This document shows, in pieces, positions 1 to 64,000 of a stretch of DNA of 64,000 nucleotides. The DNA is from Candidatus Angelobacter sp. Lineage in GTDB: Bacteria; Acidobacteriota; Terriglobia; Terriglobales; Acidobacteriaceae. The translations under genes and the position numbers were made by a program. How positions within the stretch are numbered: position 1 is the stretch's first letter; every line of letters starts with the position of its first letter. The stretch spans positions 24,125-88,124 of the forward strand of contig DASVFK010000250.1 in assembly GCA_036380095.1 (NCBI GenBank), in the 5' to 3' direction. The notes under the pieces are model-generated. The model made no database searches. It was given only the letters and a program-made list of their open reading frames with translations, and had not been told where the DNA came from.

Positions 1-2894
1 CCGGAAAGCTCAGGATGCGTGCTGTTGAGCAGACCATGCGTGGCGAAGTGGACAATCCTGTAATTCGCGAGTTCAGGGCTGGACGCGATAGCGCGGTTTG
101 CCTTGAAATCCAATGCCTCCAGGACTTGTGTGGCGGGAGACACGGCTCGAATCGCGTCTGCTTCCAGCCGCGTGTAGCGCAGCCGGGTTAGCGCGAGCTG
201 GCCATTGCGCCGCAGTCCCAGATCGTCGGCTGACCGAGCCAGCAGATCAGAAGAGGGGGAGGCGGACAAAAGACCGACCACTGTCTCCATTCTGCTGCTG
301 TGGGCGGGCGAGGCAGCAGCGACTTTCGATGCTCGCGCGCCGACTCGCCGATCATTCTTGTCAAACACCGGATCCGCCAGCACTGCCACAGCCCGTGGCG
401 CCGGCTTGCGATCTTTGGATTGCTGCCGCAACACGGCGAGTATTGAAGCGGAAGGCAAGCTGATGATTTCATGACTGACGGCAAGCGGCGCATCGGCCTT
501 TCCGGCGGCGCCTGGCTCGGGGAGCGCTGCTAGCGAAAGGTAATTCAGGATGCCGTCACCCACCATTACCAGCCTTTTGTCTTTGATCTGCGATGCCACG
601 GGAGCGAGGAGCGTCCGGCTCAACAGCGCCGCGGCCGTTTTGTATTGCTTTTCTGCACTGGACCAGCGTTCTGCCCGCTGCTGCTCGCTTTCCCCCTTGC
701 GCGGGCGATTGCGCTCCGTCAGTAAGTCATAGACCCGCTGCGTCTGCTTCCTGATTTCAGCGCGGTTGGGCAGCTCGTAGGCTTGCAGCGAGTCCGGAGT
801 CACGGCAAAGACATAGCTGCGATTATCTGCCAGGAAGTATTCGAGCAGCAGCGTGCCGGGATCGAGCAACTCTCTCTGGATGGCTTTTGCGCTCAGAGGT
901 TCCGGCTGCGTGAGAGCAACAAATGCGGGGCTGCCGGCTCGAATCTGGCCCTCCACGTTCTGATACTCTTGCGTGAGCCGGCTGATGTCTTTTTCGATGG
1001 CAGTGATCTGCTCGTCGGCATGCTGGTCGGTCAACAGACCAGCGCGGCGCTCCGACTTGGCCCTGATGTCCGACGCCAAGGAGCGCTCCATCTCCAAGAG
1101 GGCGGGATCAACGCCGTTGCGGATGTCAACATGGGCCGCAGCCAGCGTTTCCATGAGCGTGCGCGCCCGCCCCCGTTCCACCACTTCGAGTGCAAGCGCA
1201 TCCCGGTGCTGCATCAAGAGCAGCTCTGCATAATCGCGGTAGAAGTTCTGGTGGCGGGCGCGGAAGCCGGCGCGAGCGTCGTTGGAGCCGCCCAGCCTGG
1301 CGGTTTGGCTCTCCAGAGCGTTTAGCGCTTGCACGTAGAATTTTCCGGCTGCGTCCAATTGCTGTTTGCGCCGCATGATTCCCGCCATGGCGGCCAGGCT
1401 CTCAGCATGTCTCGCGCTTCCCGGCGAAAGCTCTTCCCGGATCGCCAGCGCGCGGCGGAAGTAGCTCTCAGCCTCTTCCACGTCCCCGCGATGCAAGGCA
1501 ACGTTACCCATGCTGTTGAGAGTTTCAGCGGTTGGCAGTCCCTTGGGAACAAGCTTCTCTCTTAGCGCCAGGGTTTCAAGGTAAATTGTTTCCGCGCCAG
1601 CCCAGTCATCGCGTAAGAGCGCCAGATCGCCGAGGCCCTGGCGCGTTTCGGCTTCTTCCGGGCTTCCCGGAGCTATCTTGAGCTTGATCTCCAGAGAGCG
1701 CCGAAGCAATTCTTCCGCCTCCCGGGTATCTCCGCGCTGGACCACTGCTTTTGCCAGATCGCTCAAGATGGTTGCATGGGCGATAGTTCCTGGGTCCACA
1801 TGTTCTTCGATGGCGAGCGATTTGCGATAGTAATCCTCAGCTCGTTCCACGTCGCCGCGGGCCAGCGCAACCTCCGCGATGTCGTCCAACAAGTAGGCGA
1901 GGCCGTTGCTGTTAGGAGCTTGTTTTTCCCAAATCTCCAGGGCACCGCGGTAGTGGTTCTCCGCCTTCGCCAGGTCGCCGCGGTCATAGCAGGTGATGCC
2001 CATGTCGATGAGCAACTCCCCCACATGGATGCTCCCGGGTTCCAGTCGCTCCCGGATCTCGAGGCCTTGGCGATAGTATTCCTCTGACTTGCTAAGTTCA
2101 CCCCGGCCTCTTTCCATCAAGCCCAGGTTCACCAGGGCGTCGCCTGCCAGGTTTTCCTTGCCGGCCTTGCGGCCCTCCCCCGCGGCCTCAAGAAAATGCG
2201 TTGCGGCTCGGTCCCACTGGCTTCTCTGGGTTTCGGTGTTGGCCCATTCCGTCAACAATTGGGCCGCAACAGCCGGTCCCGCAGGTGCAGCTCCCCCGAT
2301 CGCTTCCCGATATAAATCGTCAGCCTCTTTCCACTGTTGCTTTTTCGCCATTAGTTCCGCGGCTTTCGCCAGAAACCACGATTCCAGCCATGGCGGTCCT
2401 GATTCTCGCGCGCCCGCCGCACCGCTCCGCCAGCGCTTTACGGCCTCCCTCAACTCTCCCTTCTTGACCAGTTCCTGGCCCTCAAGATATTCGGCAAGGG
2501 TAGTTCCGGAAAAATTTGGCCGCATGTCAGAGCCCCACCACTGATTGGTCACCGTCCACACGTGGCTTTCCGTGCCTCTGAGTCCTTCAAACTTCACCGG
2601 TCCCCTGACTAACTGGTCAACGGTCACAAGATATAAATCAAAGGGAGATTCAAGTTCTCCACTGGCCTCGCGGCGCGACCAGCGCAATAGCACATCGCCC
2701 TCCAGCATCCCGGATTTTCGTGGCGCGGAGAATTCGTCCTCGAACCTTTCGATCACGACTCCCGGTCTCAACCCAGGCTTCTGGTCCACTTGCGACAAAG
2801 TCTGAGTCCAACAGACAAACACCAAAAGGCCTGACGCGACAATGCGCCACGGCGCGGGGGCCGTGCGCAGCCATCGGGTTCTTGCGTCAAACAT
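1..2894 (-). CDS. TPR-repeat CHAT-domain (caspase-like) protein; C-terminus runs off the left window edge
   Basis: Absent from the ORF track because no stop lies in the window. The reverse-complement frame from ATG 2894 stays open to base 3. The N-terminus MFDARTRWLRTAPAPWRIVASGLLVFVCW looks like a signal or anchor. TPR-like units follow (GDLAKAENHYRGALEIWE, GDVERAEDYYRKSLAIEE), and the CHAT His motif RIVHFATHGLLNS lies at the window edge. Confidence 0.8.
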   Translation of the reverse strand, partial: MFDARTRWLRTAPAPWRIVASGLLVFVCWTQTLSQVDQKPGLRPGVVIERFEDEFSAPRKSGMLEGDVLLRWSRREASGELESPFDLYLVTVDQLVRGPVKFEGLRGTESHVWTVTNQWWGSDMRPNFSGTTLAEYLEGQELVKKGELREAVKRWRSGAAGARESGPPWLESWFLAKAAELMAKKQQWKEADDLYREAIGGAAPAGPAVAAQLLTEWANTETQRSQWDRAATHFLEAAGEGRKAGKENLAGDALVNLGLMERGRGELSKSEEYYRQGLEIRERLEPGSIHVGELLIDMGITCYDRGDLAKAENHYRGALEIWEKQAPNSNGLAYLLDDIAEVALARGDVERAEDYYRKSLAIEEHVDPGTIAHATILSDLAKAVVQRGDTREAEELLRRSLEIKLKIAPGSPEEAETRQGLGDLALLRDDWAGAETIYLETLALREKLVPKGLPTAETLNSMGNVALHRGDVEEAESYFRRALAIREELSPGSARHAESLAAMAGIMRRKQQLDAAGKFYVQALNALESQTARLGGSNDARAGFRARHQNFYRDYAELLLMQHRDALALEVVERGRARTLMETLAAAHVDIRNGVDPALLEMERSLASDIRAKSERRAGLLTDQHADEQITAIEKDISRLTQEYQNVEGQIRAGSPAFVALTQPEPLSAKAIQRELLDPGTLLLEYFLADNRSYVFAVTPDSLQAYELPNRAEIRKQTQRVYDLLTERNRPRKGESEQQRAERWSSAEKQYKTAAALLSRTLLAPVASQIKDKRLVMVGDGILNYLSLAALPEPGAAGKADAPLAVSHEIISLPSASILAVLRQQSKDRKPAPRAVAVLADPVFDKNDRRVGARASKVAAASPAHSSRMETVVGLLSASPSSDLLARSADDLGLRRNGQLALTRLRYTRLEADAIRAVSPATQVLEALDFKANRAIASSPELANYRIVHFATHGLLNSTHPELS

Positions 2895-3227
2895 GCGGGT
2901 CCACTCGGGCAATAGCATTCAACAGAAAACCACACACTCTGTGTTGGCAAGGCAAAGATATGTTTCAAATTGTAAGTGCAACGGACGATTACAGGGCAGT
3001 AATCATTCGCCAAGGATTGGAGTATCGCCAGGCCGGGCCACACTTTACCCTCTGCGCTGGGACCGCATCCCATTTGCCGGCTCTTGCTTGAGAAATTGCA
3101 GCTCGGTGATACGGTTACCTCCCTCTTGCCCTCTCGTCATTTGACCGCCCCCAGCGCCGCCCCCATAATCACCCCCAATCCCCCAGTGGGACCCGTTCTG
3201 GCCTGAGGCAAAAGGGGAAGGAGTACT

Positions 3228-3992
3228 GTGAAAAAAGGATTCTTGCTCGCAATCTTGCTGCTCGTAATCAGCGCCACCACTGCGTCTTTCGCCCTCGCCG
3301 GCGAGACGGAAGCTCCGCCGGCCAAGGCGCCGGAAGGCAGCAGCCGCCCCGGCTTCGCTATCGCTTTCAAGAGCTCGTCGCTGGGGCTGGGTTTTGAGTC
3401 CGGTGTTTCCATGTCGCGCTTCATCGACTTCCGCGGCGGCTTTGATATGTTCACGCTGAACCCGTCATTCACTGACAGCGGTGTCCGTTATAAGGGCAAC
3501 CTGCGGCTGCGTTCCGCCCAGGCCCTGGTCGATCTCAAGCCCTTCAGCGACTGGTTCCACATCAGCCCCGGCATGATGATCTACAACGGCAACCAGCTCA
3601 CTGCAACGGCAAACGTCCCCGGCGGACAGACCTTTAGCCTGGGCAGCGTAAGTTTCCGCAGCAATCCCACGAACCCCATCAACGGCAGTGGACAGATGAC
3701 CTTCAAAAAGGCCGCGCCCATGGTGCTCTTTGGCTTCGGGACCCTGGTACCGCACAGCAGACACTTCACTTTCTATAACGATATCGGCGTGGTGTTTCAG
3801 GGCGAGCCCAAGACCGTGCTTAATCTCGCCGGTAGCGCCTGCGATCCCGTTACCGGGCTGGCCTGCGTCAACGCGGCCACGGACCCGACCATCCAGTCGC
3901 AGGTTCAGGCCCAGCAGACCAAGATCAACAACGACACCAAGATCGCCAAGTACTATCCGGTGTTTGCGCTGGGGTTTGGTTTCAAGTTCTGA
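3228..3992 (+). CDS. putative outer-membrane beta-barrel protein
   Basis: GTG start preceded by GGAAGGAG. Signal peptide MKKGFLLAILLLVISATTASFALA, alternating beta-strand-like composition, and a C-terminal aromatic signature ALGFGFKF. Confidence 0.6.
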   Translation: MKKGFLLAILLLVISATTASFALAGETEAPPAKAPEGSSRPGFAIAFKSSSLGLGFESGVSMSRFIDFRGGFDMFTLNPSFTDSGVRYKGNLRLRSAQALVDLKPFSDWFHISPGMMIYNGNQLTATANVPGGQTFSLGSVSFRSNPTNPINGSGQMTFKKAAPMVLFGFGTLVPHSRHFTFYNDIGVVFQGEPKTVLNLAGSACDPVTGLACVNAATDPTIQSQVQAQQTKINNDTKIAKYYPVFALGFGFKF

Positions 3993-4000
3993 GGATTTGA

Positions 4001-4060
4001 GCCGCGAATTAACGCGAAACGCGCGAAATTCTGATTTGTGATTGGCGATTTGTGATTTGC
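4001..4060 (+). repeat. REP-like intergenic repeat, copy A (GCCGCGAATTAACGCG...GAAATTCTGATTTGTG)
   Basis: Begins 9 nt after the OMP stop codon. It is related to copies at 4186..4230 (inverted), 6916..6931 and 8011..8045 (inverted). Confidence 0.7.
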
Positions 4061-4185
4061 CATGTGGCGAGGCACGAATCAAAGCAAGAGCTTCACGGTT
4101 CAGGCTGCTCACTTTTCTGACTCGGGAACTCTGCGTTCATTCGAGGCTTGCTTCCAGTTCGTCTTGCCGGCCTTCGCTCCCGTCT

Positions 4186-4230
4186 CAAACCACAAACCAC
4201 AAAATCAGACATTCGCGCTGATTCGCGGCC
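4186..4230 (-). repeat. REP-like intergenic repeat, copy D (inverted relative to copy A)
   Basis: The reverse complement GGCCGCGAATCAGCGCGAATGTCTGATTTTGTGGTTTGTGG aligns with copy A. A partial copy also lies at 4131..4146 (TGCGTTCATTCGAGG). Confidence 0.6.
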
Positions 4231-4428
4231 CTTTTTGCTGCTCCTGCCGTTCGCTTTCGAACAGCCTGGTCCCGCCAGCGAACACTAAGCAGGTTCCTAG
4301 CTTCGCCCCCGGCCTGATAACTCCTTGCCACTAAAGCGAATCCCGCCTTCGTGCGTCCCGGAACGCCAATTGCATTGGTCAAGCGTCTAACTAACCATTG
4401 TCGGTTGGCCACCAGAGTTGGAGGCGCA

Positions 4429-6903
4429 ATGAATTTTTGGCAGGACGTTCGTTTTGGCATTCGTGCCATGCTGAAAGCGCGGGGATTGACTGCTATCGCT
4501 CTGTTGACTCTGGCACTGGGAATCGGGGCCAATACCGCGATCTTCAGCATTGTGAACGCGGTTTTGTTGCGCCCGCTGCCTTTCCGCGATCCCGGACAAC
4601 TGGTGCACCTTCGCGCCGACCTGCCTGCCCTGGGAGCCAAGAACATCGGCTTCTCCATGCCCGAATTTGATGATCTGCGCGACCGCGCCGGAGTCTTCGA
4701 CGCTGTCTCGGTAGTCTGGCCTGCTCCGGCGAATGTCACCGGCGGCGAACATCCCGAGCGGGTCGACATCCTCGGCGTCAGCCCCAACTACTTTGAATTG
4801 CTCGGCGCCAAGCCGCAACTCGGCCGCCTGTTCGACAAGCGCGATACCGCAGAGGGTTTTGCCGAAGCCTGCGTCATCAGCGATGGGCTGTGGCGTCGCG
4901 AGTTCGGCGCCGACCCCAACATCCTGGGCCGCAAGATCAGGCTGGATAACGATCTTTACACCATCGTGGGCGTGCTTCCGCCGGAGTTTCATCATCCCGC
5001 ATCCACCAGTGCCCGGCCCGTCGATCTCTGGGCAACAGCAGGTTTTCGCGCCGCGCCGTTTCCCCCGCCGGCGCGCAGCATTCGTGTCTTGCCGGGGATC
5101 ATCGCCCGCTTGAAGCCGGGAACCACGGTGGAACAGGCCCAGGCGCGTCTCGTGTCCCTGGCTTCTACTCTGCGCCGGGACTATGGCGCTGACTATCCGG
5201 CAAACGCCGCCTGGACACTTTCCGCAGAACCGCTCAAAGGAGTTGTCGTCGGTAACTCGCAGACCCTTCTGCTATCTCTCCTGCTTGCGGTAGCGCTCAT
5301 CCTACTGATTGCCTGTGTGAACGTGGCCAGCCTGCTCCTCGCTCGTTCTTCTGTTCGCCGGCGCGAGATTGCCGTGCGCATGGCGCTTGGCGCCAGTCGC
5401 GCCCGCGTGTTTCGCCAGTTGCTGACAGAGTCTGTGGTGCTCGGCCTCGCCGCCGCCCTGGTCGGCGCCGTGGCAGCTGTCCTTACCGAAAAGGCGCTCG
5501 TCGGGCTGCTGCCTGCACAGTTGCCGCACGTGAACGCCATCGCCATTGACGGGCGCGTGCTGTTGTTCACGCTCTCCGTAGCGCTGGTCACCAGCGTGTT
5601 ATTCGGACTCGCGCCGGCGCTGCAAACTTCGCGGCCTGATGTGAACGCCCTGAAACAAGACGGCCGCACCGGTGAGGCATCGCTGCACTCCGCGCGCACC
5701 AGAAAGGTACTGGTCAGCGCTGAGGTTGCGCTCTCCCTCATGCTGGTGGTTGGAGCTGGACTCCTGCTGCGTACTTTCCTTGATCTGCTGCGCGTTAATC
5801 CTGGATTCACGCCGCAACATGTCCTGGCGGCCAGCGTCTGGCTGCCTGTGCCCAACGATCCCAAGACTGATGTCTATGCCACCACGGACCAGCGTACCCC
5901 CTTCATCCGTGAAGTGGTGCGCCGCTTGCGTCAGATCCCGGGCGTGGAGCAGGCTGGAGTCTCCGGTGCGCTGCCCCTGCGAACACCGCTGGCGCCCATC
6001 GGTTTTCTCGCGGAAGGAGAGTCCCAACAGGGCGAAGCTCCCACGGCGAATATCGTGGTGGTTTCGTCGGAGTTCCTGCATACCCTGGGTGTGCCACTGG
6101 TGCGCGGCCGCATGATCCAGGAAAACGACGATCAGAAGGTGGCCAACGTCGCCTTGGTGGATGAAGCTGCCGCGCGTTACTTCTGGCATGGAGAGGACCC
6201 CATCGGGCGCAGGATCCGTTTTGCCCGCGATTTTGTGGTCAATGGCAAATTGCAGCCGGCGCCGTGGATGACCGTGGTCGGAGTCGTCGGCAATATGAAG
6301 TTTTCCCGCCTCGATGAGCCTGACGGTCCCCACATCTACGCCAGCATGTACCAGTTCTCGGGCCGGCTTTTCAATGTGGTGGTCAGGGCAACGGGAGACC
6401 CGGGCACGCTGGGAAAGAGCATTCAGAGTGAGATCCAGTCGGTTGACCCGAATCTTCCTGTCGCGGAATTTGCTCCCATGACGCAAGTCGTGACTGCCTC
6501 TGTGGAGGAACGGCGTTTTGCCGCGGTCCTGATTGCCATCTTCGCCGTGCTCGCCCTGGCCTTGGCGGCGGTGGGTGTTTATGGTGTGGCTTCCTACACC
6601 GTGGCGCAACGCACCCGGGAATTTGGGATCCGAACAGCACTGGGCGCGAGCGCAAACGATCTCTTGCGGCTAGTGCTTCGCGATAGCATGCTCCCGGTAC
6701 TGGCCGGGCTTGCCGCGGGTGTGCTGGGCGCTCTTCTTGGCGCTCGCGTTATTGCGTCGCTCTTGTTCGGTGTCCGTCCCACCGACCCTGTGGTCTTCAT
6801 TCTCTCCGCGGCAGTGCTCGTGATCATCGGCTTGACCGCGAATTATGTTCCTGCGCGCCGCGCCGGACGTGTGGACCCTAACATCGCGCTGCGGTGTGAG
6901 TAG
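4429..6903 (+). CDS. ADOP-family duplicated MacB-like ABC permease (FtsX/MacB_PCD x2)
   Basis: ATG 4429 follows GGAGG. The N-terminus MNFWQDVRFGIRAMLKARGLTAIALLTLALGIGANTAIFS is the typical ADOP start. There are two permease modules, each ending in FtsX-like helices (second: REFGIRTALGAS...), and a C-terminal RVDPNIALRCE. Confidence 0.85.
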   Translation: MNFWQDVRFGIRAMLKARGLTAIALLTLALGIGANTAIFSIVNAVLLRPLPFRDPGQLVHLRADLPALGAKNIGFSMPEFDDLRDRAGVFDAVSVVWPAPANVTGGEHPERVDILGVSPNYFELLGAKPQLGRLFDKRDTAEGFAEACVISDGLWRREFGADPNILGRKIRLDNDLYTIVGVLPPEFHHPASTSARPVDLWATAGFRAAPFPPPARSIRVLPGIIARLKPGTTVEQAQARLVSLASTLRRDYGADYPANAAWTLSAEPLKGVVVGNSQTLLLSLLLAVALILLIACVNVASLLLARSSVRRREIAVRMALGASRARVFRQLLTESVVLGLAAALVGAVAAVLTEKALVGLLPAQLPHVNAIAIDGRVLLFTLSVALVTSVLFGLAPALQTSRPDVNALKQDGRTGEASLHSARTRKVLVSAEVALSLMLVVGAGLLLRTFLDLLRVNPGFTPQHVLAASVWLPVPNDPKTDVYATTDQRTPFIREVVRRLRQIPGVEQAGVSGALPLRTPLAPIGFLAEGESQQGEAPTANIVVVSSEFLHTLGVPLVRGRMIQENDDQKVANVALVDEAAARYFWHGEDPIGRRIRFARDFVVNGKLQPAPWMTVVGVVGNMKFSRLDEPDGPHIYASMYQFSGRLFNVVVRATGDPGTLGKSIQSEIQSVDPNLPVAEFAPMTQVVTASVEERRFAAVLIAIFAVLALALAAVGVYGVASYTVAQRTREFGIRTALGASANDLLRLVLRDSMLPVLAGLAAGVLGALLGARVIASLLFGVRPTDPVVFILSAAVLVIIGLTANYVPARRAGRVDPNIALRCE

Positions 6904-6915
6904 CAGGGATTGAGA

Positions 6916-6931
6916 GCCGCGAATGAACGAG
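6916..6931 (+). repeat. REP-like repeat, truncated copy B (GCCGCGAATGAACGAG)
   Basis: Lies 13 nt after the ADOP stop codon and matches the core of copies A and C. Confidence 0.5.
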
Positions 6932-6936
6932 TCGCC

Positions 6937-7497
6937 CTACCGCGCCACGGCCGGCTCTCCGTTCTCCACCGGCACGTCGGCCTCCGTCCAAAGCACGACT
7001 GCTTGCGGCAAAGTCAGGGCCATTACGATCAGTGGGAATACCAGAGTTGCGGCAAGGTTGACCGATACAGCGTGCGTATTCATTTCCATGATCAATAGTA
7101 CCGGCCAGAGCGCCAGTGAGTAGATCGCCATGATGCGAAACGCAAGGTAATACGCACGATTGCGTACCGCCAGTTCGCGCTCATCCGGATCACCCGGCCC
7201 GGTGTAGCGCACCGGCTTCTTGATTGAGATGTACTTCCATGGATCGGGATTATCCACAGGCAGCGGGAATGTTGCCTGCCTTACCAGGGCGCCAAACGCG
7301 ACGCGGCTGATCCCGCAATACACGATCCCAAAGACCAGATTCACGCCGAGGAAGTTACGCCCCGGCAGCGGGTTGCGCTTGTGCAGCAGGCCCGCGCTCA
7401 CAAGAATGGCCGCAAGAAAGATGTAAACGCAGGCCACCAGCGCTCGGCGATGGGACCGTTCGGCCATCGAAATTCCCAGATATTTTGTTCGCTGCAT
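6937..7497 (-). CDS. hypothetical integral membrane protein (partner of the upstream XRE regulator)
   Basis: ATG 7497 is preceded by AGGAGG; the track start at 7515 is a GTG inside that RBS. About four hydrophobic helices. No recognisable catalytic motif. Confidence 0.55.
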   Translation of the reverse strand: MQRTKYLGISMAERSHRRALVACVYIFLAAILVSAGLLHKRNPLPGRNFLGVNLVFGIVYCGISRVAFGALVRQATFPLPVDNPDPWKYISIKKPVRYTGPGDPDERELAVRNRAYYLAFRIMAIYSLALWPVLLIMEMNTHAVSVNLAATLVFPLIVMALTLPQAVVLWTEADVPVENGEPAVAR

Positions 7498-7548
7498 GAC
7501 AACCTCCTGCTTCACGACAAACGTTGATAGGCGCGATGCCGTCGGACC

Positions 7549-7842
7549 CTATTCCTTGGTTCCGCCCCGTTCTCCTGAGCCATAGACCTGTTCGCTCAGC
7601 GGCTTGAATGGTGTGCGGGAAAAAATCGCTTCCACGGGGAGATGAAAGAACTCGCTGATGCGGAACGCCAATTCCAGGCTGGGGTTGTAATCGCCACGCT
7701 CCAGATAGCCCACCGTCTGGTAGTTGATCCCCAGAGCATCAGCCAAAGCTTGCCGGCTCAGTCCCCGTTCCGCCCGCAACACCGTGATTCGGTTGTAGAG
7801 CTCATCGCCGTTCCGGGCATCGTTCTTGCTGGAATAATTCAC
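7549..7842 (-). CDS. XRE-family helix-turn-helix transcriptional regulator (short, YozG-like)
   Basis: HTH core ITVLRAERGLSRQALADALGINYQTVGYLERGDYNPSLELAFRISEFF. The maximal ORF starts at TTG 7878, but that TTG is part of a TTGACA -35 box. GTG 7842 sits 7 nt after a -10-like box, suggesting a leaderless mRNA. Confidence 0.75.
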   Translation of the reverse strand: MNYSSKNDARNGDELYNRITVLRAERGLSRQALADALGINYQTVGYLERGDYNPSLELAFRISEFFHLPVEAIFSRTPFKPLSEQVYGSGERGGTKE

Positions 7843-7849
7843 GCAATTA

Positions 7850-7878
7850 AATGTAGTAGTACTACAATATCTTGTCAA
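7850..7878 (-). promoter_or_regulatory. sigma70-type promoter TTGACA-17nt-TACATT with embedded palindrome TGTAGTAGTACTACA (7852..7866)
   Basis: Read directly on the minus strand: perfect -35 hexamer, 17-nt spacer, 4/6 match at -10. A perfect 7+1+7 palindrome overlaps the spacer and -10, making it a candidate autoregulatory operator. Confidence 0.5.
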
Positions 7879-7941
7879 TAAACAAATACATTATGGTGTA
7901 AATTAAGATAGGCTAATCAGAATCAACGACTTGGGAATTTT

Positions 7942-7970
7942 GGGTAGTGGGCTAATTTAGCCCACTACCC
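7942..7970. terminator. perfect 13-bp stem-loop GGGTAGTGGGCTA-ATT-TAGCCCACTACCC downstream of the acyl-CoA synthetase gene
   Basis: Perfect inverted repeat flanked by AATTTT on both sides. It lies between the 3' end of the gene at 8052 and the XRE promoter. There is no clean U-tract on the minus strand, so terminator function is uncertain. Confidence 0.45.
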
Positions 7971-8010
7971 AATTTTGCATGGAAGCAGGTGAGCAGGGCT
8001 GCGAGTCTAG

Positions 8011-8045
8011 AATCAGAATTCGCGTCTTGCGCGTTCATTCGCGGC
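8011..8045 (-). repeat. REP-like repeat, copy C
   Basis: The reverse complement GCCGCGAATGAACGCGCAAGACGCGAATTCTGATT starts 7 nt after the stop of the minus-strand gene at 8052. It has the same position and orientation relative to its gene as copy A. Confidence 0.7.
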
Positions 8046-8051
8046 CAACTT

Positions 8052-9665
8052 CTATTCCCGCCACTTCCACTCTGCGTACCTTTTTCTCAGCTCCGCCTTG
8101 AGCAGCTTGCCCGTGGAGGTATGCGGGAGCTCGGGGAGAAAGACGAAATCATCCGGCAGCTGCCACTTGGCGAACTTGGCGCCGAGAAAGACTCGCAGGT
8201 CGTCCGCGGTCGCCTTAACGCCATCCTTTAACACCACTACCGCCAGCGGCCGCTCCTGCCACTTGGGATGCGGCACGGCTATCACTCCCGCCTCGCGCAC
8301 AGCGGGATGGCTCATGAGTGTGTTTTCGAGGTCCACGGAGCTGATCCACTCGCCGCCGGACTTCACCAGGTCCTTGCTGCGGTCCACGAGTCGAATGCAG
8401 CCATCGGGATCGATGGTGGCCACGTCGCCGGTGCGGAACCAGCCGTCGCGGGTCCAGCGATCTTCGGTTCCCGGCGCTTTGTAGTAACTCGCCGCCACCC
8501 ACGGCCCGCGAACCTCAAGTTCGCCGGCCGCCTTACCGTCCCACGGCGCAATGCCGCTATCGTTGGCGATGCGCAGATCGACGAACGGAAGCGGCCAGCC
8601 CTGCTTCGAGCGTTGGGCGTACTGCTGGTCTTCGGGCCACGCGAGCATCTCCGGCTTAAGGCCCGATACTGTTGCCTGCGGCGAGGTCTCCGTCATGCCC
8701 CAGGAATGAAGCAGGTGGAAGCCGTGGCGGTCCAGGCTGCGAATCAGGCTCTCCGGCGGAGCGGTACCGCCGCATAGGACGCGAACGTCTTTTGCCGGCT
8801 TCCAGTTCGGTCCGCGTTTTTCCAGCGCCGCCAGTACCGCCAGCCAGATCGTGGGCACGGCGCAGCTCATGGTCACCTGCTCGCGCTCAATCAGGTCGAG
8901 CAGATTGTCCGCGTCAAGATGCGGACCGGGCAGCACCAGCTTGGCTCCCACCATTGCCGCCGTAAACGAGAGCCCCCAGCCGTTGACGTGAAACATTGAC
9001 GAGGCCAGCAGCACGGAATCGTGCTGCGAGATGCCACACGAATCGGTCATGGCCTGCGCCAGGGTGTGCAGCACCAGCGCCCGATGCGAGTAAAGAACGC
9101 CCTTGGGATTCCCCGTGGTGCCGGAGGTGAAACACATGGTGGCGCCATCTTGCTCGCTGATTTCCGGATACTGGAAGTCGCCGCGGGCCTGGTTTAACCA
9201 CGCCTCATAGCACTCATATCCCGCCGGGGTCGTCTGGCGCGCGTGCGGTACGACGAAGATCCGCTCGAATTTGACTTTGTCCTTGAACTTCTCCAGCACC
9301 GGGAGCAGACAGTCATCCACGATCAGGAAACGGTCCTGCGCGTGGTTGGCGATGTAGGCGATCTCGTCCGGGTGCAGCCGCAGGTTCAGGGCGTGCAGCA
9401 CCGCGCCGGAAGCCGGCACGCCGAAGTGGGCTTCCAGATGTGCGTAGTGGTTCCACATCAGCGTGGCCACGCGCTCGCCTTTTTTGATACCCGCCGCCTG
9501 CAGGAGTTCAGCCATCTTGCGCGCCCGTTCGCGGATTCGTCCCCAGGTGGTGCGATGGAGCGAGCCATCGGGCAGCCGGGAAACGATCTCGCGATCAGGG
9601 AAGTACGTTCCCGTGCGCTCCAGAATCGACGTCAGTGTTAACGGCGCGTTCATCATAGTGTGCAT
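8052..9665 (-). CDS. AMP-dependent acyl-CoA synthetase (long/medium-chain fatty-acid--CoA ligase family)
   Basis: AMP-binding motif FTSGTTGNPKGV, plus GWFRTGDVA and the C-terminal TSTGKLLK lysine motif. ATG 9665 is preceded by AAGGAG; the track start at 9701 is upstream of that RBS. Confidence 0.9.
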   Translation of the reverse strand: MHTMMNAPLTLTSILERTGTYFPDREIVSRLPDGSLHRTTWGRIRERARKMAELLQAAGIKKGERVATLMWNHYAHLEAHFGVPASGAVLHALNLRLHPDEIAYIANHAQDRFLIVDDCLLPVLEKFKDKVKFERIFVVPHARQTTPAGYECYEAWLNQARGDFQYPEISEQDGATMCFTSGTTGNPKGVLYSHRALVLHTLAQAMTDSCGISQHDSVLLASSMFHVNGWGLSFTAAMVGAKLVLPGPHLDADNLLDLIEREQVTMSCAVPTIWLAVLAALEKRGPNWKPAKDVRVLCGGTAPPESLIRSLDRHGFHLLHSWGMTETSPQATVSGLKPEMLAWPEDQQYAQRSKQGWPLPFVDLRIANDSGIAPWDGKAAGELEVRGPWVAASYYKAPGTEDRWTRDGWFRTGDVATIDPDGCIRLVDRSKDLVKSGGEWISSVDLENTLMSHPAVREAGVIAVPHPKWQERPLAVVVLKDGVKATADDLRVFLGAKFAKWQLPDDFVFLPELPHTSTGKLLKAELRKRYAEWKWRE

Positions 9666-9794
9666 CAGGCTTAGGCTCCTTTGGCACTGGGCAGGCGGCA
9701 TTTTATATCACTCTCAACGTCGCTCCTGATTCAGAACACAATCTCTGCTAACCCCGCGGCCTTGACTTGCGTCTGTTATTAGATCGGAGAATTT

Positions 9795-12266
9795 GTGAGC
9801 AATTTTGGCCAGGACATCCGTTTCGCTCTACGCGCCATGCGCAAGTCGCCGGGGTTTACGGCTGTCGCCGTAATCACGCTTGCCTTGGGCATCGGCGCTA
9901 ACACGGCGATCTTTACCGTGATCAATGCCGTGTTCTTCAATCCCATGCCGGTCAAGGACGCGGGGCGCCTGGTGAACCTCTATACCATCGATCCGGGCGT
10001 ATCGACCCGAGGTTTCACCTACATGCCGCTCTCCCTCCCCAACGGCCAGGACGTCGCCCGCGAGATCAGCGCCTTTTCCGGTGTGGCGATCTACACCGTG
10101 TTCGGCACCGGCGTGAGTATGACCGTCAACGGCCAGCCTGACAGATACAATGCCAGCGCCGTCACCGGAAATTACTTTGATGTGCTGGGCGTTCCCGCGG
10201 CCCTGGGCCGCACCTTTCGTCTTGAAGAAGAGCGTGAAGGCTCCGCGCCCGTTGTGATCCTCAGCCATGGTTTGTGGGAGCGCAAGTTCGGGGCCGATCC
10301 CGGCGTCATCGGGCAGAATGTCCTGCTCAACGGACAAGGCTTCACGGTTATCGGCGTGGCTCCTCGCGGTTTCCAGGGGCCTACCACTCTAGGTGGCCCG
10401 GACATGTGGGTGACCATGGCCATGCATGACCAGATCTTTTCCGGCCTGCAAAAGACGCTGTTCAAGGAGCGCCGGGCTCTATTTTTCTCCGCCATCGCAC
10501 GATTGAAAGATGGCGCGACGCTGGAGCAGGCGCGGCAGCAATTGAAAGTCCTGGGAGCGAACCTGGAACAGGCGTTCCCCGCGGCCAACAAGGGCCGGAC
10601 CTTTGTGGGCATTCCGCTGTTGCAGTCGGTGGTAGGGCCGGATTTTGGGGCAGTGCTCAGTCAAATCGGCGCCGTAATGATGGGTGTGGTGGGTCTGGTG
10701 CTGTTGATCGCGTGCGCCAACATCGCCAACCTGATGCTTTCTCGTGCGGCTTCACGCAAACGCGAGATTTCCATCCGGCTGGCCATGGGCGCCTCGCGCT
10801 CGCGCATCGTGGCGCAATTGCTTACCGAATCGACTGTCCTGGCCGTTGCCGGCGGTTTGCTGGGGCTCGGCTTGGCGGTGGTTGGCCGCAATCTGCTGTG
10901 GAAGTTCCGGCCGCCCTTCCTGGCCAATACCTTTCTCGATCTGCCCCTGGACAGCCACGTGCTCCTGTTTACTCTTGGTATCGCCTTGGCTACCGGCATC
11001 ATCTTTGGGCTGGTGCCGGCCATGCAGTCCTCGCGTCCTGATCTGGTCTCTGAACTCAAGGAGCGCACCGGTACCGAGATGTTTGCCCGGGGCATCTTCA
11101 ACCTGCGCAACATCTTCATCATGGCGCAGGTTGGGCTTTCGCTTGTGGCGTTGATCGGGGCCGGACTGTTCCTGATGAGTTTGCGCAACGCCCAACAAAC
11201 CGATCCCGGCTTCAACACCCACAACCTGGGCATCATCTCCTTCGACGTCGGCTCACTGAACTACGAACCTGCGCGGGTGAAGGAGTTCCAGCGTCGCGTG
11301 CTGGAGGTGATCACCGCTACTCCCGGTGTGCAAGCCGCCACTCTTTCGAGCAGCGTGCCGCTGTTGAACGGCGGTTTCGGTCGCAGCATTTTTCCTGAAG
11401 GCCGCGACCCCAGCGCCAATCGCAACGGCTTGTTCGCCCAAGTTAATAGCGTCTCCCTCGACTATCTGCGCACCATGGGAATTCCGCTGGTAAAAGGGAG
11501 CGACTTTGACAGCTCGGTGCGCGAAGACGGTCCCCGCGTGGTGGTAATCAATGAAACGGCGGCGCACCGTATCTGGCCCAACGACGATCCGATAGGGAAG
11601 CGTTTCAAGTTTTTCGGCGATGACAACTGGGTCCAGGTGATGGGAGTGGCGCGCGACTCCAAGTACAACGCCCTGGGCGAAGACCCCACGCCCTACATGT
11701 ATCTTCCTCTGCTGCAGTATCCCAGCTCCGGAGTAACCGTGTTTTTCCGCACTGGCCCGGAGACGCGCTCCATTCTGGGCGCCTTGCGTACGGAAGTGCA
11801 GGCCATGGACCGCAACCTGCCCCTGACCAACGTGTGGCCGATTGGCGAGGTCTTTTCCCAGGCCTTGTGGGCGCCCCGCTTCGGCGCCGCACTCCTGGCC
11901 ATCTTCGCCATGCTGGCCATGCTGCTCTGCGCCGTAGGAATTTACGGCGTGGTCAGCTATTGGGTAGGCCAGCGAGTGCGCGAAATCGGCGTGCGGCTGG
12001 CCCTGGGCGCGCAGCCTGGCAACGTCCTGCTGATGGTCTTGCGCCAGAGCGCCGTCACCTTGGCCATTGGTTTGGGGGCGGGACTGCTGGTTGCCTACGT
12101 CGCGGCCCGCTTCACTGTGAGCCTTCTCTTCGGCGTGAGTGCGAATGAGCCGGTGGCTTTTCTCTCGATCGCGTTGGGCCTGGCCGCAGTTGGACTCCTG
12201 GCCAGCTATGTCCCGGCGCGCAGAGCGGCCCGGGTGGACCCCATGATCGCTCTGCGCTACGAGTAA
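9795..12266 (+). CDS. ADOP-family duplicated MacB-like ABC permease (second copy)
   Basis: GTG start after GGAG. N-terminus MSNFGQDIRFALRAMRKSPGFTAVAVITLALGIGANTAIF, duplicated permease architecture, C-terminal RVDPMIALRYE. Paralogous to 4429..6903. Confidence 0.85.
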   Translation: MSNFGQDIRFALRAMRKSPGFTAVAVITLALGIGANTAIFTVINAVFFNPMPVKDAGRLVNLYTIDPGVSTRGFTYMPLSLPNGQDVAREISAFSGVAIYTVFGTGVSMTVNGQPDRYNASAVTGNYFDVLGVPAALGRTFRLEEEREGSAPVVILSHGLWERKFGADPGVIGQNVLLNGQGFTVIGVAPRGFQGPTTLGGPDMWVTMAMHDQIFSGLQKTLFKERRALFFSAIARLKDGATLEQARQQLKVLGANLEQAFPAANKGRTFVGIPLLQSVVGPDFGAVLSQIGAVMMGVVGLVLLIACANIANLMLSRAASRKREISIRLAMGASRSRIVAQLLTESTVLAVAGGLLGLGLAVVGRNLLWKFRPPFLANTFLDLPLDSHVLLFTLGIALATGIIFGLVPAMQSSRPDLVSELKERTGTEMFARGIFNLRNIFIMAQVGLSLVALIGAGLFLMSLRNAQQTDPGFNTHNLGIISFDVGSLNYEPARVKEFQRRVLEVITATPGVQAATLSSSVPLLNGGFGRSIFPEGRDPSANRNGLFAQVNSVSLDYLRTMGIPLVKGSDFDSSVREDGPRVVVINETAAHRIWPNDDPIGKRFKFFGDDNWVQVMGVARDSKYNALGEDPTPYMYLPLLQYPSSGVTVFFRTGPETRSILGALRTEVQAMDRNLPLTNVWPIGEVFSQALWAPRFGAALLAIFAMLAMLLCAVGIYGVVSYWVGQRVREIGVRLALGAQPGNVLLMVLRQSAVTLAIGLGAGLLVAYVAARFTVSLLFGVSANEPVAFLSIALGLAAVGLLASYVPARRAARVDPMIALRYE

Positions 12267-12269
12267 CGT

Positions 12270-13118
12270 TTATTGGTACATGACGCGCATCTTGTCTACA
12301 TAGACCTGATACGGCGTCGCCTTGCTGTTGCTATCCAGTTGAAATGCGTTGGAGAACTGGTTGCGCCCGTTGGTGAAAGCGGCGTTGTGCGAAATGTTGA
12401 CCGGGAAGCGCACGCCGTCCACGGTGAGCGCATCGTGCCACACCACGTGGTTGGCGGTGTCGTTGTGATATTCGGCAACGATGTGGTGCCAGGTATTGGG
12501 AGCAAATCCCGTGAAGGGAATGCCGCTCGTGTCCCAGCGCTTCAAGCCGTAGTCGAAGATGCGCCATGTCTTGGTGCCCACGTATTCCGCCTGCCAGGCG
12601 AAGTTGTAGACCCAGCCATTGACGGTCTGCTGGCACTCGAACTCGATCGCCTGCGGAGCGTTCTCCATTCCGGAAGGAACAAAGAGATCGAACTCGTACG
12701 TCAGCGCTGTGATCTGGCCGGTGACCGGCGCGTACTGCCGATAGAAGTAGGCGTTGCTGAATGCCACGGATGCTGCGATGGAGAACTGGGTTGAGCGGCC
12801 GTCTTCACTGGGCGAGGCCATTCCGGGCGTGAATGTATAGGAGGCTACCGCTCCGGTGGCGCCGGTATTGCCGCAAGCGCCACAGGTGAGCCAGTTCGGC
12901 GAATCTTCCACGTTATCGATTACCGTGCTGCTGGGCGTGCCGGGCGCGGGTGCAGGAGATGGCGCCGGCGCAGGTGAAGGAACCGGTGAAGGCGAGGGAT
13001 GGGCAGCGGGTGAGATCGAGTTACTGGCAATGTTGCTTCCGCCGCAACCGGTGATTGTGAAAAACGATGTGAAGACTACGAGCAGGGCAAAAAAAGAAAG
13101 AGCACAACAACTACGCAA
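12270..13118 (-). CDS. hypothetical lipoprotein with Pro/Ser/Ala linker and beta-sandwich-like C-terminal domain
   Basis: TTG start after GGGAGGA. Signal plus lipobox FFTITGCGG and a linker PSPSPVPSPAPAPSPAPAPG. I recognise no family for the remainder. Confidence 0.55.
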   Translation of the reverse strand: MRSCCALSFFALLVVFTSFFTITGCGGSNIASNSISPAAHPSPSPVPSPAPAPSPAPAPGTPSSTVIDNVEDSPNWLTCGACGNTGATGAVASYTFTPGMASPSEDGRSTQFSIAASVAFSNAYFYRQYAPVTGQITALTYEFDLFVPSGMENAPQAIEFECQQTVNGWVYNFAWQAEYVGTKTWRIFDYGLKRWDTSGIPFTGFAPNTWHHIVAEYHNDTANHVVWHDALTVDGVRFPVNISHNAAFTNGRNQFSNAFQLDSNSKATPYQVYVDKMRVMYQ

Positions 13119-13545
13119 AAATGGTTCCTCCCAAGGGTTCGGCCTGGACGCAGTGACGTGTGCGTAACTCTACCGGCGCGGCGGTCGTTTTGGATTACGC
13201 GGGAAACCTGAAGTTAAGGTGACCAAAGTAGCCTGGCCGTTCGGACATCGGTTGAAATACCGGCCCAAAACGCGTGATTTGCGTGCTCGTACAAACCCCG
13301 GTAACTTGTCCTGTTTTCAAATCCTTGGAGAGAATCTTGTTGAGCGTGCGGCTAGGGCGGGCGCGTGGTTTGCCATTGTCCGCAGGGGAGTTTTTCGCTC
13401 AGGCTCAGCTCATGCAGCGCGGAGTCCCTCGCCTTCCTCAAGCTTTCACCCGAGGTCACGGCTAAGGCGTGAAGATCAAAGCGGGATGGGCAGCATCTGC
13501 TGCATAATTGAGGTATTCCGGGAGCCGGCAACAACTTAGGTCGAC

Positions 13546-15183
13546 GTGAGAGCAGGCAACTTGACCCCCAACCCTACCCAATCCACACCCAGACAGCTGT
13601 TGCGCGTGCGTGACTTGTGTGTCGATTATCGCTTTGCATCGGTTAAGGTTGCCGCCTTGCAAAACGTAGATCTGGAACTGGGCGAAGGCGAGAGTCTGGG
13701 CGTGTTGGGAGAATCCGGATCGGGCAAGAGTTCCCTGGCACATGCGTTGCTCCGTCTCTTGCCCTCCGATGCGTCCGTCTCCGGGCTGGTGCAATTCCGG
13801 GAAACGGATTTACTGAACGCCCGCGCGAAGACCTTGCGTGAAATCCGCGGCGCCGGGATTGCTTTGATTTCGCAGGAGCCGGCCCTGGCGCTGAACCCTG
13901 TACTGCCCATTGGGCGGCAGATTGGCGACGTACTTCGCGCCCACGAGTCGGTCAACCGTAGGCAGGAGCGAGATCGCGTGGCCGGTGCGCTGCGCGAAGT
14001 TGGTTTGACCGAGCCTGAGCGTATCATGCGCGCTTATCCTCACCAGCTCAGCGGGGGGCAAAGACAGCGCGCTGCCATTGCTCAGGCGCTGGTGTGCCGG
14101 CCGGCGCTCCTGATTGCCGATGAACCGCTCAGCTCGCTTGACACGGCCACGCAGGCTGAAGTTCTGGAGCTGCTGCGCACCCTGAAAGCGGAACTCAACC
14201 TGGCCATGATCTTCATCTCGCACAACGCTGGAGCGTTCTCCTCTTTGTGTGAGCGCGCGTTGGTGATGCGCAATGGCCGGGCTGTTGCTTGTGCTTCCCT
14301 CGAGGAACTCGCCGAGACCGCTGATCCTTACATCCGTGGATTGCTGTTTCCGGAGGCCGCTTTTTTAGACGGATGCAAGACACCAGCGTCGCAGCCTCAA
14401 GCCGGCCGGCCGCTGCTCGAAGTGCGGAGCGTGAGCAAGAGGTTCATGCAGCGCAGGGCGCTTTCACGCAGCAAGTTTGCTGTCCAGGCCCTGGAGCACA
14501 TCGATCTCAGCGTGGATGAGGGCGCCACGCTCGCGGTCATCGGACGCTCGGGTTCGGGAAAATCCACGCTGGCCCGCTGCATCGCCGGTTTTGAAAGTCC
14601 CGACTCGGGTGAAATCGTGCTAGCAGGCCGCAAGCACGAATCCAGCCCCCAGGTGCAGATGATTTTCCAGGACGTGGGCACGGCGCTGAACCCGCGCTTC
14701 ACTGCCGCAGAGGTGATCAGCGAACCGCTGGACATCGCGCGTAAGAACGATCCTTTGGAGCGCCGCAAGCGCGCCCTGGACCTGATGGAAGAGGTCGGCC
14801 TTGATCCCGACTGGCAGGCCCGCCCCTCGCACCAGTTCAGCGGCGGCCAGCGGCAGCGGCTGGCTCTGGCCCGGGCTTTAGCGGCTGGGCCAAAACTTCT
14901 GGTCCTTGACGAACCCTTTTCCGGACTCGACCTGGCCTTACAGGCGCAGATGTTGCGGCTTCTCCTGGAGGTCCAGGCGCGCCACCGTCTCACCTGCATT
15001 TGGATCGGCCACGATCTTAGCTTCCTTTCTTATTTTGCCCGTGATGTCGTCGTCATGGACCAGGGCCGGGTGGTGGAACACACGGCTCCACAAGGCCTGC
15101 GGAGCAGCACAGTGCCGGCAACGCGTTTGTTGGTGGAAGCCAGCGATCGGCTGCATGCCCCGGGCGTAGAGGCTGTGTCATGA
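13546..15183 (+). CDS. fused double-ATPase subunit of an Opp/Dpp-type (peptide/nickel family) ABC importer
   Basis: Two full ABC cassettes. Walker A motifs GESGSGKSS and GRSGSGKST, signatures LSGGQRQR and FSGGQRQR, Walker B motifs LLIADEP and LLVLDEP. Confidence 0.9.
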   Translation: MRAGNLTPNPTQSTPRQLLRVRDLCVDYRFASVKVAALQNVDLELGEGESLGVLGESGSGKSSLAHALLRLLPSDASVSGLVQFRETDLLNARAKTLREIRGAGIALISQEPALALNPVLPIGRQIGDVLRAHESVNRRQERDRVAGALREVGLTEPERIMRAYPHQLSGGQRQRAAIAQALVCRPALLIADEPLSSLDTATQAEVLELLRTLKAELNLAMIFISHNAGAFSSLCERALVMRNGRAVACASLEELAETADPYIRGLLFPEAAFLDGCKTPASQPQAGRPLLEVRSVSKRFMQRRALSRSKFAVQALEHIDLSVDEGATLAVIGRSGSGKSTLARCIAGFESPDSGEIVLAGRKHESSPQVQMIFQDVGTALNPRFTAAEVISEPLDIARKNDPLERRKRALDLMEEVGLDPDWQARPSHQFSGGQRQRLALARALAAGPKLLVLDEPFSGLDLALQAQMLRLLLEVQARHRLTCIWIGHDLSFLSYFARDVVVMDQGRVVEHTAPQGLRSSTVPATRLLVEASDRLHAPGVEAVS

Positions 15184-16136
15184 TTCGCTACTTCGGGCGC
15201 AGGCTGTTTCACGCCGTGCTGGTCTTGTTCGGCGTTTCGCTGCTGATGTTCCTCGTGCAGCAGGCCGCACCCGGAGATTTTCTGAGTGAAATGAGGTTGA
15301 ACCCCCAGATTTCCCCGCAAGCGTTGCACACCTTGCGGGCGCAATACGGCCTGGATCAGCCGCTGCCCCTGCGCTATGCGCACTGGCTCAGCTTTGTGGC
15401 CAGAGGTGAATTCGGGTATTCCTTTGCTTACGACATGCCTGCTTCCAAACTCCTGTGGCCGCGCGCGCGGAACACTCTGCTGCTCACTGTGCCGGCCCTT
15501 CTTATCTCCTGGCTGATCGCGGTGCCTTTGGGCGTACTGGCCGCGGCACAGCGTGGGACCTGGCTGGGCCGGCTGTTCTCCGGCGGAACATCTTTTCTGC
15601 TGGCTGTGCCGGACGTCTTGCTTGCTTTGCTGGCGTTGATGATCGCCTTGCGCACCGGACTGTTTCCAGTGGGCGGAATGAGGTCCGCAGACCCGTCTCA
15701 CGGGCGGCTGGCAGACCTGGCGTGGCACATGGTCTTGCCCGTCGGCACACTGGTGCTCGGATCATTGCCTGTCATTTTGCGTCACGTACGCGCCGCCGTC
15801 TCCGAAACGCTCAGTTCTTGTTATGTGCGCGCGGCTGAAGGCCATGGGTTGCGTCAGTTGCCGCTCTTGTTCCGGCACGCGTTGCCTGCGGCCGCCAATC
15901 CGCTGATTTCCTTGTTCGGCATTTCCATTGCTTTCCTTCTGAGCGTCTCGCTCCTGGTGGAGACGGTGATGAGCTGGCCGGGAATGGGGCCGCTTTTGTT
16001 GGAGTCGATCCTGGCTCGCGATCTATTTGTGGTGCTCGGGGCCACCATGCTCTCCACGTTGTTCCCGCTGGCGGGGAACTTGATCGCGGACGTCCTGCTG
16101 TATGGTTTCGACCCGCGTATCAGGATGGAACCATGA
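15180..16136 (+). CDS. ABC transporter permease (OppB/DppB-like)
   Basis: ATGA overlap with the ATPase stop. N-terminus MIRYFGRRLFHAVLVLFGVSLLMF is typical of OppB/DppB. Multiple TM helices. Confidence 0.85.
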   Translation: MIRYFGRRLFHAVLVLFGVSLLMFLVQQAAPGDFLSEMRLNPQISPQALHTLRAQYGLDQPLPLRYAHWLSFVARGEFGYSFAYDMPASKLLWPRARNTLLLTVPALLISWLIAVPLGVLAAAQRGTWLGRLFSGGTSFLLAVPDVLLALLALMIALRTGLFPVGGMRSADPSHGRLADLAWHMVLPVGTLVLGSLPVILRHVRAAVSETLSSCYVRAAEGHGLRQLPLLFRHALPAAANPLISLFGISIAFLLSVSLLVETVMSWPGMGPLLLESILARDLFVVLGATMLSTLFPLAGNLIADVLLYGFDPRIRMEP

Positions 16137-17161
16137 GACAACGTCACGTATTTTCCTGGGCGGCGTGGTTCCTCGTGACGGTCAATGCCGCCGCGCTTCT
16201 GGCCGGGTTCGTCGCTCCCTACAACTACGAAACGCAGGACCGGCTACGTCCTTATGCGCCTCCCACGCGTCTCCACTTGGTGGATTGTGAAGGCAAGTTT
16301 CACTTCTGGCCATTCGTGTATATGACCAGGCCCGGCGGGGAGAGTCTCACGGAGTACCAAGAAGACTGTGGCCAGCGGTTTCCGGTTCGTTTCTTTCTGA
16401 GCGGCGACGGTTATACCGTGCTGGGATTGTTTTCGGGGCACCGCCATCTTTTTGGAGTTGATCTGCCCGCGCGCATGTACCTGTTGGGAGGAGATGGCCT
16501 GGGGCGCGACCAGTTTTCCCGCATGCTCTATGGCGCGCAGGTGTCCTTGTTTGCCGGCGCGCTGGCGGCCTTGCTCGCCATGATGGGGGGACTGCTGGTT
16601 GGTTCCATCGCCGGCGTTTACGGCGGGGCAATTGACGACTTATGCATGCGCGTTACCGAGGTCATTATCGCAGTCCCGCCATTTTATGTTTTGCTCGCCG
16701 TACGGGCGTTTCTGCCGCTGCAAGTGAGCGCACCGGTCATGTTCCTGGAGATCGTGGCTGTGCTTGGTTTCGTGGCCTGGGGACGCCCCGCGCGGCTGGT
16801 GCGAGGCGTTGTTTTGGGCGCGCGCGAACGCAGCTTTGTTCTGGCGGCGCAGGGATTCGGCGCGTCGCGGGCGTATCTGCTGCGACGTCACCTGATGCCT
16901 TTGGCCATGAACGCGGCGCTTACGCAGATGGCTGTTTCCATTCCCCAAATCATTCTTGGGGAAGTGGTCATCTCCTTCCTGGGGCTGGGCATGAGCGAGC
17001 CCGTTCCCAGTTGGGGCAACATGCTGGCCCAGGCGCAGCAATACCACGTGCTGACGGCACATTGGTGGATGCTGCTTCCGGCGCTGGCCCTGGTTCCAGT
17101 GACCCTGGCGTACCAGGCCTTGGCCGATGTTCTAGGTTCACGCTTGCAATCTCGAATTTGA
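16133..17161 (+). CDS. ABC transporter permease (OppC/DppC-like)
   Basis: ATGA overlap with the preceding permease. It has the long periplasmic N-terminal loop typical of OppC, followed by BPD_transp_1-like helices (LGGDGLGRDQFSRMLYGAQVSL). Confidence 0.85.
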   Translation: MRQRHVFSWAAWFLVTVNAAALLAGFVAPYNYETQDRLRPYAPPTRLHLVDCEGKFHFWPFVYMTRPGGESLTEYQEDCGQRFPVRFFLSGDGYTVLGLFSGHRHLFGVDLPARMYLLGGDGLGRDQFSRMLYGAQVSLFAGALAALLAMMGGLLVGSIAGVYGGAIDDLCMRVTEVIIAVPPFYVLLAVRAFLPLQVSAPVMFLEIVAVLGFVAWGRPARLVRGVVLGARERSFVLAAQGFGASRAYLLRRHLMPLAMNAALTQMAVSIPQIILGEVVISFLGLGMSEPVPSWGNMLAQAQQYHVLTAHWWMLLPALALVPVTLAYQALADVLGSRLQSRI

Positions 17162-17176
17162 GCCGATGGGAGAAGC

Positions 17177-18934
17177 ATGACGACTTTCAAATACTCGCGT
17201 TTTGTTTCGGTCCTAGCCCTCCTGGTTGGTTGCTTGAGCCTTCCGGGATTCGGCGGGTTGGCTCCGCAAGAGGAGCTTCTGACCACCACGGCGGAACCGG
17301 GACGGCCGGGAGGACGTTTGGCTATCGGGGAGCCGTTCGAGCCCAAGACCTTGAACCCGCTCAACGCGGTGGACCAACCGTCGCTCGATGTCATCCGCCG
17401 CACCATGGCTGATTTGATCCATATCAACCGGGCCACGCTGAAAGCGGAGCCGGCACTGGCCAAGTCGTGGACGGCCACTCCCGACGGCAAGACCCTTACC
17501 TTGCAGCTTCGCCGCGGGATCCGTTTTTCGGATGGAGCTCCGTTTGACGCCGATGACGTAGTCTTCTCCTTCCAGGTCTATCTCGATGAGAAAGTGGCCG
17601 CGCCACAACGCGTTTTGTTGCTGATCGATGACAAGCCGATCAAGGTGGAAAAACTCGGGCAATACACGGTGCGGTTTTCGTTTTCCGCGCCTTACGCCGT
17701 GGGAGAAAGGGTCTTTGACAGCGTGCCCGTCCTGCCCCGCCATCTTTTGGAGAAGGAGTACCAGGAGGGCCGCATCAAGCAGGTATGGACGCTCAGCGCT
17801 TCGCCGGCCAGCATGGCGGGCCTGGGACCTTTCCGGCTGAAATCAGTCGCCCCCGGCGAGCGAGTCGTGCTGGAGCGTAATCCTTACTATTGGAAAGTGG
17901 ACAGCAAGGGCCAGCGGCTTCCTTACCTCGATGAATTGAGTTTCGTCATGGTGCCCAATACGGAAGCCCAGGTGATTCGATTCATGGCTGGCGACATTCA
18001 GGCAATCAGTCCCTTGAGCGCCGATGGCTACGCCTCCCTGGCTCCCGACCAGCAGAAACATCACTACAAACTGTACGACATGGGCGCGGGACTGGAATTC
18101 AATTTCCTATTTTTCAATCTCAATGAAGACACGGAAGGCCGGTTGCCGGAGGTCGCGCGCAAGCAAGCCTGGTTCAGAGACGTACGCTTTCGCCAGGCGG
18201 TCTCGCGCGCCATCGACCGGCAGGCGATCGCCCGGCTGGCATACCACAACCGGGCCACACCGCTGGTAACCCATGTGACGCCGGGAGACAAGCTGTGGTT
18301 CGATTCCTCCCTCGCTGCGCCCTCGCAATCGCTGCCGGAAGCGCGGCGGCTCTTGCAGCAAGCCGGCTTTTCCTGGAAGCCGGACGGGGCGCTGGTTGAC
18401 TCCCATGGCACGCGCGTGAGTTTCAGCATTCTGGCCAACTCGGGCAACGCCCAGCAGACGCAAAGCGCAACCTTGATCCAAAGCGACCTAAGCAAGCTGG
18501 GGATGGACGTGCACGTTGTTACGCTGGAGTTCCGTGCCACCGTGGACCGCATCCTGCAGTCCCATGATTACGACGTCGCCGTGATGCGCATGGCCAATGG
18601 TGACGCCGATCCCAATCCCGTGATGGGCATTCTCACCTCGGAGGGCTCCACGCATGTGTGGAGCATGGGGGAAAAGAAACCGCCCCAGTGGCAGTTGGAA
18701 ATCGACCGCCTGATGCAGCAGCAGATGATCACGCTGGACTTTCGCAAGCGCAAGAAACTCTATGATCAAGTGCAGCAGATCCTGGCGCGCGAAGTCCCGG
18801 CCCTTTTTCTGGTGAGCCCCAATATCCTGGTGGCGGCCCGGGAAAATCTCGCCAATGTGCGTCCCGCTATAATGGACAACTACATTCTGTGGAATTCAGA
18901 CGAACTGTTTTGGCGCACCCCCGCCGGAAAATAA
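17177..18934 (+). CDS. ABC transporter substrate-binding protein, family 5 (peptide/nickel)
   Basis: Signal peptide or lipoprotein-like N-terminus. Size of 585 aa and motifs (LNPLNAVDQPS..., ERNPYYW) are typical of SBP_bac_5. It is the last gene of the transporter block. Confidence 0.85.
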   Translation: MTTFKYSRFVSVLALLVGCLSLPGFGGLAPQEELLTTTAEPGRPGGRLAIGEPFEPKTLNPLNAVDQPSLDVIRRTMADLIHINRATLKAEPALAKSWTATPDGKTLTLQLRRGIRFSDGAPFDADDVVFSFQVYLDEKVAAPQRVLLLIDDKPIKVEKLGQYTVRFSFSAPYAVGERVFDSVPVLPRHLLEKEYQEGRIKQVWTLSASPASMAGLGPFRLKSVAPGERVVLERNPYYWKVDSKGQRLPYLDELSFVMVPNTEAQVIRFMAGDIQAISPLSADGYASLAPDQQKHHYKLYDMGAGLEFNFLFFNLNEDTEGRLPEVARKQAWFRDVRFRQAVSRAIDRQAIARLAYHNRATPLVTHVTPGDKLWFDSSLAAPSQSLPEARRLLQQAGFSWKPDGALVDSHGTRVSFSILANSGNAQQTQSATLIQSDLSKLGMDVHVVTLEFRATVDRILQSHDYDVAVMRMANGDADPNPVMGILTSEGSTHVWSMGEKKPPQWQLEIDRLMQQQMITLDFRKRKKLYDQVQQILAREVPALFLVSPNILVAARENLANVRPAIMDNYILWNSDELFWRTPAGK

Positions 18935-18941
18935 AAAGTGA

Positions 18942-19538
18942 ATGGACGACAACGCCAAGAGCATTACTTTGCCAGCGCCAAAGGAAATTGAGGCCGAAGA
19001 CGAAAGGCTGGTCCAGGATTGCCTGAAAGGGGACGAAAAGGCATGGAACCGCCTGATCGACAAATACAAGCGGTTGATCTATTCGGTCCCGGTCAAATAC
19101 GGCGTTGCTCCGGAAGACGCAGCCGACATCTTTCAGAACGTCTGTGTCGACCTGTTCACCAACCTTTCCAAGCTGAGAAAAATTGAGTCGCTGCGGTCCT
19201 GGCTCATTACCGTGGCCACGCACAAGTGTTTCCATCACAAAAGGCAGCAGCGGCAGGACGTTGAACTGGACGCGATGGAGCAGGAAGTGGCGGAAGATCT
19301 GGCGCCGGCGGCCGAGACGGTGCTCCACGAAGTGCAGGAAGAGCAGGCCATACGCGACGCCCTGGCGCGGCTCACGCCTCGCTGTGCGGAACTGGTGAAG
19401 ATGCTGTTCTATGAACAGCCGCCGGTGCCCTATACCGAAGTTGCCCAGAGACTCGGCCTGGCCACCGGGTCCATCGGATTCATCCGCGGGCGATGTCTCA
19501 ACCGGCTGCAAAAGATTCTGGCGGAGCTGGGGTTCTAG
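18942..19538 (+). CDS. ECF-type sigma-70 family RNA polymerase sigma factor
   Basis: Region 2 (RLIYSVPVKYGVAPEDAADIFQNVCVDLF) and a region 4 HTH (YTEVAQRLGLATGSIGFIRGRCLNRL). It starts 7 nt after the SBP stop. Confidence 0.85.
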   Translation: MDDNAKSITLPAPKEIEAEDERLVQDCLKGDEKAWNRLIDKYKRLIYSVPVKYGVAPEDAADIFQNVCVDLFTNLSKLRKIESLRSWLITVATHKCFHHKRQQRQDVELDAMEQEVAEDLAPAAETVLHEVQEEQAIRDALARLTPRCAELVKMLFYEQPPVPYTEVAQRLGLATGSIGFIRGRCLNRLQKILAELGF

Positions 19539-22397
19539 ATGTCGCAGGTTGGTACATTTGCGCCGGAACCGTGGATTTCCGAACTCTCGGCAATTAGCGA
19601 AGAGCAGGGACGCCGGGAGTTCTTGTCACGCCAGGCCCACCGCCAAAGCGAAAAATCGCTGCAGGCGCTGCTGGATGGCGTGGCCACGTTTGCCCGCTTC
19701 GATGTGCCCAAGGCAGAGCGCCTGTCCCAGGCCCTGGCTTGGATCGCCACAGAAAGCGGCGACCCCTATGCTCTGGCGCAAAGCCGGCGGGCCTCTGGTC
19801 ATGTGCATTACCTCAACGGCAGATACCGGCAGGGAATCGAGGAGTACGAAAAGGCCATCCAGGAATTGGACCGTTTGGGGCGTCACGTGGAGGCCGCGAG
19901 CACGATCAGCGCCGCCCTCATATGCTTGATCTACGACGGGCAGTACGACCGCGCCTATCAGCTCGGCAAAAAGGCCCGCGAGGCGTTCCAGGCGGCTGGG
20001 GACCGACACCGCCTGGCCAGGCTTGATAGCAACCTGGCCAACGTCTATTACCGACAAGACCGCTTTCAGGAGGCGGGCGCGCTGTTTGAGCGCGCCTATA
20101 GCGAACTTCTTGAAGTGGGAGACCCACTGGACATCGCGGTGGTCCTGCGCAATATGGCGGTCTGCTACATCAGCCTGAACGAGTTTGCGCAAGCGCAGGA
20201 AACCTATCAGTTGGCCCGCCAGCACTCGGAAAGACATGGTTTTTCCCAACTGGTCGCCGAATCCGATTACAACATCGCCTACCTGCACTATCTGCGCGGC
20301 GAATACTTGCGCGCCATCGAGATGTACGACCAGACGCGGGTGCGCTGTAAGCAGCTCGGCGACAAGTACCACCAGGCCCTGTGTGACCTTGACCAGTCGG
20401 AGATTTATCTGGAGTTGAACCTGACTGAGGGGGGCATCGAACTGGCGCAAGATGCTTTTGCCGCTTTCAGCGACCTGGGGATGCGCTATGAGGCGGCCAA
20501 AGCGGCCACGTTCTCCGCCATCGCGGTCAGCCAGCAGGGGCATTATCGCCAGGCCCTGCAGATTTTCGACCGTGCCCGGGAGCTGTTTATCAATGAGCAG
20601 AACCAGCTCTGGCCGGCGCTGATCGATCTCTACAAGGCACTGGTGCTTTACGAAGCCGGCGACAATGACTCGGCGGAAGACCTTGCTTTGTCCGCCCTGG
20701 AATACTTCGCTCCCTCTTACCTGCCGGCCAAAGCCGCTTTATGCGAACTGTTGCTGGCTGCCATCGAATTGCGCAGCTCCGATGCCGACGAGGCGCGGCG
20801 ATACTGCAGCTCCGCCCTGGCCCGCTTGCTGCACATCGAGTCCCCTGCCACCTACCAGGCGTATTTCATGCTGGGCCAGGCCGAGGAAGCCAGCCGTAAC
20901 ACTGAGCTGGCGCGCCAGGCCTATGAGAAGGCCTATCAGAAGCTGGAGGACCTGCGCAGCCACCTGGGCAAGGAAGAGCTGAAGATCGCGTTTCTCAAGA
21001 ACAAACTCACGGTTTATGAAAGCCTTGTCCTAACATCGCTGGCGGTCCATTCGCGCACCTGCACGGAGCACGATACGTTCCAGTACATCGAACAGGCAAA
21101 ATCACGCAGCCTGGCTGACCTGATTGCCTTCCGTGCGTCTTCGCTCAACGCCAGGAACCTTGAGCATGCTCCCGCCATGGCCCAGTTTCGCGAGCTGCGC
21201 CAGAAACTGAACTGGACCTACCATGAAATCGAATTGCAGGAATTGGGCCAGGAAGGCGGTTCGCAGGACCGCATCCGGCAATTGCGCCTGCAAAGCCGGG
21301 AGTACGAAGACGCTCTGGTCAAGTCCTTCTCCCAATTGCAGAGCGTTGACTATGAGCTCGCCAGCCTGCAAAGCGCCAGCACCGTCTCTGCGCGCGAGCT
21401 GCAAAAGATTCTGCCTCCTGACTCGATGCTGGTGGAGTATTACGTTGCCCGTGACCGGTTCTACGTTTGCCTAGTCTCCCGAGACCGCCTCAAGGTACTG
21501 CCGGTGGCGGACGCCGTCCCGGTACGGGAAAAGCTTCGACTTCTGCAATTGCAGTTGGCGAAATTCCGCCTGGGAGACGAGTACATCCGGCCGCTGGAGA
21601 AGCGCTTGTTGCAGGCGACGCGGGCGCACCTTGAGGAACTCTACGAGTTGCTGATCGCCCCCATCCGTGGGCAGCTCGAGGCCCATCACCTCATCATTGT
21701 GCCCCACACGTTTCTGCACTACCTGCCCTTCCATGCCCTGTCTGACGGAAAACGGCATCTGATTGACGATTTTTCCATCTCCTACGCACCCAGCGGGAGC
21801 ATTTTTGCCGCGTGCCAAGGCAAGGAACATGCCAGCCAGAGCGGCTTGGTGCTGGCCATCCCGGACGCCCGTGCTCCATACATTGAAGAGGAAGGTCGGC
21901 TGGTGGCAGACGCCATGGGCGGGGCAAGTTTGTTCCTGGGTGAGGATGCTACCGAGGAACGCTTGCGCAGCCTGGGACCGCAGAGCCGGTTCATCCACAT
22001 TGCCACGCATGGATATTTTCGTGAGGACAATCCCATGTTCTCTTCCATTCGGCTGGGGAATTCTCTTCTGAGCCTATTTGACCTGTATCAGTTACAGCTA
22101 AACGCTGAGCTGGTGACCTTGAGCGGTTGTGGCACGGGAATGAATGTTGTGGTGGGCGGCGATGAACTGATCGGCCTGGTGCGGGGTTTGCTCTATGCTG
22201 GGGCGCAAACCCTGATGGTGAGCTTGTGGGAGGTGCACGATCAGAGTACGGCCGAGTTCATGCGCGATTTCTATACCTTGTATGGTGGAGTCCAGAACAA
22301 GGCGGAAGCCCTTCGCCAGGCTGCGCTCAGACTGCGCGAAACCCACCCACATCCGTATTATTGGGCGGCCTTCGCCCTGGTTGGGAAGTTTATGTAA
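19539..22397 (+). CDS. TPR-repeat CHAT-domain (caspase-like peptidase) protein
   Basis: Its ATG directly abuts the sigma-factor TAG (TAGATG). The N-terminal two-thirds is TPR-like. The C-terminal CHAT domain has the His/Cys dyad context FIHIATHGYF ... LVTLSGCGTG. Confidence 0.85.
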   Translation: MSQVGTFAPEPWISELSAISEEQGRREFLSRQAHRQSEKSLQALLDGVATFARFDVPKAERLSQALAWIATESGDPYALAQSRRASGHVHYLNGRYRQGIEEYEKAIQELDRLGRHVEAASTISAALICLIYDGQYDRAYQLGKKAREAFQAAGDRHRLARLDSNLANVYYRQDRFQEAGALFERAYSELLEVGDPLDIAVVLRNMAVCYISLNEFAQAQETYQLARQHSERHGFSQLVAESDYNIAYLHYLRGEYLRAIEMYDQTRVRCKQLGDKYHQALCDLDQSEIYLELNLTEGGIELAQDAFAAFSDLGMRYEAAKAATFSAIAVSQQGHYRQALQIFDRARELFINEQNQLWPALIDLYKALVLYEAGDNDSAEDLALSALEYFAPSYLPAKAALCELLLAAIELRSSDADEARRYCSSALARLLHIESPATYQAYFMLGQAEEASRNTELARQAYEKAYQKLEDLRSHLGKEELKIAFLKNKLTVYESLVLTSLAVHSRTCTEHDTFQYIEQAKSRSLADLIAFRASSLNARNLEHAPAMAQFRELRQKLNWTYHEIELQELGQEGGSQDRIRQLRLQSREYEDALVKSFSQLQSVDYELASLQSASTVSARELQKILPPDSMLVEYYVARDRFYVCLVSRDRLKVLPVADAVPVREKLRLLQLQLAKFRLGDEYIRPLEKRLLQATRAHLEELYELLIAPIRGQLEAHHLIIVPHTFLHYLPFHALSDGKRHLIDDFSISYAPSGSIFAACQGKEHASQSGLVLAIPDARAPYIEEEGRLVADAMGGASLFLGEDATEERLRSLGPQSRFIHIATHGYFREDNPMFSSIRLGNSLLSLFDLYQLQLNAELVTLSGCGTGMNVVVGGDELIGLVRGLLYAGAQTLMVSLWEVHDQSTAEFMRDFYTLYGGVQNKAEALRQAALRLRETHPHPYYWAAFALVGKFM

Positions 22398-22401
22398 AGA
22401 T

Positions 22402-22412
22402 TTGTAAATATT
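22402..22412 (+). promoter_or_regulatory. AT-rich motif TTGTAAATATT (copy 1), upstream of the anti-sigma-like gene
   Basis: The identical 11-mer recurs at 24792..24802 upstream of the second S8 peptidase. Both lie in AT-rich islands within GC-rich DNA. Function not established. Confidence 0.3.
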
Positions 22413-22549
22413 AGAGCAGGTATATTTTTTACCCTGGTTCTGACTCTTTATGTACAGAAGCAGGCTCATCCGTCGACTGCTAAAGAGGGGAGCATGGACC
22501 CGGAAGCCGTGTTCCCCTCGTAAACAAAAGAGACGAAGAAAAACGATTT

Positions 22550-23185
22550 ATGCCTCAAGCCGCGCGCCATTTCGACATTACCGAGTGGGCTGATTATGCC
22601 AGGAAGACGGCATCTCCCGAGCAGCAAAGCGAGATGGCGTCTCACCTGAAGGCTGGATGCCCGAAGTGCGAAAAGATCGAGCAATTATTGACGAAATTCA
22701 TTGCAGTCTGCGCGCGTGAGAGCGCGTATGAATTACCTCGACACGCAGAGCGGTCAGTGAAGGCGCTGGCGGGTCTGGGAAAACCCGAGCGTCGCTCGAC
22801 GTTCGAGCGGCTGTGGGGCACCTTGATATTTGATAGCTCGAATGCCCCGCTGCCGGTGGGTGTCCGCGGATCTCATCAAATCAGCCGGCATGTGCTGTTT
22901 CATGCGGGCGATTACTCCGTTGATCTGCGATTTGAGCATGAAAGAGGTTCGGCCAGTATGGTGCTCGTGGGACAGATTGCCAACCAGAAGTCGCCCGAAG
23001 AGGCGATGTGCAATCTGCCAGTGATCCTGCTGGCGGGTGAGCGGGAAGTGTCGCGCTCCATTAGCAATTCCTACGGAGAGTTCCAGATGGAATATGTTCC
23101 GGACAGCGATCTGCGCCTGTTGGTTCCCCTTGAGTCAACCGGCCAGGAGCTCGAGGTATTGCTGGGCAAGACGCCGCAAGCCTGA
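22550..23185 (+). CDS. soluble anti-sigma-factor-like protein (zf-HC2-like N-terminus, beta-sandwich C-terminus)
   Basis: The N-terminal HLKAGCPKCEKIEQL resembles the H-x3-C-x2-C anti-sigma zinc motif, with one extra residue. There is no TM helix. The C-terminal part resembles carboxypeptidase-regulatory-like folds (GEFQMEYVPDSDLRLLV). Confidence 0.45.
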   Translation: MPQAARHFDITEWADYARKTASPEQQSEMASHLKAGCPKCEKIEQLLTKFIAVCARESAYELPRHAERSVKALAGLGKPERRSTFERLWGTLIFDSSNAPLPVGVRGSHQISRHVLFHAGDYSVDLRFEHERGSASMVLVGQIANQKSPEEAMCNLPVILLAGEREVSRSISNSYGEFQMEYVPDSDLRLLVPLESTGQELEVLLGKTPQA

Positions 23186-23224
23186 TTTTTGTAGGGGCCA
23201 ATTTGAACAACTGAGACGTCGACT

Positions 23225-24637
23225 ATGAGGACACTGCGTCTGCTGTGCATTACCGGTCTTGTGTTTGCGCTCGGCCTGCCTGTGGCCGCGCAGAGCACTT
23301 TTGTTCTAACCGTTGCGCCCGCTAATGCCCAGACGGTCCTCACCAGCCACGGTCTTACTGTCATCAAAGAGATCCATGATGGCGCAAACTGCGTCTATCT
23401 GGTACGTTCCGCTTCCGCCGATGTAGCCAGCGTTGAAACGGAAGTTGAAAAAGACCTCTTGGTCGCCGGCTTTGAGCCCGAGCAAAGTATTGGTCTGCCG
23501 GAGCTCAGTGGGGCCACTCAGTCAAATCTTACGCAAGCCACCGCTACGGTCACGGGCACCCTGCCCGGGCGTACGCTGGTCACCTTCTTCGGAAGCACAG
23601 TTCCCAGCAATTACACCAGCCAGGCGGCCACCAGCATCGTTCGCTTGGATGATGCCCGCAACGCTACTCATCTCACGGGCGCGGGGACGGTGGCGATCAT
23701 CGATACCGGGGCAGATCCGAACCATCCAGCGTTGGCTGGCGTTTTCGTAGGCGGATACGACTTTACCCGCGACACAATTGGATTTTCAGAGCTTGCGGAC
23801 CTGGATCCAAACACGGCCGCTGCTCTGCAGCAGTCGATTTCGCCTATCCTTGGCTCGCAGAACGTTTACATTCTTAATCCATACACTGCCGCCATCCTGG
23901 ACCAGTCGATCTCGCCCATCCTGGGACAATCGATTTCGCCGATTCTCGGCGGCACCGGTGATTTTGGCCACGGCACCATGGTGGCAGGCGTGGTCCACCT
24001 GGTAGCGCCCACCGCCAAGATCATGCCCTTGAAGGCATTTCGCGCCGATGGAACATCGAATCTTTCCGATATCATTAACGCCGTCTATTACGCTGCGGAC
24101 AACGGGGCCAACGTCATCAGCATGAGCTTCAGCATGCCGCAGTCTTCCCCTGGGCTTCAGACTGCGATCCAGTACGCCCTCAACAAGAACATTGCCGTTG
24201 TCGCCGCCTCCGGCAATGACGGGCAGAAGACCCTGGTTTTCCCGGCAAGCTACGGCGGCGTGCAGGGAATCGGCTCCACGGACTCCAACGACGCGAGAAG
24301 CACGTTCTCCAATTACGGCTCTGGCGTGACGGCTTTTGCGGCCCCGGGCGAAGCCGTAATTACCACTTTCCCAGGCGGCTATTACGCCGCAGGCTGGGGT
24401 ACTTCCTTCAGCGCTCCCATGTTCGCCGGCGCAGCTTCCCTCGTGCTCCAGGCACGTCCATTGAGCAAGCCGGGAGATGTAACCAACGCTCTTTCAAAGA
24501 CCAAGCAGGTAAGCGATATGGGTTATGGCCGCATTGACCTCTACCAGTCGCTTACGAACTTGTTTAGTGGCAGCACGAGCACCAGCGGTGGCAGCGGGAC
24601 CAGCGGCAGCAATACCAGCGGCTCCTCCAAACCATAA
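23225..24637 (+). CDS. secreted S8 family serine peptidase (subtilase) with I9-like propeptide
   Basis: Signal peptide. Catalytic contexts VAIIDTGAD (Asp), GHGTMVAG (His), ASGNDG (Asn) and GTSFSAPMFAG (Ser). Three QSISPILG repeats lie between Asp and His. Gly/Ser/Thr-rich tail. Confidence 0.9.
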   Translation: MRTLRLLCITGLVFALGLPVAAQSTFVLTVAPANAQTVLTSHGLTVIKEIHDGANCVYLVRSASADVASVETEVEKDLLVAGFEPEQSIGLPELSGATQSNLTQATATVTGTLPGRTLVTFFGSTVPSNYTSQAATSIVRLDDARNATHLTGAGTVAIIDTGADPNHPALAGVFVGGYDFTRDTIGFSELADLDPNTAAALQQSISPILGSQNVYILNPYTAAILDQSISPILGQSISPILGGTGDFGHGTMVAGVVHLVAPTAKIMPLKAFRADGTSNLSDIINAVYYAADNGANVISMSFSMPQSSPGLQTAIQYALNKNIAVVAASGNDGQKTLVFPASYGGVQGIGSTDSNDARSTFSNYGSGVTAFAAPGEAVITTFPGGYYAAGWGTSFSAPMFAGAASLVLQARPLSKPGDVTNALSKTKQVSDMGYGRIDLYQSLTNLFSGSTSTSGGSGTSGSNTSGSSKP

Positions 24638-24642
24638 TCCCG

Positions 24643-24668
24643 TCAAGGATTCGGCCTTGGTTTTTTTA
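24643..24668 (+). terminator. rho-independent terminator (TCAAGG-ATTCGG-CCTTGG + T7)
   Basis: Short GC stem followed by TTTTTTT, starting 6 nt after the S8 stop codon. Confidence 0.6.
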
Positions 24669-24791
24669 TTAAGCCCTCTTAATCCTTGCACCTCTTAATC
24701 TGCCAAGAAATGAACTTCAGACCAACGAATGTTGCACGAAACCTTCGCCCTGTGAGCACCTGCCCAGCTTGCCTTTGTCTGATTTAAGTTA

Positions 24792-24802
24792 TTGTAAATA
24801 TT
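24792..24802 (+). promoter_or_regulatory. AT-rich motif TTGTAAATATT (copy 2), upstream of the second S8 peptidase
   Basis: Identical 11-mer to 22402..22412. Followed by GTATTTATATATG. Confidence 0.3.
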
Positions 24803-25008
24803 GTATTTATATATGAATCAGGGGATTCATCCCTGGGCTTAAGGATGGTCCGGGATGAGTCCAACCGTTAGCTTGAATAAATTTGCTCTAACAAAAGCGT
24901 ATTTCTCGTGGCTATACTGACCACCTATTATTCAGCAACACTGACTTTCGCAACGAAATACGAGGAGCCAGGTGTCGTCGACGGAAACGACCACCCGGAG
25001 TTGGAGAG

Positions 25009-26343
25009 ATGGCTAAAGGACGGATTACCGGTCGAACACTCTGCTTGTTCCTGCTTTTGCTGGGACTTCCCCTGATGGCCGAGGACAAGTATGTCCTGGT
25101 TACGTCGCCATCCAAGGTACAGGACGTTTGCAGCCGTCACGGGTTGCAGCCGGTTTCCCAGCTTTCCAGCAGTTCATCAGCAGGTGTTTTTCTTGTTTCC
25201 ACGGCATCGATTGATCCCACTCTCGCCACAGATTCTGATGTACAGAGCTTTGAGCTTAATCGAACAGTGGGCGTGCCGGAGCTTTCCGGGCTTACCGTCT
25301 CCAGCCTGACGCAGTCCATTTCGCCCATTCTGGGCCAGTTGCCAGGGCGGCAAGCGGTGTCCTACTTCGGGGCATCCGTCGCCAACTATTACGTAACGCA
25401 GCCTGCGAGTTCCATCACACGATTGGCAGATGCCCAATCCGCATCCAGCCTTATCGGTACGGGAATTACGGTAGCCATAGTCGATACAGGCGTGGACCTT
25501 GATCATCCTGCATTGCAGGGCGTGCTGGTGAGTGGTTACGACTTTGTGAAGAACGGCGCGCTGGTATCTGAGGTAGCGGACCTGGGCCCGAACGCGGCCG
25601 GCTTGACCCAGTCGATCAGTCCCATCCTGGGCGGGGTCAATGTGGTGCAATTGAATGCATCCACGGCGGCGATCCTGAGCCAGGCGGCGGAAGACGCGCT
25701 GGGTACTCCGCCTGCGGCCTTCGGCCACGGTACCATGACGGCCGGCGTGGTGCACCTGATAGCTCCGGGCTCGAAGATCATGCCGCTCAAGGCATTTGCC
25801 GCTGACGGCAGCTCTGACCTGTTCAACATCCTGCGCGCGATCTATTACGCCGTGGACCATGGCGCCACCGTGATCAGCATGAGCTTTGAGATTTCCCAGA
25901 GCTCTCCGGCGCTGCAGAATGCGATCCAGTATGCGCTGAGCAAGAACGTTGTCCTGGTGGCGGCCTCCGGTAATGACGCCCAGCAGATCATGGTCTATCC
26001 CGCTGGATACAACAACGTAATCGGCGTGGGATCAACCAGTAACACCGATGGTAAGAGTGACTTTACCAATTTCGGAACCAATGCCACTTTTGTGGCGGCT
26101 CCAGGCGAAGGCGTGATTACCACTTATCCCGGAGGCAACTATGCCGCCGGCTGGGGAACTTCATTCAGCACTCCGCTGGTGGCCGGTGAAGCTGCGTTGA
26201 TCTTGCAAGCAAGACCTGCCTACCATCCTGGGGACGTTGCCAATGCGGTTTCCAGGGGTGTCCAGGTGCAGCAGATGGGTCACGGACGCGTAGATATTTG
26301 CCAGGCGATCTCGAGCCTGGGGAACGGCCTTAAATGCCAGTAA
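25009..26343 (+). CDS. secreted S8 family serine peptidase (subtilase), paralog of 23225..24637
   Basis: Signal peptide. Catalytic contexts VAIVDTGVD, GHGTMTAG, ASGNDA and GTSFSTPLVAG. Two QSISPILG motifs: one in the propeptide region and one between Asp and His. Confidence 0.9.
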   Translation: MAKGRITGRTLCLFLLLLGLPLMAEDKYVLVTSPSKVQDVCSRHGLQPVSQLSSSSSAGVFLVSTASIDPTLATDSDVQSFELNRTVGVPELSGLTVSSLTQSISPILGQLPGRQAVSYFGASVANYYVTQPASSITRLADAQSASSLIGTGITVAIVDTGVDLDHPALQGVLVSGYDFVKNGALVSEVADLGPNAAGLTQSISPILGGVNVVQLNASTAAILSQAAEDALGTPPAAFGHGTMTAGVVHLIAPGSKIMPLKAFAADGSSDLFNILRAIYYAVDHGATVISMSFEISQSSPALQNAIQYALSKNVVLVAASGNDAQQIMVYPAGYNNVIGVGSTSNTDGKSDFTNFGTNATFVAAPGEGVITTYPGGNYAAGWGTSFSTPLVAGEAALILQARPAYHPGDVANAVSRGVQVQQMGHGRVDICQAISSLGNGLKCQ

Positions 26344-26368
26344 AACTCAACGGATGAGCATGGCATAA

Positions 26369-26402
26369 CCAAAGCCCTGCCAAAAGGCAGGGCTTTGGTT
26401 TT
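26369..26402. terminator. rho-independent terminator between convergent genes (CCAAAGCCCTGCC-AAAA-GGCAGGGCTTTGG-TTTT)
   Basis: Perfect 13-bp stem with a T-run on the plus strand, located between the S8 gene (+) and the M28 gene (-). Confidence 0.8.
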
Positions 26403-26416
26403 GAGCTTTCAGTCCC

Positions 26417-28030
26417 TCAGAACAACCCCGCGCCCATTTGCGCATAGCGGCGGAAGAAACTGTCGCTCTTCCATTGTGGACGCTTGTCGTCATTAGCCAC
26501 CCGCAGCATCAGGGAGCGCACAATCTCTTCATAGCCGGCCGCCGAGGACAGGTCCACCGGCTGGTCAAGATCGTCAGAAGGCGCGTGGTAGCGCTGTGTC
26601 AGCCAGTTCTTGAACAGTTGCTGTTCCGGCGAGCCTTTCTCAAAGCCCACGCCCATGGCCAGCGCGGGAATGCCCTGGCGGATAAAGTTGTATTGATCGC
26701 TGCGAATGAAGGCGTTGCGCTGCGGTTCGGGATCGGGTTGCACTTGCACACCCAGGGCCTTGGCGCTCTCTTGCGCCGCATCGCCCAGGTCGGATTCAGC
26801 AAGTCCGTACACCGTGAGGACCTTCAACGGCACGATCGGCAGAAACATATCGATATTGATGTTGGCCACCATGGAGCCGGGCTTTACCGTGGGATGAGCG
26901 TTGAAGTAGCGCGAGCCCAGCAGCCCTTTCTCTTCGCCGGTAACAAAGAGGAACAGCACGGACCGCCGGGGACGCGTTCCGGACTTGCGCAGGCACTCCG
27001 CCAGGTCGAGCAGGAGCGCGCTCCCGGAAGCGTTGTCCATGGCGCCGTTGTAAATGCGGTCGCCGTTAATGGGCTCGCCGATCCCGATGTGGTCGATGTG
27101 CGCCGAGACCACCACGTATTCGTCTTTCAGTTTCGGGTCAGCGCCGGCGAGCTTGGCCACCACGTTGGCCGATTCCAACTGCTTCTTGTTCACGGTTGCG
27201 CGTACCCGGATGCTCAGGCCCAGGGGAAAGCGGGGAAGCGCCTTGCGCTCTCTTGCCAGGTCAAGAATGCCCTGCAGTTTGTGCCCGGAATTCTCAAACA
27301 GTTTGTCAGCCCGCTCCGGATTGAAGATGACGGCCAGTTGTTGTCCCGCGGTTTCATCGAATTCTTTTCCGCTCAGCGCCATGCTGGGGTGGGCCCGATT
27401 GGCCGCGATCCGGCTCCAGGGAATGTCCATGGAGGCGGGATTCAGGACCGTGATTACGCCCACCGCGCCCGCTTTCTTCAGCGCTTTCCAGCGCTCGGCT
27501 TGCGACGAGTAGTGCGAGGCCAAGGCGCCAGGCAGCTCAGCGGGAGATCCTGCCATCATCACCGCGACCTTGCCCTTAAGGTCCTGCCCGGCCAGGTCGT
27601 CATAGCCCTTTTCCGGGACTGAGAGCCCATAGCCCACAAACACCAGGGATGCCTGCAGCGAAGGCGCAAGATCAACGCGAGTGGAGAAGATGGCGTCCTC
27701 GCCCAGCGTCAGCGGCTCCACCAGGTTCTTGTTGATCAGGGCCAGGCTGGACGTTGCCTCCACAATCTGCCGCGACTCGAACTGTACTGGCTGGTAAAAA
27801 CCATTGGCGCCGGCCGGCTCCAGTTCGCTCATCTTCAGTTGGTCCACCAGATAGGCTTCCGCGCGGCGAAGTCCAGCGCTGCCGGTTTCGCGGCCTTCCA
27901 TGTCGTCCGCCGCCAGCACCTTCACATAACCCCACCAACTGTTGCCGTCAAAATGTTTTTCTGCCTGCTGGGAAAGCGAGGGCAAGACGAGGATTCCACT
28001 TGCGGCCAGACACAGCAACATTCTTCTCAT
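26417..28030 (-). CDS. secreted M28 family metallopeptidase with PA (protease-associated) domain
   Basis: Signal peptide MRRMLLCLAASGILVLPSLSQQ. PA-like GKVAVMMAG. M28 zinc-ligand contexts SAHIDHIG, NGAMDNASGSA and FVTGEEKGLLGS. Confidence 0.85.
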   Translation of the reverse strand: MRRMLLCLAASGILVLPSLSQQAEKHFDGNSWWGYVKVLAADDMEGRETGSAGLRRAEAYLVDQLKMSELEPAGANGFYQPVQFESRQIVEATSSLALINKNLVEPLTLGEDAIFSTRVDLAPSLQASLVFVGYGLSVPEKGYDDLAGQDLKGKVAVMMAGSPAELPGALASHYSSQAERWKALKKAGAVGVITVLNPASMDIPWSRIAANRAHPSMALSGKEFDETAGQQLAVIFNPERADKLFENSGHKLQGILDLARERKALPRFPLGLSIRVRATVNKKQLESANVVAKLAGADPKLKDEYVVVSAHIDHIGIGEPINGDRIYNGAMDNASGSALLLDLAECLRKSGTRPRRSVLFLFVTGEEKGLLGSRYFNAHPTVKPGSMVANINIDMFLPIVPLKVLTVYGLAESDLGDAAQESAKALGVQVQPDPEPQRNAFIRSDQYNFIRQGIPALAMGVGFEKGSPEQQLFKNWLTQRYHAPSDDLDQPVDLSSAAGYEEIVRSLMLRVANDDKRPQWKSDSFFRRYAQMGAGLF

Positions 28031-28226
28031 GAAAACAGGGAGCCTCCAGGGTGGGATTAAGAGAGCATATCAGCAATCTAGGCCGTCAGGAGGCTCTCTC
28101 AGGCGAACTCCGGAGCCGTTCTAAGCGGAACCGCTGACTCGACGTTGGGAGAGACGCCCACGGGCGGAATGCTGGGACGTGCCGTTCGTGAAGCCATGAT
28201 TGCCCCGGTTTTGCTCATGCACTCGC

Positions 28227-29279
28227 TTACCTTTTCTTGCCCTCCCGCTGCTGCTTTTCATAAGCGCGAAAGAGTTGTTTGAGCTTGCGCTTGTGCAGCG
28301 ACGCCGCCAGTGGGTCGCTTTCGCGCTCCAGGCGCTCCTGCTCGCGGCGCAGGCGATGGAGGCTTTCCAGCCTGCCGGCATCGATCTCTCCGGTTTCCAC
28401 TCCGGCCGCCACGGCGCATCCCGGCTCGCCCTGGTGCCGGCAATCACGGAAGCGGCAGTGGACGGCCAGTTCCGAGATTTCCGCAAACGTCTGCTGTACT
28501 GCCGCCTCCCCGGCCCAAAGCTGCACCTCACGCAGTCCCGGTGTATCGATCAGCAGCACGCCGGAGGATAGACGCAGTAAACGACGGTCGGTCGTGGCGT
28601 GCCTGCCCTTGCCGTCGCCCTCGCGGATGTCGCGGGTCGCGCGCAGATCGCTGCCGCCCAGCGCATTGGTCAAGGTGGATTTGCCCACGCCGGAGGAGCC
28701 GAGCAGGACCACGGTTTCGCCGGCAGCCAGCAGCGAGCACAGCTCTCGCAAGCCTTGGCCGGTCTTGTTGCTGATGCAGAGAACAGGGAAGCCCAAGGCG
28801 CATTGCTCGGCCTCGCCCACGAAGGGCGCGGTGTCCTCCACGAGATCGCTCTTGGTAAGGACGATGACCGGCGTGGCGCCGCTCTCCCATACAAGGGTCA
28901 GGTATCGCTCCAGCCGGCGCACACTGAAGTCTTGATTCATTGACGTGACCAAGACCACGCGGTCCACATTGGCAGCCAGTATTTGCGCCGACTGCTGACG
29001 TCCGGCATGCTTGCGCGCAATGGCGGTGCGCCGCTCAAGAATGCTTTCCACCACGTAGCGGCTGTCGCCCGTGGCTTCCGCCAGCACCCAGTCGCCGACC
29101 GCTGGTGGAAAGCAAGGATGGGTGCGCAACCGTCCTCGAGGCATCGCGAAGACTTCGCGGTCGCCGTCGTGGACCAGGAAAAGATCGGCGCCCTCGGAGA
29201 CAACGCGGCAAGGGCGTAAGTGCGTACCTTGGAGTTGAGCCTGGAAGAAGGCGCTCCAGCCTATCGACTGCAATGTCAT
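28227..29279 (-). CDS. rsgA: ribosome small-subunit-dependent GTPase A
   Basis: Circularly permuted GTPase motifs (LTKSDL, LLGSSGVGKSTLTNAL, IDTPGLRE) and a C-terminal zinc knuckle CRFRDCRHQGEPGCAV. ATG 29279 follows GAGG; the track start GTG 29288 is the alternative. Confidence 0.9.
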   Translation of the reverse strand: MTLQSIGWSAFFQAQLQGTHLRPCRVVSEGADLFLVHDGDREVFAMPRGRLRTHPCFPPAVGDWVLAEATGDSRYVVESILERRTAIARKHAGRQQSAQILAANVDRVVLVTSMNQDFSVRRLERYLTLVWESGATPVIVLTKSDLVEDTAPFVGEAEQCALGFPVLCISNKTGQGLRELCSLLAAGETVVLLGSSGVGKSTLTNALGGSDLRATRDIREGDGKGRHATTDRRLLRLSSGVLLIDTPGLREVQLWAGEAAVQQTFAEISELAVHCRFRDCRHQGEPGCAVAAGVETGEIDAGRLESLHRLRREQERLERESDPLAASLHKRKLKQLFRAYEKQQREGKKR

Positions 29280-29496
29280 GTGAGCCACCTCAGGGAGCTT
29301 TCGTGTTGGGTTACACGTATCGCGACGAGGCCGCGAACCATGCGGCGCGTGCCGCGGGGGCTTCTAGAAGGTGAAGCGCGAGATGGCGGTCATAGGCAGC
29401 TCCAATGTCGCCGGGTACGCTGTCAAGAATAGGAAGATGGGCCGCTCGAAGTCAAGGGCGCAAATGCCCACTTACCGGCCCAACCGCGTTTGCGGC

Positions 29497-31200
29497 TTAT
29501 ACTCCGGCGCTCTGGTCGGCGGCCTGGAGCGTTTGCGAGACGGTCTTGGCGTAATCTTTCAGGCGGTCAAGTGAGGTTTGCAACGCAGCTGCTTTGTCAT
29601 GCAGCCCGCGGGCGCGGGCAATGGCCATGACGGCTCCGGCTTCCATGTTCAACCGCTCCAGGGCGCTGAGCAGGTAGCCCAGAGCATCAGCGTGCGGCTT
29701 CCACAAGTAGGCCGAATTGGCTTTCTGATTGTACTCATCCACTTCCACGATCATCCGTGAAAGATAAGCCACAATCGTCATGGTCAGGGCGGCGTAATCG
29801 GCGCGAAAGCTTTTTTCGCCCTGGTAGTCGGCTTTGTAGGCCTCCACTTCAGTGGGAGAGAGCGTGATCCTGGTTTTTTTCACCGGCACCACATGGGCCA
29901 GCTTGGGATCGGCAGAGCGCACATGTTCCTTGATGGATTCACGGGCACTGTGGATCTTGCCCTCCTGCACCGCATTCTGCACTGCCTGTGACGGCGGGAC
30001 GGCAAGCACCTCTGCTTTGATCGTCTGCGGCGATACCGCTGCGGGCCGCGCTGCAACTGGAGCGCTGCTTGCCGCGGGAGCAGCAGGGGCCGGCGCCGCT
30101 TGCGGTGGAGCGGGAGCAGGCGTGGCGCCTTCAGGAGCCGTCGGAATCGCGGGGCGAGGACCAGCCGGCGGAGCTGTCCCGGTGGTGCGCGACGGGCGCT
30201 TGTTGTCCACCGCCTTCTTAAACTTTGAGACTTTGCGGAACTCGTCCTGGGCGTACTGATAATCTTCCGCCAGGATTTCGTCGGTAGCCACTTCCGTGAG
30301 CTGCTTGACGGTGATATCGCCCTCCACGCGAGAGAGGATGCTGCCGCCTTCACGCTGCACGTTCTCAGCGAACGTCTTGATCTGTTTGGCGGCGTCGTGG
30401 AAGAGATCGTCAAATTTCCGCCCGAACATGTCATTCCATACGGCCACGTGCGAAAGCCCGTTGGGATGATAGAACGACCTGCCCAGTGATTGTTTCAACT
30501 CGCGCACGCGCTGCACGATGTTGGAGTCCATGATCTGATCGAAATGTCGGAATTCCTCCAGCTCTTGATAGAGGTATTCAAATTCTGAGAGGAGCTGCAT
30601 GTGCTCCTGCGGCATCTCGCCATACTCCAGGTCGGCCAGGGCGCGGTAAAGGGTACCCTGGAAGCCCAGCGCTGCCTGGGAAACAAAGAAGTACGAGCTG
30701 TCCACCTCGGGACGCTGCCAGGCGGAAGGGCCATTGTCGCTCACGGGCGGATTGCGGAACATGAACGTGATCACGCAATCCATCTTGTCGCGGTCGCCGG
30801 AGCGTAGGGAAGCCTTGTCGGTGTAGTAGCGCAGCAGGGCGTGCGCCAGGTCGAATCCCTGGGTTGCTTTGAGGGTGTCGCGCACCACCGGCGGCGTCAT
30901 GGCCAGGTCCAGCACGTCCAGCCAATTCTTGAGAGCGTCAATGGTCTGGGTGATGTTTTCCGGCTGCGCCGCCTTGTCTGCTGCAGCGGGCACGGGCACG
31001 GCATGGCCGAGACTCTTTTCCAAGAGGCTGACGTAAAAGCTGTTGACCGCAGTGAGGTCTTGTAGCTCCCTTTGGGAGTCAGATCGCACAGTTAACTCCT
31101 GGCAATAGTTCCGCCCGGGGGGTTGAGAGCCGGAATTTTCGGGTAGTGTAAACCAGCTTCTCCTCAGAGACAAACGCAAATGAGGTACCAGGGAAGACAC
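29497..31200 (-). CDS. hypothetical protein with central Pro/Ala-rich linker
   Basis: Long ORF with coding-like composition and helical N- and C-terminal regions. Central segment TGTAPPAGPRPAIPTAPEGATPAPAPPQAAPAPAAPAASSAP. No family recognised; start codon uncertain. Confidence 0.5.
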   Translation of the reverse strand: MSSLVPHLRLSLRRSWFTLPENSGSQPPGRNYCQELTVRSDSQRELQDLTAVNSFYVSLLEKSLGHAVPVPAAADKAAQPENITQTIDALKNWLDVLDLAMTPPVVRDTLKATQGFDLAHALLRYYTDKASLRSGDRDKMDCVITFMFRNPPVSDNGPSAWQRPEVDSSYFFVSQAALGFQGTLYRALADLEYGEMPQEHMQLLSEFEYLYQELEEFRHFDQIMDSNIVQRVRELKQSLGRSFYHPNGLSHVAVWNDMFGRKFDDLFHDAAKQIKTFAENVQREGGSILSRVEGDITVKQLTEVATDEILAEDYQYAQDEFRKVSKFKKAVDNKRPSRTTGTAPPAGPRPAIPTAPEGATPAPAPPQAAPAPAAPAASSAPVAARPAAVSPQTIKAEVLAVPPSQAVQNAVQEGKIHSARESIKEHVRSADPKLAHVVPVKKTRITLSPTEVEAYKADYQGEKSFRADYAALTMTIVAYLSRMIVEVDEYNQKANSAYLWKPHADALGYLLSALERLNMEAGAVMAIARARGLHDKAAALQTSLDRLKDYAKTVSQTLQAADQSAGV

Positions 31201-31270
31201 TCCCTGGCAAAACCCGGCAATTTCGGCTATTTTACCCTATTGAAGCCAAAGTTACGGAAGGTCAAGGGCC

Positions 31271-32449
31271 TTATTTTCCGCTCAACAGCAGCTTGGCGAT
31301 GGTCTGCAGCTGCATATTGGAGGTTCCCTCGTAGATCTTGCCGATCTTGGCGTCGCGGAAATATTTTTCGGCTGGGCAGTCCTTGGTGAAGCCGTAGCCG
31401 CCGAAAATCTCCAGCGAAAGCGAAGCCACGCGCTCCGCCACCTGCGACGCAAACAGTTTGGTCATGGCGGCTTCCTTCACAAAGTTCATGCCTGTGTCTT
31501 TCATGCGCGCCGTGTTATAGACCATCAGGCGAGCCGCCTCGATTTCCGTGGCCATTTGCGCCAGTTGGAATTGAATGCCCTGGAACTCCGCGATCGGTTT
31601 GCCGAACTGCGTGCGCTCTTGCGCGTACTTCGCCGCGCTCTCCCACGCGCCGCGCGCCAGGCCCAGCATCTGCGCTCCGATTCCGATGCGGCCTTCGTTG
31701 AGCGTCTCAATCGCGATCTTGTAGCCCTTGCCGGCTTCGCCCAGGACGTTCTCTTTGGGAACGCGGCAATCTTCCAGAATCAGCTCGCAAGTGGAGGACG
31801 CACGAATACCCAGCTTGTCTTCCTTCTTGCCCACGCTGAAGCCAGGGAAACTTTTCTCTACGATGAACGCGGTGATGCCCTTGTATCCCGCAGCAGGATC
31901 GATGGTGGCAAACAGGATGAAAACGCCCGACTCCTTCGCGTTGGTGATCCAAAGCTTGCGGCCGTTCAGGATGTATTCGTTGCCTTTTAGCTGGGCGCGC
32001 GCCTGCATGGCAAAGGCGTCTGACCCGGAGCCGGCTTCGCTGAGCGCGTAGGCGCCCACGGTGTCGCGCGCCATGCGCGGCAGGTAGCGCTTCTTCTGCT
32101 CGTCCGTGGTCCAGCGCATGAGCGCGTTGTTGACCAGCGTATTCTGCACGTCCACAATCACCCCGGCCGAGGGGTCCACGCGGGAAAGCTCTTCCACTGC
32201 CAGGATCGCGTCAAAGAACTTGCCTCCGGCGCCGCCGTATGCTTCAGGGATTTCAATGCCCATCAAACCAAGCTGGAAGAACTGGTCAAGTAGTGTACGG
32301 TCGAAAACGCCATGCTCGTCCATCTCGCGCACCTTGGGACGAAGAGCATCATCGGCGAACTGGCGCACGCTTTCCCGGAACAACTGCTCGTCTTCACGCA
32401 ACGCCGCCAGAGGTTGCGGCGCAAGGTCTTGGGCAATGGTTTGGGACAT
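31271..32449 (-). CDS. acyl-CoA dehydrogenase (short/branched-chain type)
   Basis: Motifs GAYALSEAGSGSDAF and EIFGGYGFTKDCPAEKYFRDAKIGKIYEGTSNMQ. ATG 32449 (MSQTIAQDL...) is chosen because the upstream 68 codons of the track ORF have no ACAD-like sequence. Confidence 0.9.
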   Translation of the reverse strand: MSQTIAQDLAPQPLAALREDEQLFRESVRQFADDALRPKVREMDEHGVFDRTLLDQFFQLGLMGIEIPEAYGGAGGKFFDAILAVEELSRVDPSAGVIVDVQNTLVNNALMRWTTDEQKKRYLPRMARDTVGAYALSEAGSGSDAFAMQARAQLKGNEYILNGRKLWITNAKESGVFILFATIDPAAGYKGITAFIVEKSFPGFSVGKKEDKLGIRASSTCELILEDCRVPKENVLGEAGKGYKIAIETLNEGRIGIGAQMLGLARGAWESAAKYAQERTQFGKPIAEFQGIQFQLAQMATEIEAARLMVYNTARMKDTGMNFVKEAAMTKLFASQVAERVASLSLEIFGGYGFTKDCPAEKYFRDAKIGKIYEGTSNMQLQTIAKLLLSGK

Positions 32450-32729
32450 TACAAGATCCCTTGGAAGTAAAGATGGCAAACAAAAAATTGTATCACCCGG
32501 CAGTGTGTCAGTTTGAAAAACTGACGCACTGCCAGTATCAGCGTCTAGCGTTTCGGCACGCCGGGACGCGGGCCCAAGCCCAGGACTTTTAGTCCTGGGT
32601 GAGCGAAGCGAATAGCAGACGTCATCGCCGCAGCGATGAACCGCGGTGAGCAAACTGAGCCACGACCCGATCCCGGTGCGGCGCAGTGGACTTGACGCAC
32701 CTGTCTGCGGGAATTTTTAATGCTTGTCT

Positions 32730-33611
32730 ATGCGCGTAGCCTTCTTAGGTTTGGGAATCATGGGACGGCCGATGGCCGCCAACCTCGTCAAAGCCGGACA
32801 TGAGGTCACAGTCTGGAACCGCACCCCGAAAGAAGTCCCTGGGGCCGTCACCGCCACCACTGCCGCTGAGGCAGTCAAGGACAAAGAGGCTGTCTGGATT
32901 TGCGTATCAGACACCAAGGCCGTTCAAACCGTACTCTGGGGCGCTCAGGGTGCTCATGAAGGACTGAGTAGCGGCACGGTGGTAGTGGACTCCAGCACCA
33001 TCTCGCCTTCCGCCAGCCTGCAGTTCATGCAAGGCCTGCAAGAGGCGAAGGGCTGCGAATTCCTGGATGCGCCCGTGACCGGCTCCAAGATCGCCGCGGA
33101 AAGCGGCCAGTTGATCTTCATGGTGGGCGGAAATCCGGCCAACATCGAGCGCACGGAGCCGCTGTTTCGCGCCATGGGGAAAAAGGTGATCCACATGGGT
33201 GACAACGGCAAGGGCCTGGCCGCCAAGCTGGCCCAGAACATGAACATCGTTTTCATTTATGAAGGACTGTGCGAGAGCCTTACCCTGGCCCGCAAACTGG
33301 GCGTTCCCGTGGAAAAAATGTTCGAACTGATTGAGGCTTCCATGATCCGCTCCGGCGTGGCCGAGTACAAGAAGCCGTTCATCCTGGCCCAGGATTACAC
33401 GCCCAACTTTCCGCTCAAGCTCATGCACAAAGACATGCACCTGATGATGGATGCGGCGAAGGAAAACGACGTGAAGCTTCCCGGACTCACCAAGATTGAC
33501 GAAATCTACGAGGAAGCCAGCCGCGCGGGATTTGACGATCTGGATTACGCCGCCACCATCACGTTGCTGGAAGAAATGGCCGGCTTACGCCAAAAATCAA
33601 AGCCTTCGTAA
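32730..33611 (+). CDS. NAD(P)-dependent beta-hydroxyacid dehydrogenase (3-hydroxyisobutyrate dehydrogenase family)
   Basis: Rossmann motif MRVAFLGLGIMGRPMAANL, plus LDAPVTGS and the catalytic Lys region GKGLAAKLAQN. Confidence 0.85.
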   Translation: MRVAFLGLGIMGRPMAANLVKAGHEVTVWNRTPKEVPGAVTATTAAEAVKDKEAVWICVSDTKAVQTVLWGAQGAHEGLSSGTVVVDSSTISPSASLQFMQGLQEAKGCEFLDAPVTGSKIAAESGQLIFMVGGNPANIERTEPLFRAMGKKVIHMGDNGKGLAAKLAQNMNIVFIYEGLCESLTLARKLGVPVEKMFELIEASMIRSGVAEYKKPFILAQDYTPNFPLKLMHKDMHLMMDAAKENDVKLPGLTKIDEIYEEASRAGFDDLDYAATITLLEEMAGLRQKSKPS

Positions 33612-33708
33612 GTTCGAGCGGACCAAATCTCCTTCCGCGCCCAAGCCGCGCAAAATGCTGCAGCGATCTCTCGCTTACTCTTAAACACACAAGCTATAAC
33701 ATCGTACT

Positions 33709-33746
33709 GCGACTAAGACAAACGCTCTTAGTCGCCGCATTTTTTG
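33709..33746 (+). terminator. rho-independent terminator (GCGACTAAG-loop-CTTAGTCGC ... TTTTTT)
   Basis: Perfect 9-bp stem followed, after CGCA, by T6. Lies about 100 nt after the dehydrogenase stop. Confidence 0.65.
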
Positions 33747-33780
33747 CAGCCTTTGTTATGTTCGCGATACACGAGAGATC

Positions 33781-33825
33781 GTGATTAAAGAATTTAATGT
33801 GTGCAAGGCATATCACAGAGGTGAT
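33781..33825 (+). promoter_or_regulatory. GTGAT-N26-ATCAC-N4-GTGAT element upstream of large paralog 1
   Basis: The same GTGAT-N26-ATCAC spacing and the inner AATTAATGTG-like core (here AATTTAATGTG) recur at 37735..37770 and 43360..43395. Confidence 0.45.
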
Positions 33826-34295
33826 GTGACCGGCACTTCATATACGAAAGCAATAATCAGGATGCGAGTGCGGTGCCGCGCACTTTCAATCTTCAATCTC
33901 AACTGAGGTTGGTGGCGGTTGCGTAACTCGCAGATTCCTTCACCAGCCCTGAACCCGGGTGCGATACAGATGTAGGTTGCACGTATCGGCGGCACACCCG
34001 GCCCGCGGCAGTCCACGGAACAGAGAGCGCTTTCGGACCCAGCTTGGCGATTCGCCAGGCATATACACCTCTTTGTCCCAAAACTGCCACGAACTTCGCA
34101 GCCCAGGCCCTTAGTCGACCGAACCCAGGATTTTCCAGATTCAGGACTTTGTCCACGACCTGCTTTGTTCAGACGAGCAAATGTGCGCGTGATTGACGTG
34201 AAGAGAAATACGGATGAGAGAGATTGCGGGCCCGGGAACCCGGAATCTCAAACGCGACATTCTCGAATCTTGCAAAAAGGACGGAAACTTTCGAA

Positions 34296-37200
34296 ATGAG
34301 CTCGCAATCCACAAATAGGGCACGACCCTCGTGTACTCCCAAGAACAGAATCGCTCTTTGCCTGATCTTGCTGTTGATCGGGTTGCTTGCCATGGCGGGG
34401 ACCGCTGTGGCGCAATTGCCGATGCCGGCATCCACTCAGTTTGACATCACTGGTTTTATTCAGGAAGCCACGCTGGATCCCACATGCACCGCCAACGCGC
34501 ATTGCGGCGGCACCATCTTGGTCAACGGTCACAACGTGATTGTGCCCAAAGAGACTATCGTGATCCTGCCCGCCAATGCTCTGACCTGGCAGGAAGTCTT
34601 CGCCCAGGCGCCCGCGCCCTATGGGCTGCTGACCAATCCGCCTTCCAGCGGACTTGCCATGTCGGATCTGCCTGCGCCGTTGGCTACGTACGAAGCACAA
34701 GTGATTGGCAACCGCGTGATCACTGGCGGAAATGACCGCTACATCGCGGGTTTGATCTACATCTCGCAGCAAGGTTTGAACATCGGCAGCGGGTTCATCA
34801 ACTTCATCAACTACGCCACGGGCGAAATGCGCGTGGGCGGCATTCTGGGAAATTCCGCTACCGGCGCGCGCGTGCAAATCAACGATCCGGTGGGACGCTT
34901 CGGCCGGGTGGTCTCGCCTGACGTGCGCTTCACTGTAGACCCGGACAATCCGACCATCGCCAGCTCCACCGGCTTCCCCATGTGCGTGCCGCGTGTGGAT
35001 CCTGCGGCGGTGATCGATCCTCTGTGCCCGCAGACGCAGCGGCCCGGGGCAATCCCTCCTGCAGTCGGCTTTGCTTCGGTGATTCAGACGAACGATCCGG
35101 GAGCTTTGCCGGGCGTTCCGCCTGACGCAACGATCCAAGTTCCGTTCGAAGTAGGCGACTGGATCACCTTTGCGGGAACCCTGGTTGCCGATCCTGGCTT
35201 TACCGCTGGTCCCACGGCTGGTCCATGGCCGGGCAAGGCGAACACCTACATTTCCGCGCATACCATTTCCAACAACGTTGCCGTGTACACCTGGCCCAAC
35301 ACCAATCCGGCCTATGTGGCGACGGAAGTCACCATCATCGGCACCGGAGGTTTGACGGTCATCGGCGCCGGCGAAGCGGTGATTCGCACACGCTTTGAAG
35401 GCATGACCACCGACGTAAACCAGAACGCGGCCCTGCAGCGGAACATTCATCTCTACGGGATCGATCTGAATCCTGGGGACGGTTCTACGACAGACCGTGA
35501 CTGGGGAACCATCGGCGTGGATCCTGGACCGCCCAACGGCGCGGTCAAAGGCCGTTGGCGCTTCCGCCCGCCGTGCTTGCCCTTCGGCTCAGTTCCAACC
35601 AAGCCTGACAAAGACTGCGTGATGAACGCATCTGGCACCTTCCTGCCTCCGACGCGCGAAATGCGTGCCGTAATCGAAGGCGCATGGACCCCGGCAGGCC
35701 CGCAAACAACGTATGCCAACGGGATCATCGCCGGGCAGTACCACGCTCCGATTTTGGAGTACATCTTCCCAGAAAACGTGCCCGGTGCGCCCATTGTCGA
35801 GAACAACTTCAACTCCATCCCCTTCCTGGCCCAGGGCGGATATACGTCCTCAGCAGGAACACTGGTGGGGCAGCTCAATCCCTGGCCCAGCAACATAGTT
35901 CCGGCGCCGTTCTGCGCTGCGCCTACGGCTAGCGCCGGCGGTCCTTATAGCACTGGTTCCGGCGGAACGGTCGCGTTGAACGGCACTTCGGGTGGCACAG
36001 GTCCATTCACCTTCGCATGGACGGCAAACGCAGGCACGTTTGACAATGCCGGTGTGTCCAACCCGAACTTCACGGCGCCGCAGACCGCCGTGGGCACAAC
36101 GGTAAACCTGTCTTTGACTGTAGCCAACGCCTGCGGGAGCTCCACCGCGACCAGCACGGTTGCGGTCAGCGCGGCTTTGGCGCCAACGGTTAATCCCATC
36201 GCACCGCAAACCGTGGATTCCGGATCGGGCGGCAGCTTCTCTGTCACGGCCTCTGATCCCAACGTTCCGCCCGCGGTGCCGCTGACCTGGTCGGTAAGCC
36301 AGAGCGGTACGCCCGCCCTGCTCAACCTGGCCATCAGCTCCGGCGGAGCCACCTCGGCGAGCGTGACCTTTACCGCGCCGTCCGGTGTGATCACGCCCAC
36401 GAACATCACCGTCACCGTGACGGCGACGAACACTGCCGGCGTGTCCTCCGCGCCGGTCTCCACCACCGTGACCATCAATCCAGCGGTTGCCTGTAACGCG
36501 CCAGTAGCCAATGCCGGCGGTCCGTACACGGTTTCTTCTGGAGGCTCGATTACGCTGAACGGTAGCGCTACCGGGTCAACGCCTCTCACCTTTATCTGGG
36601 CGGCGCCTGCTCAAGGCACGATCAACCCGCTGGACGCCGCTACATCGACCTACACGGCGCCCGTGACTCCGGTTCCGTTAGACGTAACGGTGTCACTCAC
36701 GGCGGCCAACGGCTGCGCTGGCAGTCCGAATACCGCCAGTGCAAATGTCCACGTCAACGCGGCACTGCCGCCGGTGGTCAATCCCGTGGCGGCCATCTCG
36801 GTGCCGGTGAATACGTCGAATGTGAGCATGCTGGTCACCGCCATTGATCCCAACGTTCCGGCGCTGACGCCGCTTACCTTCACCGTAACCCAGACTCCGG
36901 CCGGAACTCTGCAGTTCCCATCCGCTCTCTGCCCTGGTGGAGTAACGCAAGGAAACTTGTGTGTGACACCTGCGGGGCCAACCTCGGCGAACATAACCTT
37001 CAACGCTCCGGCTACACCCACTACGGTGACGCTGAGCTTTACGGCCATCAACGCTGCTGGTGTGGCTTCGGCGCCGGTAACCACTACGGTGACCCTCACC
37101 GACGTGTTCAACATCACGGCGGCGGAGTACCGGATCGGCAAGCAGCGGTTGATCGTTAACGTCACGGATCTTACCGTGGACCCAACCATCCAGATCTTCC

Positions 37201-37472
37201 TGCAGCCTTACCGCTGCGAAGTCAACGCGGCGCCTTGCGCTCCGAACGCTCAAGGCATCTGGATGTATAACCCTGACCCGGCAGCTGGCGGAGTCGGCAA
37301 CCTCTTCACCGGCGGCGCTGGTGGCCTCTACATCATCGACGTTGTAGGAGCGCCGAAGCCGGCCTGCAACCTCAATGCAAACTACGCGACCCCGTGCGGT
37401 ACGGTGTCCATCAGTGCGGTGTCCTCGAAGGGTGGGGCGGCATCGTCCGCGCTCACCAGGATCCGCCAGTAA
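34296..37472 (+). CDS. large secreted protein, paralog 1: Cys-rich N-terminal domain of unknown family + 2x(PKD-like + Ig-like) + conserved C-terminal domain
   Basis: ATG 34296 gives a signal peptide (...LILLLIGLLAMAGTAVAQ). The mature N-terminus LPMPASTQFDITGFIQEATLD is shared with the other two paralogs. PKD-like ANAGGPYTVSSGGSITLNGSATGS, and a C-terminal ...ALTRIRQ. Confidence 0.85.
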   Translation: MSSQSTNRARPSCTPKNRIALCLILLLIGLLAMAGTAVAQLPMPASTQFDITGFIQEATLDPTCTANAHCGGTILVNGHNVIVPKETIVILPANALTWQEVFAQAPAPYGLLTNPPSSGLAMSDLPAPLATYEAQVIGNRVITGGNDRYIAGLIYISQQGLNIGSGFINFINYATGEMRVGGILGNSATGARVQINDPVGRFGRVVSPDVRFTVDPDNPTIASSTGFPMCVPRVDPAAVIDPLCPQTQRPGAIPPAVGFASVIQTNDPGALPGVPPDATIQVPFEVGDWITFAGTLVADPGFTAGPTAGPWPGKANTYISAHTISNNVAVYTWPNTNPAYVATEVTIIGTGGLTVIGAGEAVIRTRFEGMTTDVNQNAALQRNIHLYGIDLNPGDGSTTDRDWGTIGVDPGPPNGAVKGRWRFRPPCLPFGSVPTKPDKDCVMNASGTFLPPTREMRAVIEGAWTPAGPQTTYANGIIAGQYHAPILEYIFPENVPGAPIVENNFNSIPFLAQGGYTSSAGTLVGQLNPWPSNIVPAPFCAAPTASAGGPYSTGSGGTVALNGTSGGTGPFTFAWTANAGTFDNAGVSNPNFTAPQTAVGTTVNLSLTVANACGSSTATSTVAVSAALAPTVNPIAPQTVDSGSGGSFSVTASDPNVPPAVPLTWSVSQSGTPALLNLAISSGGATSASVTFTAPSGVITPTNITVTVTATNTAGVSSAPVSTTVTINPAVACNAPVANAGGPYTVSSGGSITLNGSATGSTPLTFIWAAPAQGTINPLDAATSTYTAPVTPVPLDVTVSLTAANGCAGSPNTASANVHVNAALPPVVNPVAAISVPVNTSNVSMLVTAIDPNVPALTPLTFTVTQTPAGTLQFPSALCPGGVTQGNLCVTPAGPTSANITFNAPATPTTVTLSFTAINAAGVASAPVTTTVTLTDVFNITAAEYRIGKQRLIVNVTDLTVDPTIQIFLQPYRCEVNAAPCAPNAQGIWMYNPDPAAGGVGNLFTGGAGGLYIIDVVGAPKPACNLNANYATPCGTVSISAVSSKGGAASSALTRIRQ

Positions 37473-37483
37473 GGACAGTTCCG

Positions 37484-37516
37484 GCGGTCGAAGAGCACTC
37501 GCTGCTCTTCGACCGC
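37484..37516 (+). terminator. stem-loop GCGGTCGAAGAGCA-CTCGC-TGCTCTTCGACCGC after paralog 1
   Basis: Perfect 14-bp stem 12 nt after the stop, with no U-tract. The same stem sequence recurs after paralog 3 (47068..47098). Confidence 0.5.
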
Positions 37517-37595
37517 AAGGGGGAAACGTTTCAGGCAAGCGGGCCGCGCCGTTGCTCGTTGCTGGCCCGCAAACTTTTGTGGAGCGCAGACCACA

Positions 37596-37632
37596 CTCGC
37601 CTCGTGCCTTCGGCCGGGGCGAGTTTTTTTTT
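37596..37632 (+). terminator. strong rho-independent terminator (long GC stem + T9)
   Basis: CTCGCCTCG...CGGGGCGAG stem with an inner GCC-TTC-GGC, followed by TTTTTTTTT. Confidence 0.8.
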
Positions 37633-37920
37633 GCCGATCGCTGCCCTAGTCTCCTGGACCCGCCACCGAATCTCTCCATGGATTTTCCACCTAGTTTCTT
37701 TTGTGATCACGAATGCAAAGGCGGGACTACACATGTGATCAGAAGAATTAATGTGGGTAAGGCATATCACGCACATGAGTTGGACTGCCCTTTTATAACA
37801 GCGAGAGAAAGCGGCGCCACCAATTGATGAGGAGTTTTTGGATGAGACAAGTGTTTGTTGCACCAAGTGTCGCCGGCTTGTATCAGGTTGAAAATACGGC
37901 AGGGTCTTGTCCGTGAAGTT

Positions 37921-37936
37921 TGTGATCTTAATCACG
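37921..37936 (+). promoter_or_regulatory. CRP/FNR-type palindrome TGTGA-TCTTAA-TCACG
   Basis: Matches 9 of 10 positions of the classical TGTGA-N6-TCACA consensus. An identical site lies at 43562..43577 in the paralog 3 leader. Confidence 0.4.
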
Positions 37937-38202
37937 CAGGAGCGTGATGAGGGACACAGCAGGACCTTCTCTGGTCTGTCACAGTATGCGACCAAGTTAG
38001 ACAGATAAACCTGTTTTAGAAAGTGCCCAGAAGTAAAGCGCCACTGAGAACTCACGGCTGATTTTACCTCCGCGATCCCTTGGCGGTGCTGGTGCCCCAG
38101 GAACACAAGAAATAAGAAACGCGCCTGCACGTGCAGTGGTTTGTTTTCCGGGTTCGGCTGCAACGTGCGTAGGGAAGGTGCGATACGCGCTGGAACTTCC
38201 GG

Positions 38203-38218
38203 GGACAGGCAACTGTCC
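38203..38218 (+). ncRNA. leader hairpin GGACAG-GCAA-CTGTCC (GNRA tetraloop)
   Basis: The paralog 3 counterpart at 43832..43847 is GGACAT-GTAA-ATGTCC. The loop-closing pair changes G-C to U-A in a compensatory way, and the loop stays GNRA. Confidence 0.5.
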
Positions 38219-38280
38219 TTGTTCACAGTCGTTGAGCATTCGCACCTCCATGCAAATTTTTCTGAGACGGAGCGACTGCA

Positions 38281-41200
38281 ATGACAACGACGGGAAAGCT
38301 GTACTCTACCCCTGCCCCCAAAAAAGCTGAAAAGCATCTTCCGGGGCCCTCGACAAGAAAACTTTTTCTCACCCTCATCGCGGTGATTCTGCTTGTCACC
38401 TATGCCGGCGCGCAATTGCCCATGCCGGCCTCCACCCAGTTTGACATCACCGGGTTTATCCAGGAGGCCACGCTGGACTCCAGTTGCACGGCCGATCCGC
38501 ACTGCGGCGGCACCATCAAGCTCAACGGCCACACGATCATCGTGCCGAAAGAAACGATCGTGATATTCCCGGCCAATGCGCTGACCTGGCAGGAAATCTT
38601 TGCTCAGGCACCGGCGCCGTATGGTCTGCTGACGAACCCACCTTCCACTGGCTTGGCCAGAGCCGATTTGCCGGCGCCTTTGACCACGTATGAAGCGCAA
38701 GCGGTGGGCAACCGTGTCCTTGGCGGCCCCGCGGGCGCTGACTTGTACATCGCCGGTTTGATCTATATCTCGCAGCAAGGCCTGAACACGGGCAGCGGGT
38801 TCATCAACTACATCAACTACGCCGCGGGCGAAATGCGCGTTGGCGGCGCCTTGGGAAATCCCACCGACGGCGCGCGCGTTCGCATCAACGATCCGGCGGG
38901 CCGCTTTGGGCGGGTCATGTCGCCGGACGTGCGCTTCACCGTAGACCCGGACAATCCGACCATCGCCAGTTCCACAGGATTCCCCATGTGTTTCCCGCGG
39001 GTCGATCCTGCGACGGCGGTGGATCCTTTGTGCCCGCAGAGTCAGCGCCCGGCGGCTGTAGCCCCCGCAGTCGGCTTTGCCTCCGTGATTCAGACGAATG
39101 ATCCTGGTGCGCTGCCAGGTGTTCCGCCCGATGCAACCATTCAGGCGCCGTTCGAAGTAGGAGACTGGATCACTTTTTCGGGCACGCTGGTGCAAGATGG
39201 GTTAACGCCTACGGCAGGGCCGTTCCCCGGAACCGCCAACACCTACATCTCCGCGCACACCATTTCCAACAACGTGGCCGTGTTCACCTGGCCCAACACC
39301 AATCCCGCCTACGTCTCTATCGAGACGACCCTGATCGGTACCGGGGGGTTGATCGTGCTGGGTGCTGGAGAAGCCGTCATCCGCACTCGTTTTGAGGGCA
39401 TGATGACCGATGTAAACCAAAACGCGGCGTTGCAGCGGATCATCCACCTGTACGGCGTCGACCTGAGCCCGTTCGATGGCTCGACGACGGACCGCGATTT
39501 TGGCACGATCGGCGTAGATCCTGGCCCGCCGAACGGCGCCAACAAGGGACGTTGGCGTTTCCGTCCGCCGTGCCTGCCCTTCGGCACAATTCCCACCAAG
39601 CCGGACAAAGACTGCGTGATGAACGCGGCCGGCACCTTCCTGCCTCCGCCGCGCGAAGTGCGCGCGGTGATTGAAGGCGCGTGGATCCCGGGACAGACAA
39701 CCACCTATGCCAACGGGATCATTGCCGGTCAATACCATGCTCCGATTTCGGAGTACATCTTCCCGGAGAATATTCCCGGCACACCGATTGTTGCTAATAA
39801 CTTTGAAGCCATACTTTTCCTGACCCAGGGCGGATATACATCATCGGCGGGGACGTTGGTGGGCCAACTCAACCCCTGGCCTGGTCTCTTCCCGCCGCCG
39901 GTGGGTGACGCGCCGCCGGTTGCCAACGCAGGTGGTCCGTACACCGTCGGTTCCGGCGGAACCATCGGACTAAGCGGCACCACCACAGCCGGCACGGCGC
40001 CATTTACGTACCAGTGGACGGCAAGCGCAGGAACTTTCGACAATGCAACCCTGGCCAACCCGAACTATACGGCGCCACAAACCGCCTCGGGAACAACAGT
40101 TAACCTGTCATTCACGGCAACCAATGCCTTCGGGACCTCAACGGCGAACACGACCGTAACTGTCAATGCCGCATTGGCTCCCGTGGTGAACCCGATCGCG
40201 CCCACCTCGGTCACTTCAGGCGACGCGGGCACCATCACCGTAACCGCATCTGATCCCAACACGCCGCCGTCTGTGCCGCTCACCTGGACCGTGAGCCAGA
40301 CGGGCAATCCTCCGCTGATCAATCTGGCGATCAATCCCAGCGGACCTGCCAGCGGAGTGATCACTTACACCTCCAAGTCCGGTGTGAGCACTCCCACGGA
40401 CATCACTGTCACCGTTACTGCGAGGAACGCCGCAGGTGTGTCATCAGCGCCGGTCTCCACTACGGTCACCATCAACCCGGCGGGTCCAGTCTGTAACGCG
40501 CCTGTCGCCAATGCCGGTGGTCCATACACGGTTGGCGCAGGAGGCTCCATCGTGCTGAGCGGCAGCGCCACTGGATCTCCGGCCATCACTTACTCCTGGA
40601 CGGCAACTGCCGGCAGCTTTACCTCGGGTAACAATACCGCCACGCCCACCTACAAGGCGCCTGTCGTCCTGGCGCCAACAGCGGTCACGGTGTCACTGAC
40701 GGCAACGAACAAGTGCGGCCCCGGCGGCACGAACATCTCGAATACCGCGAGCTCCACGGTAACGGTGAACGCAGCGCTGCCTCCCACGGTGAATCCCGTG
40801 ACGGCGGTTTCAGTGTTCTCCGGCGCCGCGGGCAGCATCAACGTAACCGGTTCCGATCCCAATGTTCCCGCCATGGTGCCATTGACCTGGACGGTGTCCC
40901 AGACCGGAGCCCCGGCCCTGCTTAACCTGATAATTACCTCGACTGGATCGACGACGGCAAGGATCAACTTCACTGCTCCGACCCTGCCGGTTGGCCAGGT
41001 GACGCCCGCGGTGATCACGTTGACCATCACGGCCAGGAACACGGCTCCTTTGAACTCGGCGCCGATCACCACTACGGTCACCGTCAACCCGTTGCCTGAT
41101 GTCATCGCCATTACGTCCGCGGAGTACAGGACCGGCAAGCAACGGCTGATCATCAACGCAACTTCGTCGGTTGTCAGCCCCAACGTGGTCCTGAAACTGC

Positions 41201-41439
41201 AGCCTTACTTGACAGCGACAGGAACCATCTACAATCCCGATCCCGCAGCCGGCGGCTTGGGCAATGTCTTCACCAACACCGGGGGTGGACTCTACCTCTT
41301 GGACATCAGTGGAGCACCGCGGCCGGCCTGTGGCAATGCGGCTGGGTATCAAACCCCGTGCCCGTCAACGCCGCTGGACGTGAAGTCCAACCTGAACGGA
41401 GATAGCGGACCGTTCGGGCTGACCCGCATCCGCCAGTGA
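38281..41439 (+). CDS. large secreted protein, paralog 2
   Basis: Start preceded by GACGGAG. Signal/anchor FLTLIAVILLVTYAGAQ, then LPMPASTQFDITGFIQEATLD. Same architecture as paralog 1; ends ...GLTRIRQ. Confidence 0.9.
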   Translation: MTTTGKLYSTPAPKKAEKHLPGPSTRKLFLTLIAVILLVTYAGAQLPMPASTQFDITGFIQEATLDSSCTADPHCGGTIKLNGHTIIVPKETIVIFPANALTWQEIFAQAPAPYGLLTNPPSTGLARADLPAPLTTYEAQAVGNRVLGGPAGADLYIAGLIYISQQGLNTGSGFINYINYAAGEMRVGGALGNPTDGARVRINDPAGRFGRVMSPDVRFTVDPDNPTIASSTGFPMCFPRVDPATAVDPLCPQSQRPAAVAPAVGFASVIQTNDPGALPGVPPDATIQAPFEVGDWITFSGTLVQDGLTPTAGPFPGTANTYISAHTISNNVAVFTWPNTNPAYVSIETTLIGTGGLIVLGAGEAVIRTRFEGMMTDVNQNAALQRIIHLYGVDLSPFDGSTTDRDFGTIGVDPGPPNGANKGRWRFRPPCLPFGTIPTKPDKDCVMNAAGTFLPPPREVRAVIEGAWIPGQTTTYANGIIAGQYHAPISEYIFPENIPGTPIVANNFEAILFLTQGGYTSSAGTLVGQLNPWPGLFPPPVGDAPPVANAGGPYTVGSGGTIGLSGTTTAGTAPFTYQWTASAGTFDNATLANPNYTAPQTASGTTVNLSFTATNAFGTSTANTTVTVNAALAPVVNPIAPTSVTSGDAGTITVTASDPNTPPSVPLTWTVSQTGNPPLINLAINPSGPASGVITYTSKSGVSTPTDITVTVTARNAAGVSSAPVSTTVTINPAGPVCNAPVANAGGPYTVGAGGSIVLSGSATGSPAITYSWTATAGSFTSGNNTATPTYKAPVVLAPTAVTVSLTATNKCGPGGTNISNTASSTVTVNAALPPTVNPVTAVSVFSGAAGSINVTGSDPNVPAMVPLTWTVSQTGAPALLNLIITSTGSTTARINFTAPTLPVGQVTPAVITLTITARNTAPLNSAPITTTVTVNPLPDVIAITSAEYRTGKQRLIINATSSVVSPNVVLKLQPYLTATGTIYNPDPAAGGLGNVFTNTGGGLYLLDISGAPRPACGNAAGYQTPCPSTPLDVKSNLNGDSGPFGLTRIRQ

Positions 41440-41454
41440 GAAAAGCAACACCAG

Positions 41455-41484
41455 GGACTGCCGAGCCATTCGGCTCGGCAGTCC
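41455..41484 (+). terminator. rho-independent terminator (GGACTGCCGAGCC-ATTC-GGCTCGGCAGTCC + TCTCTT)
   Basis: Perfect 13-bp stem 16 nt after the stop of paralog 2, followed by a pyrimidine/T-rich tract. Confidence 0.7.
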
Positions 41485-41917
41485 TCTCTTCGCTGCGCAG
41501 ATTAGAACCATCTTCTAGTTGCAGCGCAGCCGCAACCCGGTACTTTCAGGTTTCAGTTCTGGGGTGCCGGCTTTTTTTGCGGGGCAACTACATGCCACGG
41601 TCAAAAGGTGCTGCGGAGATGACTCCCCAGATCCTTGTCCAGGAACTCGGGAAGGAGTACACTTGGCGCACTTTTTTGGTCCACAACCACAGCAACACTC
41701 TGCCCCGATTCGGCGGGGGCATCGGGCCATACAGGTATAGGTAACGGGAGAAGCGCCACAATCACTTCGGATGGAGTGCCGCAGCCCGCGATTAGCCAGC
41801 GAGGCCGCTGAGAGTTAATTCGACCCTGGAACCGCCAGCGGATTTCCTCGCTCACACCAGCACTCGGCAGCGAGTCTAGCGCCTGCCACAACATAGTCTC
41901 GTCCAGGAGCTTAAGAA

Positions 41918-42802
41918 ATGAAAATGGTATTGAAGATTGCGGTTCTAACCGCAATTCTGGCCGCAGCGGTCCTGTTGGCATTCGTCCCTCAGGCTTCCGC
42001 ACAAGATCCGCCGCCCGGTTTGCCCATTCTCTTGGGCACCACCGGCGCATGCAACAACGTCAACCAAGGTGGTCCTTGCACTGAAACCAGCACACTAGTG
42101 CAGATCGATCCGACGAACGGCGCCCTTGTCCGGGTGATCGGTCCCGTGGGCTATACCGTCAACGGGCTGGCCTGGGACTCCACCACCGACAAGCTGTACG
42201 CTACTACCGCCATCGGAGACGTGGTCTTCCATGGCCTGATCACTATCGACCCGAACACCGGCCAGGGTACCCCCGTGAATGCAAGCGTCGTCAATTTCGG
42301 GCTGGCGGGTGCCGCTTCTCCAGTCCACTCCATTACTTTTGATTCCAGTGGGAACGCCGTGGGGTGGTATGACGAGTTTCCGCCGCCGGTGGGAGTTACC
42401 GATACTTTCGTCACGATCAACAAAGCCACCGGCATCGCCACTGAGCATGACAACACTGGGATCAACACAGGCCAGAACGGGGTCGCGTTCGCCAAGCATG
42501 ATCTGCTGTGGAACATCGACAGTCCCAAGTTTGTGGGCAGTGTCATCACGCAAACGGCCTACCTGCTCGATCCAACGAATGGACAGCCGATGGATTCCCG
42601 GGATATCGCTCCGCCAACGCCAGCAGCACTGGGCGATTTCGATCCCGTAGGCAATAAGTACTATGGCCTTAACTTTCAGGCCTTCAGCACCGCTCCTACT
42701 TTCCTGGTGCTGATCGACCTGAAAAAAGGAACGGCGACCACGCTGGGGCAGACGGTAAACGACCTGCATGTGATCGCGTTCGTGAAACACCACATCCTCT
42801 GA
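41918..42802 (+). CDS. secreted repeat protein, beta-propeller-like, small paralog 1
   Basis: Signal peptide ending ASAQ, then DPPPGLPILLGTTGAC... and recurring IDPxTG / GxxV strand-like units. Shares long identical blocks with 47219..48091 and 48369..49262. Confidence 0.8.
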   Translation: MKMVLKIAVLTAILAAAVLLAFVPQASAQDPPPGLPILLGTTGACNNVNQGGPCTETSTLVQIDPTNGALVRVIGPVGYTVNGLAWDSTTDKLYATTAIGDVVFHGLITIDPNTGQGTPVNASVVNFGLAGAASPVHSITFDSSGNAVGWYDEFPPPVGVTDTFVTINKATGIATEHDNTGINTGQNGVAFAKHDLLWNIDSPKFVGSVITQTAYLLDPTNGQPMDSRDIAPPTPAALGDFDPVGNKYYGLNFQAFSTAPTFLVLIDLKKGTATTLGQTVNDLHVIAFVKHHIL

Positions 42803-43359
42803 AGAACCACTAATTATTGCAGCGCAACACAACGCCGGCGCCTCGGGCATCAAGCCTGGGGCGCTACGGCGTTTCGTTTTGGCACAGTTCCTGTCGGCGT
42901 TACCCCTTTAACTAAGACCGATGTTCTAGCCGAGTTTTGTTGTGATTAGAAATGAGCTGGTTGCGCGACTTCCAGCGACACGTTCTTTGTTGGAGTTCAC
43001 ACAAAGAAAGCAACCACCACAGGTGTGACAACGCGCACAGACGAATCCAGCTCTGCTTTGTAAACTCCTGGTCATTGGTCGACGGAACATTTTGCATCGG
43101 GAAGCTGGCGGCTGATTTTGAGAGACCTGAGGTCTTCCGGCAGCACCAGCTTCACCCGGTCAAATGAAAAGAAAGACCATGCACGACCGGCCTCCGCTCA
43201 AGCGGTTGCCGCAGTCGGCGGGTTCCTCAGCAGCAAGCCTATTTCCGCTACACGCTCGCATCCTCAGGCGGAACAGGTAAGACAAACACAACAACCGGTC
43301 GTTGCGGTGACAAGAGTTCCATGTTGTGTCTGTCGGGTATCCATTGGGCCATTTCAAAT

Positions 43360-43912
43360 GTGATCAGAGAAATTAATGTGGGCCGGCTCTATCACGCGGA
43401 TGGGCTGGGCTGCCCTCATGTAACAGGGGAGAGAAACCAGTGTCACCAGATAAGAGACCTTCGTTTAGTCAGCTTGAAGGTTGGATTAAAAAGTTGCTGT
43501 TGGGCAAGGTGTCGCCAGCTCGTATCTGGTTGAAAGTACGACAGGATTTTGTCCGCGAAGTTGTGATCTTAATCACGCAGAGGCGTGATGAGGAACACAT
43601 CAGGATCAACTCTGGTCTGTCACAGTATGCGACCAAGCTGACGGATGAAACCTGTTCTAGAAGTTCAACGCCTGTGAGTTTCGCAAAGTTGATTTCGGCA
43701 ACTGAAGCTTGATGGGCGTGGGATCCCAGGGCCCCAAACAAGTAACGCGCCTGCACGCGCAGCAATGTTGATTCCGGGTTCGCTGCAACGTGCTGACGGA
43801 AGGTGCGACATTATCAGGCTGGAACTTCCGGGGACATGTAAATGTCCTTGTTCATCAAGCCAGAGCATTCGCACCGCTAGACTTGAATTTTTTCTGAGAC
43901 GGAGCGATTGCA
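43360..43912 (+). promoter_or_regulatory. conserved non-coding leader of paralog 3 (homologous to 37735..38280)
   Basis: See 37735..38280. Contains GTGAT-N26-ATCAC (43360..43395), a CRP-like site (43562..43577) and the GNRA hairpin (43832..43847). Confidence 0.7.
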
Positions 43913-46900
43913 ATGACAACGACGGGAAGGCTACCCTCTACATTTGCCCCAACTACAATTGGAAAGTACCTGACGGGGCCCTCGACAAGAAACTTTTTTC
44001 TCACCCTCATCGCGGTGATTCTGCTTGTTAGTTATGCTGGCGCGCAGTTGCCCATGCCGCCCTCAACCCAGTTTGACATTACCGGTTTTATCCAGGAAGC
44101 CACGCTGGATTCCACTTGCACCGCCGACGCACACTGTGGCGGCACCATCAAGCTCAATGGCCATACGATTGTCGTGCCCAAGGAAACCATCGTGATTTTC
44201 CCGGCCAATGCGCTGACCTGGCAGGAAATTTTTGCTCAGGCTCCGGCGCCTTACGGACTGCTGACAAATCCGCCCTCCACCGGCATGGCTCTGGCTGACC
44301 TGCCTGCGCCTTTGAGCACTTATGAAGCGCAAGCGGTGGGCAACCGCGTCCTTGGCGGTCCCGCAGGCGCTGACTTGTACATCGCAGGCCTGATCTATAT
44401 TTCGCAGCAAGGCCTGAACAGCGGCAACGGGTTCATCAACTTTATCAACTACACCACGGGCGAGATGCGCGTAGGCGGTCAGTTGGGGAATCCCGCTGAC
44501 GGCGCGCGTGTGCGCCTCAACGATCCCGTGGGGCGCTATGGACGGGTGATCTCGCCCGACATACGCTTCACCGTGGACCCGGACAATCCTACGATTACCG
44601 GCTCCAGCGGTTTCCCCATGTGCCTTCCGCGCGTGGACCCTGCGATTGCGGTTGATCCCTTGTGCCCGCAGACGCAGCGGCCTGCGGCAATCGCGCCGGC
44701 AGTCGGCTTTGCTTCTGTGATTCAGACGAACGATCCTGTCGCGCTGCCGGGTGTTCCACCGGATGCAACCATTCAAGTGCCATTCGAGGTAGGTGATTGG
44801 ATCAGCTTCGCGGGAACCCTGGTGCAAGACGGATTGACGCCCACGGCCGGGCCATGGCCGGGAACCGCCAACACCTATATCTCCGCGCACACCATCACCA
44901 ACAACGTGGCCATCTTCACCTGGCCGAACACCAATCCTGCCTACACGCGCACGGATGTGACCATCATCGGCACCGGAGGCTTGATCGTGCTGGGCGTGGG
45001 CGAAGCGGTCATCCGCACACGCTTTGAGGGCATGATGACGGATGTGAATCCGAACCCAGCCCTGCAACGGATCATCCATCTTTATGGCATCGATCTGAAT
45101 CCGGCGGACGGTTCGACGACGGACCGCGACTGGGGCACCATCGGGGTTGATCCGGGACCGCCTTTGGGCGCCAACAAGGGCCGCTGGCGCTTCCGTCCAC
45201 CCTGCGATCCTTTCGGGACCATCGAGGCCAAACCTGACAAGAAATGCGTGATGAACCAGTCCGGAACCTTCCTGCCGCCCACGCGCGAAGTAAGGTCGGT
45301 GATCGAAGGCGCCTGGACTCCCGGTGGGCCGCAGACCACGTATGCCAATGGGATCATCGCCGGGCAGTACCATGCTCCGATTTTGGAGTACATCTTCCCG
45401 GAGAACATTCCCGGCGCACCGATCGTTGAAAACAACTTCAACAGCATTCCCTTCCTGGCCCAGGGCGGATATACCTCGTCCGCGGGCACGCTGGTGGGGC
45501 AGCTCAATCCCTGGCCGAGCAACATCATCCCGCCGCCATTCTGCGCGAACATCACGGCCGTCAGCGCCGGTGGTCCATATACAGTGGGTTCCGGCGGAAC
45601 CATCCCATTGACCAGCACCACGAACGGCACGGGGCCATTTACGTACTCGTGGGTAGCAAGTGCGGGGACGTTTGACAATGCCAGCGTGGCCAACCCGAAC
45701 TTCACGGCGCCACAAACGGCGGCGGGGACCACGGTGAACTTGTCACTCACTGTGTCGAATGCCTGCTCGTCGGTTCCTGCGACCAGCACGGTAACGGTCA
45801 ACGCGGCCTTGGCGCCCACCGTCAACCCGATCGCACCCCAGAATGTGATCTCAGGGAACGCCGGCGGCTTCACTGTCAGCGGTTCTGATCCCAACGTTCC
45901 GGCGTCTGTGCCGCTTACGTGGTCAGTTTCTCAGACGGGCCCGATCGCCCTGCAAAACCTGGTGATCGCCTCCACGGGAGCTACCACGGCGAGCGTGACG
46001 TACAACGCGCCGGCCGGTGTGTTGGTTGCTACCGATGTCACGGTCACGGTGACCGCGACGAACGTGGCAGGTGTGGCATCTGCTCCTGTTTCCACGACGG
46101 TAACCATCAATCCAGCCAACAACTGCATCGCGCCTGTGGCCAATGCCGGTGGTCCGTACACGGTTGGCGCCGGAGGCTCGATCTCGCTGAACGGCAGCGC
46201 AACCGGGACAACTCCTATCACGTTTGCCTGGGCGCCGCCAGCGCAGGGAACCATCAACCCGCTGAGCAGCCCCACGGCGACTTACACTGCGCCTGTGGTA
46301 CTGGTGCAAACCGTGGTGCCACTGTCACTCACGGCGACCAACAGCTGCGGCAGCAACACCGCCACCTCGCAAGTAACGGTGAACGCAGCCCTGCCACCCA
46401 CCATGAACCAGCCGGCGAACGTCTCGGTGTTCTCTGGTGCGGCGGGCAGCTTCACGATCAGCGGCTCGGATCCCAATGTGCCTCCGCTGGTGCCACTCAG
46501 CTTCACGGTGACGCAGAACCCGGCCGGAACTCTGGCCAACCTCACTGTGACTCCAGGCCCCAACCCACCAGGAACCGGAGCAACGGTGACCTTTACGGCT
46601 CCTACGCTGCCGGTGAACGTGGCAACCAACACGGTGGTCACGCTGACCATCACGGCGACCAACACGGCTCCTCTGACTTCGGCGGCGGTGACGATGACGG
46701 TAACGGTGAAACCGCTGCCCGACCTCATCACCCCCTTGTCGGCGGAATACCGGACTGGCAAGCAGCGTCTGATCGTCACTGCGAGCACGTCCAACGCCGG
46801 TGCAACGTTGAAGCTGCAACCCTATCTCACGACGACGGGAAGCACCTACAATCCTGACCCGGCGGCAGGCGGACTCGGTAACACGTTCGTCCTCGTGAAC

Positions 46901-47053
46901 GGCGTCTTGACCGTTGACATCAGCGGCGCCCCGGCTCCGGCCTGCGGCAACCCGGCGGGCTATCAAACGCCTTGCCCGACGGCCCCGCTGGACATCAAGT
47001 CCAACATCGGCGGTGATAGCGGGTTCTTTGCGTTGACCCGCATCCGCCAATAA
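43913..47053 (+). CDS. large secreted protein, paralog 3
   Basis: MTTTGRLPSTFAPTT...FLTLIAVILLVSYAGAQ then LPMPPSTQFDITGFIQEATLD. Same architecture; ends ...ALTRIRQ. Confidence 0.9.
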   Translation: MTTTGRLPSTFAPTTIGKYLTGPSTRNFFLTLIAVILLVSYAGAQLPMPPSTQFDITGFIQEATLDSTCTADAHCGGTIKLNGHTIVVPKETIVIFPANALTWQEIFAQAPAPYGLLTNPPSTGMALADLPAPLSTYEAQAVGNRVLGGPAGADLYIAGLIYISQQGLNSGNGFINFINYTTGEMRVGGQLGNPADGARVRLNDPVGRYGRVISPDIRFTVDPDNPTITGSSGFPMCLPRVDPAIAVDPLCPQTQRPAAIAPAVGFASVIQTNDPVALPGVPPDATIQVPFEVGDWISFAGTLVQDGLTPTAGPWPGTANTYISAHTITNNVAIFTWPNTNPAYTRTDVTIIGTGGLIVLGVGEAVIRTRFEGMMTDVNPNPALQRIIHLYGIDLNPADGSTTDRDWGTIGVDPGPPLGANKGRWRFRPPCDPFGTIEAKPDKKCVMNQSGTFLPPTREVRSVIEGAWTPGGPQTTYANGIIAGQYHAPILEYIFPENIPGAPIVENNFNSIPFLAQGGYTSSAGTLVGQLNPWPSNIIPPPFCANITAVSAGGPYTVGSGGTIPLTSTTNGTGPFTYSWVASAGTFDNASVANPNFTAPQTAAGTTVNLSLTVSNACSSVPATSTVTVNAALAPTVNPIAPQNVISGNAGGFTVSGSDPNVPASVPLTWSVSQTGPIALQNLVIASTGATTASVTYNAPAGVLVATDVTVTVTATNVAGVASAPVSTTVTINPANNCIAPVANAGGPYTVGAGGSISLNGSATGTTPITFAWAPPAQGTINPLSSPTATYTAPVVLVQTVVPLSLTATNSCGSNTATSQVTVNAALPPTMNQPANVSVFSGAAGSFTISGSDPNVPPLVPLSFTVTQNPAGTLANLTVTPGPNPPGTGATVTFTAPTLPVNVATNTVVTLTITATNTAPLTSAAVTMTVTVKPLPDLITPLSAEYRTGKQRLIVTASTSNAGATLKLQPYLTTTGSTYNPDPAAGGLGNTFVLVNGVLTVDISGAPAPACGNPAGYQTPCPTAPLDIKSNIGGDSGFFALTRIRQ

Positions 47054-47067
47054 CCAACGAATAACCT

Positions 47068-47098
47068 GGCGGTCGAAGAGCAATCCTCTTCGACCGCC
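47068..47098 (+). terminator. stem-loop GGCGGTCGAAGAG-CAATC-CTCTTCGACCGCC after paralog 3
   Basis: Perfect 13-bp stem 15 nt after the stop. The stem sequence is shared with 37484..37516. Confidence 0.55.
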
Positions 47099-47218
47099 TT
47101 CCATCCGACCTCCCCCCAAAGGTTTGGAAGCAATCCCAGATTCAGAGTGCCCCCCAGGTTTCGTGCGACCCAGGTTCGGAGTAACCCCCGAAGGTTTAAG
47201 GAGCAAGGAGCTAAGAAG

Positions 47219-48091
47219 ATGAAAACCCTCTGCAGATTAGTGACCCTAACCACGATGCTAGCGGCGGTCCTGGCGATGAGCGTCCAGGTGTCCGCGCAAG
47301 ATCCGCCGCCCGGCCAGCCCATTCTGTTGGGCACCACCGGTGCATGCTTCAACGCCAATCAAGGCGGCCTTTGCACCCAAACCAGCACGCTGGTGCAGAT
47401 CGATCCCTCCACCGGCGCACTGATCAAGACGATCGGCCCGGTGGGCTATACCGTCAACGGGCTGGCTTGGGACCCCACCACCGACAAGCTGTACGCTACA
47501 ACCGCCGCGGGCGATGTGAGCTTCCATGGCCTGATTACCATTGACCCCAATACGGGACAGGGCACGCCCGTGAATCCACTTGCCGTCAATTATGGGCTGG
47601 ATCCCACTTCTCCTGTCCACTCCATCACCATCGACTCCAATGGCAACGCCGTTGGGTGGTATGACGAGTTCGGATCGGGAGTTACCGATACCTTTGTCAC
47701 GTTCGATAAATCCACCGGCTTCGCCACCGAGTTCAACAACACCGGGATCAACACCGGCCAGAACGGGCTTGCCTTCGCCAAGCATGACCTGCTGTGGAAC
47801 ATTGATAGTCCCAAGTTTGTAAACGGCGGTTTGACGCAAACGGCCTACCTGCTCGATCCCACGAATGGACATCCGCTGGATGAAAGGGATGTGACTCCAC
47901 CAACAGCAGCGGCACTGGGCGATTTCGATCCCGTAGGCAATCAGTACTACGGGCTGAACTTCGATACGTCCACCCCCGGGAGCGGGACATACCTGGTGGC
48001 GATCAACCTCAAGAAGGGCACCGTGACCACGGTGGGGCAGACGGTAGACGGCCTGCATGTAATCGCGTTCGTGAAACACAAATTGATCTAG
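47219..48091 (+). CDS. secreted repeat protein, beta-propeller-like, small paralog 2
   Basis: ATG 47219 follows AAGGAGCAAGGAG. MKTLCRLVTLTTMLAAVLAMSVQVSAQ then DPPPGQPILLGTTGAC. The track start at 47147 adds a non-homologous extension. Confidence 0.8.
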   Translation: MKTLCRLVTLTTMLAAVLAMSVQVSAQDPPPGQPILLGTTGACFNANQGGLCTQTSTLVQIDPSTGALIKTIGPVGYTVNGLAWDPTTDKLYATTAAGDVSFHGLITIDPNTGQGTPVNPLAVNYGLDPTSPVHSITIDSNGNAVGWYDEFGSGVTDTFVTFDKSTGFATEFNNTGINTGQNGLAFAKHDLLWNIDSPKFVNGGLTQTAYLLDPTNGHPLDERDVTPPTAAALGDFDPVGNQYYGLNFDTSTPGSGTYLVAINLKKGTVTTVGQTVDGLHVIAFVKHKLI

Positions 48092-48368
48092 GAGCAGAGA
48101 AGCGAAGGCAGAAGGTTTGATGCACTCATACGTCACCGAGACGAAAGACAACGATCACCCCGGCGCCGCAACGGGCGGAGCCGGCAACGCGTTCATCAAC
48201 CATGGGAACGGCACTTTCAGTTGTATTGAACGGAGTGCCGGGACCTTGATTCCGCCAGCGCGGACGCTGGACGAGAAATCAAACCTGAATGCGATAGCGG
48301 ATACTTTGCGCTCACCCGCATCAGGCAGTAAGGCCTATCCGACAAAGCATCCCCCGAGGAGCTTAAGA

Positions 48369-49262
48369 ATGAAAACACTAATATGGAGATCAGCAACACT
48401 AGCCTTAATACTCAGCGCGGCGGTCCTGGTGGGAGTTATTCCCCAGGCGTCCGCACAGACCCCGCCGCCCGGCCAGCCAGTTCTTTTGGGCACCCTCGGT
48501 GCGTGCGATAACGTCGTTCAAGGCGGTCCCTGCACCCACACGAGCACACTGGTACAGATTGACCCAGACACCGGAGCACTGGTCAAGACGATCGGTCCGG
48601 TGGGTTTTACGGTCAACGGCTTGGCTTGGGACATGACGACCAACAAGCTGTACGCCACAACCGCCGTGGGAGATGTGAGTTTCCATGGCCTGATCACCAT
48701 TGACCCCAATACCGGACAGGGTACACCCGTGAATGCAAGCGTCAACAATTACGGATTGGACGTCACGCCTGGAACCCTGGGTTCTCCCGTCCACTCCATT
48801 ACCTTCGATTCCAATGGCAACGCCGTTGCGTGGTATGACGAGTTTCCGCCGCCGACGGGAGTCACCGATACCTTCGTGACGATCAATAAAGCCACCGGCA
48901 TCGCCACCGAGTTCAACAACACCGGGCTCAACACGGGCCAGAACGGGCTCGCCTTCGCCAAGCATGATCTCCTGTGGAACATCGACAGTCCCAAGCTTGT
49001 GAACAATGTTGTGACGCAAACGGCCTACCTGCTCGATCCCACGAATGGACATCCGCTGGATGAAAGGGATGTGTCTCCGCCAACGGCAGCAGCCCTGGGC
49101 GATTTCAATCCCGTAGGCAATCAGTACTATGGCCTTAAATTTACGGTCTTCAACCCCACGACTTTCCTGGTGGTGATTGACCTGAAAAAAGGAACGGTGA
49201 CCACGCTAGCGCAAACGGTGGATGACTTGCATGTGATCGCATTCGTCAAACACCTCCCATGA
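48369..49262 (+). CDS. secreted repeat protein, beta-propeller-like, small paralog 3
   Basis: ATG 48369 follows GAGGAGCTTAAGA, the same RBS context as 41918. MKTLIWRSATLALILSAAVLVGVIPQASAQ then TPPPGQPVLLGTLGAC. The track start at 48117 adds 84 non-homologous residues. Confidence 0.8.
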   Translation: MKTLIWRSATLALILSAAVLVGVIPQASAQTPPPGQPVLLGTLGACDNVVQGGPCTHTSTLVQIDPDTGALVKTIGPVGFTVNGLAWDMTTNKLYATTAVGDVSFHGLITIDPNTGQGTPVNASVNNYGLDVTPGTLGSPVHSITFDSNGNAVAWYDEFPPPTGVTDTFVTINKATGIATEFNNTGLNTGQNGLAFAKHDLLWNIDSPKLVNNVVTQTAYLLDPTNGHPLDERDVSPPTAAALGDFNPVGNQYYGLKFTVFNPTTFLVVIDLKKGTVTTLAQTVDDLHVIAFVKHLP

Positions 49263-49950
49263 GATCAAAGAAGTAAGGATTAGATTGATGCAGTTTTACC
49301 TCCAGACCCAATTAACCCCAAGGGCTGCCGAGTCAAAGCAACTCGGCGGTCCCCTCCCATGGGCTCACCAGACCACCAGGGCCGGGAAAGAGAGGTCATC
49401 GAAGCCGGTCATGGATTGACACTCGACACGCATGGAGCGACTCAAATGGGGCACAGAAATGCTGGCTTTATTGTTCCGGAATGCGCTTCCAGAGCGCGGC
49501 TCGCAGAGTCCGGCTTAGTGGGTTTCGCCACCGGCAGATTACATCGTGAGAAAGTTAGTTTTTTGCGCCTGGCTGGTCCAACCATTGAAATTAACGCCGC
49601 ACCCGTGACGCGGGTCACATACAACTGCGACCTCACACTGATAATGTGCCGCTACTCAACAAGCTTGAACACTGAACTTGTTGCAAGCTCCTCTTCCGGG
49701 GAGATTCGACTTGATTTCGAACGAGTCTCAGCGGCACGTAACCTGCCTGGAAGAACTCCAAAAGAAGAAGTTGCGCGGCTGCGCGAATTGCCAGCCGCAA
49801 GCAGGGCCCCATCGCGGGTCAAGGGAACAAGTACGTGCGGGGTTCGTACAGCAGCCCCTGGATTAGATACGCGAAACCACCGGTCAGGCAGCGAGAAAAT
49901 CAAAGCCGGCCAATACAACAACAGTCGACACTTTAAGGAGCGCAGCCAAT

Positions 49951-52209
49951 ATGAAGCACAGAGAAGATGGTTTTTTCCTTCCGGAAACCGCCTCTCGGGC
50001 CCGTATCAGAGAGGCAGAGAACGCACGCAAGAACCGGCAAGAAATTGTTAAGGCCTACTCACAAGGCCAGGTAACACGCCGTGACCTGATCAAGTGGGGT
50101 CTGATCACCACGGGCGGACTTCTGGCGCCCATCCATGGCCTGAACCCGTTCGTCAAAAGCGCCTACGGCAGCATTCCCACGGGCGCGAATCCCAGCCCGC
50201 TGTTTGGGGCACAGCCATTTACACAAGCCATGCCGCGGTTTGATTTGCTGGCGCGGCTGCCGTTTGGTGGGCGCCAGACGCTGAGTCCCACGCCGACGGC
50301 CCAGGCCAACACCACGTTGCAGCCGGTCGACCCGCTTTTGGGTGGCGGCTTCGGCCCCATTGAAGGCCGTCCTCCGGGACCGGTGTGGGCGCACCAGGCG
50401 TTCACCCAGTTCCCGCCGCAGATTGCCATCGAAGCCACGCAGCAGGGTAACAAGGGACCCAATACCACGTACAATCCCGGCGTTGCCTCAAACTTTAACT
50501 CCGGCATCAATCCGGCGACGCCGATTCCGCTGACCTTCCACCCGAACTTTCCCATCCAGGCCGAGAACTCGGTGTGGACCTTCAACGGAACAGTCCCGCC
50601 CAAGCTGGCTATGGGCCGCTATGGCGAACCGATCCTGTTCCGTCACCACAACGGCTTGCCGGCTGACGTGACGCTGAACAACGGCTTCGGCCGCAATACC
50701 ATCAGCACCCACGAGCACAACGGCCATCATGGCGCGGAGAATGACGGCTTTACCGGCGCCTTCTTCTTCCCCAACCAGTTCTATGACTATCACTGGCCGA
50801 TCAAGCACGCGGGATTCACCAGCATCAACACCGGAGCGACCGATCCCAGGTGCGGAGCGCCCGATGGCAACGGCGGCATCACCAAGCTGCCGGGTGATTG
50901 GCATGAGACCATGAGCACGCACTGGTTCCACGATCACATGTTCAGCTTTACCTCGCAGAACGTGTACAAGGGCAATGCTGCCATGTTCAACATGTACAGC
51001 TCGCTCGATCGCGGGAACGAGGCGCTCAATGACGGTGTGAACCTGCGCCTGCCTTCCGGCAAAAACCTCGACTGGGGAAATCTCGAATATGACGTGAATC
51101 TCCTGGTCAACGAGAAAGCCTTTGATGCCACCGGACAGTTGTACTTTGACATCTTTGACTTCGACGGGTTCCTGGGAGACGTGATGTGCGTCAACCTGGC
51201 CTACAAGCCGTACTTCGAAGTGGAACACCGCAAGTACCGCTTCCGCATCCTCAACGGCAGCGTCTCGCGCTTCTTCAAGATCTGTTGTGTGGACGCTACA
51301 GGCACCGCCGTCCCGATCATTCAGATCGGCAACGACGGCAACCTGCTGCCGAACCCGGTGACCCTCACGCAACTCGATGAGCAGGGCATCGCCGAAAGGT
51401 ACGACATTGTCATCGACTTTACGGCCAACAGAGCTAAAGTCGGCGACAAATTCTGGCTGGTAAACCTGTGCGAACACCAGGACGGCAAGAAGCCTTCCGC
51501 GGACCTGTCCATTGCGGACGCTCTCGCGGGCAAATCCAACGATCCCTGCATCGGCAAGTTCCTGGAGTTCCGTATTGTGCGGAATCCAGCCACTGCCGAC
51601 AAGAGCGTGGTGCCCAACGTCCTGATTCCGAACCCAGACCTCTCAGCCATCCCGGTGGCACGTACCCGGGTGTTTGAGTTCAACAGTGGAGCTCAGCAGA
51701 ACCCGAACCTGTTGAACGACCCAAGCTGCTTTGTCACGGGCGCCGGCGGCCAGTCAGGCCCCTGGGGCGTCAAGACCGATAACCAGGGACCCACGTATGA
51801 CGCTTGCTTCGGCCGCATCTCCGGTGCGCCGCAGTACGGCACGCGCGAGGTGTGGGAACTGCGCAACGGTGGCGGCGGTTGGGACCATCCCATCCACATC
51901 CACTTTGAAGAAGGCCAGGTCCTGGCCCGCAACGGCAGCGCCGCCAACGTGCCGGCGTGGGAAAAGGGCCGCAAGGATGTATATCGCCTGCGTCCCAGCG
52001 GCAGCGTGACCATTACCATGCAGTTCCGCGATTGGGGCGGCATGTTCATGGAGCATTGCCACAATACCGTGCATGAAGACAACGCCATGCTGGTGCGCTG
52101 GGAGACCCAGAATGCGGGAACTCCGTTCCTGTATCCGCTCCCGACGCCGATTCCGACACCGCAGGGCGTTACCTTCCAGCCCGTGAGTGAAATCCTCCCG
52201 ACCGCGTAA
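49951..52209 (+). CDS. Tat-exported multicopper oxidase (CotA/bilirubin-oxidase-like)
   Basis: Twin-arginine signal TRRDLIKWGLITTGGLLAP. The four copper-binding motifs are HEHNGHHG, HWFHDH, HPIHIHFEEG and HCHNTVHEDNAM. RBS AAGGAG. Confidence 0.9.
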   Translation: MKHREDGFFLPETASRARIREAENARKNRQEIVKAYSQGQVTRRDLIKWGLITTGGLLAPIHGLNPFVKSAYGSIPTGANPSPLFGAQPFTQAMPRFDLLARLPFGGRQTLSPTPTAQANTTLQPVDPLLGGGFGPIEGRPPGPVWAHQAFTQFPPQIAIEATQQGNKGPNTTYNPGVASNFNSGINPATPIPLTFHPNFPIQAENSVWTFNGTVPPKLAMGRYGEPILFRHHNGLPADVTLNNGFGRNTISTHEHNGHHGAENDGFTGAFFFPNQFYDYHWPIKHAGFTSINTGATDPRCGAPDGNGGITKLPGDWHETMSTHWFHDHMFSFTSQNVYKGNAAMFNMYSSLDRGNEALNDGVNLRLPSGKNLDWGNLEYDVNLLVNEKAFDATGQLYFDIFDFDGFLGDVMCVNLAYKPYFEVEHRKYRFRILNGSVSRFFKICCVDATGTAVPIIQIGNDGNLLPNPVTLTQLDEQGIAERYDIVIDFTANRAKVGDKFWLVNLCEHQDGKKPSADLSIADALAGKSNDPCIGKFLEFRIVRNPATADKSVVPNVLIPNPDLSAIPVARTRVFEFNSGAQQNPNLLNDPSCFVTGAGGQSGPWGVKTDNQGPTYDACFGRISGAPQYGTREVWELRNGGGGWDHPIHIHFEEGQVLARNGSAANVPAWEKGRKDVYRLRPSGSVTITMQFRDWGGMFMEHCHNTVHEDNAMLVRWETQNAGTPFLYPLPTPIPTPQGVTFQPVSEILPTA

Positions 52210-52317
52210 GCGGCCAGGAGTGGACCATAACCATACCGGCGGGCCGCCAAAACCAGGGCGGCTCGCCGGGATGCCCATCAACAAAAATGGGCCATCAGGC
52301 TAGAAAGGAGCACCATC

Positions 52318-53274
52318 ATGCGACGGAAGACTTGGGCGGCAGCAGCCACGTTCCTGGCGGCAGCGACCATTGTGTTGTGCATGCGCCCGGCGCAGGCCGA
52401 CTCGCGCTGGGGCGCCAATTATTTCCCCAACGTTGAGTTGACCGACCAGAACGGCGAAAAGCACCATTTTTATGACGATCTGCTCAAGGGCAAGATCGTG
52501 GTCATTGAACAGTTCTATACCCACTGCATTGATATCTGTCCGCTGGAAACCGCGCGCCTGGCCCAGGTGCAGAAAATGCTGGGCGACCGTGTGGGCAAAG
52601 ACATCTTTTTCTATTCCATCAGCATTGATCCAAAGCGCGACACTCCGGAAGTAATGAAAGCCTACGCGGAGACGTATCACGTTGGCCCCGGCTGGCTTTT
52701 TCTCACCGGCAAGAAAGAAGACATCGACTTAATCAATAAGAAGCTTGGCTTTCAAGACCCGCAACCGGGCGACCGTGACGGTCATTCGCCCCACCTGCTG
52801 ATTGGCAATGAAGCCGCCGGGATGTGGCAGCGCAACAACGCGCTGGACAACCCGCGCTATATGGCGGTGATGATCGGCGATTGGATGAACAGTTGGCGCA
52901 GCGCCAAGCCCATGACCACCGGCACGAGCTATACCGAAGCCGGCGCGATCAAGGGCTATGATTCGGGCAAGTACCTGTTCTTTACCCAGTGCGCGCCCTG
53001 CCACACCATCGGCGAGGGCGAATCCATCGGGCCGGACTTGCGCGGCGTCACCAAGGTCCGCGACCCCAAGTGGCTCCGCAAAATCGTGCAGACCCCAGAG
53101 GACTTGCTGGACAAGGGTGATCCCCTGGCCACAGCCATGCTTGCCAAGTACAAGAACGTGCGTATGCCCAATCTGCATTTCGATGAGGAAGCCACGGACG
53201 CGCTGATCGGCTACATGGACCGGCAGAGCGCCGCGGTCACAGCGAAACAGATGAAGGAGGAGCGATCGCAATAA
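52318..53274 (+). CDS. SCO1/SenC copper chaperone fused to a C-terminal mono-haem cytochrome c domain
   Basis: Signal/anchor, SCO motif YTHCIDICP (CxxxC) with a downstream His (GHSPHLL), and a C-terminal CAPCH haem-binding site with distal MPN. Confidence 0.85.
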   Translation: MRRKTWAAAATFLAAATIVLCMRPAQADSRWGANYFPNVELTDQNGEKHHFYDDLLKGKIVVIEQFYTHCIDICPLETARLAQVQKMLGDRVGKDIFFYSISIDPKRDTPEVMKAYAETYHVGPGWLFLTGKKEDIDLINKKLGFQDPQPGDRDGHSPHLLIGNEAAGMWQRNNALDNPRYMAVMIGDWMNSWRSAKPMTTGTSYTEAGAIKGYDSGKYLFFTQCAPCHTIGEGESIGPDLRGVTKVRDPKWLRKIVQTPEDLLDKGDPLATAMLAKYKNVRMPNLHFDEEATDALIGYMDRQSAAVTAKQMKEERSQ

Positions 53275-53322
53275 TTTTGCTTCCGTCCCGCCCCTTTGGT
53301 TTTCTGCGGGGCTGAAGACAGG

Positions 53323-54243
53323 ATGGATGTTGTGGAGCGCAGCCAACGCTGGCGCTCCGGGACTTGTCCCCCGGAGCGCCGCGGCTTTTTTGGCGGACTT
53401 GATACAATCACAGTCGTGACGCCGGATAACGCAGCTACGCGCCAGCCTGCCCCGCGCCGCCGCAACGGCTTGCTCTGGGCGGGAGGGCTTCTCATCGTTG
53501 TTGCTTTGCTGAGCAACATACTCTTTTTCCTGCGCCTTCCTGGCCAGGCCATTTTTCCCTGGCTGAACCTGGCGCTGTTCGTGGTTCCCGTGGTCCTGCT
53601 GGTGATGGGGCTCAGGCGTGCCATCACCCAGCCGGAGACTTACCGCGGCAAGGCCGGAGGCTGGATTCTGACCGCGCTGTCCGTCTTGTTGCTTGCCTTT
53701 GCGGTATTCGCGTTCTACAAGTCGCGCGACATTCCCAATGCCGCCAGCGCTCCCAAAGTCGGGGCCAAAGCGCCTGATTTTGTCCTTCCAGACACCAGCG
53801 GCCGGTCCGTGGGACTCAGCGACTTGCTCTCCATGCCGATGGACAACGGCGCGCCACCCAAAGCCGTGCTGTTGGTTTTCTATCGCGGCTACTGGTGACC
53901 GTTCTGCAACTCCGAGTTACGGGGCATCGAAAAGCAGTTGGCGGAATTCAGGAACGCCGGCGTCCGGACGGCCGCCATCAGTGTGGATCCGCCGCAAACC
54001 TCGGCGGAACTCTGCAAGCGCGCAGGCTACACCTTTACGTTTCTCTCAGATCCCTCGAGGGAAGCTACCCGGCGCTACAACCTGCTCCATCGCGGCGGCG
54101 GGCCCGACGGGAGTGACATTGCGCGGCCCGCGGAGTTTCTGGTGGACTCCGCCGGCATAGTTCGCTGGGTGAACTTCGCCGAAGACATTCGCGTTCGCGC
54201 CCGGGCACAGGAGATGCTCGCGGCGGCGCAAAGCATCCAGTAA
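53323..54243 (+). CDS. membrane-anchored thioredoxin-fold redoxin (AhpC/TSA-TlpA superfamily), predicted selenoprotein with Sec at TGA 53896..53898
   Basis: Track ORFs 53296..53898 and 53938..54243 share one frame. Read-through gives VLLVFYRGYW-U-PFCNSELRGIEKQLAEFRNAGVRTAAISVD, the W-C-P-x-C active-site context. Three N-terminal TM helices. The start codon is uncertain (ATG 53323 or TTG 53296). Confidence 0.7.
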
Positions 54244-54360
54244 CTAAGTCATTTCAGGACTGCGCTGTCCCGCGGGGCGCAGCAGGCATGCATGCCTGCG
54301 GGTTCAACACATGATTCATCGAGAGGCTTCGGCCGCGGAGGTAAATCCGATCCTGTGCGG

Positions 54361-54539
54361 CACGTGTCAGGGCATGACTTTAGTCTGCCGTTAGGCGTAC
54401 CTAAATTTATTGGCCTTCAGCCCCTGGAATGTTTGCACAGGCTCTCCGGAAGGTGCGTCATAAAAAGCAACATCTCAGGGGTAAAGCCCGCACTCTGTAA
54501 GACTGGGAAGGCACGACTAAAGTCATGCCCTGACACGTG
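54361..54539. repeat. MITE-like element / long hairpin bounded by perfect 25-bp inverted repeats
   Basis: CACGTGTCAGGGCATGACTTTAGTC (54361..54385) is the exact reverse complement of 54515..54539, and pairing extends a further 4 bp inward after a 1-nt bulge. There is no coding capacity apart from a doubtful 98-aa ORF. Confidence 0.65.
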
Positions 54540-54612
54540 TGGAATGAGCAGGGAGTCTTTTCAACACCCTGGTCAGCCCCTGAAGTAAGAGGCTGAGGAC
54601 ACGTCCAAGAAA

Positions 54613-55347
54613 CTACAGGTTGCTGTACTGGACCGTAGCTTTCTTCGGCACCGGTTTCTTTTCGGTAACGTTGTCGTCAATCACGATCTTCTTCGGTCCC
54701 TGCGTGCCGGCTGAAGTTGTGCTGGAGGCCTGCACGGCGCCGTCATCGGCAGTCTTGGGTTTTTTTGGCGCGGGCGCTGCAGCAACAGCAGCCTGGCGTG
54801 GCGCATGTGACGGGGCCGGCGCAGTTGGCGAAGCGACAACGCTGCCCTTGCCTTCCAGGACCGCGGCTTTTCCTTCAATATAGGACGAGAGGCTGCGCCG
54901 GATTCGCGTCAGGTTGGAGAAGTCCTGCGCCAGCGGACCGTATTCTTCTTTCTTGCCGTAAGTTTCAGTGGCCGTCACCAGCGAGTCCAGCGTTTCACAA
55001 ACCACGCTCAAATCGTCATAGAGTTTAAAGCTGGTTACCACGCTCCCGCGCGAGCTGCGAACTTCGGCGATGAGCGCCGGCAGTGCGCCCGCCAGGTTGC
55101 GCTTCAGGGAAACCGCCGTATGCTCTGCTTCCTTGGCGTGCGAATTCTTGCCCATGAACCCCGGCTTGAGCCCGGTCCCCCACTTGTCAGTCCTCAGGTT
55201 GGCGATGTCAATCTGTGCGGTTTGCGCCGTCTTTTCCAGATCGGCCAGGGTCGTGTACAAGTCGGGCCGCGCAGCTGCGCTCTTTTGCTGCGCCGCCGCA
55301 GCCATGCTCAGGGCGAAAATCGCCAGCACGGCCAGTGAGCTTTTCAT
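54613..55347 (-). CDS. hypothetical secreted protein
   Basis: Signal peptide MKSSLAVLAIFALSMAAAAQQ, a helical N-terminal half and a Pro/Ala/Lys-rich C-terminal half. No family recognised. Confidence 0.55.
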   Translation of the reverse strand: MKSSLAVLAIFALSMAAAAQQKSAAARPDLYTTLADLEKTAQTAQIDIANLRTDKWGTGLKPGFMGKNSHAKEAEHTAVSLKRNLAGALPALIAEVRSSRGSVVTSFKLYDDLSVVCETLDSLVTATETYGKKEEYGPLAQDFSNLTRIRRSLSSYIEGKAAVLEGKGSVVASPTAPAPSHAPRQAAVAAAPAPKKPKTADDGAVQASSTTSAGTQGPKKIVIDDNVTEKKPVPKKATVQYSNL

Positions 55348-55489
55348 TGGGATGGCTCCAGTGGGGGACGTCTTAAATAAGGATATCGCTCCTGCCTTCT
55401 CCTGCGCGCGTTACCGATGGGCACTGCCGCTGCGGACCGAGGTAACTGATTTCGGAGCTGATCTTGCGAATCGCAGATTCCTCCGGTTT

Positions 55490-56374
55490 TCACGCCGCTA
55501 CGGCCGGCCGCACGCCGCCTTCCAGTCCGATCTTGGCAAACGCCAGGTTCAACGTCTGCTTGCTCAGCAGTTCCAGGAAAGAGCCGACCGACTGCACAAT
55601 CGTGCTCACGTCGTCGCGGCCTATTCCGGCCTCTTCCAGCTCTGTCATGGAAAGTTGCAGCGTGTGCGGCAGTTCGGCGGCCAACGCCAGTGCTGACTCG
55701 CGCAGCGCCGCGCAATTCTGTTCGAAGCGCGCGGTCGCCACAACCGGTTTGAGGGCCGTCCAGTATTCTTCCAGGAATTCCGGCCAGCGTCCCAGGCTGA
55801 GGTAGCAAGTGCCCAGGAAGGGCGTGCCCATGGTGCGCTTGATGTCGTCATAGACCCTGCGCGTGGCAGGGGGCGCGCTCTCTTCTTCCACCTGGATCGG
55901 CCGCTGGACGCGCGAAACGCTGGACCAATCGTGCTCCGCGGGCCTGCTCTCCCGCGGCACTGTTGTCTCAGGGTTCTCAAAGGCCTGCGCTTGCGCTGCA
56001 CAAAGCAGCAGCAGTGCGGGATAATTTGCGTAATAGAGATCCACCACCTGCTGCAACTCGTCCACCGCGCCCGCGCTGAAACTCAGCTCCTGCGTGCGTC
56101 GCCGCAAGTCCGGGACGGCGAAGTAATTGTGCATCCGCGTATAGGCTTCTGCCCGCAGCCGCCCTGCTGTGGAGAAGAATTCCTGCATTTCCACCACCGG
56201 ACGCGCCCGCTCCCAGAACCGGCTGAAGTACTCCGGGAAAGAAGCCAGCACCTGGAACATGGTGTTCACGTGCGGCGTGCCGAGAGCTTCCTTGATCTCG
56301 AAGTAGATCTGGCTGGTGCGCAAGTCTGCTTCAGCTTCTTTGATCGCGTGCAGCTTGTGCCGCTTCCAGGCCAT
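55490..56374 (-). CDS. DehI-family (halocarboxylic acid dehalogenase DehI-like) protein
   Basis: Two internal repeats with the DehI-like pattern: IYFEIKEALGTPHVNTMFQVLASFPEYFSRFW and VYDDIKRTMGTPFLGTCYLSLGRWPEFLEEYW. These resemble my recollection of the P. putida DehI repeat YEDIRLTLRVPWV...ATFPGYL. Recognition is from memory only. Confidence 0.55.
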   Translation of the reverse strand: MAWKRHKLHAIKEAEADLRTSQIYFEIKEALGTPHVNTMFQVLASFPEYFSRFWERARPVVEMQEFFSTAGRLRAEAYTRMHNYFAVPDLRRRTQELSFSAGAVDELQQVVDLYYANYPALLLLCAAQAQAFENPETTVPRESRPAEHDWSSVSRVQRPIQVEEESAPPATRRVYDDIKRTMGTPFLGTCYLSLGRWPEFLEEYWTALKPVVATARFEQNCAALRESALALAAELPHTLQLSMTELEEAGIGRDDVSTIVQSVGSFLELLSKQTLNLAFAKIGLEGGVRPAVAA

Positions 56375-56633
56375 ACCGGTTGGATGAATGCTCCTGCCAT
56401 TGGGTTGAGCGAATGGCTGCTTGATCTGCGACAGCCGGAACGGGTCAGGCCAATACCTTACGCCGCTCCAACTTTCGTCACTTGCCAGCGGCTGTGACCA
56501 AAGGACATGATGGCGCCACCACTGGGCAGCAACAACCGTAACGGAGACATGAAAAGAAAGTTAAAGCAGAATCACACTTGCCGCCACGCACAACCAGCGT
56601 TCCCGGCCTGCATCGTACTTGGGTAACGAACCG

Positions 56634-56813
56634 ATGAGAACCGTACTAGCATCCTCCACTGTCCTTGTAACCATCCTTCTTTCTTTGAGTTTTGGCATTG
56701 CCTGCGGATACGCAGTGATTGCCGGGATCCTGCACGCAATCGCCTATCGGCCCAAGCCGCAGGAAAACGCTCCAGCAACAGCAGCGATTGCCACCTCGGC
56801 CGGCACGCACTAA
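56634..56813 (+). CDS. possible small two-helix membrane protein
   Basis: MRTVLASSTVLVTILLSLSFGIACGYAVIAGILHAIAY... is hydrophobic and plausible. However, the RBS is weak and no homology is recognised. Confidence 0.25.
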   Translation: MRTVLASSTVLVTILLSLSFGIACGYAVIAGILHAIAYRPKPQENAPATAAIATSAGTH

Positions 56814-57005
56814 AGCGCCGCGGCATCCCCGAGCGCCCGCCCCTGTTTCAAGCAGCTTGGAACTGCGAAGAACCCTGCCGTGACCCAGGTTGCGGACTCG
56901 CCGGTGCGGCACGAAACATCACTTTCCGCCCACTGTTGCCCCTGCTGCGCATCTAACCCTGCGGGAAAAACGCACCGCGACCATCGCGTACAAGGAGGGA
57001 AACAG

Positions 57006-57863
57006 ATGCCATTCATCAACGTCGGCAGAGAAAATTCCGGCAGGATCGAGCTTTACTATGAAGACCACGGCAAGGGCAATCCCGTGGTGCTGATTCACGG
57101 CTGGCCCCTGAGTGGGCGTTCCTGGGAGAAGCAGACTCGGGCCCTGGTGGATGCAGGTTACCGCGTTATCACGTACGACCGGCGCGGTTTTGGACACTCC
57201 AGCAAACCGGCCATCGGCTACGACTATGAGACTTTTGCTGAAGACTTGCGCCGGCTCATCATCCGTCTCCGCCTGCGCGATGTTACGCTCGTGGGTTTCT
57301 CCATGGGCGGCGGTGAGGTGGCGCGCTACTTGGGCAGATACGGGACCAGGGGCGTGAGCAACGCGGTCTTTGTCTCCGCGATTCCGCCATTCCTGTTCAA
57401 AACTCACGACAACCCTGAAGGCGTGGAAGGCAGCGTCTTTGAGGGAATCAAGCAAGGGATCGCCGCTGACCGCATGGCGTTTCTCTCGCAGTTTCTTACC
57501 AATTTTTACAACGTTGACGTGCTGGGCGGAAGGCTGATCAGCGACCAGGTGGTGCAATTCAGTTGGGCCATCGCCGCCGGCGCATCACCCCGCGGCACGA
57601 TCGATTGTGTGAACGCCTGGCTGACTGACTTCCGCAAAGACCTCAAGCGCATTGACATTCCCACGCTGGTCATCCACGGCGACTCGGACCGCATTGTCCC
57701 ACTGGCCGCCAGCGGCAAGCGCACGGCCGAGATGGTCCAACGGGGCAGGCTGGTCGTGGTGGAGGGCGGCCCGCACGGTTTAACCTGGACCCACGCCGAC
57801 CAAGTCAACCGCGAGCTGTTGAACTTCCTGGGGCAGGAGATCACCAGACGCAAGGTGGCTTGA
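57006..57863 (+). CDS. alpha/beta hydrolase, non-haem chloroperoxidase / arylesterase-like
   Basis: ATG 57006 follows AAGGAGGG. MPFINVGRENSGRIELYYEDHGKGNPVVLIHGWPLSG, nucleophile elbow GFSMGGGE, and a late HGD...H region typical of this subfamily. Confidence 0.85.
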   Translation: MPFINVGRENSGRIELYYEDHGKGNPVVLIHGWPLSGRSWEKQTRALVDAGYRVITYDRRGFGHSSKPAIGYDYETFAEDLRRLIIRLRLRDVTLVGFSMGGGEVARYLGRYGTRGVSNAVFVSAIPPFLFKTHDNPEGVEGSVFEGIKQGIAADRMAFLSQFLTNFYNVDVLGGRLISDQVVQFSWAIAAGASPRGTIDCVNAWLTDFRKDLKRIDIPTLVIHGDSDRIVPLAASGKRTAEMVQRGRLVVVEGGPHGLTWTHADQVNRELLNFLGQEITRRKVA

Positions 57864-57871
57864 GCGAAACG

Positions 57872-58447
57872 CTATTTTTTCTTTGGCATCGACACCGGTT
57901 TCGCGAGCGGCTTGACTTCTGCCGGGGGCGCAGGCGGCGCCGGCTTCGCCAGCGCGGCCCTGGCTTTCTCCGGAAGTTTGTCGGCATGGGCTAACAATTG
58001 GCTTACCTGCCATATCTGTGCCTGCGTCAGCATCTCGCCGAAGCCCGGCATGCCGGTCATGCGGATTCCGTTGGCAACTTTCCAGTAGGTTTCGCCCACG
58101 GGATCGTCGGTGACCATCTCGTCCTTGTTGAACAACTGCGGCGGCAGAGGAAACATGCCTTTGGCCGCCTTGGTGGCGGGCTCCCCCGGCAGGCCGTGGC
58201 AGAAAGCACAATTCTCAGTGTAGATGGTTGCGCCCTGTTCCAGCCCGGCTTCATCCGTGGTGCCCTGTGCCTGCTTGGGCGCTTCTTTACCGATGCGAGC
58301 AGCCAACGCCATCTTGGCCACTTGGTGCTCAAACGGCATGGGCGGCGCCGACGTTGCCACCGGCGCATAGCCAAGGCGGAAATAACAGAAAGCCCCCACC
58401 GCCGGAATCAACAGTCCCAGAATCAGGCCAAAGATGAACTTCTTCAT
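57872..58447 (-). CDS. membrane-anchored c-type cytochrome
   Basis: ATG 58447 follows GAGGGAGAG. N-terminal helix MKKFIFGLILGLLIPAVGAFCYF and haem motif CAFCHG with a downstream Met (MTGMPGF). Confidence 0.75.
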   Translation of the reverse strand: MKKFIFGLILGLLIPAVGAFCYFRLGYAPVATSAPPMPFEHQVAKMALAARIGKEAPKQAQGTTDEAGLEQGATIYTENCAFCHGLPGEPATKAAKGMFPLPPQLFNKDEMVTDDPVGETYWKVANGIRMTGMPGFGEMLTQAQIWQVSQLLAHADKLPEKARAALAKPAPPAPPAEVKPLAKPVSMPKKK

Positions 58448-58578
58448 GCGGCTCTCCCTCTGTTCAGGAATTCTGACCATTGATTGTATGCGATGCGCCT
58501 CTCTTTCGCGCAAACTCTATCGCAATACGAATCAGGAAGCGCAGCGTTCCCGATCACGGCGATTCCTGGCGGTCTCCC

Positions 58579-60930
58579 TCAGTTCCTCGTCAGGTAGATC
58601 ACCGACATAAATGACACGCCTGAAGCGTCCCAGCCCTTCACCGTGATGCGGTGTGTTCCCACGGTCAGCGCCAGCGTGGTGTCTGCCGTACTGGAAGCGG
58701 TTTGGTATTTGAGCACGCCGTCCAGGTAGACCTGCGTCGCATTGATCTTGTAGCCGGAGAAAGCCGTCCCCACCACATGCACGGACGAGTTGGTGGTGCT
58801 GGTAAAAGTTGGGCTGGTGATGGTTACGTATTGCGCCTTCACCGTGACCGTCTTGCTTGTACTAGAGACCGCGCCCTGATTGTCTGTGACCGTGGCCTTC
58901 ACAGTGTAGGCGCCGGCGGTTTTGTATTGATGTGCTGCGCTCACACCGTTCACTGTCGCGCTGCCGTCGCCGAAGTTGATGCTGACGCCCGCGATGGAGC
59001 CGTCAGGATCGCTCGACCCAGCGGTGGACGCTGTGACCGAGCCTCCCACGAGCAGTGACGTTGCGTTCAGGCTGAGCGCGGCCACCGGAGGCTGGTTGGT
59101 CACTGGCACCGTCACGTTCACCTGGCTCATGAAGTTGCGCCCGGAGCTGTCCCAAGCTTTCACAGTCAGGGTATGGGCTCCACCTGAGGCTGCAATGCTC
59201 GTATCGAGCGTGGGAGCGTTCCCGGTGTAAGCCAGCACGCCATCCAGGTAGACCTGCATGGTGGTCACTGGATAACCGGAGAAGCCGCTGGCCGTCACGC
59301 GTACGGGTGAAGTCACTTGCGCTCCCGCCGCCGGGGCGCTCACGATCACCTCCGGCGGTTTCACCGTGACCGTCTTGCTCATCGAGGAGGTTGCGCCCAT
59401 GTTGTCGGTAACGGTTGCCGTCACCGTGTAAGCTCCCGCAGCCGAGTATGTGTGCGACGCAGAGGTCCCTGCCATCGCCGTACTGCCGTCACCAAAGTTG
59501 ATGCTCGTGCCGGCCAGCGTTCCATCGGGATCACTGGAGCCCGCCGCGCTCGCCGAGATGGTTGCCGGCGCGTAGGCCGAGGTCGCCGACAAAGACAACG
59601 CTGCCACCGGCGGTTGGTTCGCCGCGGCAGCTATCGTCCACGGCGCGCCCGCGGAGATCTTGTTGGTCATTGAAGGCATGCCGATGGCTTTCACGAACAC
59701 CGTGTAAGTACCGGAGTCCAGCCCGAACTGCGCCAGGTCCATCGAGGAGACGCCTGCCGCCGCATTTGCCAGCCACATCAGGTTCTGGCCGTCTTGCGAA
59801 GCAAACACAGAAAAGTGGTCCACCGTGTTTGCCTGTCCGGTGATGCTCCATGAAACCACGCTTCCTGTCACCTTGGCGCTTACCGTCACGCAGTTGTCAA
59901 CGCCGCTTTCAAACTCAGAGCCTTCTTCGTAATCGTTCCAGGTGACAAGCTGAATGCCCAGCAACTGGTTCGTGGTGGAGTAATATTTGCCATTTTCTTT
60001 GAGCGTCTGCAGCCACGTCTGGCCGCACTGCTGCCCGATCACGCGCCCTGCGCCCCAGGCTGCCAGCGAGTCGTTGAATCCTTTGTAAGCGGAAGCGATG
60101 GAATACTTGGCGGGATTGGCCAGCGCGGTCTTGTCGTAATTGTCCAGGTAGGTGATGGCCATCAGGTTGGTGGAGGACACGGTCTCCGGCGCCACCCAGG
60201 AGAAGCCGCCGTCGCTTTGCGCGTGCGTGAACGCTCCGGAGTTGCGGAAGACAAGCAGCGGGTTTCCTGCAACGCCGTTGCGCACCCGCGCCCAGTCGAT
60301 CGCATACTTGGAGTCGTCAATAAAGAAATAAACCACCGGACGGCCGCCCGACCTCTGGTACGCGGGCGAGCCCCAGTAGGTGGTGTTGGCGTAGTTGAGA
60401 TCGTTGATGGCGCTCTGCGTGATGTCACAGCCCGTGCCGCACCCGGAGAACGAGCCCTGATCGAGCATGATGGCGAAGCTGAAGCCCGGGTGCAGAAGGG
60501 CCTGCTGCATGATGTACTGCGTGGTCTGGTCATAAGCCCGGTGCTGAGTGCTGTTGCCCGCGCCGTACCAGTCGATGATCACTCCGTCCAGGCCGCGGCT
60601 CACCATGTCATTCACCTGTTTCTGCACCTGCAGCGCGTCGTTGGAGGCGTAGCCCACGTTCATGTGGTTGCTGAAGCCGAACCAGGGCATGAAATGAGCG
60701 TAGATCTTTGCCGTCGCTCCTGGATAAAGCGCCGTCCTGAGCGGCACCTTGCTGATATTGCCCGCGCCGATGTTGCCGTCGCTCTGCGTAAGAAAAGAAT
60801 CGGCCGCGCTGGTGTTGTTCGCGGTTTCCGCGGCAAGCGTAGTTGTCGCCTGGAATTTTGTCGCGGCGGACGCCGGGAGTAAAGAGCAAAGAAAGAATAT
60901 GATGACTGGAAGGCTGTATTGCTTATGCAC
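58579..60930 (-). CDS. secreted glycosidase-like protein with two PKD domains and Ig-like domains
   Basis: Signal peptide. The N-terminal ~400 aa is TIM-barrel-like (YAHFMPWFGF...GLDGVIIDWYG). Two PKD units (SSDPDG...INFGDGS...YTVTATVTD) alternate with Ig-like units (VYLDGVL...TLTVKAWDSSG). The catalytic family is not assignable by eye. Confidence 0.7.
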   Translation of the reverse strand: MHKQYSLPVIIFFLCSLLPASAATKFQATTTLAAETANNTSAADSFLTQSDGNIGAGNISKVPLRTALYPGATAKIYAHFMPWFGFSNHMNVGYASNDALQVQKQVNDMVSRGLDGVIIDWYGAGNSTQHRAYDQTTQYIMQQALLHPGFSFAIMLDQGSFSGCGTGCDITQSAINDLNYANTTYWGSPAYQRSGGRPVVYFFIDDSKYAIDWARVRNGVAGNPLLVFRNSGAFTHAQSDGGFSWVAPETVSSTNLMAITYLDNYDKTALANPAKYSIASAYKGFNDSLAAWGAGRVIGQQCGQTWLQTLKENGKYYSTTNQLLGIQLVTWNDYEEGSEFESGVDNCVTVSAKVTGSVVSWSITGQANTVDHFSVFASQDGQNLMWLANAAAGVSSMDLAQFGLDSGTYTVFVKAIGMPSMTNKISAGAPWTIAAAANQPPVAALSLSATSAYAPATISASAAGSSDPDGTLAGTSINFGDGSTAMAGTSASHTYSAAGAYTVTATVTDNMGATSSMSKTVTVKPPEVIVSAPAAGAQVTSPVRVTASGFSGYPVTTMQVYLDGVLAYTGNAPTLDTSIAASGGAHTLTVKAWDSSGRNFMSQVNVTVPVTNQPPVAALSLNATSLLVGGSVTASTAGSSDPDGSIAGVSINFGDGSATVNGVSAAHQYKTAGAYTVKATVTDNQGAVSSTSKTVTVKAQYVTITSPTFTSTTNSSVHVVGTAFSGYKINATQVYLDGVLKYQTASSTADTTLALTVGTHRITVKGWDASGVSFMSVIYLTRN

Positions 60931-61294
60931 GCAAGGGTCCCCTGGGCTTAACGTCGCCTGGGGAGTCGAGAGGTCAAGTCCGTTAGCTGCTGATTTCGTC
61001 CATAGGTCTGCGGAACGATTGCTCAGGATTCTAGGGGAGTAACTGCTTGACCCGAATCAGCAGAATCACTTGCTTCACCACGCGAGATGCCTTATGAGTG
61101 GTAGGTGAGGAATCGGTCATTGATTCTGAAGGATTTAGAACGTGAACAGAAAGGAGATGCCTGCAACTTATCCACCTGCGACCGGCCCGCGAAAACAACT
61201 AAGTTGCACCCGATTGCTTCTAAGCTAACGGCCAAAGGTTGACGTGGCGCCCGCTTGTCCTGAAGAATGGAATAACGGTAGGGGGTAAGCACAA

Positions 61295-61537
61295 ATGAGT
61301 GCGCAGCCGAAAATGGACACCACTCCGAAAATCCCGGCGGATATCAACGTAAAGCTGCGGAGTCTGGCCCACGATCTGAGCAATTCGATCGAAACCATCA
61401 TGCAAGCTTCTTACTTGCTTGCCCAGATGCAGTTGGATGAGAACGCCCGGAAGTGGTCAGACCTGATTGACAAGGCCGGCCGCGACTGCGCACGGATCAA
61501 CCGCGAAATCCGCGATATCCTCCGCGCCAGCGCCTGA
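61295..61537 (+). CDS. stand-alone HisKA/DHp-like mini-protein (80 aa)
   Basis: H-box-like LRSLAHDLSNSIETIMQASYLL followed by a second helix, with no HATPase or sensor domain. RBS-like GGGGGTAAG upstream. Confidence 0.45.
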   Translation: MSAQPKMDTTPKIPADINVKLRSLAHDLSNSIETIMQASYLLAQMQLDENARKWSDLIDKAGRDCARINREIRDILRASA

Positions 61538-61636
61538 ACGCCAGACCCACGCGCAGCGACTGACCGGAGCATGCGCTCCAAGCCTGCCTGCGCCACCCAT
61601 GCCCACATCGCCGTCGGCACTTCCCCAAATAAATAA

Positions 61637-61659
61637 CCTGCGCCCCGAGGGGGCGCAGG
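61637..61659 (-). terminator. rho-independent terminator (CCTGCGCCCC-GAG-GGGGCGCAGG; TTATTTATTT on the minus strand)
   Basis: Perfect 10-bp stem between convergent genes. The T-rich tract follows it on the minus strand, downstream of the Spy/CpxP-like gene. Confidence 0.75.
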
Positions 61660-61723
61660 TCGCGTTGCTATCAAGAAATCTTGTGAGGAGGGTTGTTGGA
61701 AGCCGCGCACCATCGGCGTCCTG

Positions 61724-62113
61724 TTACTTTTGCATCTCCTGTTTCTTTTGCTCCTTCATCGCGGCGAATTTCTTCTGCTGCTCCGGAGTGAGAACTGCCA
61801 TGACTTGTGAATGATAATTCTGGTGGATTTCCTTCATCTTGGTTTGTCTCTGGTCGGCGCTCAACGACGTGTCATCGTGCACGGTCTTGAGCTGCGTGAC
61901 TTGCTCCTGCAACAGGGGCTTGATTTTGGCTTTTTGTTCATCCGTCAGTTGCAGTTGCGTAGCCAGTTTCTGCAGTCCCTCTTGCACCTTGGCCTTGGTG
62001 GCTGGGTCCACGGTGGCGGCCTGGTCTCCCGCGCCTTGGGCGAAAGCCGGCAGACAGCCGATCGCCACAAACACGGCACACACCAGCGCCAGCACTTGTA
62101 TTTTCCTGCTCAT
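61724..62113 (-). CDS. periplasmic Spy/CpxP-family (LTXXQ motif) protein
   Basis: ATG 62113 follows GGAGG. Signal peptide MSRKIQVLALVCAVFVAIGCLPAFAQ, two LTXXQ motifs (LTDEQ, LTPEQ), helical and Lys/Gln-rich. Confidence 0.75.
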   Translation of the reverse strand: MSRKIQVLALVCAVFVAIGCLPAFAQGAGDQAATVDPATKAKVQEGLQKLATQLQLTDEQKAKIKPLLQEQVTQLKTVHDDTSLSADQRQTKMKEIHQNYHSQVMAVLTPEQQKKFAAMKEQKKQEMQK

Positions 62114-62330
62114 AATGATTTTTCCTCCGTTGAGATGGCCTACATTATTCTGTGACGAAAAGGCGCGTTCGGGGCTTTTGTTGTGAGATGCGCATGTGCG
62201 GCTGAGAGGGGCCCCCGAAAAACTACTTAATCCTTCAATGGACGAGTCTTCAATCAGGTCCAGGATTGCAGCGGGTCCACTGGCCCGATACACTTTCGAG
62301 CGCGTGAGATTTTATTGAAGGAGCAACCGT

Positions 62331-64000
62331 ATGATTCGCCGCCTTATGGCAACCGGCGTTATGCTGGGATTCACAAGCCTGATTGGCGCCGCCCAGTCGC
62401 CCTCTGCCCCGCCCGCGCCCGACGCCCGCAAAGCGGCCATCGCTCGCGACGTGGCGCGCATGGCACGGACCGGCGCCGCATTCGCTCCCAGCTTCTCGCC
62501 CGACGGAAAGTGGGTCAGCTTCATCACCAACATCAGCGGCGCGCCTCAGGTGTGGACGGTCCCGGTGGAAGGCGGCTATCCCCGCATGGTAACCAACGGC
62601 GACGATCCGGTGGTTTCGCAACAGTGGTCGCCCGCGGGCGACCTGCTCGCCGTGACCATTGCTCCCGGCGGCGGATTGAATTCGCAGGTCTACGTGGTGA
62701 AGCCCGACGGTACCGGCATGCGCCTGCTTACTCAGGGCGGCAAAGACAACAACGGCTTTGATGCCTGGACGGACGACGGCGAACAGATCGCCATCGATTC
62801 CAGCCGCCTTGATCCCGCCTCACGCGACTCGTTCGTGATCGATTTGGCCACGGGCGACGTTCGGCTGGTGGCCCGCAATCCCGGCGTAGGGAGTATCGAG
62901 AACATTTCCCGCGACGGCAGACGCGCGGTGCTCTCTCGCGTGAAGAGTCGCGGTGACAACAACCTCTTTCTGCTCGATCTCGCCTCCGGGAAAGAGACCC
63001 TGCTCACCAAACATGAGGGGATTGCCCAGTTCGGCGGCCAGCTTGCACCGGATGGCTCCGCCGTCTACCTCAACGGCAACAAGGACCGCGACCTGTTTGC
63101 CCTGGCGCGCATCCGCATCGCGGCTGACGGGACTGCCGGCAACATGGAGGTGCTGGTGGAGCGCCCCGATGCCGAACTCGATGGCGTAGAACTCAATATC
63201 CAGGGCACGCTGGCCGCATTGCTGTGGAACGTGAAAGGCCGCGAGGAGCTTTCTTTTTACGACATCGCCAAAGGCAAACACATACCCGGGCCCAAACTTC
63301 CCGGAGAGCTGGCGGGCGGAATGGCTTTCTCGCGTGACGGCTCCAAACTGGCGCTGAATGTCTCCGGCGCCACGCAACCCTCTGACCTCTGGATCATGGA
63401 CGTTAACACCAAACAGTTTCGCCAGCTGACGTTTAGTCCGCATCCAGGAATTGATTTGAACGCGCTGGTGCGGCCGGAGTTGGTCACGTTTCCTTCTTTT
63501 GACGGCTTGCAACTCAGCGGCTGGCTCTACAAACCAAAAAACCAACCAGGCCCAGGCGCGTACGTCGTCAGCTTCCACGGTGGCCCGGAAGGACAGGAGC
63601 GTCCGGCCTTCCGCAGCGATTATCAGGCGCTGCTGGCGCAGGGCATCGGCGTGTTTGCTCCCAACGTGCGCGGCTCGTCGGGCTTCGGCAAGAAGTTCGT
63701 CAACCTGGATAACGGCGAGCTGCGCTTCAACGGAGTAAAGGACATCAAGGCCTGCGTGGACTACCTGGTCAACAATCGTCTGGCCGATCCCAAACGCATC
63801 GGCATCACCGGCGGCTCCTATGGCGGATACATGACCATGGCCGGCCTCACCGAATATCCCGATCTTTTTGCCGCTGGGGTCGATCTGTTCGGGATCGTCA
63901 ACTTCATGACCTTCTTCGAGCACACGCAGCCGTGGATGGCAGCCATCTCCACTATCGAATACGGCGACCCTAAAACGCAGAAAGAGATGCTGGACCGCCT
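62331..64000 (+). CDS. S9 family serine peptidase (prolyl oligopeptidase/dipeptidyl-peptidase type), runs off the right window edge
   Basis: Not in the track because no stop lies in the window. ATG 62331 follows GAAGGAG. Signal peptide MIRRLMATGVMLGFTSLIGAAQ, beta-propeller-like N-terminal part (SPDGKWVSF, SRDGRRAV, SRDGSKLAL) and catalytic Ser context GITGGSYGGYMT. Confidence 0.85.
   Translation, partial: MIRRLMATGVMLGFTSLIGAAQSPSAPPAPDARKAAIARDVARMARTGAAFAPSFSPDGKWVSFITNISGAPQVWTVPVEGGYPRMVTNGDDPVVSQQWSPAGDLLAVTIAPGGGLNSQVYVVKPDGTGMRLLTQGGKDNNGFDAWTDDGEQIAIDSSRLDPASRDSFVIDLATGDVRLVARNPGVGSIENISRDGRRAVLSRVKSRGDNNLFLLDLASGKETLLTKHEGIAQFGGQLAPDGSAVYLNGNKDRDLFALARIRIAADGTAGNMEVLVERPDAELDGVELNIQGTLAALLWNVKGREELSFYDIAKGKHIPGPKLPGELAGGMAFSRDGSKLALNVSGATQPSDLWIMDVNTKQFRQLTFSPHPGIDLNALVRPELVTFPSFDGLQLSGWLYKPKNQPGPGAYVVSFHGGPEGQERPAFRSDYQALLAQGIGVFAPNVRGSSGFGKKFVNLDNGELRFNGVKDIKACVDYLVNNRLADPKRIGITGGSYGGYMTMAGLTEYPDLFAAGVDLFGIVNFMTFFEHTQPWMAAISTIEYGDPKTQKEMLDR

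Follow-up and report, generated by a model that had tools for sequence, protein, structure and literature searches.

The question raised by this locus is why the genes of an Opp/Dpp-type peptide importer run directly into those for an ECF sigma factor and a TPR-CHAT protease, and how that sigma factor might be controlled. The window is the whole 64,000-nt stretch of contig DASVFK010000250.1 (Candidatus Angelobacter sp.) that was analysed; the host of the locus is a soil acidobacterium, and all features located below lie on the + strand. The six head-to-tail genes of the first-pass annotation were recovered in the ORF list (13546-15183, 15180-16136, 16133-17161, 17177-18934, 18942-19538, and 19539-22397), and the junctions it gave were confirmed by direct reading as cATGAtt at 15180-15183, cATGAga at 16133-16136, a 15-nt gap, TAA-aaagtga-ATG (7 nt), and TAGATG (0 nt). 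Three more genes belong with these six, and the whole is a putative signalling module of nine genes: the importer (four genes), the ECF sigma factor, the TPR-CHAT protein, a ZAS anti-sigma factor, and two secreted S8 subtilases. The flanks are a MacB-like permease, ArgRS, and RsgA in all relatives, which are stable housekeeping genes. An M28 peptidase gene comes next after the module in the window, and an amidase gene is found there in relatives.

The ABC ATPase (13546..15183) has two fused nucleotide-binding domains of the YejF/GsiA/Opp-Dpp type (PF00005 twice, E 7.5e-60), and its best NCBIfam matches (YejF, NikE, DppF, and GsiA) did not reach the equivalog cutoffs. It is followed by an OppB/DppB-like permease (15180..16136; BPD_transp_1 and BPD_transp_1_N) with an ATGA overlap with the ATPase gene, an OppC/DppC-like permease (16133..17161; BPD_transp_1 and OppC_N) with an ATGA overlap with the first permease, and a family-5 solute-binding lipoprotein (SBP) of the peptide/nickel/opine class (17177..18934; SBP_bac_5, E 4e-83) with an N-terminal hydrophobic segment and the lipobox LVGC at residues 16-19. 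The product of 18942..19538 is an ECF sigma factor of 198 aa (Sigma70_r2 and r4; TIGR02937 at 84.4 bits versus a cutoff of 42.9), with 78-94% identity across the Candidatus Angelobacter/Terriglobia clade. The adjoining gene (19539..22397) encodes a TPR-CHAT caspase-like protease of 952 aa (CHAT PF12770, E 2.6e-65; TPR_12), with the TPR region at residues ~61-480 (nt 19719-20978) and the CHAT domain at residues 696-950 (nt 21624-22388). Its His/Cys dyad is intact, as first proposed, and reads ATH824G and SGC864G (H824 at nt 22008-22010, C864 at nt 22128-22130). No signal peptide or transmembrane segment was found in the TPR-CHAT sequence, and the protein is predicted to be a cytoplasmic enzyme with a complete catalytic dyad. 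The nearest solved CHAT domains were those of Csx29 (E about 1e-5), and the NCBIfam Csx29 match had an E value of 2.7e-14.

At loci with sigma identity ≥50%, a CHAT gene was present in 77/77 and directly downstream of sigma in every one, the anti-sigma gene in 75/77, S8 in 68/68, and the SBP gene in 72/72. In all 72, fewer than 200 nt separate the end of the SBP gene from the sigma gene downstream, over sigma identities of 51-94%; the more distant SBP-linked loci come from MAGs labelled Bryobacteraceae, Acidiferrales, and Dormibacterota. The distance from the SBP stop to the sigma start was -1 to 29 nt in ~50 loci with sigma identity ≥78% and at most about 60 nt in more distant loci (<78%), and the CHAT start was abutted or overlapped by the sigma stop in ~55 species-level genomes. 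Because these short spacings are kept across the loci of relatives, the packing of SBP, sigma, and CHAT is not due to chance, and the sigma and CHAT genes appear to be translationally coupled. A consensus scan of the + strand from 16545 to 23726 gave no terminator-like site, in agreement with the first-pass annotation for the transporter-sigma interval; scanning and reading of the sequence placed a terminator-like hairpin with a T-run 3′ of the first subtilase gene (24642..24669). The view of transporter, sigma, and CHAT as one unit was thus upheld by tight and evolutionarily conserved packing, and the physical link to peptide uptake looks functional. At loci with sigma identity <50%, the SBP gene was found in 0/8, two or three of these eight being ECF matches that are doubtful or unrelated (L071-L073, 27-34% identity). 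The conserved core (sigma, anti-sigma, TPR-CHAT, and S8) is shared by loci of Acidobacteriota, Chloroflexota, and Armatimonadota, and the ABC importer is joined to it in Acidobacteriota only.

A candidate promoter of the transporter-sigma-CHAT unit, to judge from its -10-like CATAAT (13503..13508, within TGCTGCATAAT), lies ~40 nt 5′ of the ABC ATPase start. In an alignment of 34 regions upstream of the ATPase gene, GCATAAT/CATAATG occurred in 68-74% of loci and GTAACTT (13302-13308) in 82%. No ECF-type promoter motif was found in the aligned upstream and intergenic regions of the module loci. The sigma regulon probably would include the module itself.

The TPR-CHAT protein had been thought to take the place of an anti-sigma factor, and this does not hold, as a ZAS-type anti-sigma factor of 211 aa is encoded at 22550..23185, one gene 3′ of CHAT. 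In distant relatives (L064, L066, L068, and L069; Chloroflexota and a distant acidobacterial locus), its gene is at +1 after sigma. The family profile matched RsiW (E 4.8e-5), RslA (3.7e-4), and DdvA (0.022) in the PDB, and the C-terminal CarboxypepD_reg-like beta-sandwich gave a profile match to 4v4c_B (E 4e-5); of 11 family members, 4/11 matched zf-HC2 and 6/11 matched CarboxypepD_reg. The N-terminal domain is helical (an AF2 model was made of the 211-aa protein), the zinc ligands H/C7, H32, C37, and C40 are near-invariant across 51 diverse representatives (H7 here), and the disordered linker carries a near-invariant D95...G104-x-R106 (nt 22832-22867). No transmembrane segment was found in the 211-aa sequence, and on these profile and residue matches the protein is assigned to a large family of predicted soluble, zinc-binding anti-sigma factors. 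Since the module contains an anti-sigma gene, the likely target of the protease is the anti-sigma factor and not sigma. The earlier proposal of proteolytic or TPR-mediated control of sigma therefore stands in part: proteolytic control is the most plausible role of TPR-CHAT, but sigma is not its likely substrate.

The anti-sigma and S8 genes appear to be transcribed from a promoter of their own, behind a structured RNA leader. The -10-like TATATTTTT box (22421..22429) was present in 98% of 46 aligned intergenic regions and invariant in nearly all loci with sigma identity ≥51% (degenerate TATATCTAG in L061), with one exact match in the window, and it is a candidate promoter of these genes. The conserved leader 5′ of the anti-sigma gene (22459..22518) consists of hairpin 1 (22459-22481), with the invariant 21-nt core GCAGGCTCATCCGTCGACTGC, and hairpin 2 (22486-22518), with the invariant loop GACCCGGAAGC. 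The 21-mer was identical in 47/74 records, the leader covariance model gave one match per locus, the folding z-score was -3.5, and there was no Rfam match. Seven base pairs show compensatory changes, and there are many G.U pairs, which points to an RNA of the + strand. Part of the hairpin-1 loop has its reverse complement, TCGACGG, in the leader of the second subtilase gene.

Both subtilases have signal peptides and contain copies of the octapeptide QSISPILG. In S8a (23225..24637; Peptidase_S8, E 8e-36), three copies (nt 23831-23854, 23903-23926, and 23927-23950; copy 1 is degenerate in the window) sit in a ~55-aa insertion between the catalytic Asp and His, and two are found in S8b (25009..26343; mycosin-like S8 match) at nt 25312-25335 and 25609-25632. 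Across 111 loci, there were at least 20 octapeptide variants, each locus having on average 6.1 identical copies, and L059 has the octapeptide in 16 tandem copies. The copies showed 5.6 synonymous nucleotide differences per 24 nt; because identical copies use different codons, their identity within a genome is kept by selection on the peptide. With D, E, G, or T as the last residue, the variants do not follow any one simple cleavage rule. S8 proteins of loci without the transporter lack the insertion, and transporter linkage and the octapeptide insertion coincide exactly, in the same set of genomes.

The ratio d(TPR)/d(CHAT domain) was 0.68 in 23 same-peptide pairs versus 1.19 in 14 different-peptide pairs (p = 2.2e-5; disjoint genome pairs, n = 37, in which some phylogenetic structure could remain), and divergence-matched subsets gave p values of 1e-4 to 3e-4. 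Control proteins were not significant (sigma p 0.37, anti-sigma 0.13-0.23, SBP 0.08); the SBP showed at most a weak covariation with the octapeptide (p 0.03-0.08). TPR residues ~91-370 co-diverge with the octapeptide variant, with a peak at residues 181-280, and 22/27 columns separating the STSILD and TTSILD classes fall in the TPR region. As read from these alignments, the TPR region co-diversifies with the octapeptide.

The linked importer, sigma factor, protease, and octapeptide-bearing subtilases look like an undescribed peptide-signalling circuit, and the signalling route is possibly new. In the reading that is tentatively preferred, at somewhat below even chances, the octapeptide (QSISPILG here) would be released by autoprocessing of the secreted subtilases, re-imported via the lipoprotein SBP and the ABC transporter, and bound by the TPR superhelix of TPR-CHAT, as imported peptides are in RRNPP receptors. 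The activated CHAT protease would then cleave the conserved disordered linker of the anti-sigma factor at about D95-R106, and degradation of the leftover anti-sigma domain would free the ECF sigma factor to transcribe its regulon. Peptide release, peptide import, and the cleavage site are steps that we infer. Against this circuit, a cut that separates the catalytic Asp of a subtilase from its His would be unusual, and ZAS domains can answer redox signals without any protease.

A nutritional regulon is a less probable account, with perhaps one chance in four: the subtilases would digest external protein, the importer would take up oligopeptides as food, sigma and anti-sigma with an accessory TPR-CHAT would sense another cue (e.g., redox at the zinc site), and the repeats would be autoprocessing or structural elements. 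Secreted S8 proteases with an Opp/Dpp-type importer are a classic protein-scavenging pair, the neighbouring M28 peptidase (amidase in relatives) fits with it, one repeat copy is at the expected position of a propeptide junction, and ZAS domains are known redox sensors (PMC11506125). It leaves unexplained the 6-8 copies that are identical within a genome and different between genomes with divergent codons, the cytoplasmic TPR region that co-diverges with a motif of secreted enzymes, and the 16-copy tandem array in L059. Inherited synteny only, with transporter and sigma module being neighbours by descent that are regulated and used independently, would fit the core module without transporter in Chloroflexota, Armatimonadota, and another acidobacterial lineage; it is improbable given the SBP gene within 200 nt of sigma at every locus of the 72, the -1 to 29 nt gaps of the core clade with no terminator found, and the exact coincidence of transporter linkage with the S8 insertion.

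Control by TPR-CHAT itself, which would bind or degrade sigma directly in place of an anti-sigma factor, is unlikely, if slightly less so than synteny only. In its favour, essentially every locus has no gap between the sigma stop and the CHAT start (the two abut or overlap), a layout suggestive of co-production in stoichiometric amounts, and for ECF54, a review of non-canonical ECFs puts forward control by a protease with no anti-sigma factor involved (PMC8999054). Against it, the ZAS-type gene is in the module (and at +1 in distant relatives), and the protease of both characterised TPR-CHAT/ECF systems acts on the sigma inhibitor, or forms part of it, and does not act on sigma (PMC11506125, PMC10028731). 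Both of these experimentally studied systems are defence-related, and Csx29 is the closest solved structure to the CHAT domain, as would suit an anti-phage or abortive-infection system of the Craspase or CHAT-protease type. That reading is the least probable of all, as PADLOC gave no match for sigma, CHAT, or anti-sigma, there are no cas genes, the housekeeping flanks are stable in all relatives, and the module is vertically conserved at a fixed chromosomal position, unlike defence islands.

The proposed peptide circuit can be set beside five known systems. In RRNPP systems (Rap/NprR/PlcR/PrgX with an Opp permease), the precursor is secreted and then processed extracellularly (in Bacillus, partly by proteases of the subtilisin type), and the short peptide is re-imported via an Opp-type ABC transporter and bound by a cytoplasmic TPR receptor, peptide and receptor co-diversifying into specificity types. 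The layout here is alike by analogy (secreted source, Opp-type importer, predicted cytoplasmic TPR, co-diversification), but the output would be a CHAT protease acting on an anti-sigma factor instead of an HTH or phosphatase domain, the peptides sit as repeats within the very proteases that would process them, and the phylum is Acidobacteriota rather than Firmicutes. In regulated proteolysis of class I anti-sigma factors (RseA/DegS/RseP, RsiW), an anti-sigma domain keeps the ECF sigma factor bound until the initial cleavage by a signal-activated protease. The anti-sigma profile here matches the anti-sigma domains of RsiW and RslA; unlike RseA/RsiW, the anti-sigma factor lacks a transmembrane segment, site-1/site-2 membrane proteases are missing, and the part of the site-1 protease would fall to a cytoplasmic caspase-like enzyme.

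ECF54 (Actinobacteria; Huang 2015, Casas-Pastor 2021) is reported to have a neighbourhood of CHAT, subtilase, and carboxypeptidase-type domain proteins, and proteolytic control was proposed for it; it is described as lacking an anti-sigma factor and restricted to Actinobacteria (PMC8999054). By that description, the same domain triad is found here, with the carboxypeptidase-regulatory-like domain as the anti-sigma C-terminus, but a ZAS anti-sigma factor was identified, and the host belongs to Acidobacteriota. In type III-E Craspase (Csx29, Csx30, Csx31, CASP-sigma), the TPR-CHAT protein Csx29 cleaves Csx30, the inhibitor of the ECF sigma factor CASP-sigma, between its two domains, and inhibition is relieved (PMC10028731). 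The present locus likewise encodes a cytoplasmic TPR-CHAT beside an ECF sigma factor and a soluble sigma inhibitor, but it has no Cas7-11 or crRNA, and the activating signal therefore cannot be a target RNA; the inhibitor (ZAS-type domain plus beta-sandwich) has no relationship to Csx30, the TPR region, at ~420 aa, is far longer, and a peptide importer and secreted subtilases are attached. DdvA of Myxococcus xanthus fuses a ZAS domain to TPR-CHAT in a single transmembrane polypeptide, with the TPR-CHAT part periplasmic and its active site incomplete (PMC11506125). As in DdvA-DdvS, an ECF sigma factor would be under a CHCC/ZAS three-helix anti-sigma domain functionally joined to TPR-CHAT, and the anti-sigma profile weakly matches the DdvA N-terminal domain (E 0.022). 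Unlike DdvA, the anti-sigma factor and TPR-CHAT are here two separate, predicted soluble cytoplasmic proteins with the dyad intact, and any signal would therefore have to reach the cytoplasm.

The ORF list places all six genes on the + strand at the positions given in the first-pass annotation: the ABC ATPase (13546-15183), two permeases (15180-16136 and 16133-17161), the substrate-binding protein (SBP; 17177-18934), the ECF sigma factor (18942-19538), and the TPR-CHAT protein (19539-22397). The junctions it described were read in the sequence, namely two ATGA overlaps (15180-15183; 16133-16136), 15 nt between the second permease gene and the SBP gene, a 7-nt SBP-sigma gap (junction TAAaaagtgaATG), and a zero-gap sigma-CHAT junction (TAGATG). 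The claimed absence of a terminator also held, as a consensus scan of the + strand from 16545 to 23726 gave no terminator-like site. Using Pfam and NCBIfam, the ATPase gene product was identified as a fused two-domain ABC ATPase (YejF/GsiA/Dpp-like) and the two permeases as BPD_transp_1; the binding protein, which carries a lipobox, is a family-5 SBP (Pfam, E 4e-83). With these components (two ABC nucleotide-binding domains included) in one operon, the importer is of the Opp/Dpp (PepT-family) type, and every NCBIfam equivalog score for it was under cutoff. The sigma factor, about 200 aa long, has sigma2 and sigma4 domains only, with no region 3 (Pfam Sigma70_r2, E 3e-11; Sigma70_r4, E 1e-4 and 22.0 bits, slightly under the 24.1 gathering score), and its TIGR02937 score of 84.4 bits against a cutoff of 42.9 places it in the ECF (group IV) family. 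The 952-aa TPR-CHAT protein (CHAT, Pfam E 2.6e-65) has the intact His/Cys dyad reported for it, H824 within ATHG and C864 within SGCG. It contains no hydrophobic segment and is predicted to be cytoplasmic and, judged by its dyad, catalytically intact.

Three further + strand genes follow, encoding a 211-aa protein (22550-23185) and two subtilases, S8a (23225-24637) and S8b (25009-26343). The view that the CHAT protein occupies the place of an anti-sigma factor was not upheld, since the 211-aa protein after it profile-matches RsiW, RslA, and DdvA. Searched alone, the 211-aa protein had no Pfam or NCBIfam match even at E ≤ 10, and a profile of close homologues only (A1) gave noise only against PDB sequences. 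The anti-sigma match emerged only once distant homologues from other phyla joined the profile. This alignment (A3), which combines the protein with distant homologues from Chloroflexota, Armatimonadota, and other Acidobacteriota loci, matched RsiW (5wuq_C, E 4.8e-5, residues 1-73), RslA (3hug_B, E 3.7e-4), and DdvA (8rlz_A, E 0.022), and the N-terminal helical domain is homologous to known class I/ZAS domains. Residues H7, W13, H32, C37, and C40 are invariant among close homologues; in A3 this still holds for H32, C37, and C40, and His or Cys fills position 7 throughout, except for a one-residue offset in L068 (a Chthonomonadales locus). On sequence grounds, H/C7, H32, C37, and C40 are putative zinc ligands after the pattern of ZAS anti-sigma domains, H/C-x(23-26)-H-x3-C-x2-C; the window protein has H-x4-C-x2-C spacing, and the classical H-x3-C-x2-C occurs in loci L067 and L069. 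Pfam zf-HC2 was hit just below threshold (20.5-20.8 vs 22.2 bits) by 4 of 11 family members, distant ones only, and CarboxypepD_reg was matched by 6 of the 11. The C-terminal half is a carboxypeptidase-regulatory-like beta-sandwich (4v4c_B, E 4e-5).

The AF2 model of the 211-aa protein (mean pLDDT 70) has N-terminal helices at residues 10-17, 23-34, and 38-59 (pLDDT 86-89), a low-confidence linker at 93-112, and a beta-sandwich at 114-205. Foldseek with this model returned generic beta-sandwiches only (SOD, macroglobulin, and usher domains) and no anti-sigma factor, because the small helical domain is outweighed. No hydrophobic segment was found, so the protein is expected to be soluble. At E ≤ 1e-3, an exhaustive profile search gave 2,023 family clusters (50% identity), of which 1,045 reached E ≤ 1e-10; the length is 200-235 aa in almost every case. 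Across 51 diverse representatives with ≤50% shared identity, the near-invariant positions are the four putative zinc ligands, D95, G104, and R106 of the linker, and G141-Q142 ... G176-E177-F178 of the sandwich. The 211-aa protein is therefore named here as a predicted anti-sigma factor, an assignment held with high confidence. Its linker carries the motif L-x-[FY]-D-S-x3-P-x2-[AV]-G-[VLM]-R (residues 95-106; 22832-22867) in a region predicted to be disordered; near-invariant across the same 51 representatives, the motif is a candidate protease recognition or cleavage site.

Gene order was rebuilt by tblastn with the window's proteins at 69 loci from a scan with one genome per species and 80 more from a metagenome scan. 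The conservation of the ABC-sigma-CHAT linkage in other genomes, proposed earlier as a check, was borne out: among loci with sigma at ≥50% identity, the SBP gene ends <200 nt 5' of sigma in 72/72 and CHAT lies immediately 3' of sigma in 77/77. At the same identity, an S8 gene lies within 7 kb in 68/68 and the anti-sigma gene within 4.5 kb in 75/77, an NtrC-like gene being inserted in the two exceptions. In the lineage of L059 and L060, a gene for a sigma-54-dependent NtrC-like response regulator stands between CHAT and the anti-sigma gene (7780-9246 of L059 and the matching region of L060). SBP and sigma are -1 to 29 nt apart in about 50 loci where sigma is ≥78% identical, and this spacing does not exceed about 60 nt in more distant loci; the sigma-CHAT junction reads TAGATG, TAATG, or TGATG nearly everywhere. 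The more distant loci with sigma at ≥50% come from MAGs that bear the labels Bryobacteraceae, Acidiferrales, and Dormibacterota. In L025, L029, L032, and L036-L053, the SBP-sigma spacer holds an insert of 25-29 nt in which the motif CCGGAA(A/G) is repeated.

Distant relatives have the order sigma, anti-sigma, CHAT, S8, with the anti-sigma gene at the canonical +1 position and no ABC transporter. Loci with this order come from Anaerolineae (L064 and L066) and another acidobacterial lineage (L069). The two Chthonomonadales loci are L068, truncated after the anti-sigma gene, and L070, in which CHAT and S8 are divergent from sigma. Because these relatives have sigma, ZAS anti-sigma, TPR-CHAT, and subtilase without the transporter, these four genes are taken as the ancient core, and the importer is a later, lineage-specific addition stably fused ahead of the sigma gene.

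Both subtilases are secreted enzymes with Sec-type signal peptides and carry an octapeptide, QSISPILG in the window, in three copies in S8a and two in S8b (23831-23950; 25312-25632). One copy follows an N-terminal pro-like region (PELSG...LTQSxxxILxxLPGR), and the others lie within a ~55-residue insertion between the catalytic Asp and His. This repeat layout recurs in every related genome (L001-L063, L074-L153) with a different octapeptide, giving at least 20 variants between genomes, including QSTTTILD, QSTATILD, QSTSGILD, QSSTSILD, QSNTSILD, QSTAGILE, QSTSTVLE, QSTEGILD, QSTGAILD, and QSTGVIID; that of the window's nearest relatives is QSMSPILT. In 111 loci, a mean of 6.1 identical copies and 0.045 near-variant copies were counted per locus, the copies differed mutually by 5.6 synonymous nt per 24 nt, and 99% were distinct at the DNA level. 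Copies identical as peptide and different in codons argue for selection on the peptide and not for recent gene conversion. The 16 copies in the L059 subtilase (10456-10983, plus another at 11296 within the Asp-His insertion) are mostly in tandem between the pro-region and the catalytic domain, a layout that, as read from the sequence, is that of a multi-copy peptide precursor. The subtilases of the transporter-less loci L064, L066, and L070 are without insertion and without repeats. Importer and octapeptide repeats thus co-occur, and the gene packing is tight and conserved. A literature search with the octapeptide motif returned nothing.

Protein divergence was compared between genomes with the same and with different octapeptides. 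Nearest-neighbour genome pairs were kept disjoint so that shared phylogeny would weigh less on the comparison, and the CHAT catalytic domain served as a clock within the same protein. The median ratio d(TPR 61-480)/d(CHAT domain 691-952) was 0.68 for same-peptide (n = 23) vs 1.19 for different-peptide comparisons (n = 14; Mann-Whitney p 2.2e-5), with p 1e-4 to 3e-4 in divergence-matched subsets. The excess TPR divergence maps to residues ~91-370, with a roughly threefold peak at 181-280. Against the same reference, no significant effect was seen for sigma (p 0.37), the anti-sigma N domain (p 0.23) or C domain (p 0.13), or one permease (p 0.06), and the SBP had a weak trend with the octapeptide (p 0.03-0.08). 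The two largest classes, QSSTSILD and QSTTSILD, differ at one residue; of the 27 CHAT-protein columns separating them, 22 lie in the TPR region (residues 160, 171, 182, 193, 211, and 217 among them) and 1 in the CHAT domain. The same bias is seen between the window (QSISPILG) and its nearest relative L074 (QSMSPILT), with 0.18-0.28 differences per site in residues 61-240 and 0.126 in the CHAT domain. Recombination of a contiguous cassette could in principle give such covariation; it was rejected because the CHAT domain and the anti-sigma gene sit between the TPR DNA and the S8 genes and have no signal. Co-diversification of the TPR region with the octapeptide is supported statistically.

The 152-nt spacer between CHAT and the anti-sigma gene is more conserved than coding DNA. 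It contains a conserved TATATTTTT box at 22421 (+), hairpin 1 (22459-22481) with the invariant 21-mer GCAGGCTCATCCGTCGACTGC (22460-22480; identical in 47/74 records), and hairpin 2 (22486-22518), where compensatory changes at seven pairs and many G.U pairs indicate a + strand RNA structure. Rfam gave no match for the element, and a covariance model of it matched once in each locus whose anti-sigma factor has ≥58% identity. Element 22421-22518 is likely a new cis-regulatory RNA leader; a small ORF in the spacer (MDPEAVFP...) was ruled out by frame-breaking indels between genomes and by the covarying base pairs. The region upstream of S8b (24905-24990) has a conserved -10-like CTCTGGCTATACT box, seen also in the S8a-S8b spacers of L016-L050. 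In the S8b leader, a TATACT box precedes TCGACGGAT, which is the hairpin-1 loop in reverse complement. In most relatives, GTTCGACGGAT stands ~10 nt after the -10-like box and is exactly reverse-complementary to ATCCGTCGA of the hairpin-1 loop, and the window keeps the TCGACGG core alone, ~60 nt downstream of the box. CGTCGAC also occurs just ahead of the S8a start (23217-23223). The loop complement could be a shared DNA operator or could serve RNA-RNA pairing. From the boxes and leader motifs, separate promoters are probable for the anti-sigma gene and the S8 genes, along with a regulatory motif that they share; neither an ECF-type promoter (GGAAC-N16-CGTC-like) nor any 7-mer common to the three upstream regions was found.

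Relatives of the sigma factor number in the thousands; those nearest to it are 78-94% identical and come from sources named Candidatus Angelobacter, Terriglobia, and Acidobacteriia. The cluster is flanked by ordinary chromosomal genes, with MacB-like permeases and an AMP-binding enzyme upstream and an M28 peptidase, RsgA, and an acyl-CoA dehydrogenase downstream; in relatives, an amidase and ArgRS are found downstream instead. No cas genes were found around the cluster in the window or relatives, with no Cas7-11, Csx30, or Csx31 within 10 kb, and PADLOC gave no defence-system match for sigma, CHAT, or the 211-aa protein. A defence-system reading was dropped on the PADLOC result and the housekeeping gene context. 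A conserved 282-aa protein without a Pfam family (12270-13118, -) is divergent from the transporter in all Candidatus Angelobacter loci, and the 430-nt spacer between them (13119-13545) has the conserved blocks GTAACTTG, CCTGAGAT, and GGATTAC. Elsewhere in the window, three + strand ORFs of ~1,050 aa each (34224-37472, 38281-41439, and 43913-47053) had no Pfam match at E ≤ 1e-5.

In the mechanism proposed here, the subtilases would process themselves and free the octapeptide outside the cell, the lipoprotein SBP and ABC transporter would bring it back in, and the imported octapeptide would bind the TPR superhelix. The CHAT protease would then be activated and cut the anti-sigma factor at the conserved disordered linker (D95...G104-x-R106), and the freed anti-sigma domain would be degraded, releasing sigma. 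Cleavage of the anti-sigma factor by CHAT is mildly favoured, and the peptide as input to the TPR region is given slightly under an even chance. The earlier suggestion of proteolytic control tied to peptide uptake is plausible in this form; what changes is the target, as an anti-sigma factor is present and is likely to be what is cut. No published description of this module was found, and it is proposed tentatively as a previously undescribed peptide-communication system. In the Candidatus Angelobacter/Terriglobia clade, it might form a private "pherotyped" circuit, a possibility to which we give somewhat less than even weight, in which multi-copy octapeptides embedded in secreted subtilases are released and re-imported by an Opp-like transporter and read by TPR-CHAT, the anti-sigma factor is cut, and the ECF sigma factor is turned on. 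The subtilases would in that circuit be both precursor and processing enzyme.

If true, this would make a ligand-gated caspase-type protease a quorum- or kin-sensing receptor, and peptide communication with specificity types would have been proposed for the first time in Acidobacteriota. Bacteria of this phylum abound in soil and are difficult to culture, and to our knowledge, next to nothing has been learnt of their social behaviour. The ECF sigma factors count among the largest families in bacterial signalling, and we know of no input or regulator for many ECF groups. The locus offers a complete, testable wiring diagram for one such group, and a group thought to be without an anti-sigma factor may have an unrecognised soluble one, from a family of at least 2,000 clusters at 50% identity. 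The octapeptide is a candidate small-peptide activator for a caspase-like protease of bacterial origin, a pairing that would find use as a programmable protease switch. The link from TPR-CHAT to a sigma inhibitor, as in Craspase and DdvA, would be extended beyond phage defence.

In RRNPP/Opp signalling, a short peptide is secreted and taken up again, and the TPR receptor that reads it in the cytoplasm co-diversifies with it; the proposed circuit has the same information flow with a different output. Protease-controlled ECF sigma/anti-sigma switching by a TPR-CHAT protease is of a kind already known. The Csx29 TPR-CHAT protease cleaves Csx30, an inhibitor of the ECF-type CASP-sigma (PMC10028731). 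The logic and protease type are the same here, with the H824/C864 dyad and matches to Csx29 chains at ~1e-5, but there is no Cas7-11 and no RNA trigger, the inhibitor is unrelated to Csx30, the Cas7-11/Csx30/Csx31 association is absent from window and relatives, and the NCBIfam Csx29 score of 53 is far under its cutoff of 300. DdvA is a single protein that has a CHCC zinc anti-sigma domain and crosses the membrane by one helix, with its TPR-CHAT in the periplasm (PMC11506125), whereas here the same two modules of DdvA-DdvS are split into two soluble proteins from separate genes, neither with a hydrophobic segment. For ECF54, the reported neighbours are CHAT, subtilase, and carboxypeptidase-type proteins, and the group is described as lacking an anti-sigma factor (PMC8999054, PMC7826278). 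The neighbourhood here is similar: the +1 gene encodes CHAT, the +2 gene product contains a CarboxypepD_reg-like domain, and the +3 and +4 genes encode S8 subtilases, but the relatives are Acidobacteriota/Terriglobia MAGs and not actinobacterial, and a ZAS anti-sigma factor is predicted. Given the same domain triad, the "missing" anti-sigma factor of ECF54 may therefore be its CarboxypepD_reg-domain protein.

Follow-up and report, generated by a model that had tools for sequence, protein, structure and literature searches.

Does the block at positions 13546-26343 of the window, that is, of the whole 64,000-nucleotide stretch of Candidatus Angelobacter DNA that was analysed, encode a peptide-signalling circuit? 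The original prediction had listed as its parts an importer, a TPR/CHAT protein, an ECF sigma factor, an anti-sigma-like protein and two proteases. Gene calls and profile searches recovered all of them in a block of nine genes, every one on the + strand, in the order ABC importer, ECF sigma factor, TPR-CHAT protein, zinc-finger anti-sigma-like protein and S8 subtilases. The sequence evidence points to a previously undescribed peptide-signalling circuit controlling the sigma factor.

Organisation and conservation of the block

The first gene of the importer codes for a fused double ABC ATPase, YejF/DppD-DppF-like (13546-15183, + strand, two Pfam ABC_tran matches), and the family-5 binding protein (SBP) gene closes the importer, so that the binding-protein-first order implied by the original prediction is wrong. 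The best NCBIfam match of the ATPase is YejF with 398 bits, under the cut-off of 834; the protein is encoded by two separate genes in distant relatives. The two permease genes (15180-16136 and 16133-17161, + strand; Pfam BPD_transp_1, BPD_transp_1_N and OppC_N) overlap at their start and stop codons and adjoin the sigma and CHAT genes in all complete loci. The SBP (17177-18934, + strand) is of the Opp/Dpp/Nik class (Pfam SBP_bac_5, E=4e-83) and is probably a lipoprotein, with a lipobox-like N-terminus (LLVGC); its nearest solved relatives are remote (SPH1118, and AppA with E about 1e-36). Nickel, sugars and opines are also among the cargoes of family-5 binding proteins, which was counted against the peptide-import reading.

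The ECF sigma factor gene (18942-19538, + strand; Sigma70_r2/r4, TIGR02937) starts 7 nt past the SBP stop, and its own stop codon abuts the start of the TPR-CHAT gene (19539-22397, + strand; Pfam CHAT, E=3e-65, and TPR_12). Identity of the sigma factor is about 80% among close relatives. In the TPR-CHAT protein, residues 56-450 form about 10 helical hairpins, each of 40 aa, and a caspase-like CHAT domain (residues 696-950) follows; the AF2 model of the protein (pLDDT 81) gave Csx29, separase, DdvA and the LGN TPR as top fold matches. His824 and Cys864, invariant across the alignment, are taken as the putative catalytic His-Cys dyad of the CHAT domain. The protein has no signal peptide and is predicted to be cytoplasmic.

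Downstream lies the gene for a soluble 211-aa anti-sigma-like protein (22550-23185, + strand) with a candidate ZAS-type zinc finger at the N-terminus and a C-terminal CarboxypepD_reg-like beta-sandwich; the CarboxypepD_reg model matches some members of the family. His7, His32, Cys37 and Cys40 are invariant in 29 homologues and make up a ChrR-like H/H/C/C set, with a spacing of H-x4-C-x2-C versus the H-x3-C-x2-C of ZAS-type anti-sigma factors (zf-HC2; ChrR/RslA/RsiW), which have a further His or Cys ligand upstream of it. The similarity to these factors is weak: the zf-HC2 model matches 2 of the 29 homologues (best E=0.005), and the family profile gave E=0.025 against RsiW (5wuq) and E=0.22 against RslA (3hug).

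The block closes with the two secreted S8 subtilases (23225-24637 and 25009-26343, + strand; Peptidase_S8, E=8e-36 and 4e-37), of 444-470 aa, the second 53% identical to the first. Both exhibit the Asp-His-Ser triad in subtilisin order, with Asp160, His249 and Ser394 invariant in 37 sequences.

The whole block is kept in about 60 Terriglobia loci and persists at 40-50% identity, including loci with the subtilase upstream of the ABC genes. Among the genomes searched in the family, 73 of 401 carry it, in 37 of 142 genera. The related loci all come from Terriglobia/Acidobacteriota records, one contig being labelled Actinomycetota. The view that importer, sigma factor, TPR-CHAT protein, anti-sigma-like protein and subtilase belong together as one unit is thus borne out, since they are conserved even where gene order differs, and judged by this conservation they form one module.

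Identical octapeptides and their co-variation with the TPR domain

As had been predicted, one short peptide recurs in identical copies in both secreted proteases. The octapeptide QSISPILG occurs exactly five times, on the + strand: three copies in subtilase 1 (23831-23854, 23903-23926 and 23927-23950, the second and third arranged in tandem), all in an insert that separates the catalytic Asp from the catalytic His, and two in subtilase 2, at the pro/mature junction (25312-25335) and in the Asp-His insert (25609-25632). A six-frame search of the 5.6-Mb assembly found it nowhere outside these two genes, and no small ORF bears it. In the AF2 model of subtilase 1 (pLDDT 80) the repeat loops, residues 100-114 and 205-244, have a pLDDT below 50.

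Within each genome, 5-7 copies are spread over both subtilases, all identical, and the octapeptide of subtilase 2 equals that of subtilase 1 in every genome examined; between genomes there are more than 20 types. The last residue is variable (D, G, T, N or E). Relatives have up to 4+3 copies, distant relatives one or two only, and thousands of homologues have 3-5 identical copies. In the window's own subclade, 2 of the 7 repeat positions are decayed, namely the junction copy in subtilase 1 and, in subtilase 2, the second of the insert copies. The decayed positions and the distant relatives with one or two copies were counted against a signalling reading.

The identity of the copies is not mirrored at the DNA level. 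Over 853 within-genome copy pairs the mean difference was 5.7 of 24 nt, with only 3 pairs identical in DNA, and AGY and TCN serine codons were both used at the same peptide position in 40 of 55 loci. Selection rather than gene conversion therefore keeps the copies alike, and the codon evidence means that they changed by parallel substitutions under selection.

Residues 41-240 of the TPR-CHAT protein (19659-20258, + strand) are the sole segment clearly tracking peptide type. In the tree of these residues the loci with QSSTSILD are grouped with a support of 100/99.9. AU tests reject this clade, which was chosen after a first tree had been seen, for the CHAT domain (0.012), the 211-aa protein (0.016), the SBP (0.011), the permease (0.016), subtilase 2 outside the repeats (0.021) and the flanking genes (3e-5 and 3e-7). 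In the well-sampled proteins, repeat positions aside, 16 of 16 columns that discriminate between peptide types fall within TPR-CHAT residues 5-354, including columns 62, 111, 113, 145, 163, 171, 182, 188, 193, 211 and 217, and none falls in the SBP, the ECF sigma factor, the 211-aa protein, permease 2, the CHAT domain or the subtilases outside the repeats.

Divergence gave the same picture. The ratio of different-peptide to same-peptide divergence is 1.9-3.3 for residues 121-240, and among non-overlapping pairs TPR residues 81-240 diverge faster when the peptides differ (p=0.0023 and 0.004), with no such excess in any other segment. Residue 193 changed in 5 of 7 peptide switches and residue 217 in 6 of 7, both in 0 of 8 same-peptide pairs. 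The strongest TPR signal corresponds to one main bipartition, between Ser3 and Thr3 peptides, and the flank tree gives 2-4 independent contrasts, all concordant and too few for a sign test. A specific evolutionary coupling of the subtilase-borne octapeptide with the TPR domain is supported by these comparisons; such coupling is predicted by the TPR domain acting as a peptide receptor. For the SBP, neither the relatives' alignment nor the pair comparison exhibited a column separating peptide types or an excess divergence with peptide type, and the lack of such an excess was counted against a signalling module with import.

This last result would also fit a reading in which the peptide never leaves the cell as such. 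The TPR domain might sense the octapeptide in unfolded, unexported subtilase precursors, so that a secretion backlog or the rate of synthesis would be relayed to the sigma factor, the importer being linked only through its uptake of peptides cut by the proteases from environmental protein. The TPR-peptide co-variation would then be explained without release or re-import, the TPR-CHAT protein has no signal peptide, and the disordered repeats would be accessible in the precursor. We nevertheless consider precursor sensing unlikely: importer, sigma factor and CHAT, their reading frames coupled, make up the operon's invariant core, while the subtilase gene moves; the tandem copies would be of no obvious use; and peptide type switched repeatedly among close relatives, up to seven copies changing in parallel. 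Such repeated switching resembles the outcome of diversifying selection on a signal that other cells encounter, which would be unexpected for a housekeeping feedback.

The repeats might instead serve the maturation or autoinhibition of the subtilases, as cleavage sites or as pseudo-substrate strands in their own active-site cleft, with the TPR association arising by linkage or chance. The tail of the subtilisin propeptide occupies the active site, one copy here lies exactly at the pro/mature junction, and a single sequence at all sites would suit a single protease specificity. However, a difference in peptide brings no extra divergence to the catalytic domain of either subtilase (p=0.37 and 0.93), and the two enzymes have no discriminating column outside the repeats; the variable last residue is odd for a fixed cleavage site; and in the window's subclade the junction copy of subtilase 1 has decayed with the insert copies still identical. 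This account would leave unexplained the signal of the TPR island, which holds up although the genes in between are discordant, and we judge it improbable as well. Very unlikely is an ordinary protein-foraging operon, in which the proteases would merely adjoin a general oligopeptide importer and an ECF system of stress type, the TPR-CHAT protein would sense something unrelated and repeat homogenisation would account for the identity of the peptides. Genes for family-5 ABC importers and S8 proteases do commonly serve nutrient acquisition, and ECF groups whose neighbours include CHAT, subtilase and carboxypeptidase-like proteins are already listed without a mechanism (ECF54; PMC8999054), but the near-saturated synonymous differences and mixed serine codon families contradict homogenisation by gene conversion and the localised TPR island signal would be unexpected.

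Proposed circuit and relation to known systems

The reading that we prefer is a self-peptide signalling module, to which as a whole, from release through feedback, we give a probability of about 0.5. The Sec-exported subtilases would bear the genome-specific octapeptide, here QSISPILG, on flexible loops both at the pro/mature junction and within the Asp-His insert, and proteolysis, most likely by the subtilases themselves, would free it; tandem copies cut at equivalent points would yield exactly one free octapeptide. A dedicated ABC importer of Opp/Yej type, presumably transcribed together with the regulators, would carry it into the cytoplasm, where the N-terminal TPR superhelix would bind it through allele-specific contacts in residues about 41-240. 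Binding would switch the CHAT domain, which would cut the 211-aa protein and alter the activity of the ECF sigma factor, and the latter would probably drive the anti-sigma and subtilase genes, giving a feedback loop. We infer how the peptide is released and imported, in which direction CHAT is switched, what it cuts and which genes the sigma factor controls. In a diderm host the circuit would call for export of the subtilases past the periplasm and re-entry of an 8-mer, hypothetical steps that were counted against it. Tentatively, at well short of an even chance, the module might serve a pherotype-diversified, kin-discriminating cell-cell signalling, the pheromone being cut from a secreted public-good enzyme, re-imported and read by TPR-CHAT with release of the ECF sigma factor. 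If this is true, strains of a Gram-negative soil phylum would make their protease output depend on whether others of their kind are present.

The likeness to the RRNPP(A) systems of Firmicutes (Rap, NprR, PlcR, PrgX and AimR; PMC10075063, PMC9765709), from which the original prediction had started, holds as an analogy of logic: an exported precursor, processing outside the cell to a short peptide, import by an oligopeptide ABC transporter and direct cytoplasmic TPR sensing are proposed here on the RRNPP pattern, and peptide and receptor diversify jointly into specificity types. Membership does not hold, as every testable defining feature fails. There is no small secreted propeptide gene next to the receptor, the peptide being embedded inside the subtilases. 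RRNPP receptors have a C-terminal TPR domain with an N-terminal HTH or Rap-type effector, whereas here the TPR domain is N-terminal (56-450) and CHAT C-terminal, an arrangement that disqualifies a candidate in RRNPP_detector (PMC10075063). No RRNPP receptor family was found among the Pfam or NCBIfam matches. The output here would be an ECF sigma/anti-sigma pair, with a dedicated importer in the same operon, and the host belongs to the diderm Acidobacteriota, in contrast with the Firmicutes and their mobile elements. The block is not an RRNPP member but would, by analogy, work like one, with a Craspase-like output.

In the Craspase of type III-E CRISPR systems, made of Csx29 (TPR-CHAT), Csx30 and CASP-sigma (RpoE), the activated CHAT of Csx29 cleaves the sigma-factor partner (PMC10028731; structures 8eey and 7y8t). 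In both systems the gene for a TPR-CHAT protease with a His-Cys dyad is accompanied by genes for a sigma factor of ECF type and for a small partner protein, and Csx29 is the best fold match of our TPR-CHAT protein (E=4e-15), its NCBIfam match being partial (score 53 against a cut-off of 300). No cas genes were found in the block or its conserved neighbours, and the locus lacks both Cas7-11/gRAMP and a CRISPR array. The activator is a target RNA in Craspase and here, as proposed, a TPR-bound peptide; the partner here has a ZAS-like zinc finger and a CarboxypepD_reg-like domain.

DdvA-DdvS of Myxococcus xanthus, for which CHAT-mediated cleavage was proposed as trigger (PMC11506125; structures 8rot and 8rw5), likewise combines TPR-CHAT and a zinc-finger anti-sigma domain over an ECF sigma factor, and DdvA is one of the leading fold matches. 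A single DdvA polypeptide joins the anti-sigma domain to a membrane helix and a periplasmic TPR-CHAT, with a phage-related signal, whereas in our block two separate soluble proteins, TPR-CHAT and the anti-sigma-like protein, are linked to an importer and subtilases. The gene context also matches the description of ECF54, a group defined in Actinobacteria (Huang et al. 2015; Casas-Pastor et al. 2021; summarised in PMC8999054) whose sigma factors have no recognised anti-sigma factor and have CHAT, subtilase and carboxypeptidase-type neighbours; the likeness is one of context. Regulation by proteolysis was proposed there from context alone, and an importer, a repeated peptide and TPR co-variation are unreported in the ECF54 literature consulted.

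As for the peptide itself, several identical copies in one precursor combined with a subtilisin-like protease recall another signal. Yeast alpha-factor is exported as a precursor with several identical peptide copies, freed by the subtilase-family Kex2. Here, in contrast, the precursor is the protease itself, the copies lie inside the catalytic domain and reception would be intracellular.

Elements upstream of the downstream genes

The AT-rich motif that the downstream genes had been said to share was found, the 11-mer TTGTAAATATT occurring twice, at 22402 and 24792, against 0.18 expected; it is absent as a conserved element at the orthologous sites of relatives and is therefore weak evidence for a common promoter.

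A leader 5' of the 211-aa gene (22455-22519, + strand) contains two hairpins, AGCAG...CTGCT followed by GGGGAACAyG...CrTGTTCCCC. An Rfam search of the leader gave no family match. Both sides of the second stem are altered in some relatives, and the leader is near-invariant in 23 loci while the intergenic DNA flanking it varies.

Gene content and conservation of the block

The block at 13546-26343 contains nine co-oriented genes. The first of them codes for a fused double ABC ATPase (13546-15183), and not for the binding protein as the order in the original prediction implied. It is followed by a pair of permeases (15180-17161) and a family-5 solute-binding protein (17177-18934) whose N-terminus is lipobox-like, then by an ECF sigma factor starting 7 nt past the binding-protein stop (18942-19538) and a TPR-CHAT protein of 952 aa whose first base stands directly after the sigma stop codon (19539-22397). 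After a 152-nt leader come a 211-aa protein without Pfam hits (22550-23185) and two S8 subtilases with signal-peptide-like N-termini, subtilase 1 (23225-24637) and subtilase 2 (25009-26343). The parts from which an RRNPP-like peptide circuit had been proposed, namely an importer, an ECF sigma factor, a TPR-CHAT protein, an anti-sigma-like protein (the 211-aa protein) and two repeat-bearing subtilases, are therefore all present. The repeated octapeptide, QSISPILG, was found three times in subtilase 1 and twice in subtilase 2, and outside these two proteins in no frame of the 5.6-Mb assembly. Elsewhere in the genome neither a further subtilase of the same family nor a second 211-aa homologue was detected. 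ECF sigma paralogues are located on two other contigs of the assembly, at C145:2772-3317 and C273:5416-5961 (61% and 51% identical), and the genome has at least nine other CHAT-domain genes.

Scanning one genome per species gave 37 acidobacterial loci, and a metagenome scan about 60 more contigs. In every locus of sufficient length the full complement was present: one or two ATPase genes, both permeases, the binding protein, the sigma factor, TPR-CHAT, the 211-aa protein and at least one subtilase. The close relatives, in records named Candidatus Angelobacter or Terriglobia, have the gene order of the window and two subtilases. The Bryobacteraceae, Acidobacteriaceae and Sulfotelmatobacter records (40-50% identity) have one subtilase, often upstream of the ABC genes, and the ATPase as two separate genes; the core of importer, sigma factor, TPR-CHAT and 211-aa protein is retained despite this rearrangement, which speaks for the importer being part of one functional unit. 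The subtilase was present in 73/401 genomes and 37/142 genera sampled from the family of the window, and in all five other genomes of its genus.

Octapeptide copies and selection for their identity

Subtilase 1 homologues number thousands at 70-85% identity. The typical one has a single copy where the pro and mature parts meet (...LTQSxxxILD|TLPGR) and three more in an insert that separates the catalytic Asp and His and is about 55 residues long, with the second and third of these copies in tandem; subtilase 2 has one junction copy and two insert copies. In the AlphaFold model of subtilase 1 the propeptide and catalytic domain are confident and the repeats fall in low-confidence loops (residues 100-114 and 205-244). 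Within a genome the octapeptide is the same across all copies of both paralogues, though these are only ~53% identical, and no near-copy with one or two mismatches was present in 218 of the 231 proteins having at least two copies. Between genomes we found more than 20 types, including QSTTSILD, QSSTSILD, QSNTSILD, QSTATILD, QSTTTILD, QSISPILG, QSMSPILT and QSTSGILE.

Identical copies might have been produced by gene conversion, which is ruled out at the DNA level: the 853 within-genome copy pairs differed on average at 5.7 of 24 bases, with only three pairs identical, and in 40/55 loci one and the same octapeptide serine has AGY codons in part of the copies and TCN codons in the rest. This codon pattern is specific to the copy and common to orthologues, which indicates two separate routes from Thr (ACC) to Ser, one ending in AGC and the other in TCC. 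Each copy was thus brought to the same sequence by selection. The junction copy is the one most often freed from this constraint, as deviant forms occur in both subtilases: QSSGSVLD, QSAGSVLD or QSATSVLD in subtilase 2 of the QSNTSILD loci L006, L007, L084 and L070, and QATATVTG in subtilase 1 of the subclade of the window. The C-termini of subtilase 1 and its orthologues are Ser/Gly/Thr-rich tails (residues 449-470 in the window), often ...SGxSKP, and those of subtilase 2 and its orthologues are Cys-x12-Cys loops; these tails may function in sorting or anchoring.

Peptide type and the TPR part of the TPR-CHAT protein

Alignment columns were compared in a clade holding both QSSTSILD and QSTTSILD loci. 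Sixteen TPR-CHAT columns split the two types, all within residues 5-354 (for example 62 L/M, 171 Y/F, 193 C/Y, 211 I/Y and 217 P/D). No such column was found in the binding protein, sigma factor, 211-aa protein, permease 2, CHAT domain or subtilases outside the repeats; the one column of permease 1 (5 vs 4 loci) and the 14 of the ATPase (6 vs 2 loci) do not count, as the sequences are too few. In the tree of TPR residues 41-240, hereafter the TPR island, the eight QSSTSILD loci form one clade (support 100/99.9); this clade was chosen once a first tree had been inspected, and in the TPR tree the main split happened only once. AU tests rejected the clade for permease 2 and the 211-aa protein (p=0.016 each), the CHAT domain of TPR-CHAT itself (0.012), the binding protein (0.011), the part of subtilase 2 outside its repeats (0.021) and a pair of flanking genes (3e-5, 3e-7), but not for TPR residues 241-560, subtilase 1 and the sigma factor (p=0.07). 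The flank trees contain well-supported sister pairs bearing different peptides. Peptide type and TPR island thus stay coupled, and the intervening and surrounding DNA has another history, the pattern expected of co-adapted alleles. Metagenome contigs can be strain mosaics, from which such discordance could arise; the perfect association of TPR and peptide would not. Sliding nucleotide identity between loci of different type showed no clean recombination breakpoints, these genomes being too diverged (70-90%).

The divergence of the proteins pointed to the same region. At matched CHAT-domain divergence, the ratio of different-peptide to same-peptide divergence in a sliding window was 1.9-3.3 at TPR residues 121-240 and ~1.0 in the remaining TPR-CHAT, the sigma factor and the 211-aa protein. 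For non-overlapping pairs, taken across several clades and peptide types, the divergence of TPR residues 81-240 relative to the remaining protein was 0.97-1.68 when the peptides differed, compared to 0.53-1.39 when they did not (Mann-Whitney p=0.0023). TPR residues 81-240 also exhibited excess divergence over the CHAT domain with peptide difference (p=0.004), and in these pairs the binding protein, sigma factor, 211-aa protein, permease and subtilase catalytic domains showed none. Residue 193 was changed in 5/7 and residue 217 in 6/7 peptide-switch contrasts, both in 0/8 same-peptide contrasts, and Leu62 was substituted in both independent lineages with Ser as third octapeptide residue, by Met in one and by Ile in the other. 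An independent-pairs sign test on the flank tree had only 2-4 contrasts, with which significance cannot be reached.

The AlphaFold model of TPR-CHAT (pLDDT 81) shows regular 40-residue helical hairpins from residue 56 to ~450, then a caspase-like domain. The best fold match of the TPR part alone is the peptide-binding TPR of LGN. Co-varying residues recur at equivalent helix positions (62/143/182; 171/211; 113/193), which would fit a stripe of such residues along the superhelix. Recognition of the peptide by the TPR part, taken alone, is the step of the proposed circuit in which we have good confidence.

The proposed circuit and candidate regulatory elements

The original prediction also had the peptide imported and the CHAT protease freeing the sigma factor for a regulon. 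TPR-peptide recognition is likely from the co-variation, and import, cleavage and regulon are what we infer around it; we give the full mechanism a probability of about 0.5. No signal of peptide type was seen in the binding protein, whose nearest relatives of solved structure are distant and bind varied ligands. Opp is unspecific in RRNPP systems, so this missing signal does not contradict import, nor does it show it.

On the output side, H824 and C864 are invariant in the TPR-CHAT alignment and are taken as the putative catalytic dyad. The best fold matches of the whole protein are Csx29 of the type III-E Craspase, separase and the myxobacterial anti-sigma factor DdvA. In the 211-aa protein H7, H32, C37 and C40 are invariant, a ChrR-like zinc-ligand set with one extra residue ahead of the first Cys, and its profile gave weak matches to RsiW and RslA, both anti-sigma factors. 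The C-terminal half of the 211-aa protein forms a CarboxypepD_reg-like sandwich, which probably explains the 'carboxypeptidase' among the listed neighbours in ECF54-type contexts (PMC8999054). Activated Csx29 cuts Csx30, the partner of an ECF-type sigma factor (PMC10028731), and DdvA is a TPR-CHAT fused to a zinc-finger anti-sigma domain (PMC11506125); by analogy with these precedents, it is reasonable to suppose that CHAT would cut the 211-aa protein.

The system resembles a splice of two, with an RRNPP-type input and a Craspase- or DdvA-type output. It is not a Craspase, since Cas7-11 is absent and the Csx29 model score is far below the cut-off, and it differs from RRNPP systems in every testable criterion (small propeptide gene, receptor architecture and homology, phylum). 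In the literature searched we found no precursor carrying a signal in multiple copies inside the catalytic domain of a secreted protease, and no paper joining TPR-CHAT with an oligopeptide or RRNPP with Acidobacteria. Pheromone peptides read by TPR receptors in the cytoplasm are seen as peculiar to Firmicutes and their phages. What we regard as new here is the codon-level proof of selection for copy identity and the placing of a peptide-linked specificity island in TPR residues 41-240, with the negative results for the other proteins. If the circuit is true, the logic of peptide and TPR receptor would have evolved independently, from unrelated parts, in the Acidobacteria, an abundant and poorly understood soil phylum, with the signal encoded within an enzyme whose production it may control. 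TPR-CHAT proteases would gain a peptide as a small-molecule-like input, next to the RNA-guided activation of Craspase, and the ECF-type context currently entered as 'regulated by proteolysis?' would gain a candidate anti-sigma factor and a mechanism. With more than 20 types of peptide, and TPR alleles that match them where comparison was possible, the module offers a natural allelic series and a ready-made specificity map, which could be used for orthogonal peptide-to-transcription switches.

The AT-rich upstream motif said to be shared by the downstream genes held up only as an 11-mer statistically unusual in the window: even the closest relative lacks it at the orthologous positions, which rules it out as a conserved promoter element. 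No k-mer common to the leaders of the 211-aa gene and subtilase 2 was found. Before the 211-aa gene, a 65-nt leader with two hairpins (22455-22519), AGCAG-N13-CTGCT then GGGGAACAyG-loop-CrTGTTCCCC, is nearly invariant in 23 loci, and both sides of the second stem are changed in some relatives. It had no Rfam match, the Rfam search of the block returning only terminator-like chance hits, and it may act as regulatory RNA or as a binding site for a protein. Before subtilase 2, a TATACT-type element and a further leader are likewise conserved. Just past the subtilase 1 stop, relatives (for example the related locus L003 at about 11450) have TTTATTAGCAAGTCTAATT, an ATTAG-N5-CTAAT palindrome, and the orthologous site of the window (24660-24690) has TTATTAAGCCCTCTTAATCC, a TTAAG-N4-CTTAA palindrome; this palindrome may be an operator upstream of subtilase 2. 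A hairpin, GGTGTCGT-CGACGGAA-ACGACCACC, lies at 24969-24993, about 15 nt before the subtilase 2 start, and its loop CGACGGAA is kept in one clade of relatives with differing stems. Another clade carries GTTCGACGGAT, which is reverse-complementary to the ATCCGTCGA core of the leader before the 211-aa gene.

Follow-up and report, generated by a model that had tools for sequence, protein, structure and literature searches.

The window analysed here, that is the whole stretch of 64,000 nucleotides from a contig of Candidatus Angelobacter sp. (Acidobacteriota), contains two neighbouring genes for subtilases of the S8 family, S8-1 and S8-2. They belong to a gene cassette that runs, in order, from an Opp-type peptide importer through an ECF sigma factor, a TPR-CHAT protein and the protein p211 to one or two S8 genes (Table 1). 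The intergenic gaps through the importer, ECF and CHAT genes of the window measure -4 to 15 nt. Genes for SBP5, the ECF factor, TPR-CHAT, p211 and S8 were found together in nearly all of approximately 80 loci with enough flanking sequence, down to an S8 identity of 40%. Signal sequences are present on the S8 proteins and on SBP5 and none was detected on the CHAT, p211 and ECF proteins. Cas genes were absent from the cassette in every locus examined, and PADLOC returned no defence system, the S8 proteins showing only generic subtilase/IetS similarity and the CHAT, p211, ECF and SBP5 proteins no match.

Table 1. Cassette genes, protein segments and octapeptide copies, with their positions in the window
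Feature	Position	Strand	Remarks
Opp/Dpp-type peptide ABC importer	13546..18934	+	four genes
Fused ATPase of importer	13546-15183	+	
Two importer permeases	15180-16136, 16133-17161	+	
SBP_bac_5 lipoprotein (SBP5)	17177-18934	+	kept in almost all related loci that extend far enough upstream
ECF-type sigma factor	18942..19538	+	7 nt past SBP gene, abuts CHAT gene
TPR-CHAT protease, cytoplasmic	19539..22397	+	CHAT domain residues 696-950; His824/Cys864 dyad
Wider differentiation island, TPR-CHAT residues 1-220	19539-20198	+	
Co-segregating TPR segment, residues 111-217	19869..20189	+	8 columns
p211, soluble, C-terminal beta-rich domain	22550..23185	+	ZAS-like N-terminus
S8-1, secreted subtilase zymogen	23225..24637	+	signal peptide, I9-like propeptide, catalytic domain D160/H249/S394
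Degenerate propeptide-tail copy QATATVTG	23534..23557	+	S8-1; exact copy there in most orthologs
QSISPILG insert copy 'a'	23831..23854	+	S8-1 residues 203-210
38-residue low-confidence loop bearing copies	23837-23950	+	S8-1, AF2
QSISPILG, two in tandem	23903..23926 + 23927..23950	+	S8-1 residues 227-242
S8-2, paralog of S8-1 (54% identical)	25009..26343	+	same octapeptide; probably own promoter
QSISPILG, propeptide tail of S8-2	25312..25335	+	residues 102-109
QSISPILG, Asp-His insert of S8-2	25609..25632	+	residues 201-208
Degenerate copy QAAEDALG	25681..25704	+	S8-2; third exact copy at that site in S8-2 orthologs

The CHAT protein belongs to the family described by PF12770, with a score of 221 bits, and its dyad is conserved in 54 of 55 sequences for His824 and in 53 of 53 for Cys864. 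The TPR region resembles the peptide-binding TPRs of KLC and LGN, and the CHAT domain resembles that of the craspase protein Csx29. The p211 protein carries a conserved motif, H7...H32-x4-C37-x2-C40, the spacing of which is one residue over the canonical ZAS motif (H-x3-C-x2-C), and it has no transmembrane segment. Because p211 gave no Pfam or NCBIfam match, even at E values up to 5, its putative role as an anti-sigma factor has been read from this ZAS-like motif and from the order of the genes.

Membership of both subtilases in the S8 family is clear. The Pfam model Peptidase_S8 (PF00082) matched S8-1 with an E value of 8e-36 and S8-2 with one of 4e-37 (124 and 128 bits, the cut-off being 21.8), and the catalytic motifs DTG, GHGT and GTSFS are present in both reading frames. 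The triad residues of S8-1 are invariant in family alignments, and the triad of S8-2 is Asp159/His240/Ser385. The distance from Asp to His is 89 residues in S8-1, within the range of roughly 85-90 that had been estimated from the letters of the sequence, and 81 residues in S8-2. Canonical signal peptides are predicted on both proteins. An AF2 model built on an alignment of 84 sequences (a shallow alignment of 32 gave a pLDDT of 48 and was set aside) reached a pLDDT of 84.5, and its only internal segments of low confidence, residues 96-112 and 205-242, are the ones that bear octapeptide copies. In the model these segments are probably exposed; the low pLDDT of the loops could partly stem from misalignment of the repeats. 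Short strands are assigned inside the loop at residues 214-218 and 221-224. Residues 24-90 were modelled with a pLDDT of 81-97 as an I9-like propeptide, and the top Foldseek matches were to unautoprocessed pro-subtilisin E (3whi) and pro-Tk-subtilisin (2e1p). Fold and zymogen architecture are shared with these two proteins, and the octapeptide motif occurs at the tail of the propeptide, the site of autoprocessing. Two narrower assignments were rejected. Scores against the mycosin model (TIGR03921) were 136 and 146 bits, below the equivalog cut-off of 278.75, and those against the PatA/PatG cyanobactin protease model (TIGR03895) were 67 and 76 bits against a cut-off of 421, with no PatE-like or heterocyclase neighbours in the cassette. 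None of the curated Pfam and NCBIfam models covers the octapeptide-bearing S8 subfamily. For S8-2 an extended -10 element of the sigma-70 type is apparent but an ECF promoter is not, and a promoter scan was without meaningful excess.

A six-frame search of the 64 kb found the octapeptide QSISPILG exactly five times and nowhere else, the chance expectation for further exact matches being approximately 5e-6. The DNA versions of the five copies are all distinct and differ by synonymous changes only, in agreement with the sequence-only reading, which had noted the same five copies and their differing codons. The headline of that reading had placed the copies between the catalytic Asp and His; this holds for four of them, whereas the copy at 25312..25335, which its text gave as propeptide region, belongs to the C-terminal tail of the I9-like S8-2 propeptide. 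In S8-1, copy 'a' occupies a site at approximately -46 from the catalytic His that is kept across the S8 subfamily, and the tandem pair, which ends six residues ahead of Gly-His249, occupies sites at -22 and -14 that are likewise conserved in the family. Outside the S8 genes no octapeptide match was found within approximately 8 kb in any locus, two mismatches being allowed, and positions 22350-25060 of the window gave no match to Rfam.

Comparison across genomes shows QSISPILG to be this genome's form of a lineage-specific octapeptide that characterises a large S8 subfamily of the Acidobacteriota, with roughly 700 clusters. At least two identical octapeptides beginning with Q were found in 355 of the 356 sampled members of the subfamily and in 124 of 149 representatives at 50% identity. 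Copy number per protein ranges from 2 to 31, arrays of 15 and 31 copies being known, and in the proteins P0188 and P0300 identical units are sometimes separated by conserved spacers. At least 42 variants of the octapeptide occur between genomes while within a genome the copies are identical, including across two old paralogs. The octapeptide has a conserved I/V-L-D/E end, and the motif alternates polar and hydrophobic residues. The copies have fixed sites, namely the C-terminal tail of the propeptide and the low-confidence loop just ahead of the catalytic His, and copy 1 is always found on the propeptide tail, even when a domain of 300 amino acids is inserted after it. It had been considered beforehand that the motif might be a common one of a known subtilase subfamily, buried and unconnected with this gene context. 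The motif is indeed subfamily-wide, but no description of the subfamily exists, genomes differ in the motif that they carry and the segments are of low confidence and probably exposed. As to the gene context, an association with S8 and CHAT/ECF neighbourhoods had been singled out for checking, and the octapeptide proved to be tightly tied to the cassette. The literature yielded no description of these octapeptides, of a combination of ECF, CHAT and subtilisin, or of insertions in Acidobacteria subtilases, and CHAT is not mentioned in the main text of the paper on ECF reclassification. To our knowledge no subtilase has been described in which identical octapeptides between Asp and His are kept uniform across paralogs and vary between lineages.

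The data further show that all copies in a genome, in both paralogs, are held identical by selection on the peptide, as had been proposed from the codon differences in the window. Between copies of the same peptide 4.2-5.5 of the 24 nt differ, where independent synonymous draws would give 6.1-6.9. The copies stand at 70-80% of synonymous saturation, with at most 1% of copy pairs (n=895) identical at the DNA level. In P0188, 31 copies are encoded by 29 DNA versions with zero amino-acid change. A Thr/Ser switch, present at all seven sites of two genes, was reached by ACC<->AGC in some copies and by ACC<->TCC in others. Orthologous copies retain synonymous fingerprints (3.8 versus 5.5 differences), and the peptide tracks the genome and not the gene tree, the paralog duplication being older than the radiation. 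The near-saturated synonymous divergence and the differing codon routes show that parallel point mutation under selection at the peptide level, and not gene conversion, keeps the copies identical. The view that slippage or gene conversion holds a mere DNA repeat uniform, with a peptide that has no function, could appeal to the tandem units and higher-order repeats, which prove that duplication does occur. The rarity of DNA-identical pairs, the two codon routes to one amino-acid switch and the P0188 array all contradict it, and slippage and gene conversion were rejected outright as the source of identity; the probability left to this explanation is practically nil.

The clean test of covariation between the octapeptide and the rest of the cassette is one natural contrast, Ser or Thr at position 3, across 16 MAG-derived loci. 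Loci of the QSSTSILD type are intermingled with those of the QSTTSILD type on the background tree, and all eight columns outside S8 that separate them perfectly fall in TPR residues 111-217; none was found in SBP5, ECF, p211 or residues 218-952 of the CHAT protein. The tree of the TPR region sorts by peptide type, and QSS and QST loci are not set apart in the catalytic core of S8. The contrasts QHTAAMLD/QHTAAMVD and QSTTSILD/QSTSGILD coincide with clades and are uninformative as replication because they are confounded by phylogeny. A Mantel-type analysis of covariation is exploratory, since the loci are phylogenetically non-independent, and has been superseded by matched and single-use pair tests and by the QSS/QST contrast. 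At the level of sequence, then, peptide type is shown to co-segregate with TPR residues 111-217 independently of the rest of the cassette, and the CHAT protein appears to recognise the octapeptide through its TPR domain. The lack of a specificity signal in SBP5 in the clean contrast fits a promiscuous binder of the OppA type but does not strengthen the case for peptide signalling. Related genomes with different peptide types can share one sample series.

Taken together this pattern suggests that Acidobacteriota of the soil have a circuit of peptide signalling that has so far not been described. In the circuit that we propose, to which we give an even chance, the protease would free the octapeptide, the importer would take it up and the TPR-CHAT protein would sense it and free the sigma factor; we infer release, import and binding from sequence and from analogy with described systems. 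The S8 zymogens would be exported and the exposed octapeptide units cut out during or after autoprocessing, with Leu7 as a plausible subtilase P1 residue. If the units are cut out, each protease molecule would yield a fixed number of identical peptides. These would be taken up by the co-operonic SBP_bac_5/ABC transporter and, in the cytoplasm, would bind the N-terminal TPR groove and activate the caspase-like CHAT domain, which would cleave the soluble anti-sigma factor p211 and set the ECF sigma factor free. As a signal embedded in the protease, the octapeptide would in this way tell a cytoplasmic sigma/anti-sigma switch that protease has been exported or activated, and import of the peptide would stand in for the usual route of intramembrane proteolysis. 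Three roles for the copies had been put forward in the sequence-only reading. A releasable peptide fits best because of the arrays of 15 and 31 copies, the co-operonic importer and the co-segregating TPR segment, and a pseudo-substrate or autoinhibitory loop may be a sub-step of such release. Cleavage of the copies by the neighbouring CHAT protease, as it was stated, is disfavoured by topology, since signal peptides occur on both S8 proteins and not on the CHAT protein, although the suspected link to the CHAT gene is real, via apparent recognition by the TPR domain.

The constant presence of copy 1 on the propeptide tail, the position of the remaining copies in a loop that ends six residues ahead of the catalytic His, and the pro-subtilisin-like fold would all be expected if the octapeptides were the processing sites of the protease itself and nothing more, recognised by the S8 protease and cut on the propeptide tail first and in the pre-His loop afterwards, with functionless peptides and an importer devoted to nutrient uptake. 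The propeptide tail of subtilases occupies the active-site cleft, and in furin and S1P activation proceeds stepwise through repeated cognate cleavage sites. Nevertheless, the S8 catalytic core is undifferentiated between QSS and QST loci, and the junction copy of S8-1 deviates from QSISPILG at five of eight positions, so that maturation apparently does not demand an exact copy. The Thr/Ser change carried through all seven sites of two genes, which is conservative and lies five residues off the likely scissile bond, also speaks against this explanation. It leaves the arrays of 15-31 copies and the co-segregating TPR segment without account. We consider it unlikely as a complete explanation; it could be one step within the peptide-release circuit. 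The co-segregation of TPR segment and peptide fits equally well with recognition inside the cell, in which the TPR domain would bind, and the CHAT domain perhaps cleave, the octapeptides of S8 precursor still awaiting export, as a sensor of secretion stress or a control of protease dosage. This would be the CHAT role of the sequence-only reading in a form that topology allows. The conserved CHAT dyad is in agreement with this, and the I/V-L-D/E end resembles a reported craspase site, after L in IDLD (PMC11506125). Both S8 proteins bear canonical signal peptides, however, and a tightly co-operonic importer, conserved across the phylum, would be left with no role, while multi-copy arrays on the propeptide tail resemble a product amplifier and not a degron. 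Such recognition of the unexported precursor is quite improbable.

Two further explanations concern the peptide itself. The strands assigned in the loop and the alternation of polar and hydrophobic residues could indicate a structural element, identical beta-strands pairing with each other or with the propeptide copy in the zymogen. This is very unlikely given that an otherwise confident model is at its least confident where the copies lie, that copy number varies from 2 to 31, that identity is kept across two separate proteins and that an association with a cytoplasmic TPR segment would find no account. It is scarcely credible that the S8 proteins are RiPP-like precursors, the repeated cores of which would be modified to a natural product in the manner of cyanobactins or borosins. 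Identical units of eight residues do repeat as cassettes and weak S8-level matches to PatA/PatG exist, but the latter (67-76 bits) lie far below the cut-off of 421, the conserved cassette is without modifying enzymes and the peptide has neither Cys nor typical RiPP recognition flanks.

The logic of the peptide-release circuit is like that of the RRNPPA systems (Rap-Phr, NprR-NprX, PlcR-PapR, PrgX-cCF10 with the OppA-like PrgZ, and AimR-AimP), in which, as is proposed here, a secreted precursor is cut outside the cell, the peptide is imported by an Opp-type SBP_bac_5 system and is met by a cytoplasmic TPR receptor, and peptide and receptor co-diversify. Enterococcal pheromones are also embedded within the precursor of another protein. 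It has been shown that RRNPPA pheromones are imported by Opp, sensed by TPRs and sometimes tandemly duplicated (PMC9765709, PMC11343458). On the side of the genes the likeness is seen in the operon, where SBP_bac_5, permeases and ATPase lie together, and in the co-segregation of TPR residues 111-217 with the peptide. The RRNPPA systems are those of Bacillota and their mobile elements whereas this cassette is found in Acidobacteriota. In contrast to them the role of precursor would here fall to the catalytic protease, which bears copies between Asp and His. The candidate receptor carries a caspase-like CHAT protease domain and no HTH or Rap-type output, and the output would be an ECF sigma/anti-sigma pair. 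Assignment to the RRNPPA receptors themselves was rejected, the protein having TPR and CHAT regions and no HTH by Pfam or NCBIfam, and no small adjacent pheromone gene of the RRNPPA kind was found, the peptide occurring within approximately 8 kb inside the S8 genes only.

The craspase of type III-E CRISPR systems (Csx29, Csx30 and CASP-sigma) likewise has a TPR-CHAT protein beside an ECF-like sigma factor and an inhibitor, and cleavage of Csx30 releases the ECF-like sigma factor (PMC10028731). The CHAT domain of the window aligns to Csx29 structures and to the Csx29 NCBIfam model (NF041237), scoring 53 bits against a cut-off of 300; with this score and no cas genes in the cassette of any locus, it was not classed as Csx29. 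Unlike craspase, the cassette has no Cas7-11 and no RNA trigger, and an S8 protease and an importer are part of the module. The ZAS-like motif is a feature of p211, which is not known to be related to the craspase inhibitor Csx30. In DdvA, a TPR-CHAT region, an anti-sigma domain that binds zinc and an ECF sigma factor act as one signalling unit (PMC11506125). There the TPR-CHAT region is fused to the anti-sigma domain and is periplasmic, whereas here TPR-CHAT and the putative anti-sigma factor are separate, soluble and cytoplasmic, so that the signal would have to enter the cell. Yeast alpha-factor, neuropeptide polyproteins and cyanobactin PatE contain many identical units with synonymous codon differences, as do P0188 and P0300. 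These multi-copy precursors are dedicated carriers, whereas here the carrier is an active enzyme and probably also the processor.

The octapeptides may go further and act as intercellular pheromones, a suggestion that we regard as rather doubtful. With a fixed number of peptides per protease molecule, the strength of the signal would in that case report the amount of active exoprotease retained near the cell (‘efficiency sensing’), and lineage-specific peptide/TPR pairs would be pherotypes that keep the benefit of the protease among kin. The interspersion of QSS and QST loci among close relatives and the mixed types in one sample series fit diversifying, pherotype-like selection. If the pheromone reading is true, this would be the first peptide quorum- or kin-sensing system of the Acidobacteriota, a diderm soil phylum. 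Whatever the mechanism, the copies are a very clear example of concerted evolution driven by selection and not by gene conversion, with parallel point mutations in up to seven copies and two genes. The peptide variants, each presumably paired to its own TPR allele as in the QSS/QST contrast, could serve synthetic biology as orthogonal peptide/protease switches. If the proposed circuit is true, a whole, hard-to-culture soil phylum would encode a peptide signal within the catalytic domain of a protease that it secretes, and a caspase-like TPR-CHAT protein in control of an ECF sigma factor would read this signal. Peptide signalling that depends on import, up to now a speciality of Bacillota, would then be extended to diderms, a bacterial TPR-CHAT protease of the stand-alone kind would have its natural ligand, and an extracytoplasmic signal would be connected to a soluble anti-sigma factor with no need of intramembrane proteolysis.

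The octapeptide QSISPILG occurs exactly five times in the window by six-frame search, at the coordinates reported in the sequence-only reading, against a chance expectation for additional exact matches of ~5e-6, and the feature is real, far beyond chance. The copies lie in the two subtilisin-like proteases S8-1 (470 aa; residues 203-210, 227-234 and 235-242) and S8-2 (444 aa; residues 102-109 and 201-208), both Pfam Peptidase_S8 proteins with Asp/His/Ser motifs. The Asp-His spacing is 89 residues in S8-1 and 81 in S8-2, where subtilisin BPN' has ~32. The heading of that reading put the repeats between Asp and His, which holds for four of the copies; the one at 25312-25335 instead ends the S8-2 propeptide. 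At the matching propeptide-end position S8-1 has a degenerate QATATVTG (23534-23557), and in S8-2 a degenerate QAAEDALG takes the place of a copy that is exact in the orthologs. In the window's sub-lineage, including the orthologs P0002-P0004, the S8-1 propeptide-tail copy was left out of the switch to the new peptide. It is still near the family consensus (QATATVTG, QSTAAVTD) while all others have become QS[IM]SPIL[GT], which suggests that the constraint on this tail site differs from, and is looser than, that on the other copies.

The octapeptide is a hallmark of a large S8 subfamily. All 120 of the 120 best S8-1 homologs (70-85% identity) have it at the same four positions, and a one-genome-per-species scan, reaching S8 identities as low as 40%, gave 77 loci, all from Acidobacteriota (Terriglobia/Ca. 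Angelobacter, Bryobacterales, Solibacter, Thermoanaerobaculia, Vicinamibacterales and Acidiferrales) and, like every sequence analysed, from metagenome-assembled genomes (MAGs). Among 356 sampled proteins, 355 contain 2-31 identical copies of a Q-initial 8-mer, in 42 variants that follow the pattern Q-S-T-x-x-I-L-D/E. Conservation is highest at positions 1, 2, 6, 7 and 8, with variation at positions 4-5 and less often at 3. At least two identical 8-mers were present in 124 of 149 representatives at 50% identity, with ~75 such variants. The subfamily is covered by no Pfam or NCBIfam model, and the octapeptide strings were not found in the literature searched; the feature is apparently undescribed.

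Some members have greatly expanded copy numbers. The protein P0188 (locus L081, 10001-12295) contains QSTGAILD 31 times. The propeptide tail holds 30 of these, in blocks of 3-6 with the conserved spacer GATRKQFGSARGxxRx between them, and across all 31 copies there are 29 DNA versions and zero amino-acid change. P0300 has 15 copies of QSTGAILD, and viewed together the two propeptide-tail arrays are higher-order repeats of 2-6-unit blocks plus this spacer. Further expansions were seen in P0333 (9+5 copies) and P0277 (7). The expanded arrays have the architecture of a multi-copy peptide precursor.

The S8 genes belong to a cassette that also encodes an Opp-type importer with its SBP_bac_5 lipoprotein (SBP5), an ECF sigma factor, a TPR protein with a CHAT protease domain (TPR-CHAT) and p211, a soluble candidate anti-sigma protein with a ZAS-like N-terminal motif.

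Coordinates of the cassette features in the window
Feature	Position
Fused ABC ATPase	13546-15183
Permease 1	15180-16136
Permease 2	16133-17161
SBP_bac_5 lipoprotein	17177-18934
ECF sigma	18942-19538
TPR-CHAT	19539-22397
p211	22550-23185
S8-1	23225-24637
Terminator-like hairpin, then AT-rich spacer	24642-25008
S8-2	25009-26343

From the ATPase through S8-1 the successive gaps are -4, -4, 15, 7, 0, 152 and 39 nt. The order SBP5-ECF-TPR-CHAT-p211-S8, with a second S8 in some, recurs across classes of Acidobacteriota in essentially all related loci with enough flank; the association of the motif with S8 proteases in CHAT/ECF surroundings, which the sequence-only reading proposed to check, is tight. 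Within about 8 kb, and with up to 2 mismatches allowed, the octapeptide was not found outside S8 genes, and no such system is listed in PADLOC. The S8 proteins carry signal sequences, as does SBP5; TPR-CHAT, p211 and ECF have no signal peptide and no TM segment. The TPR part of TPR-CHAT is similar to the peptide-binding TPRs of kinesin light chain and LGN/Pins and its CHAT part to craspase Csx29, with the His/Cys dyad conserved. p211 gave no profile match; its N-terminus has a conserved H...H-x4-C-x2-C, like zinc-binding anti-sigma domains. In L081 a sigma-54-type response regulator is inserted between TPR-CHAT and the p211 homolog.

Several other features of the region were observed. The TPR-CHAT/p211 intergenic region (22398-22549) contains a block at least 85% conserved in 27 related loci, AGAAGCAGGCTCATCCGTCGACTGCTAA...GGACCCGGAAGCCG, with a stable hairpin at ~22485-22518 and an RNA fold z-score of -3.8; Rfam has no match for it, and it could serve p211 and S8-1 as a leader, attenuator or processing element. 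The terminator-like hairpin immediately 3' of the S8-1 stop has a T-run, and the AT-rich spacer has a conserved TGGCTATACT (~24912-24921) resembling an extended -10 element, so that S8-2 is probably transcribed from a sigma-70-type promoter of its own, independently of the main operon. Convergent to S8-2 (26417-28030, minus strand) is a secreted M28 aminopeptidase that includes a PA domain. It is kept at this position in close relatives and one deeper locus (L034) but is missing from the majority of distant loci; trimming of released peptides is one possible role, or it may have no connection. At the C-terminus of S8-1 (24560-24634) and its orthologs is a low-complexity tail rich in Ser, Thr and Gly; its length varies, it frequently finishes with K, KP or KL, and it may be a linker or a sorting/glycosylation region. 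S8-2 orthologs are without this tail and end in a Cys-containing motif (GLKCQ, GSFCK).

Copies are almost always identical within a protein and across both paralogs of a locus, and related genomes differ. The five QSISPILG copies have five distinct 24-nt versions differing only synonymously, in agreement with the codon differences noted in the sequence-only reading. More widely, the DNA of identical-peptide copies differs by 5.3-5.5 of 24 nt (tandem neighbours 4.2), where independent synonymous draws would give 6.1-6.9, and DNA is identical in at most 1% of 895 same-peptide copy pairs. Where close loci have Thr in one and Ser in the other at position 3, the synonymous fingerprint of each copy is retained between orthologs (3.8 differences, versus 5.5 for non-orthologous copies), and the codon change behind the switch is ACC<->AGC for some copies but ACC<->TCC for the rest. 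Independent point mutations therefore altered seven sites in the two genes. In a tree built from the catalytic core minus the octapeptides, all S8-1 orthologs group apart from all S8-2 orthologs, showing that duplication predates peptide diversification. The peptide tracks the genome: the window's S8-2 is nearest to the S8-2 of L003 (QSTATILD) yet has QSISPILG, as does the window's S8-1. Within-genome identity is thus maintained by selection on the peptide rather than on a DNA repeat, as first proposed. Rare mixed-peptide states (P0002, P0004, P0010, L033 g1, P0333) look like transitions. In P0333, QSTVSLLN (nine copies) and QSTVALLN (five), variants at position 5, are interleaved at both propeptide tail and insert, which may be a dual-signal or transitional state. 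A further S8 paralog (L035, 5880-7265), on another contig of the L033 MAG (QHYU01) with no ECF, CHAT or p211 nearby, carries five copies of QSTASILD, the genome-specific octapeptide that the cassette-linked pair also has; enforcement of identity therefore seems to reach across the genome, beyond the cassette.

An AF2 model of S8-1 (84-sequence MSA, pLDDT 84.5, pTM 0.84) resembles unprocessed pro-subtilisins, with an I9-like propeptide and catalytic domain. Confidence is low in just two internal segments: residues 96-112, which form the propeptide tail and include the copy 1 position, and 205-242, the loop with all three insert copies, which stops six residues ahead of Gly-His249; the helix at 189-203, the first part of the insert, is modelled confidently. 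Hence the copies probably occupy flexible, protease-accessible segments. The propeptide tail is the site of subtilase autoprocessing, and copy 1 remains with it in members with an extra 300-aa domain.

Evidence for a partner of the peptide came from the TPR segment. At matched background divergence, residues 1-230 of TPR-CHAT are 1.45-2.4x more diverged in different-peptide than in same-peptide pairs; no such effect was found in ECF, the CHAT domain or p211. Using every locus a single time gave ratios to background of ~2.0 for different and ~1.0 for same peptides. The cleanest evidence is a natural contrast between 8 QSSTSILD and 8 QSTTSILD loci, interspersed on the background tree. Outside S8, eight columns separate them perfectly, all within TPR residues 111-217, with none in SBP5 (561 columns), ECF (198), p211 (211) or CHAT residues 218-952; inside S8 only position 3 of the four copies does so. 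In a sliding window, differentiation stays near zero outside TPR-CHAT residues 1-220, a lesser peak at 300-360 and those S8 windows that hold copies, and in a tree of TPR residues 100-230 shallow-clade loci sort by peptide type. As the intervening genes do not co-segregate, simple linkage cannot account for the pattern, which points to co-adaptation of TPR segment and peptide. A spacing of 33-35 residues separates several of these columns (111/145, 160/193, 182/217), which puts them at equivalent places in successive TPR repeats and suggests that they share one superhelix face. Two further peptide contrasts coincide with clades and are confounded by phylogeny.

In the mechanism we propose, the S8 zymogens would be exported, exposed octapeptide units excised by autoprocessing and brought in by the co-operonic importer; the octapeptide would then dock in the N-terminal TPR groove of TPR-CHAT, whose CHAT domain would cleave the putative soluble anti-sigma p211 and so set the ECF sigma free. 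This whole chain has about an even chance of being correct. Precedents exist for each step: RRNPPA systems combine Opp import with TPR receptors, and their pheromones can be tandemly duplicated (PMC9765709, PMC11343458); in craspase a sigma inhibitor is cleaved by TPR-CHAT (PMC10028731); and in DdvA a ZAS anti-sigma is joined to TPR-CHAT (PMC11506125). That the octapeptides are processing sites only is unlikely, since the S8 core shows no co-differentiation, the junction copy is degenerate in the window's own S8-1, the TPR association would not be accounted for and the large arrays are hard to explain if processing is the motif's sole role. Recognition of unexported S8 precursor by TPR-CHAT in the cytoplasm agrees with the covariation but leaves the importer and the S8 signal peptides unexplained, and we consider it distinctly improbable. 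Structural, RiPP and DNA-repeat readings are minor or refuted.

Tests against the RRNPPA, craspase, mycosin and PatA/G families placed the system in none of them. If the proposed signalling chain is correct, the system would function like a cross between import-dependent peptide signalling and sigma release under CHAT control, and its precursor would be unprecedented, an active protease carrying the signal between its own catalytic residues. The evidence from evolution is unusually clean, and peptides and purified proteins would allow a direct test of the hypothesis.
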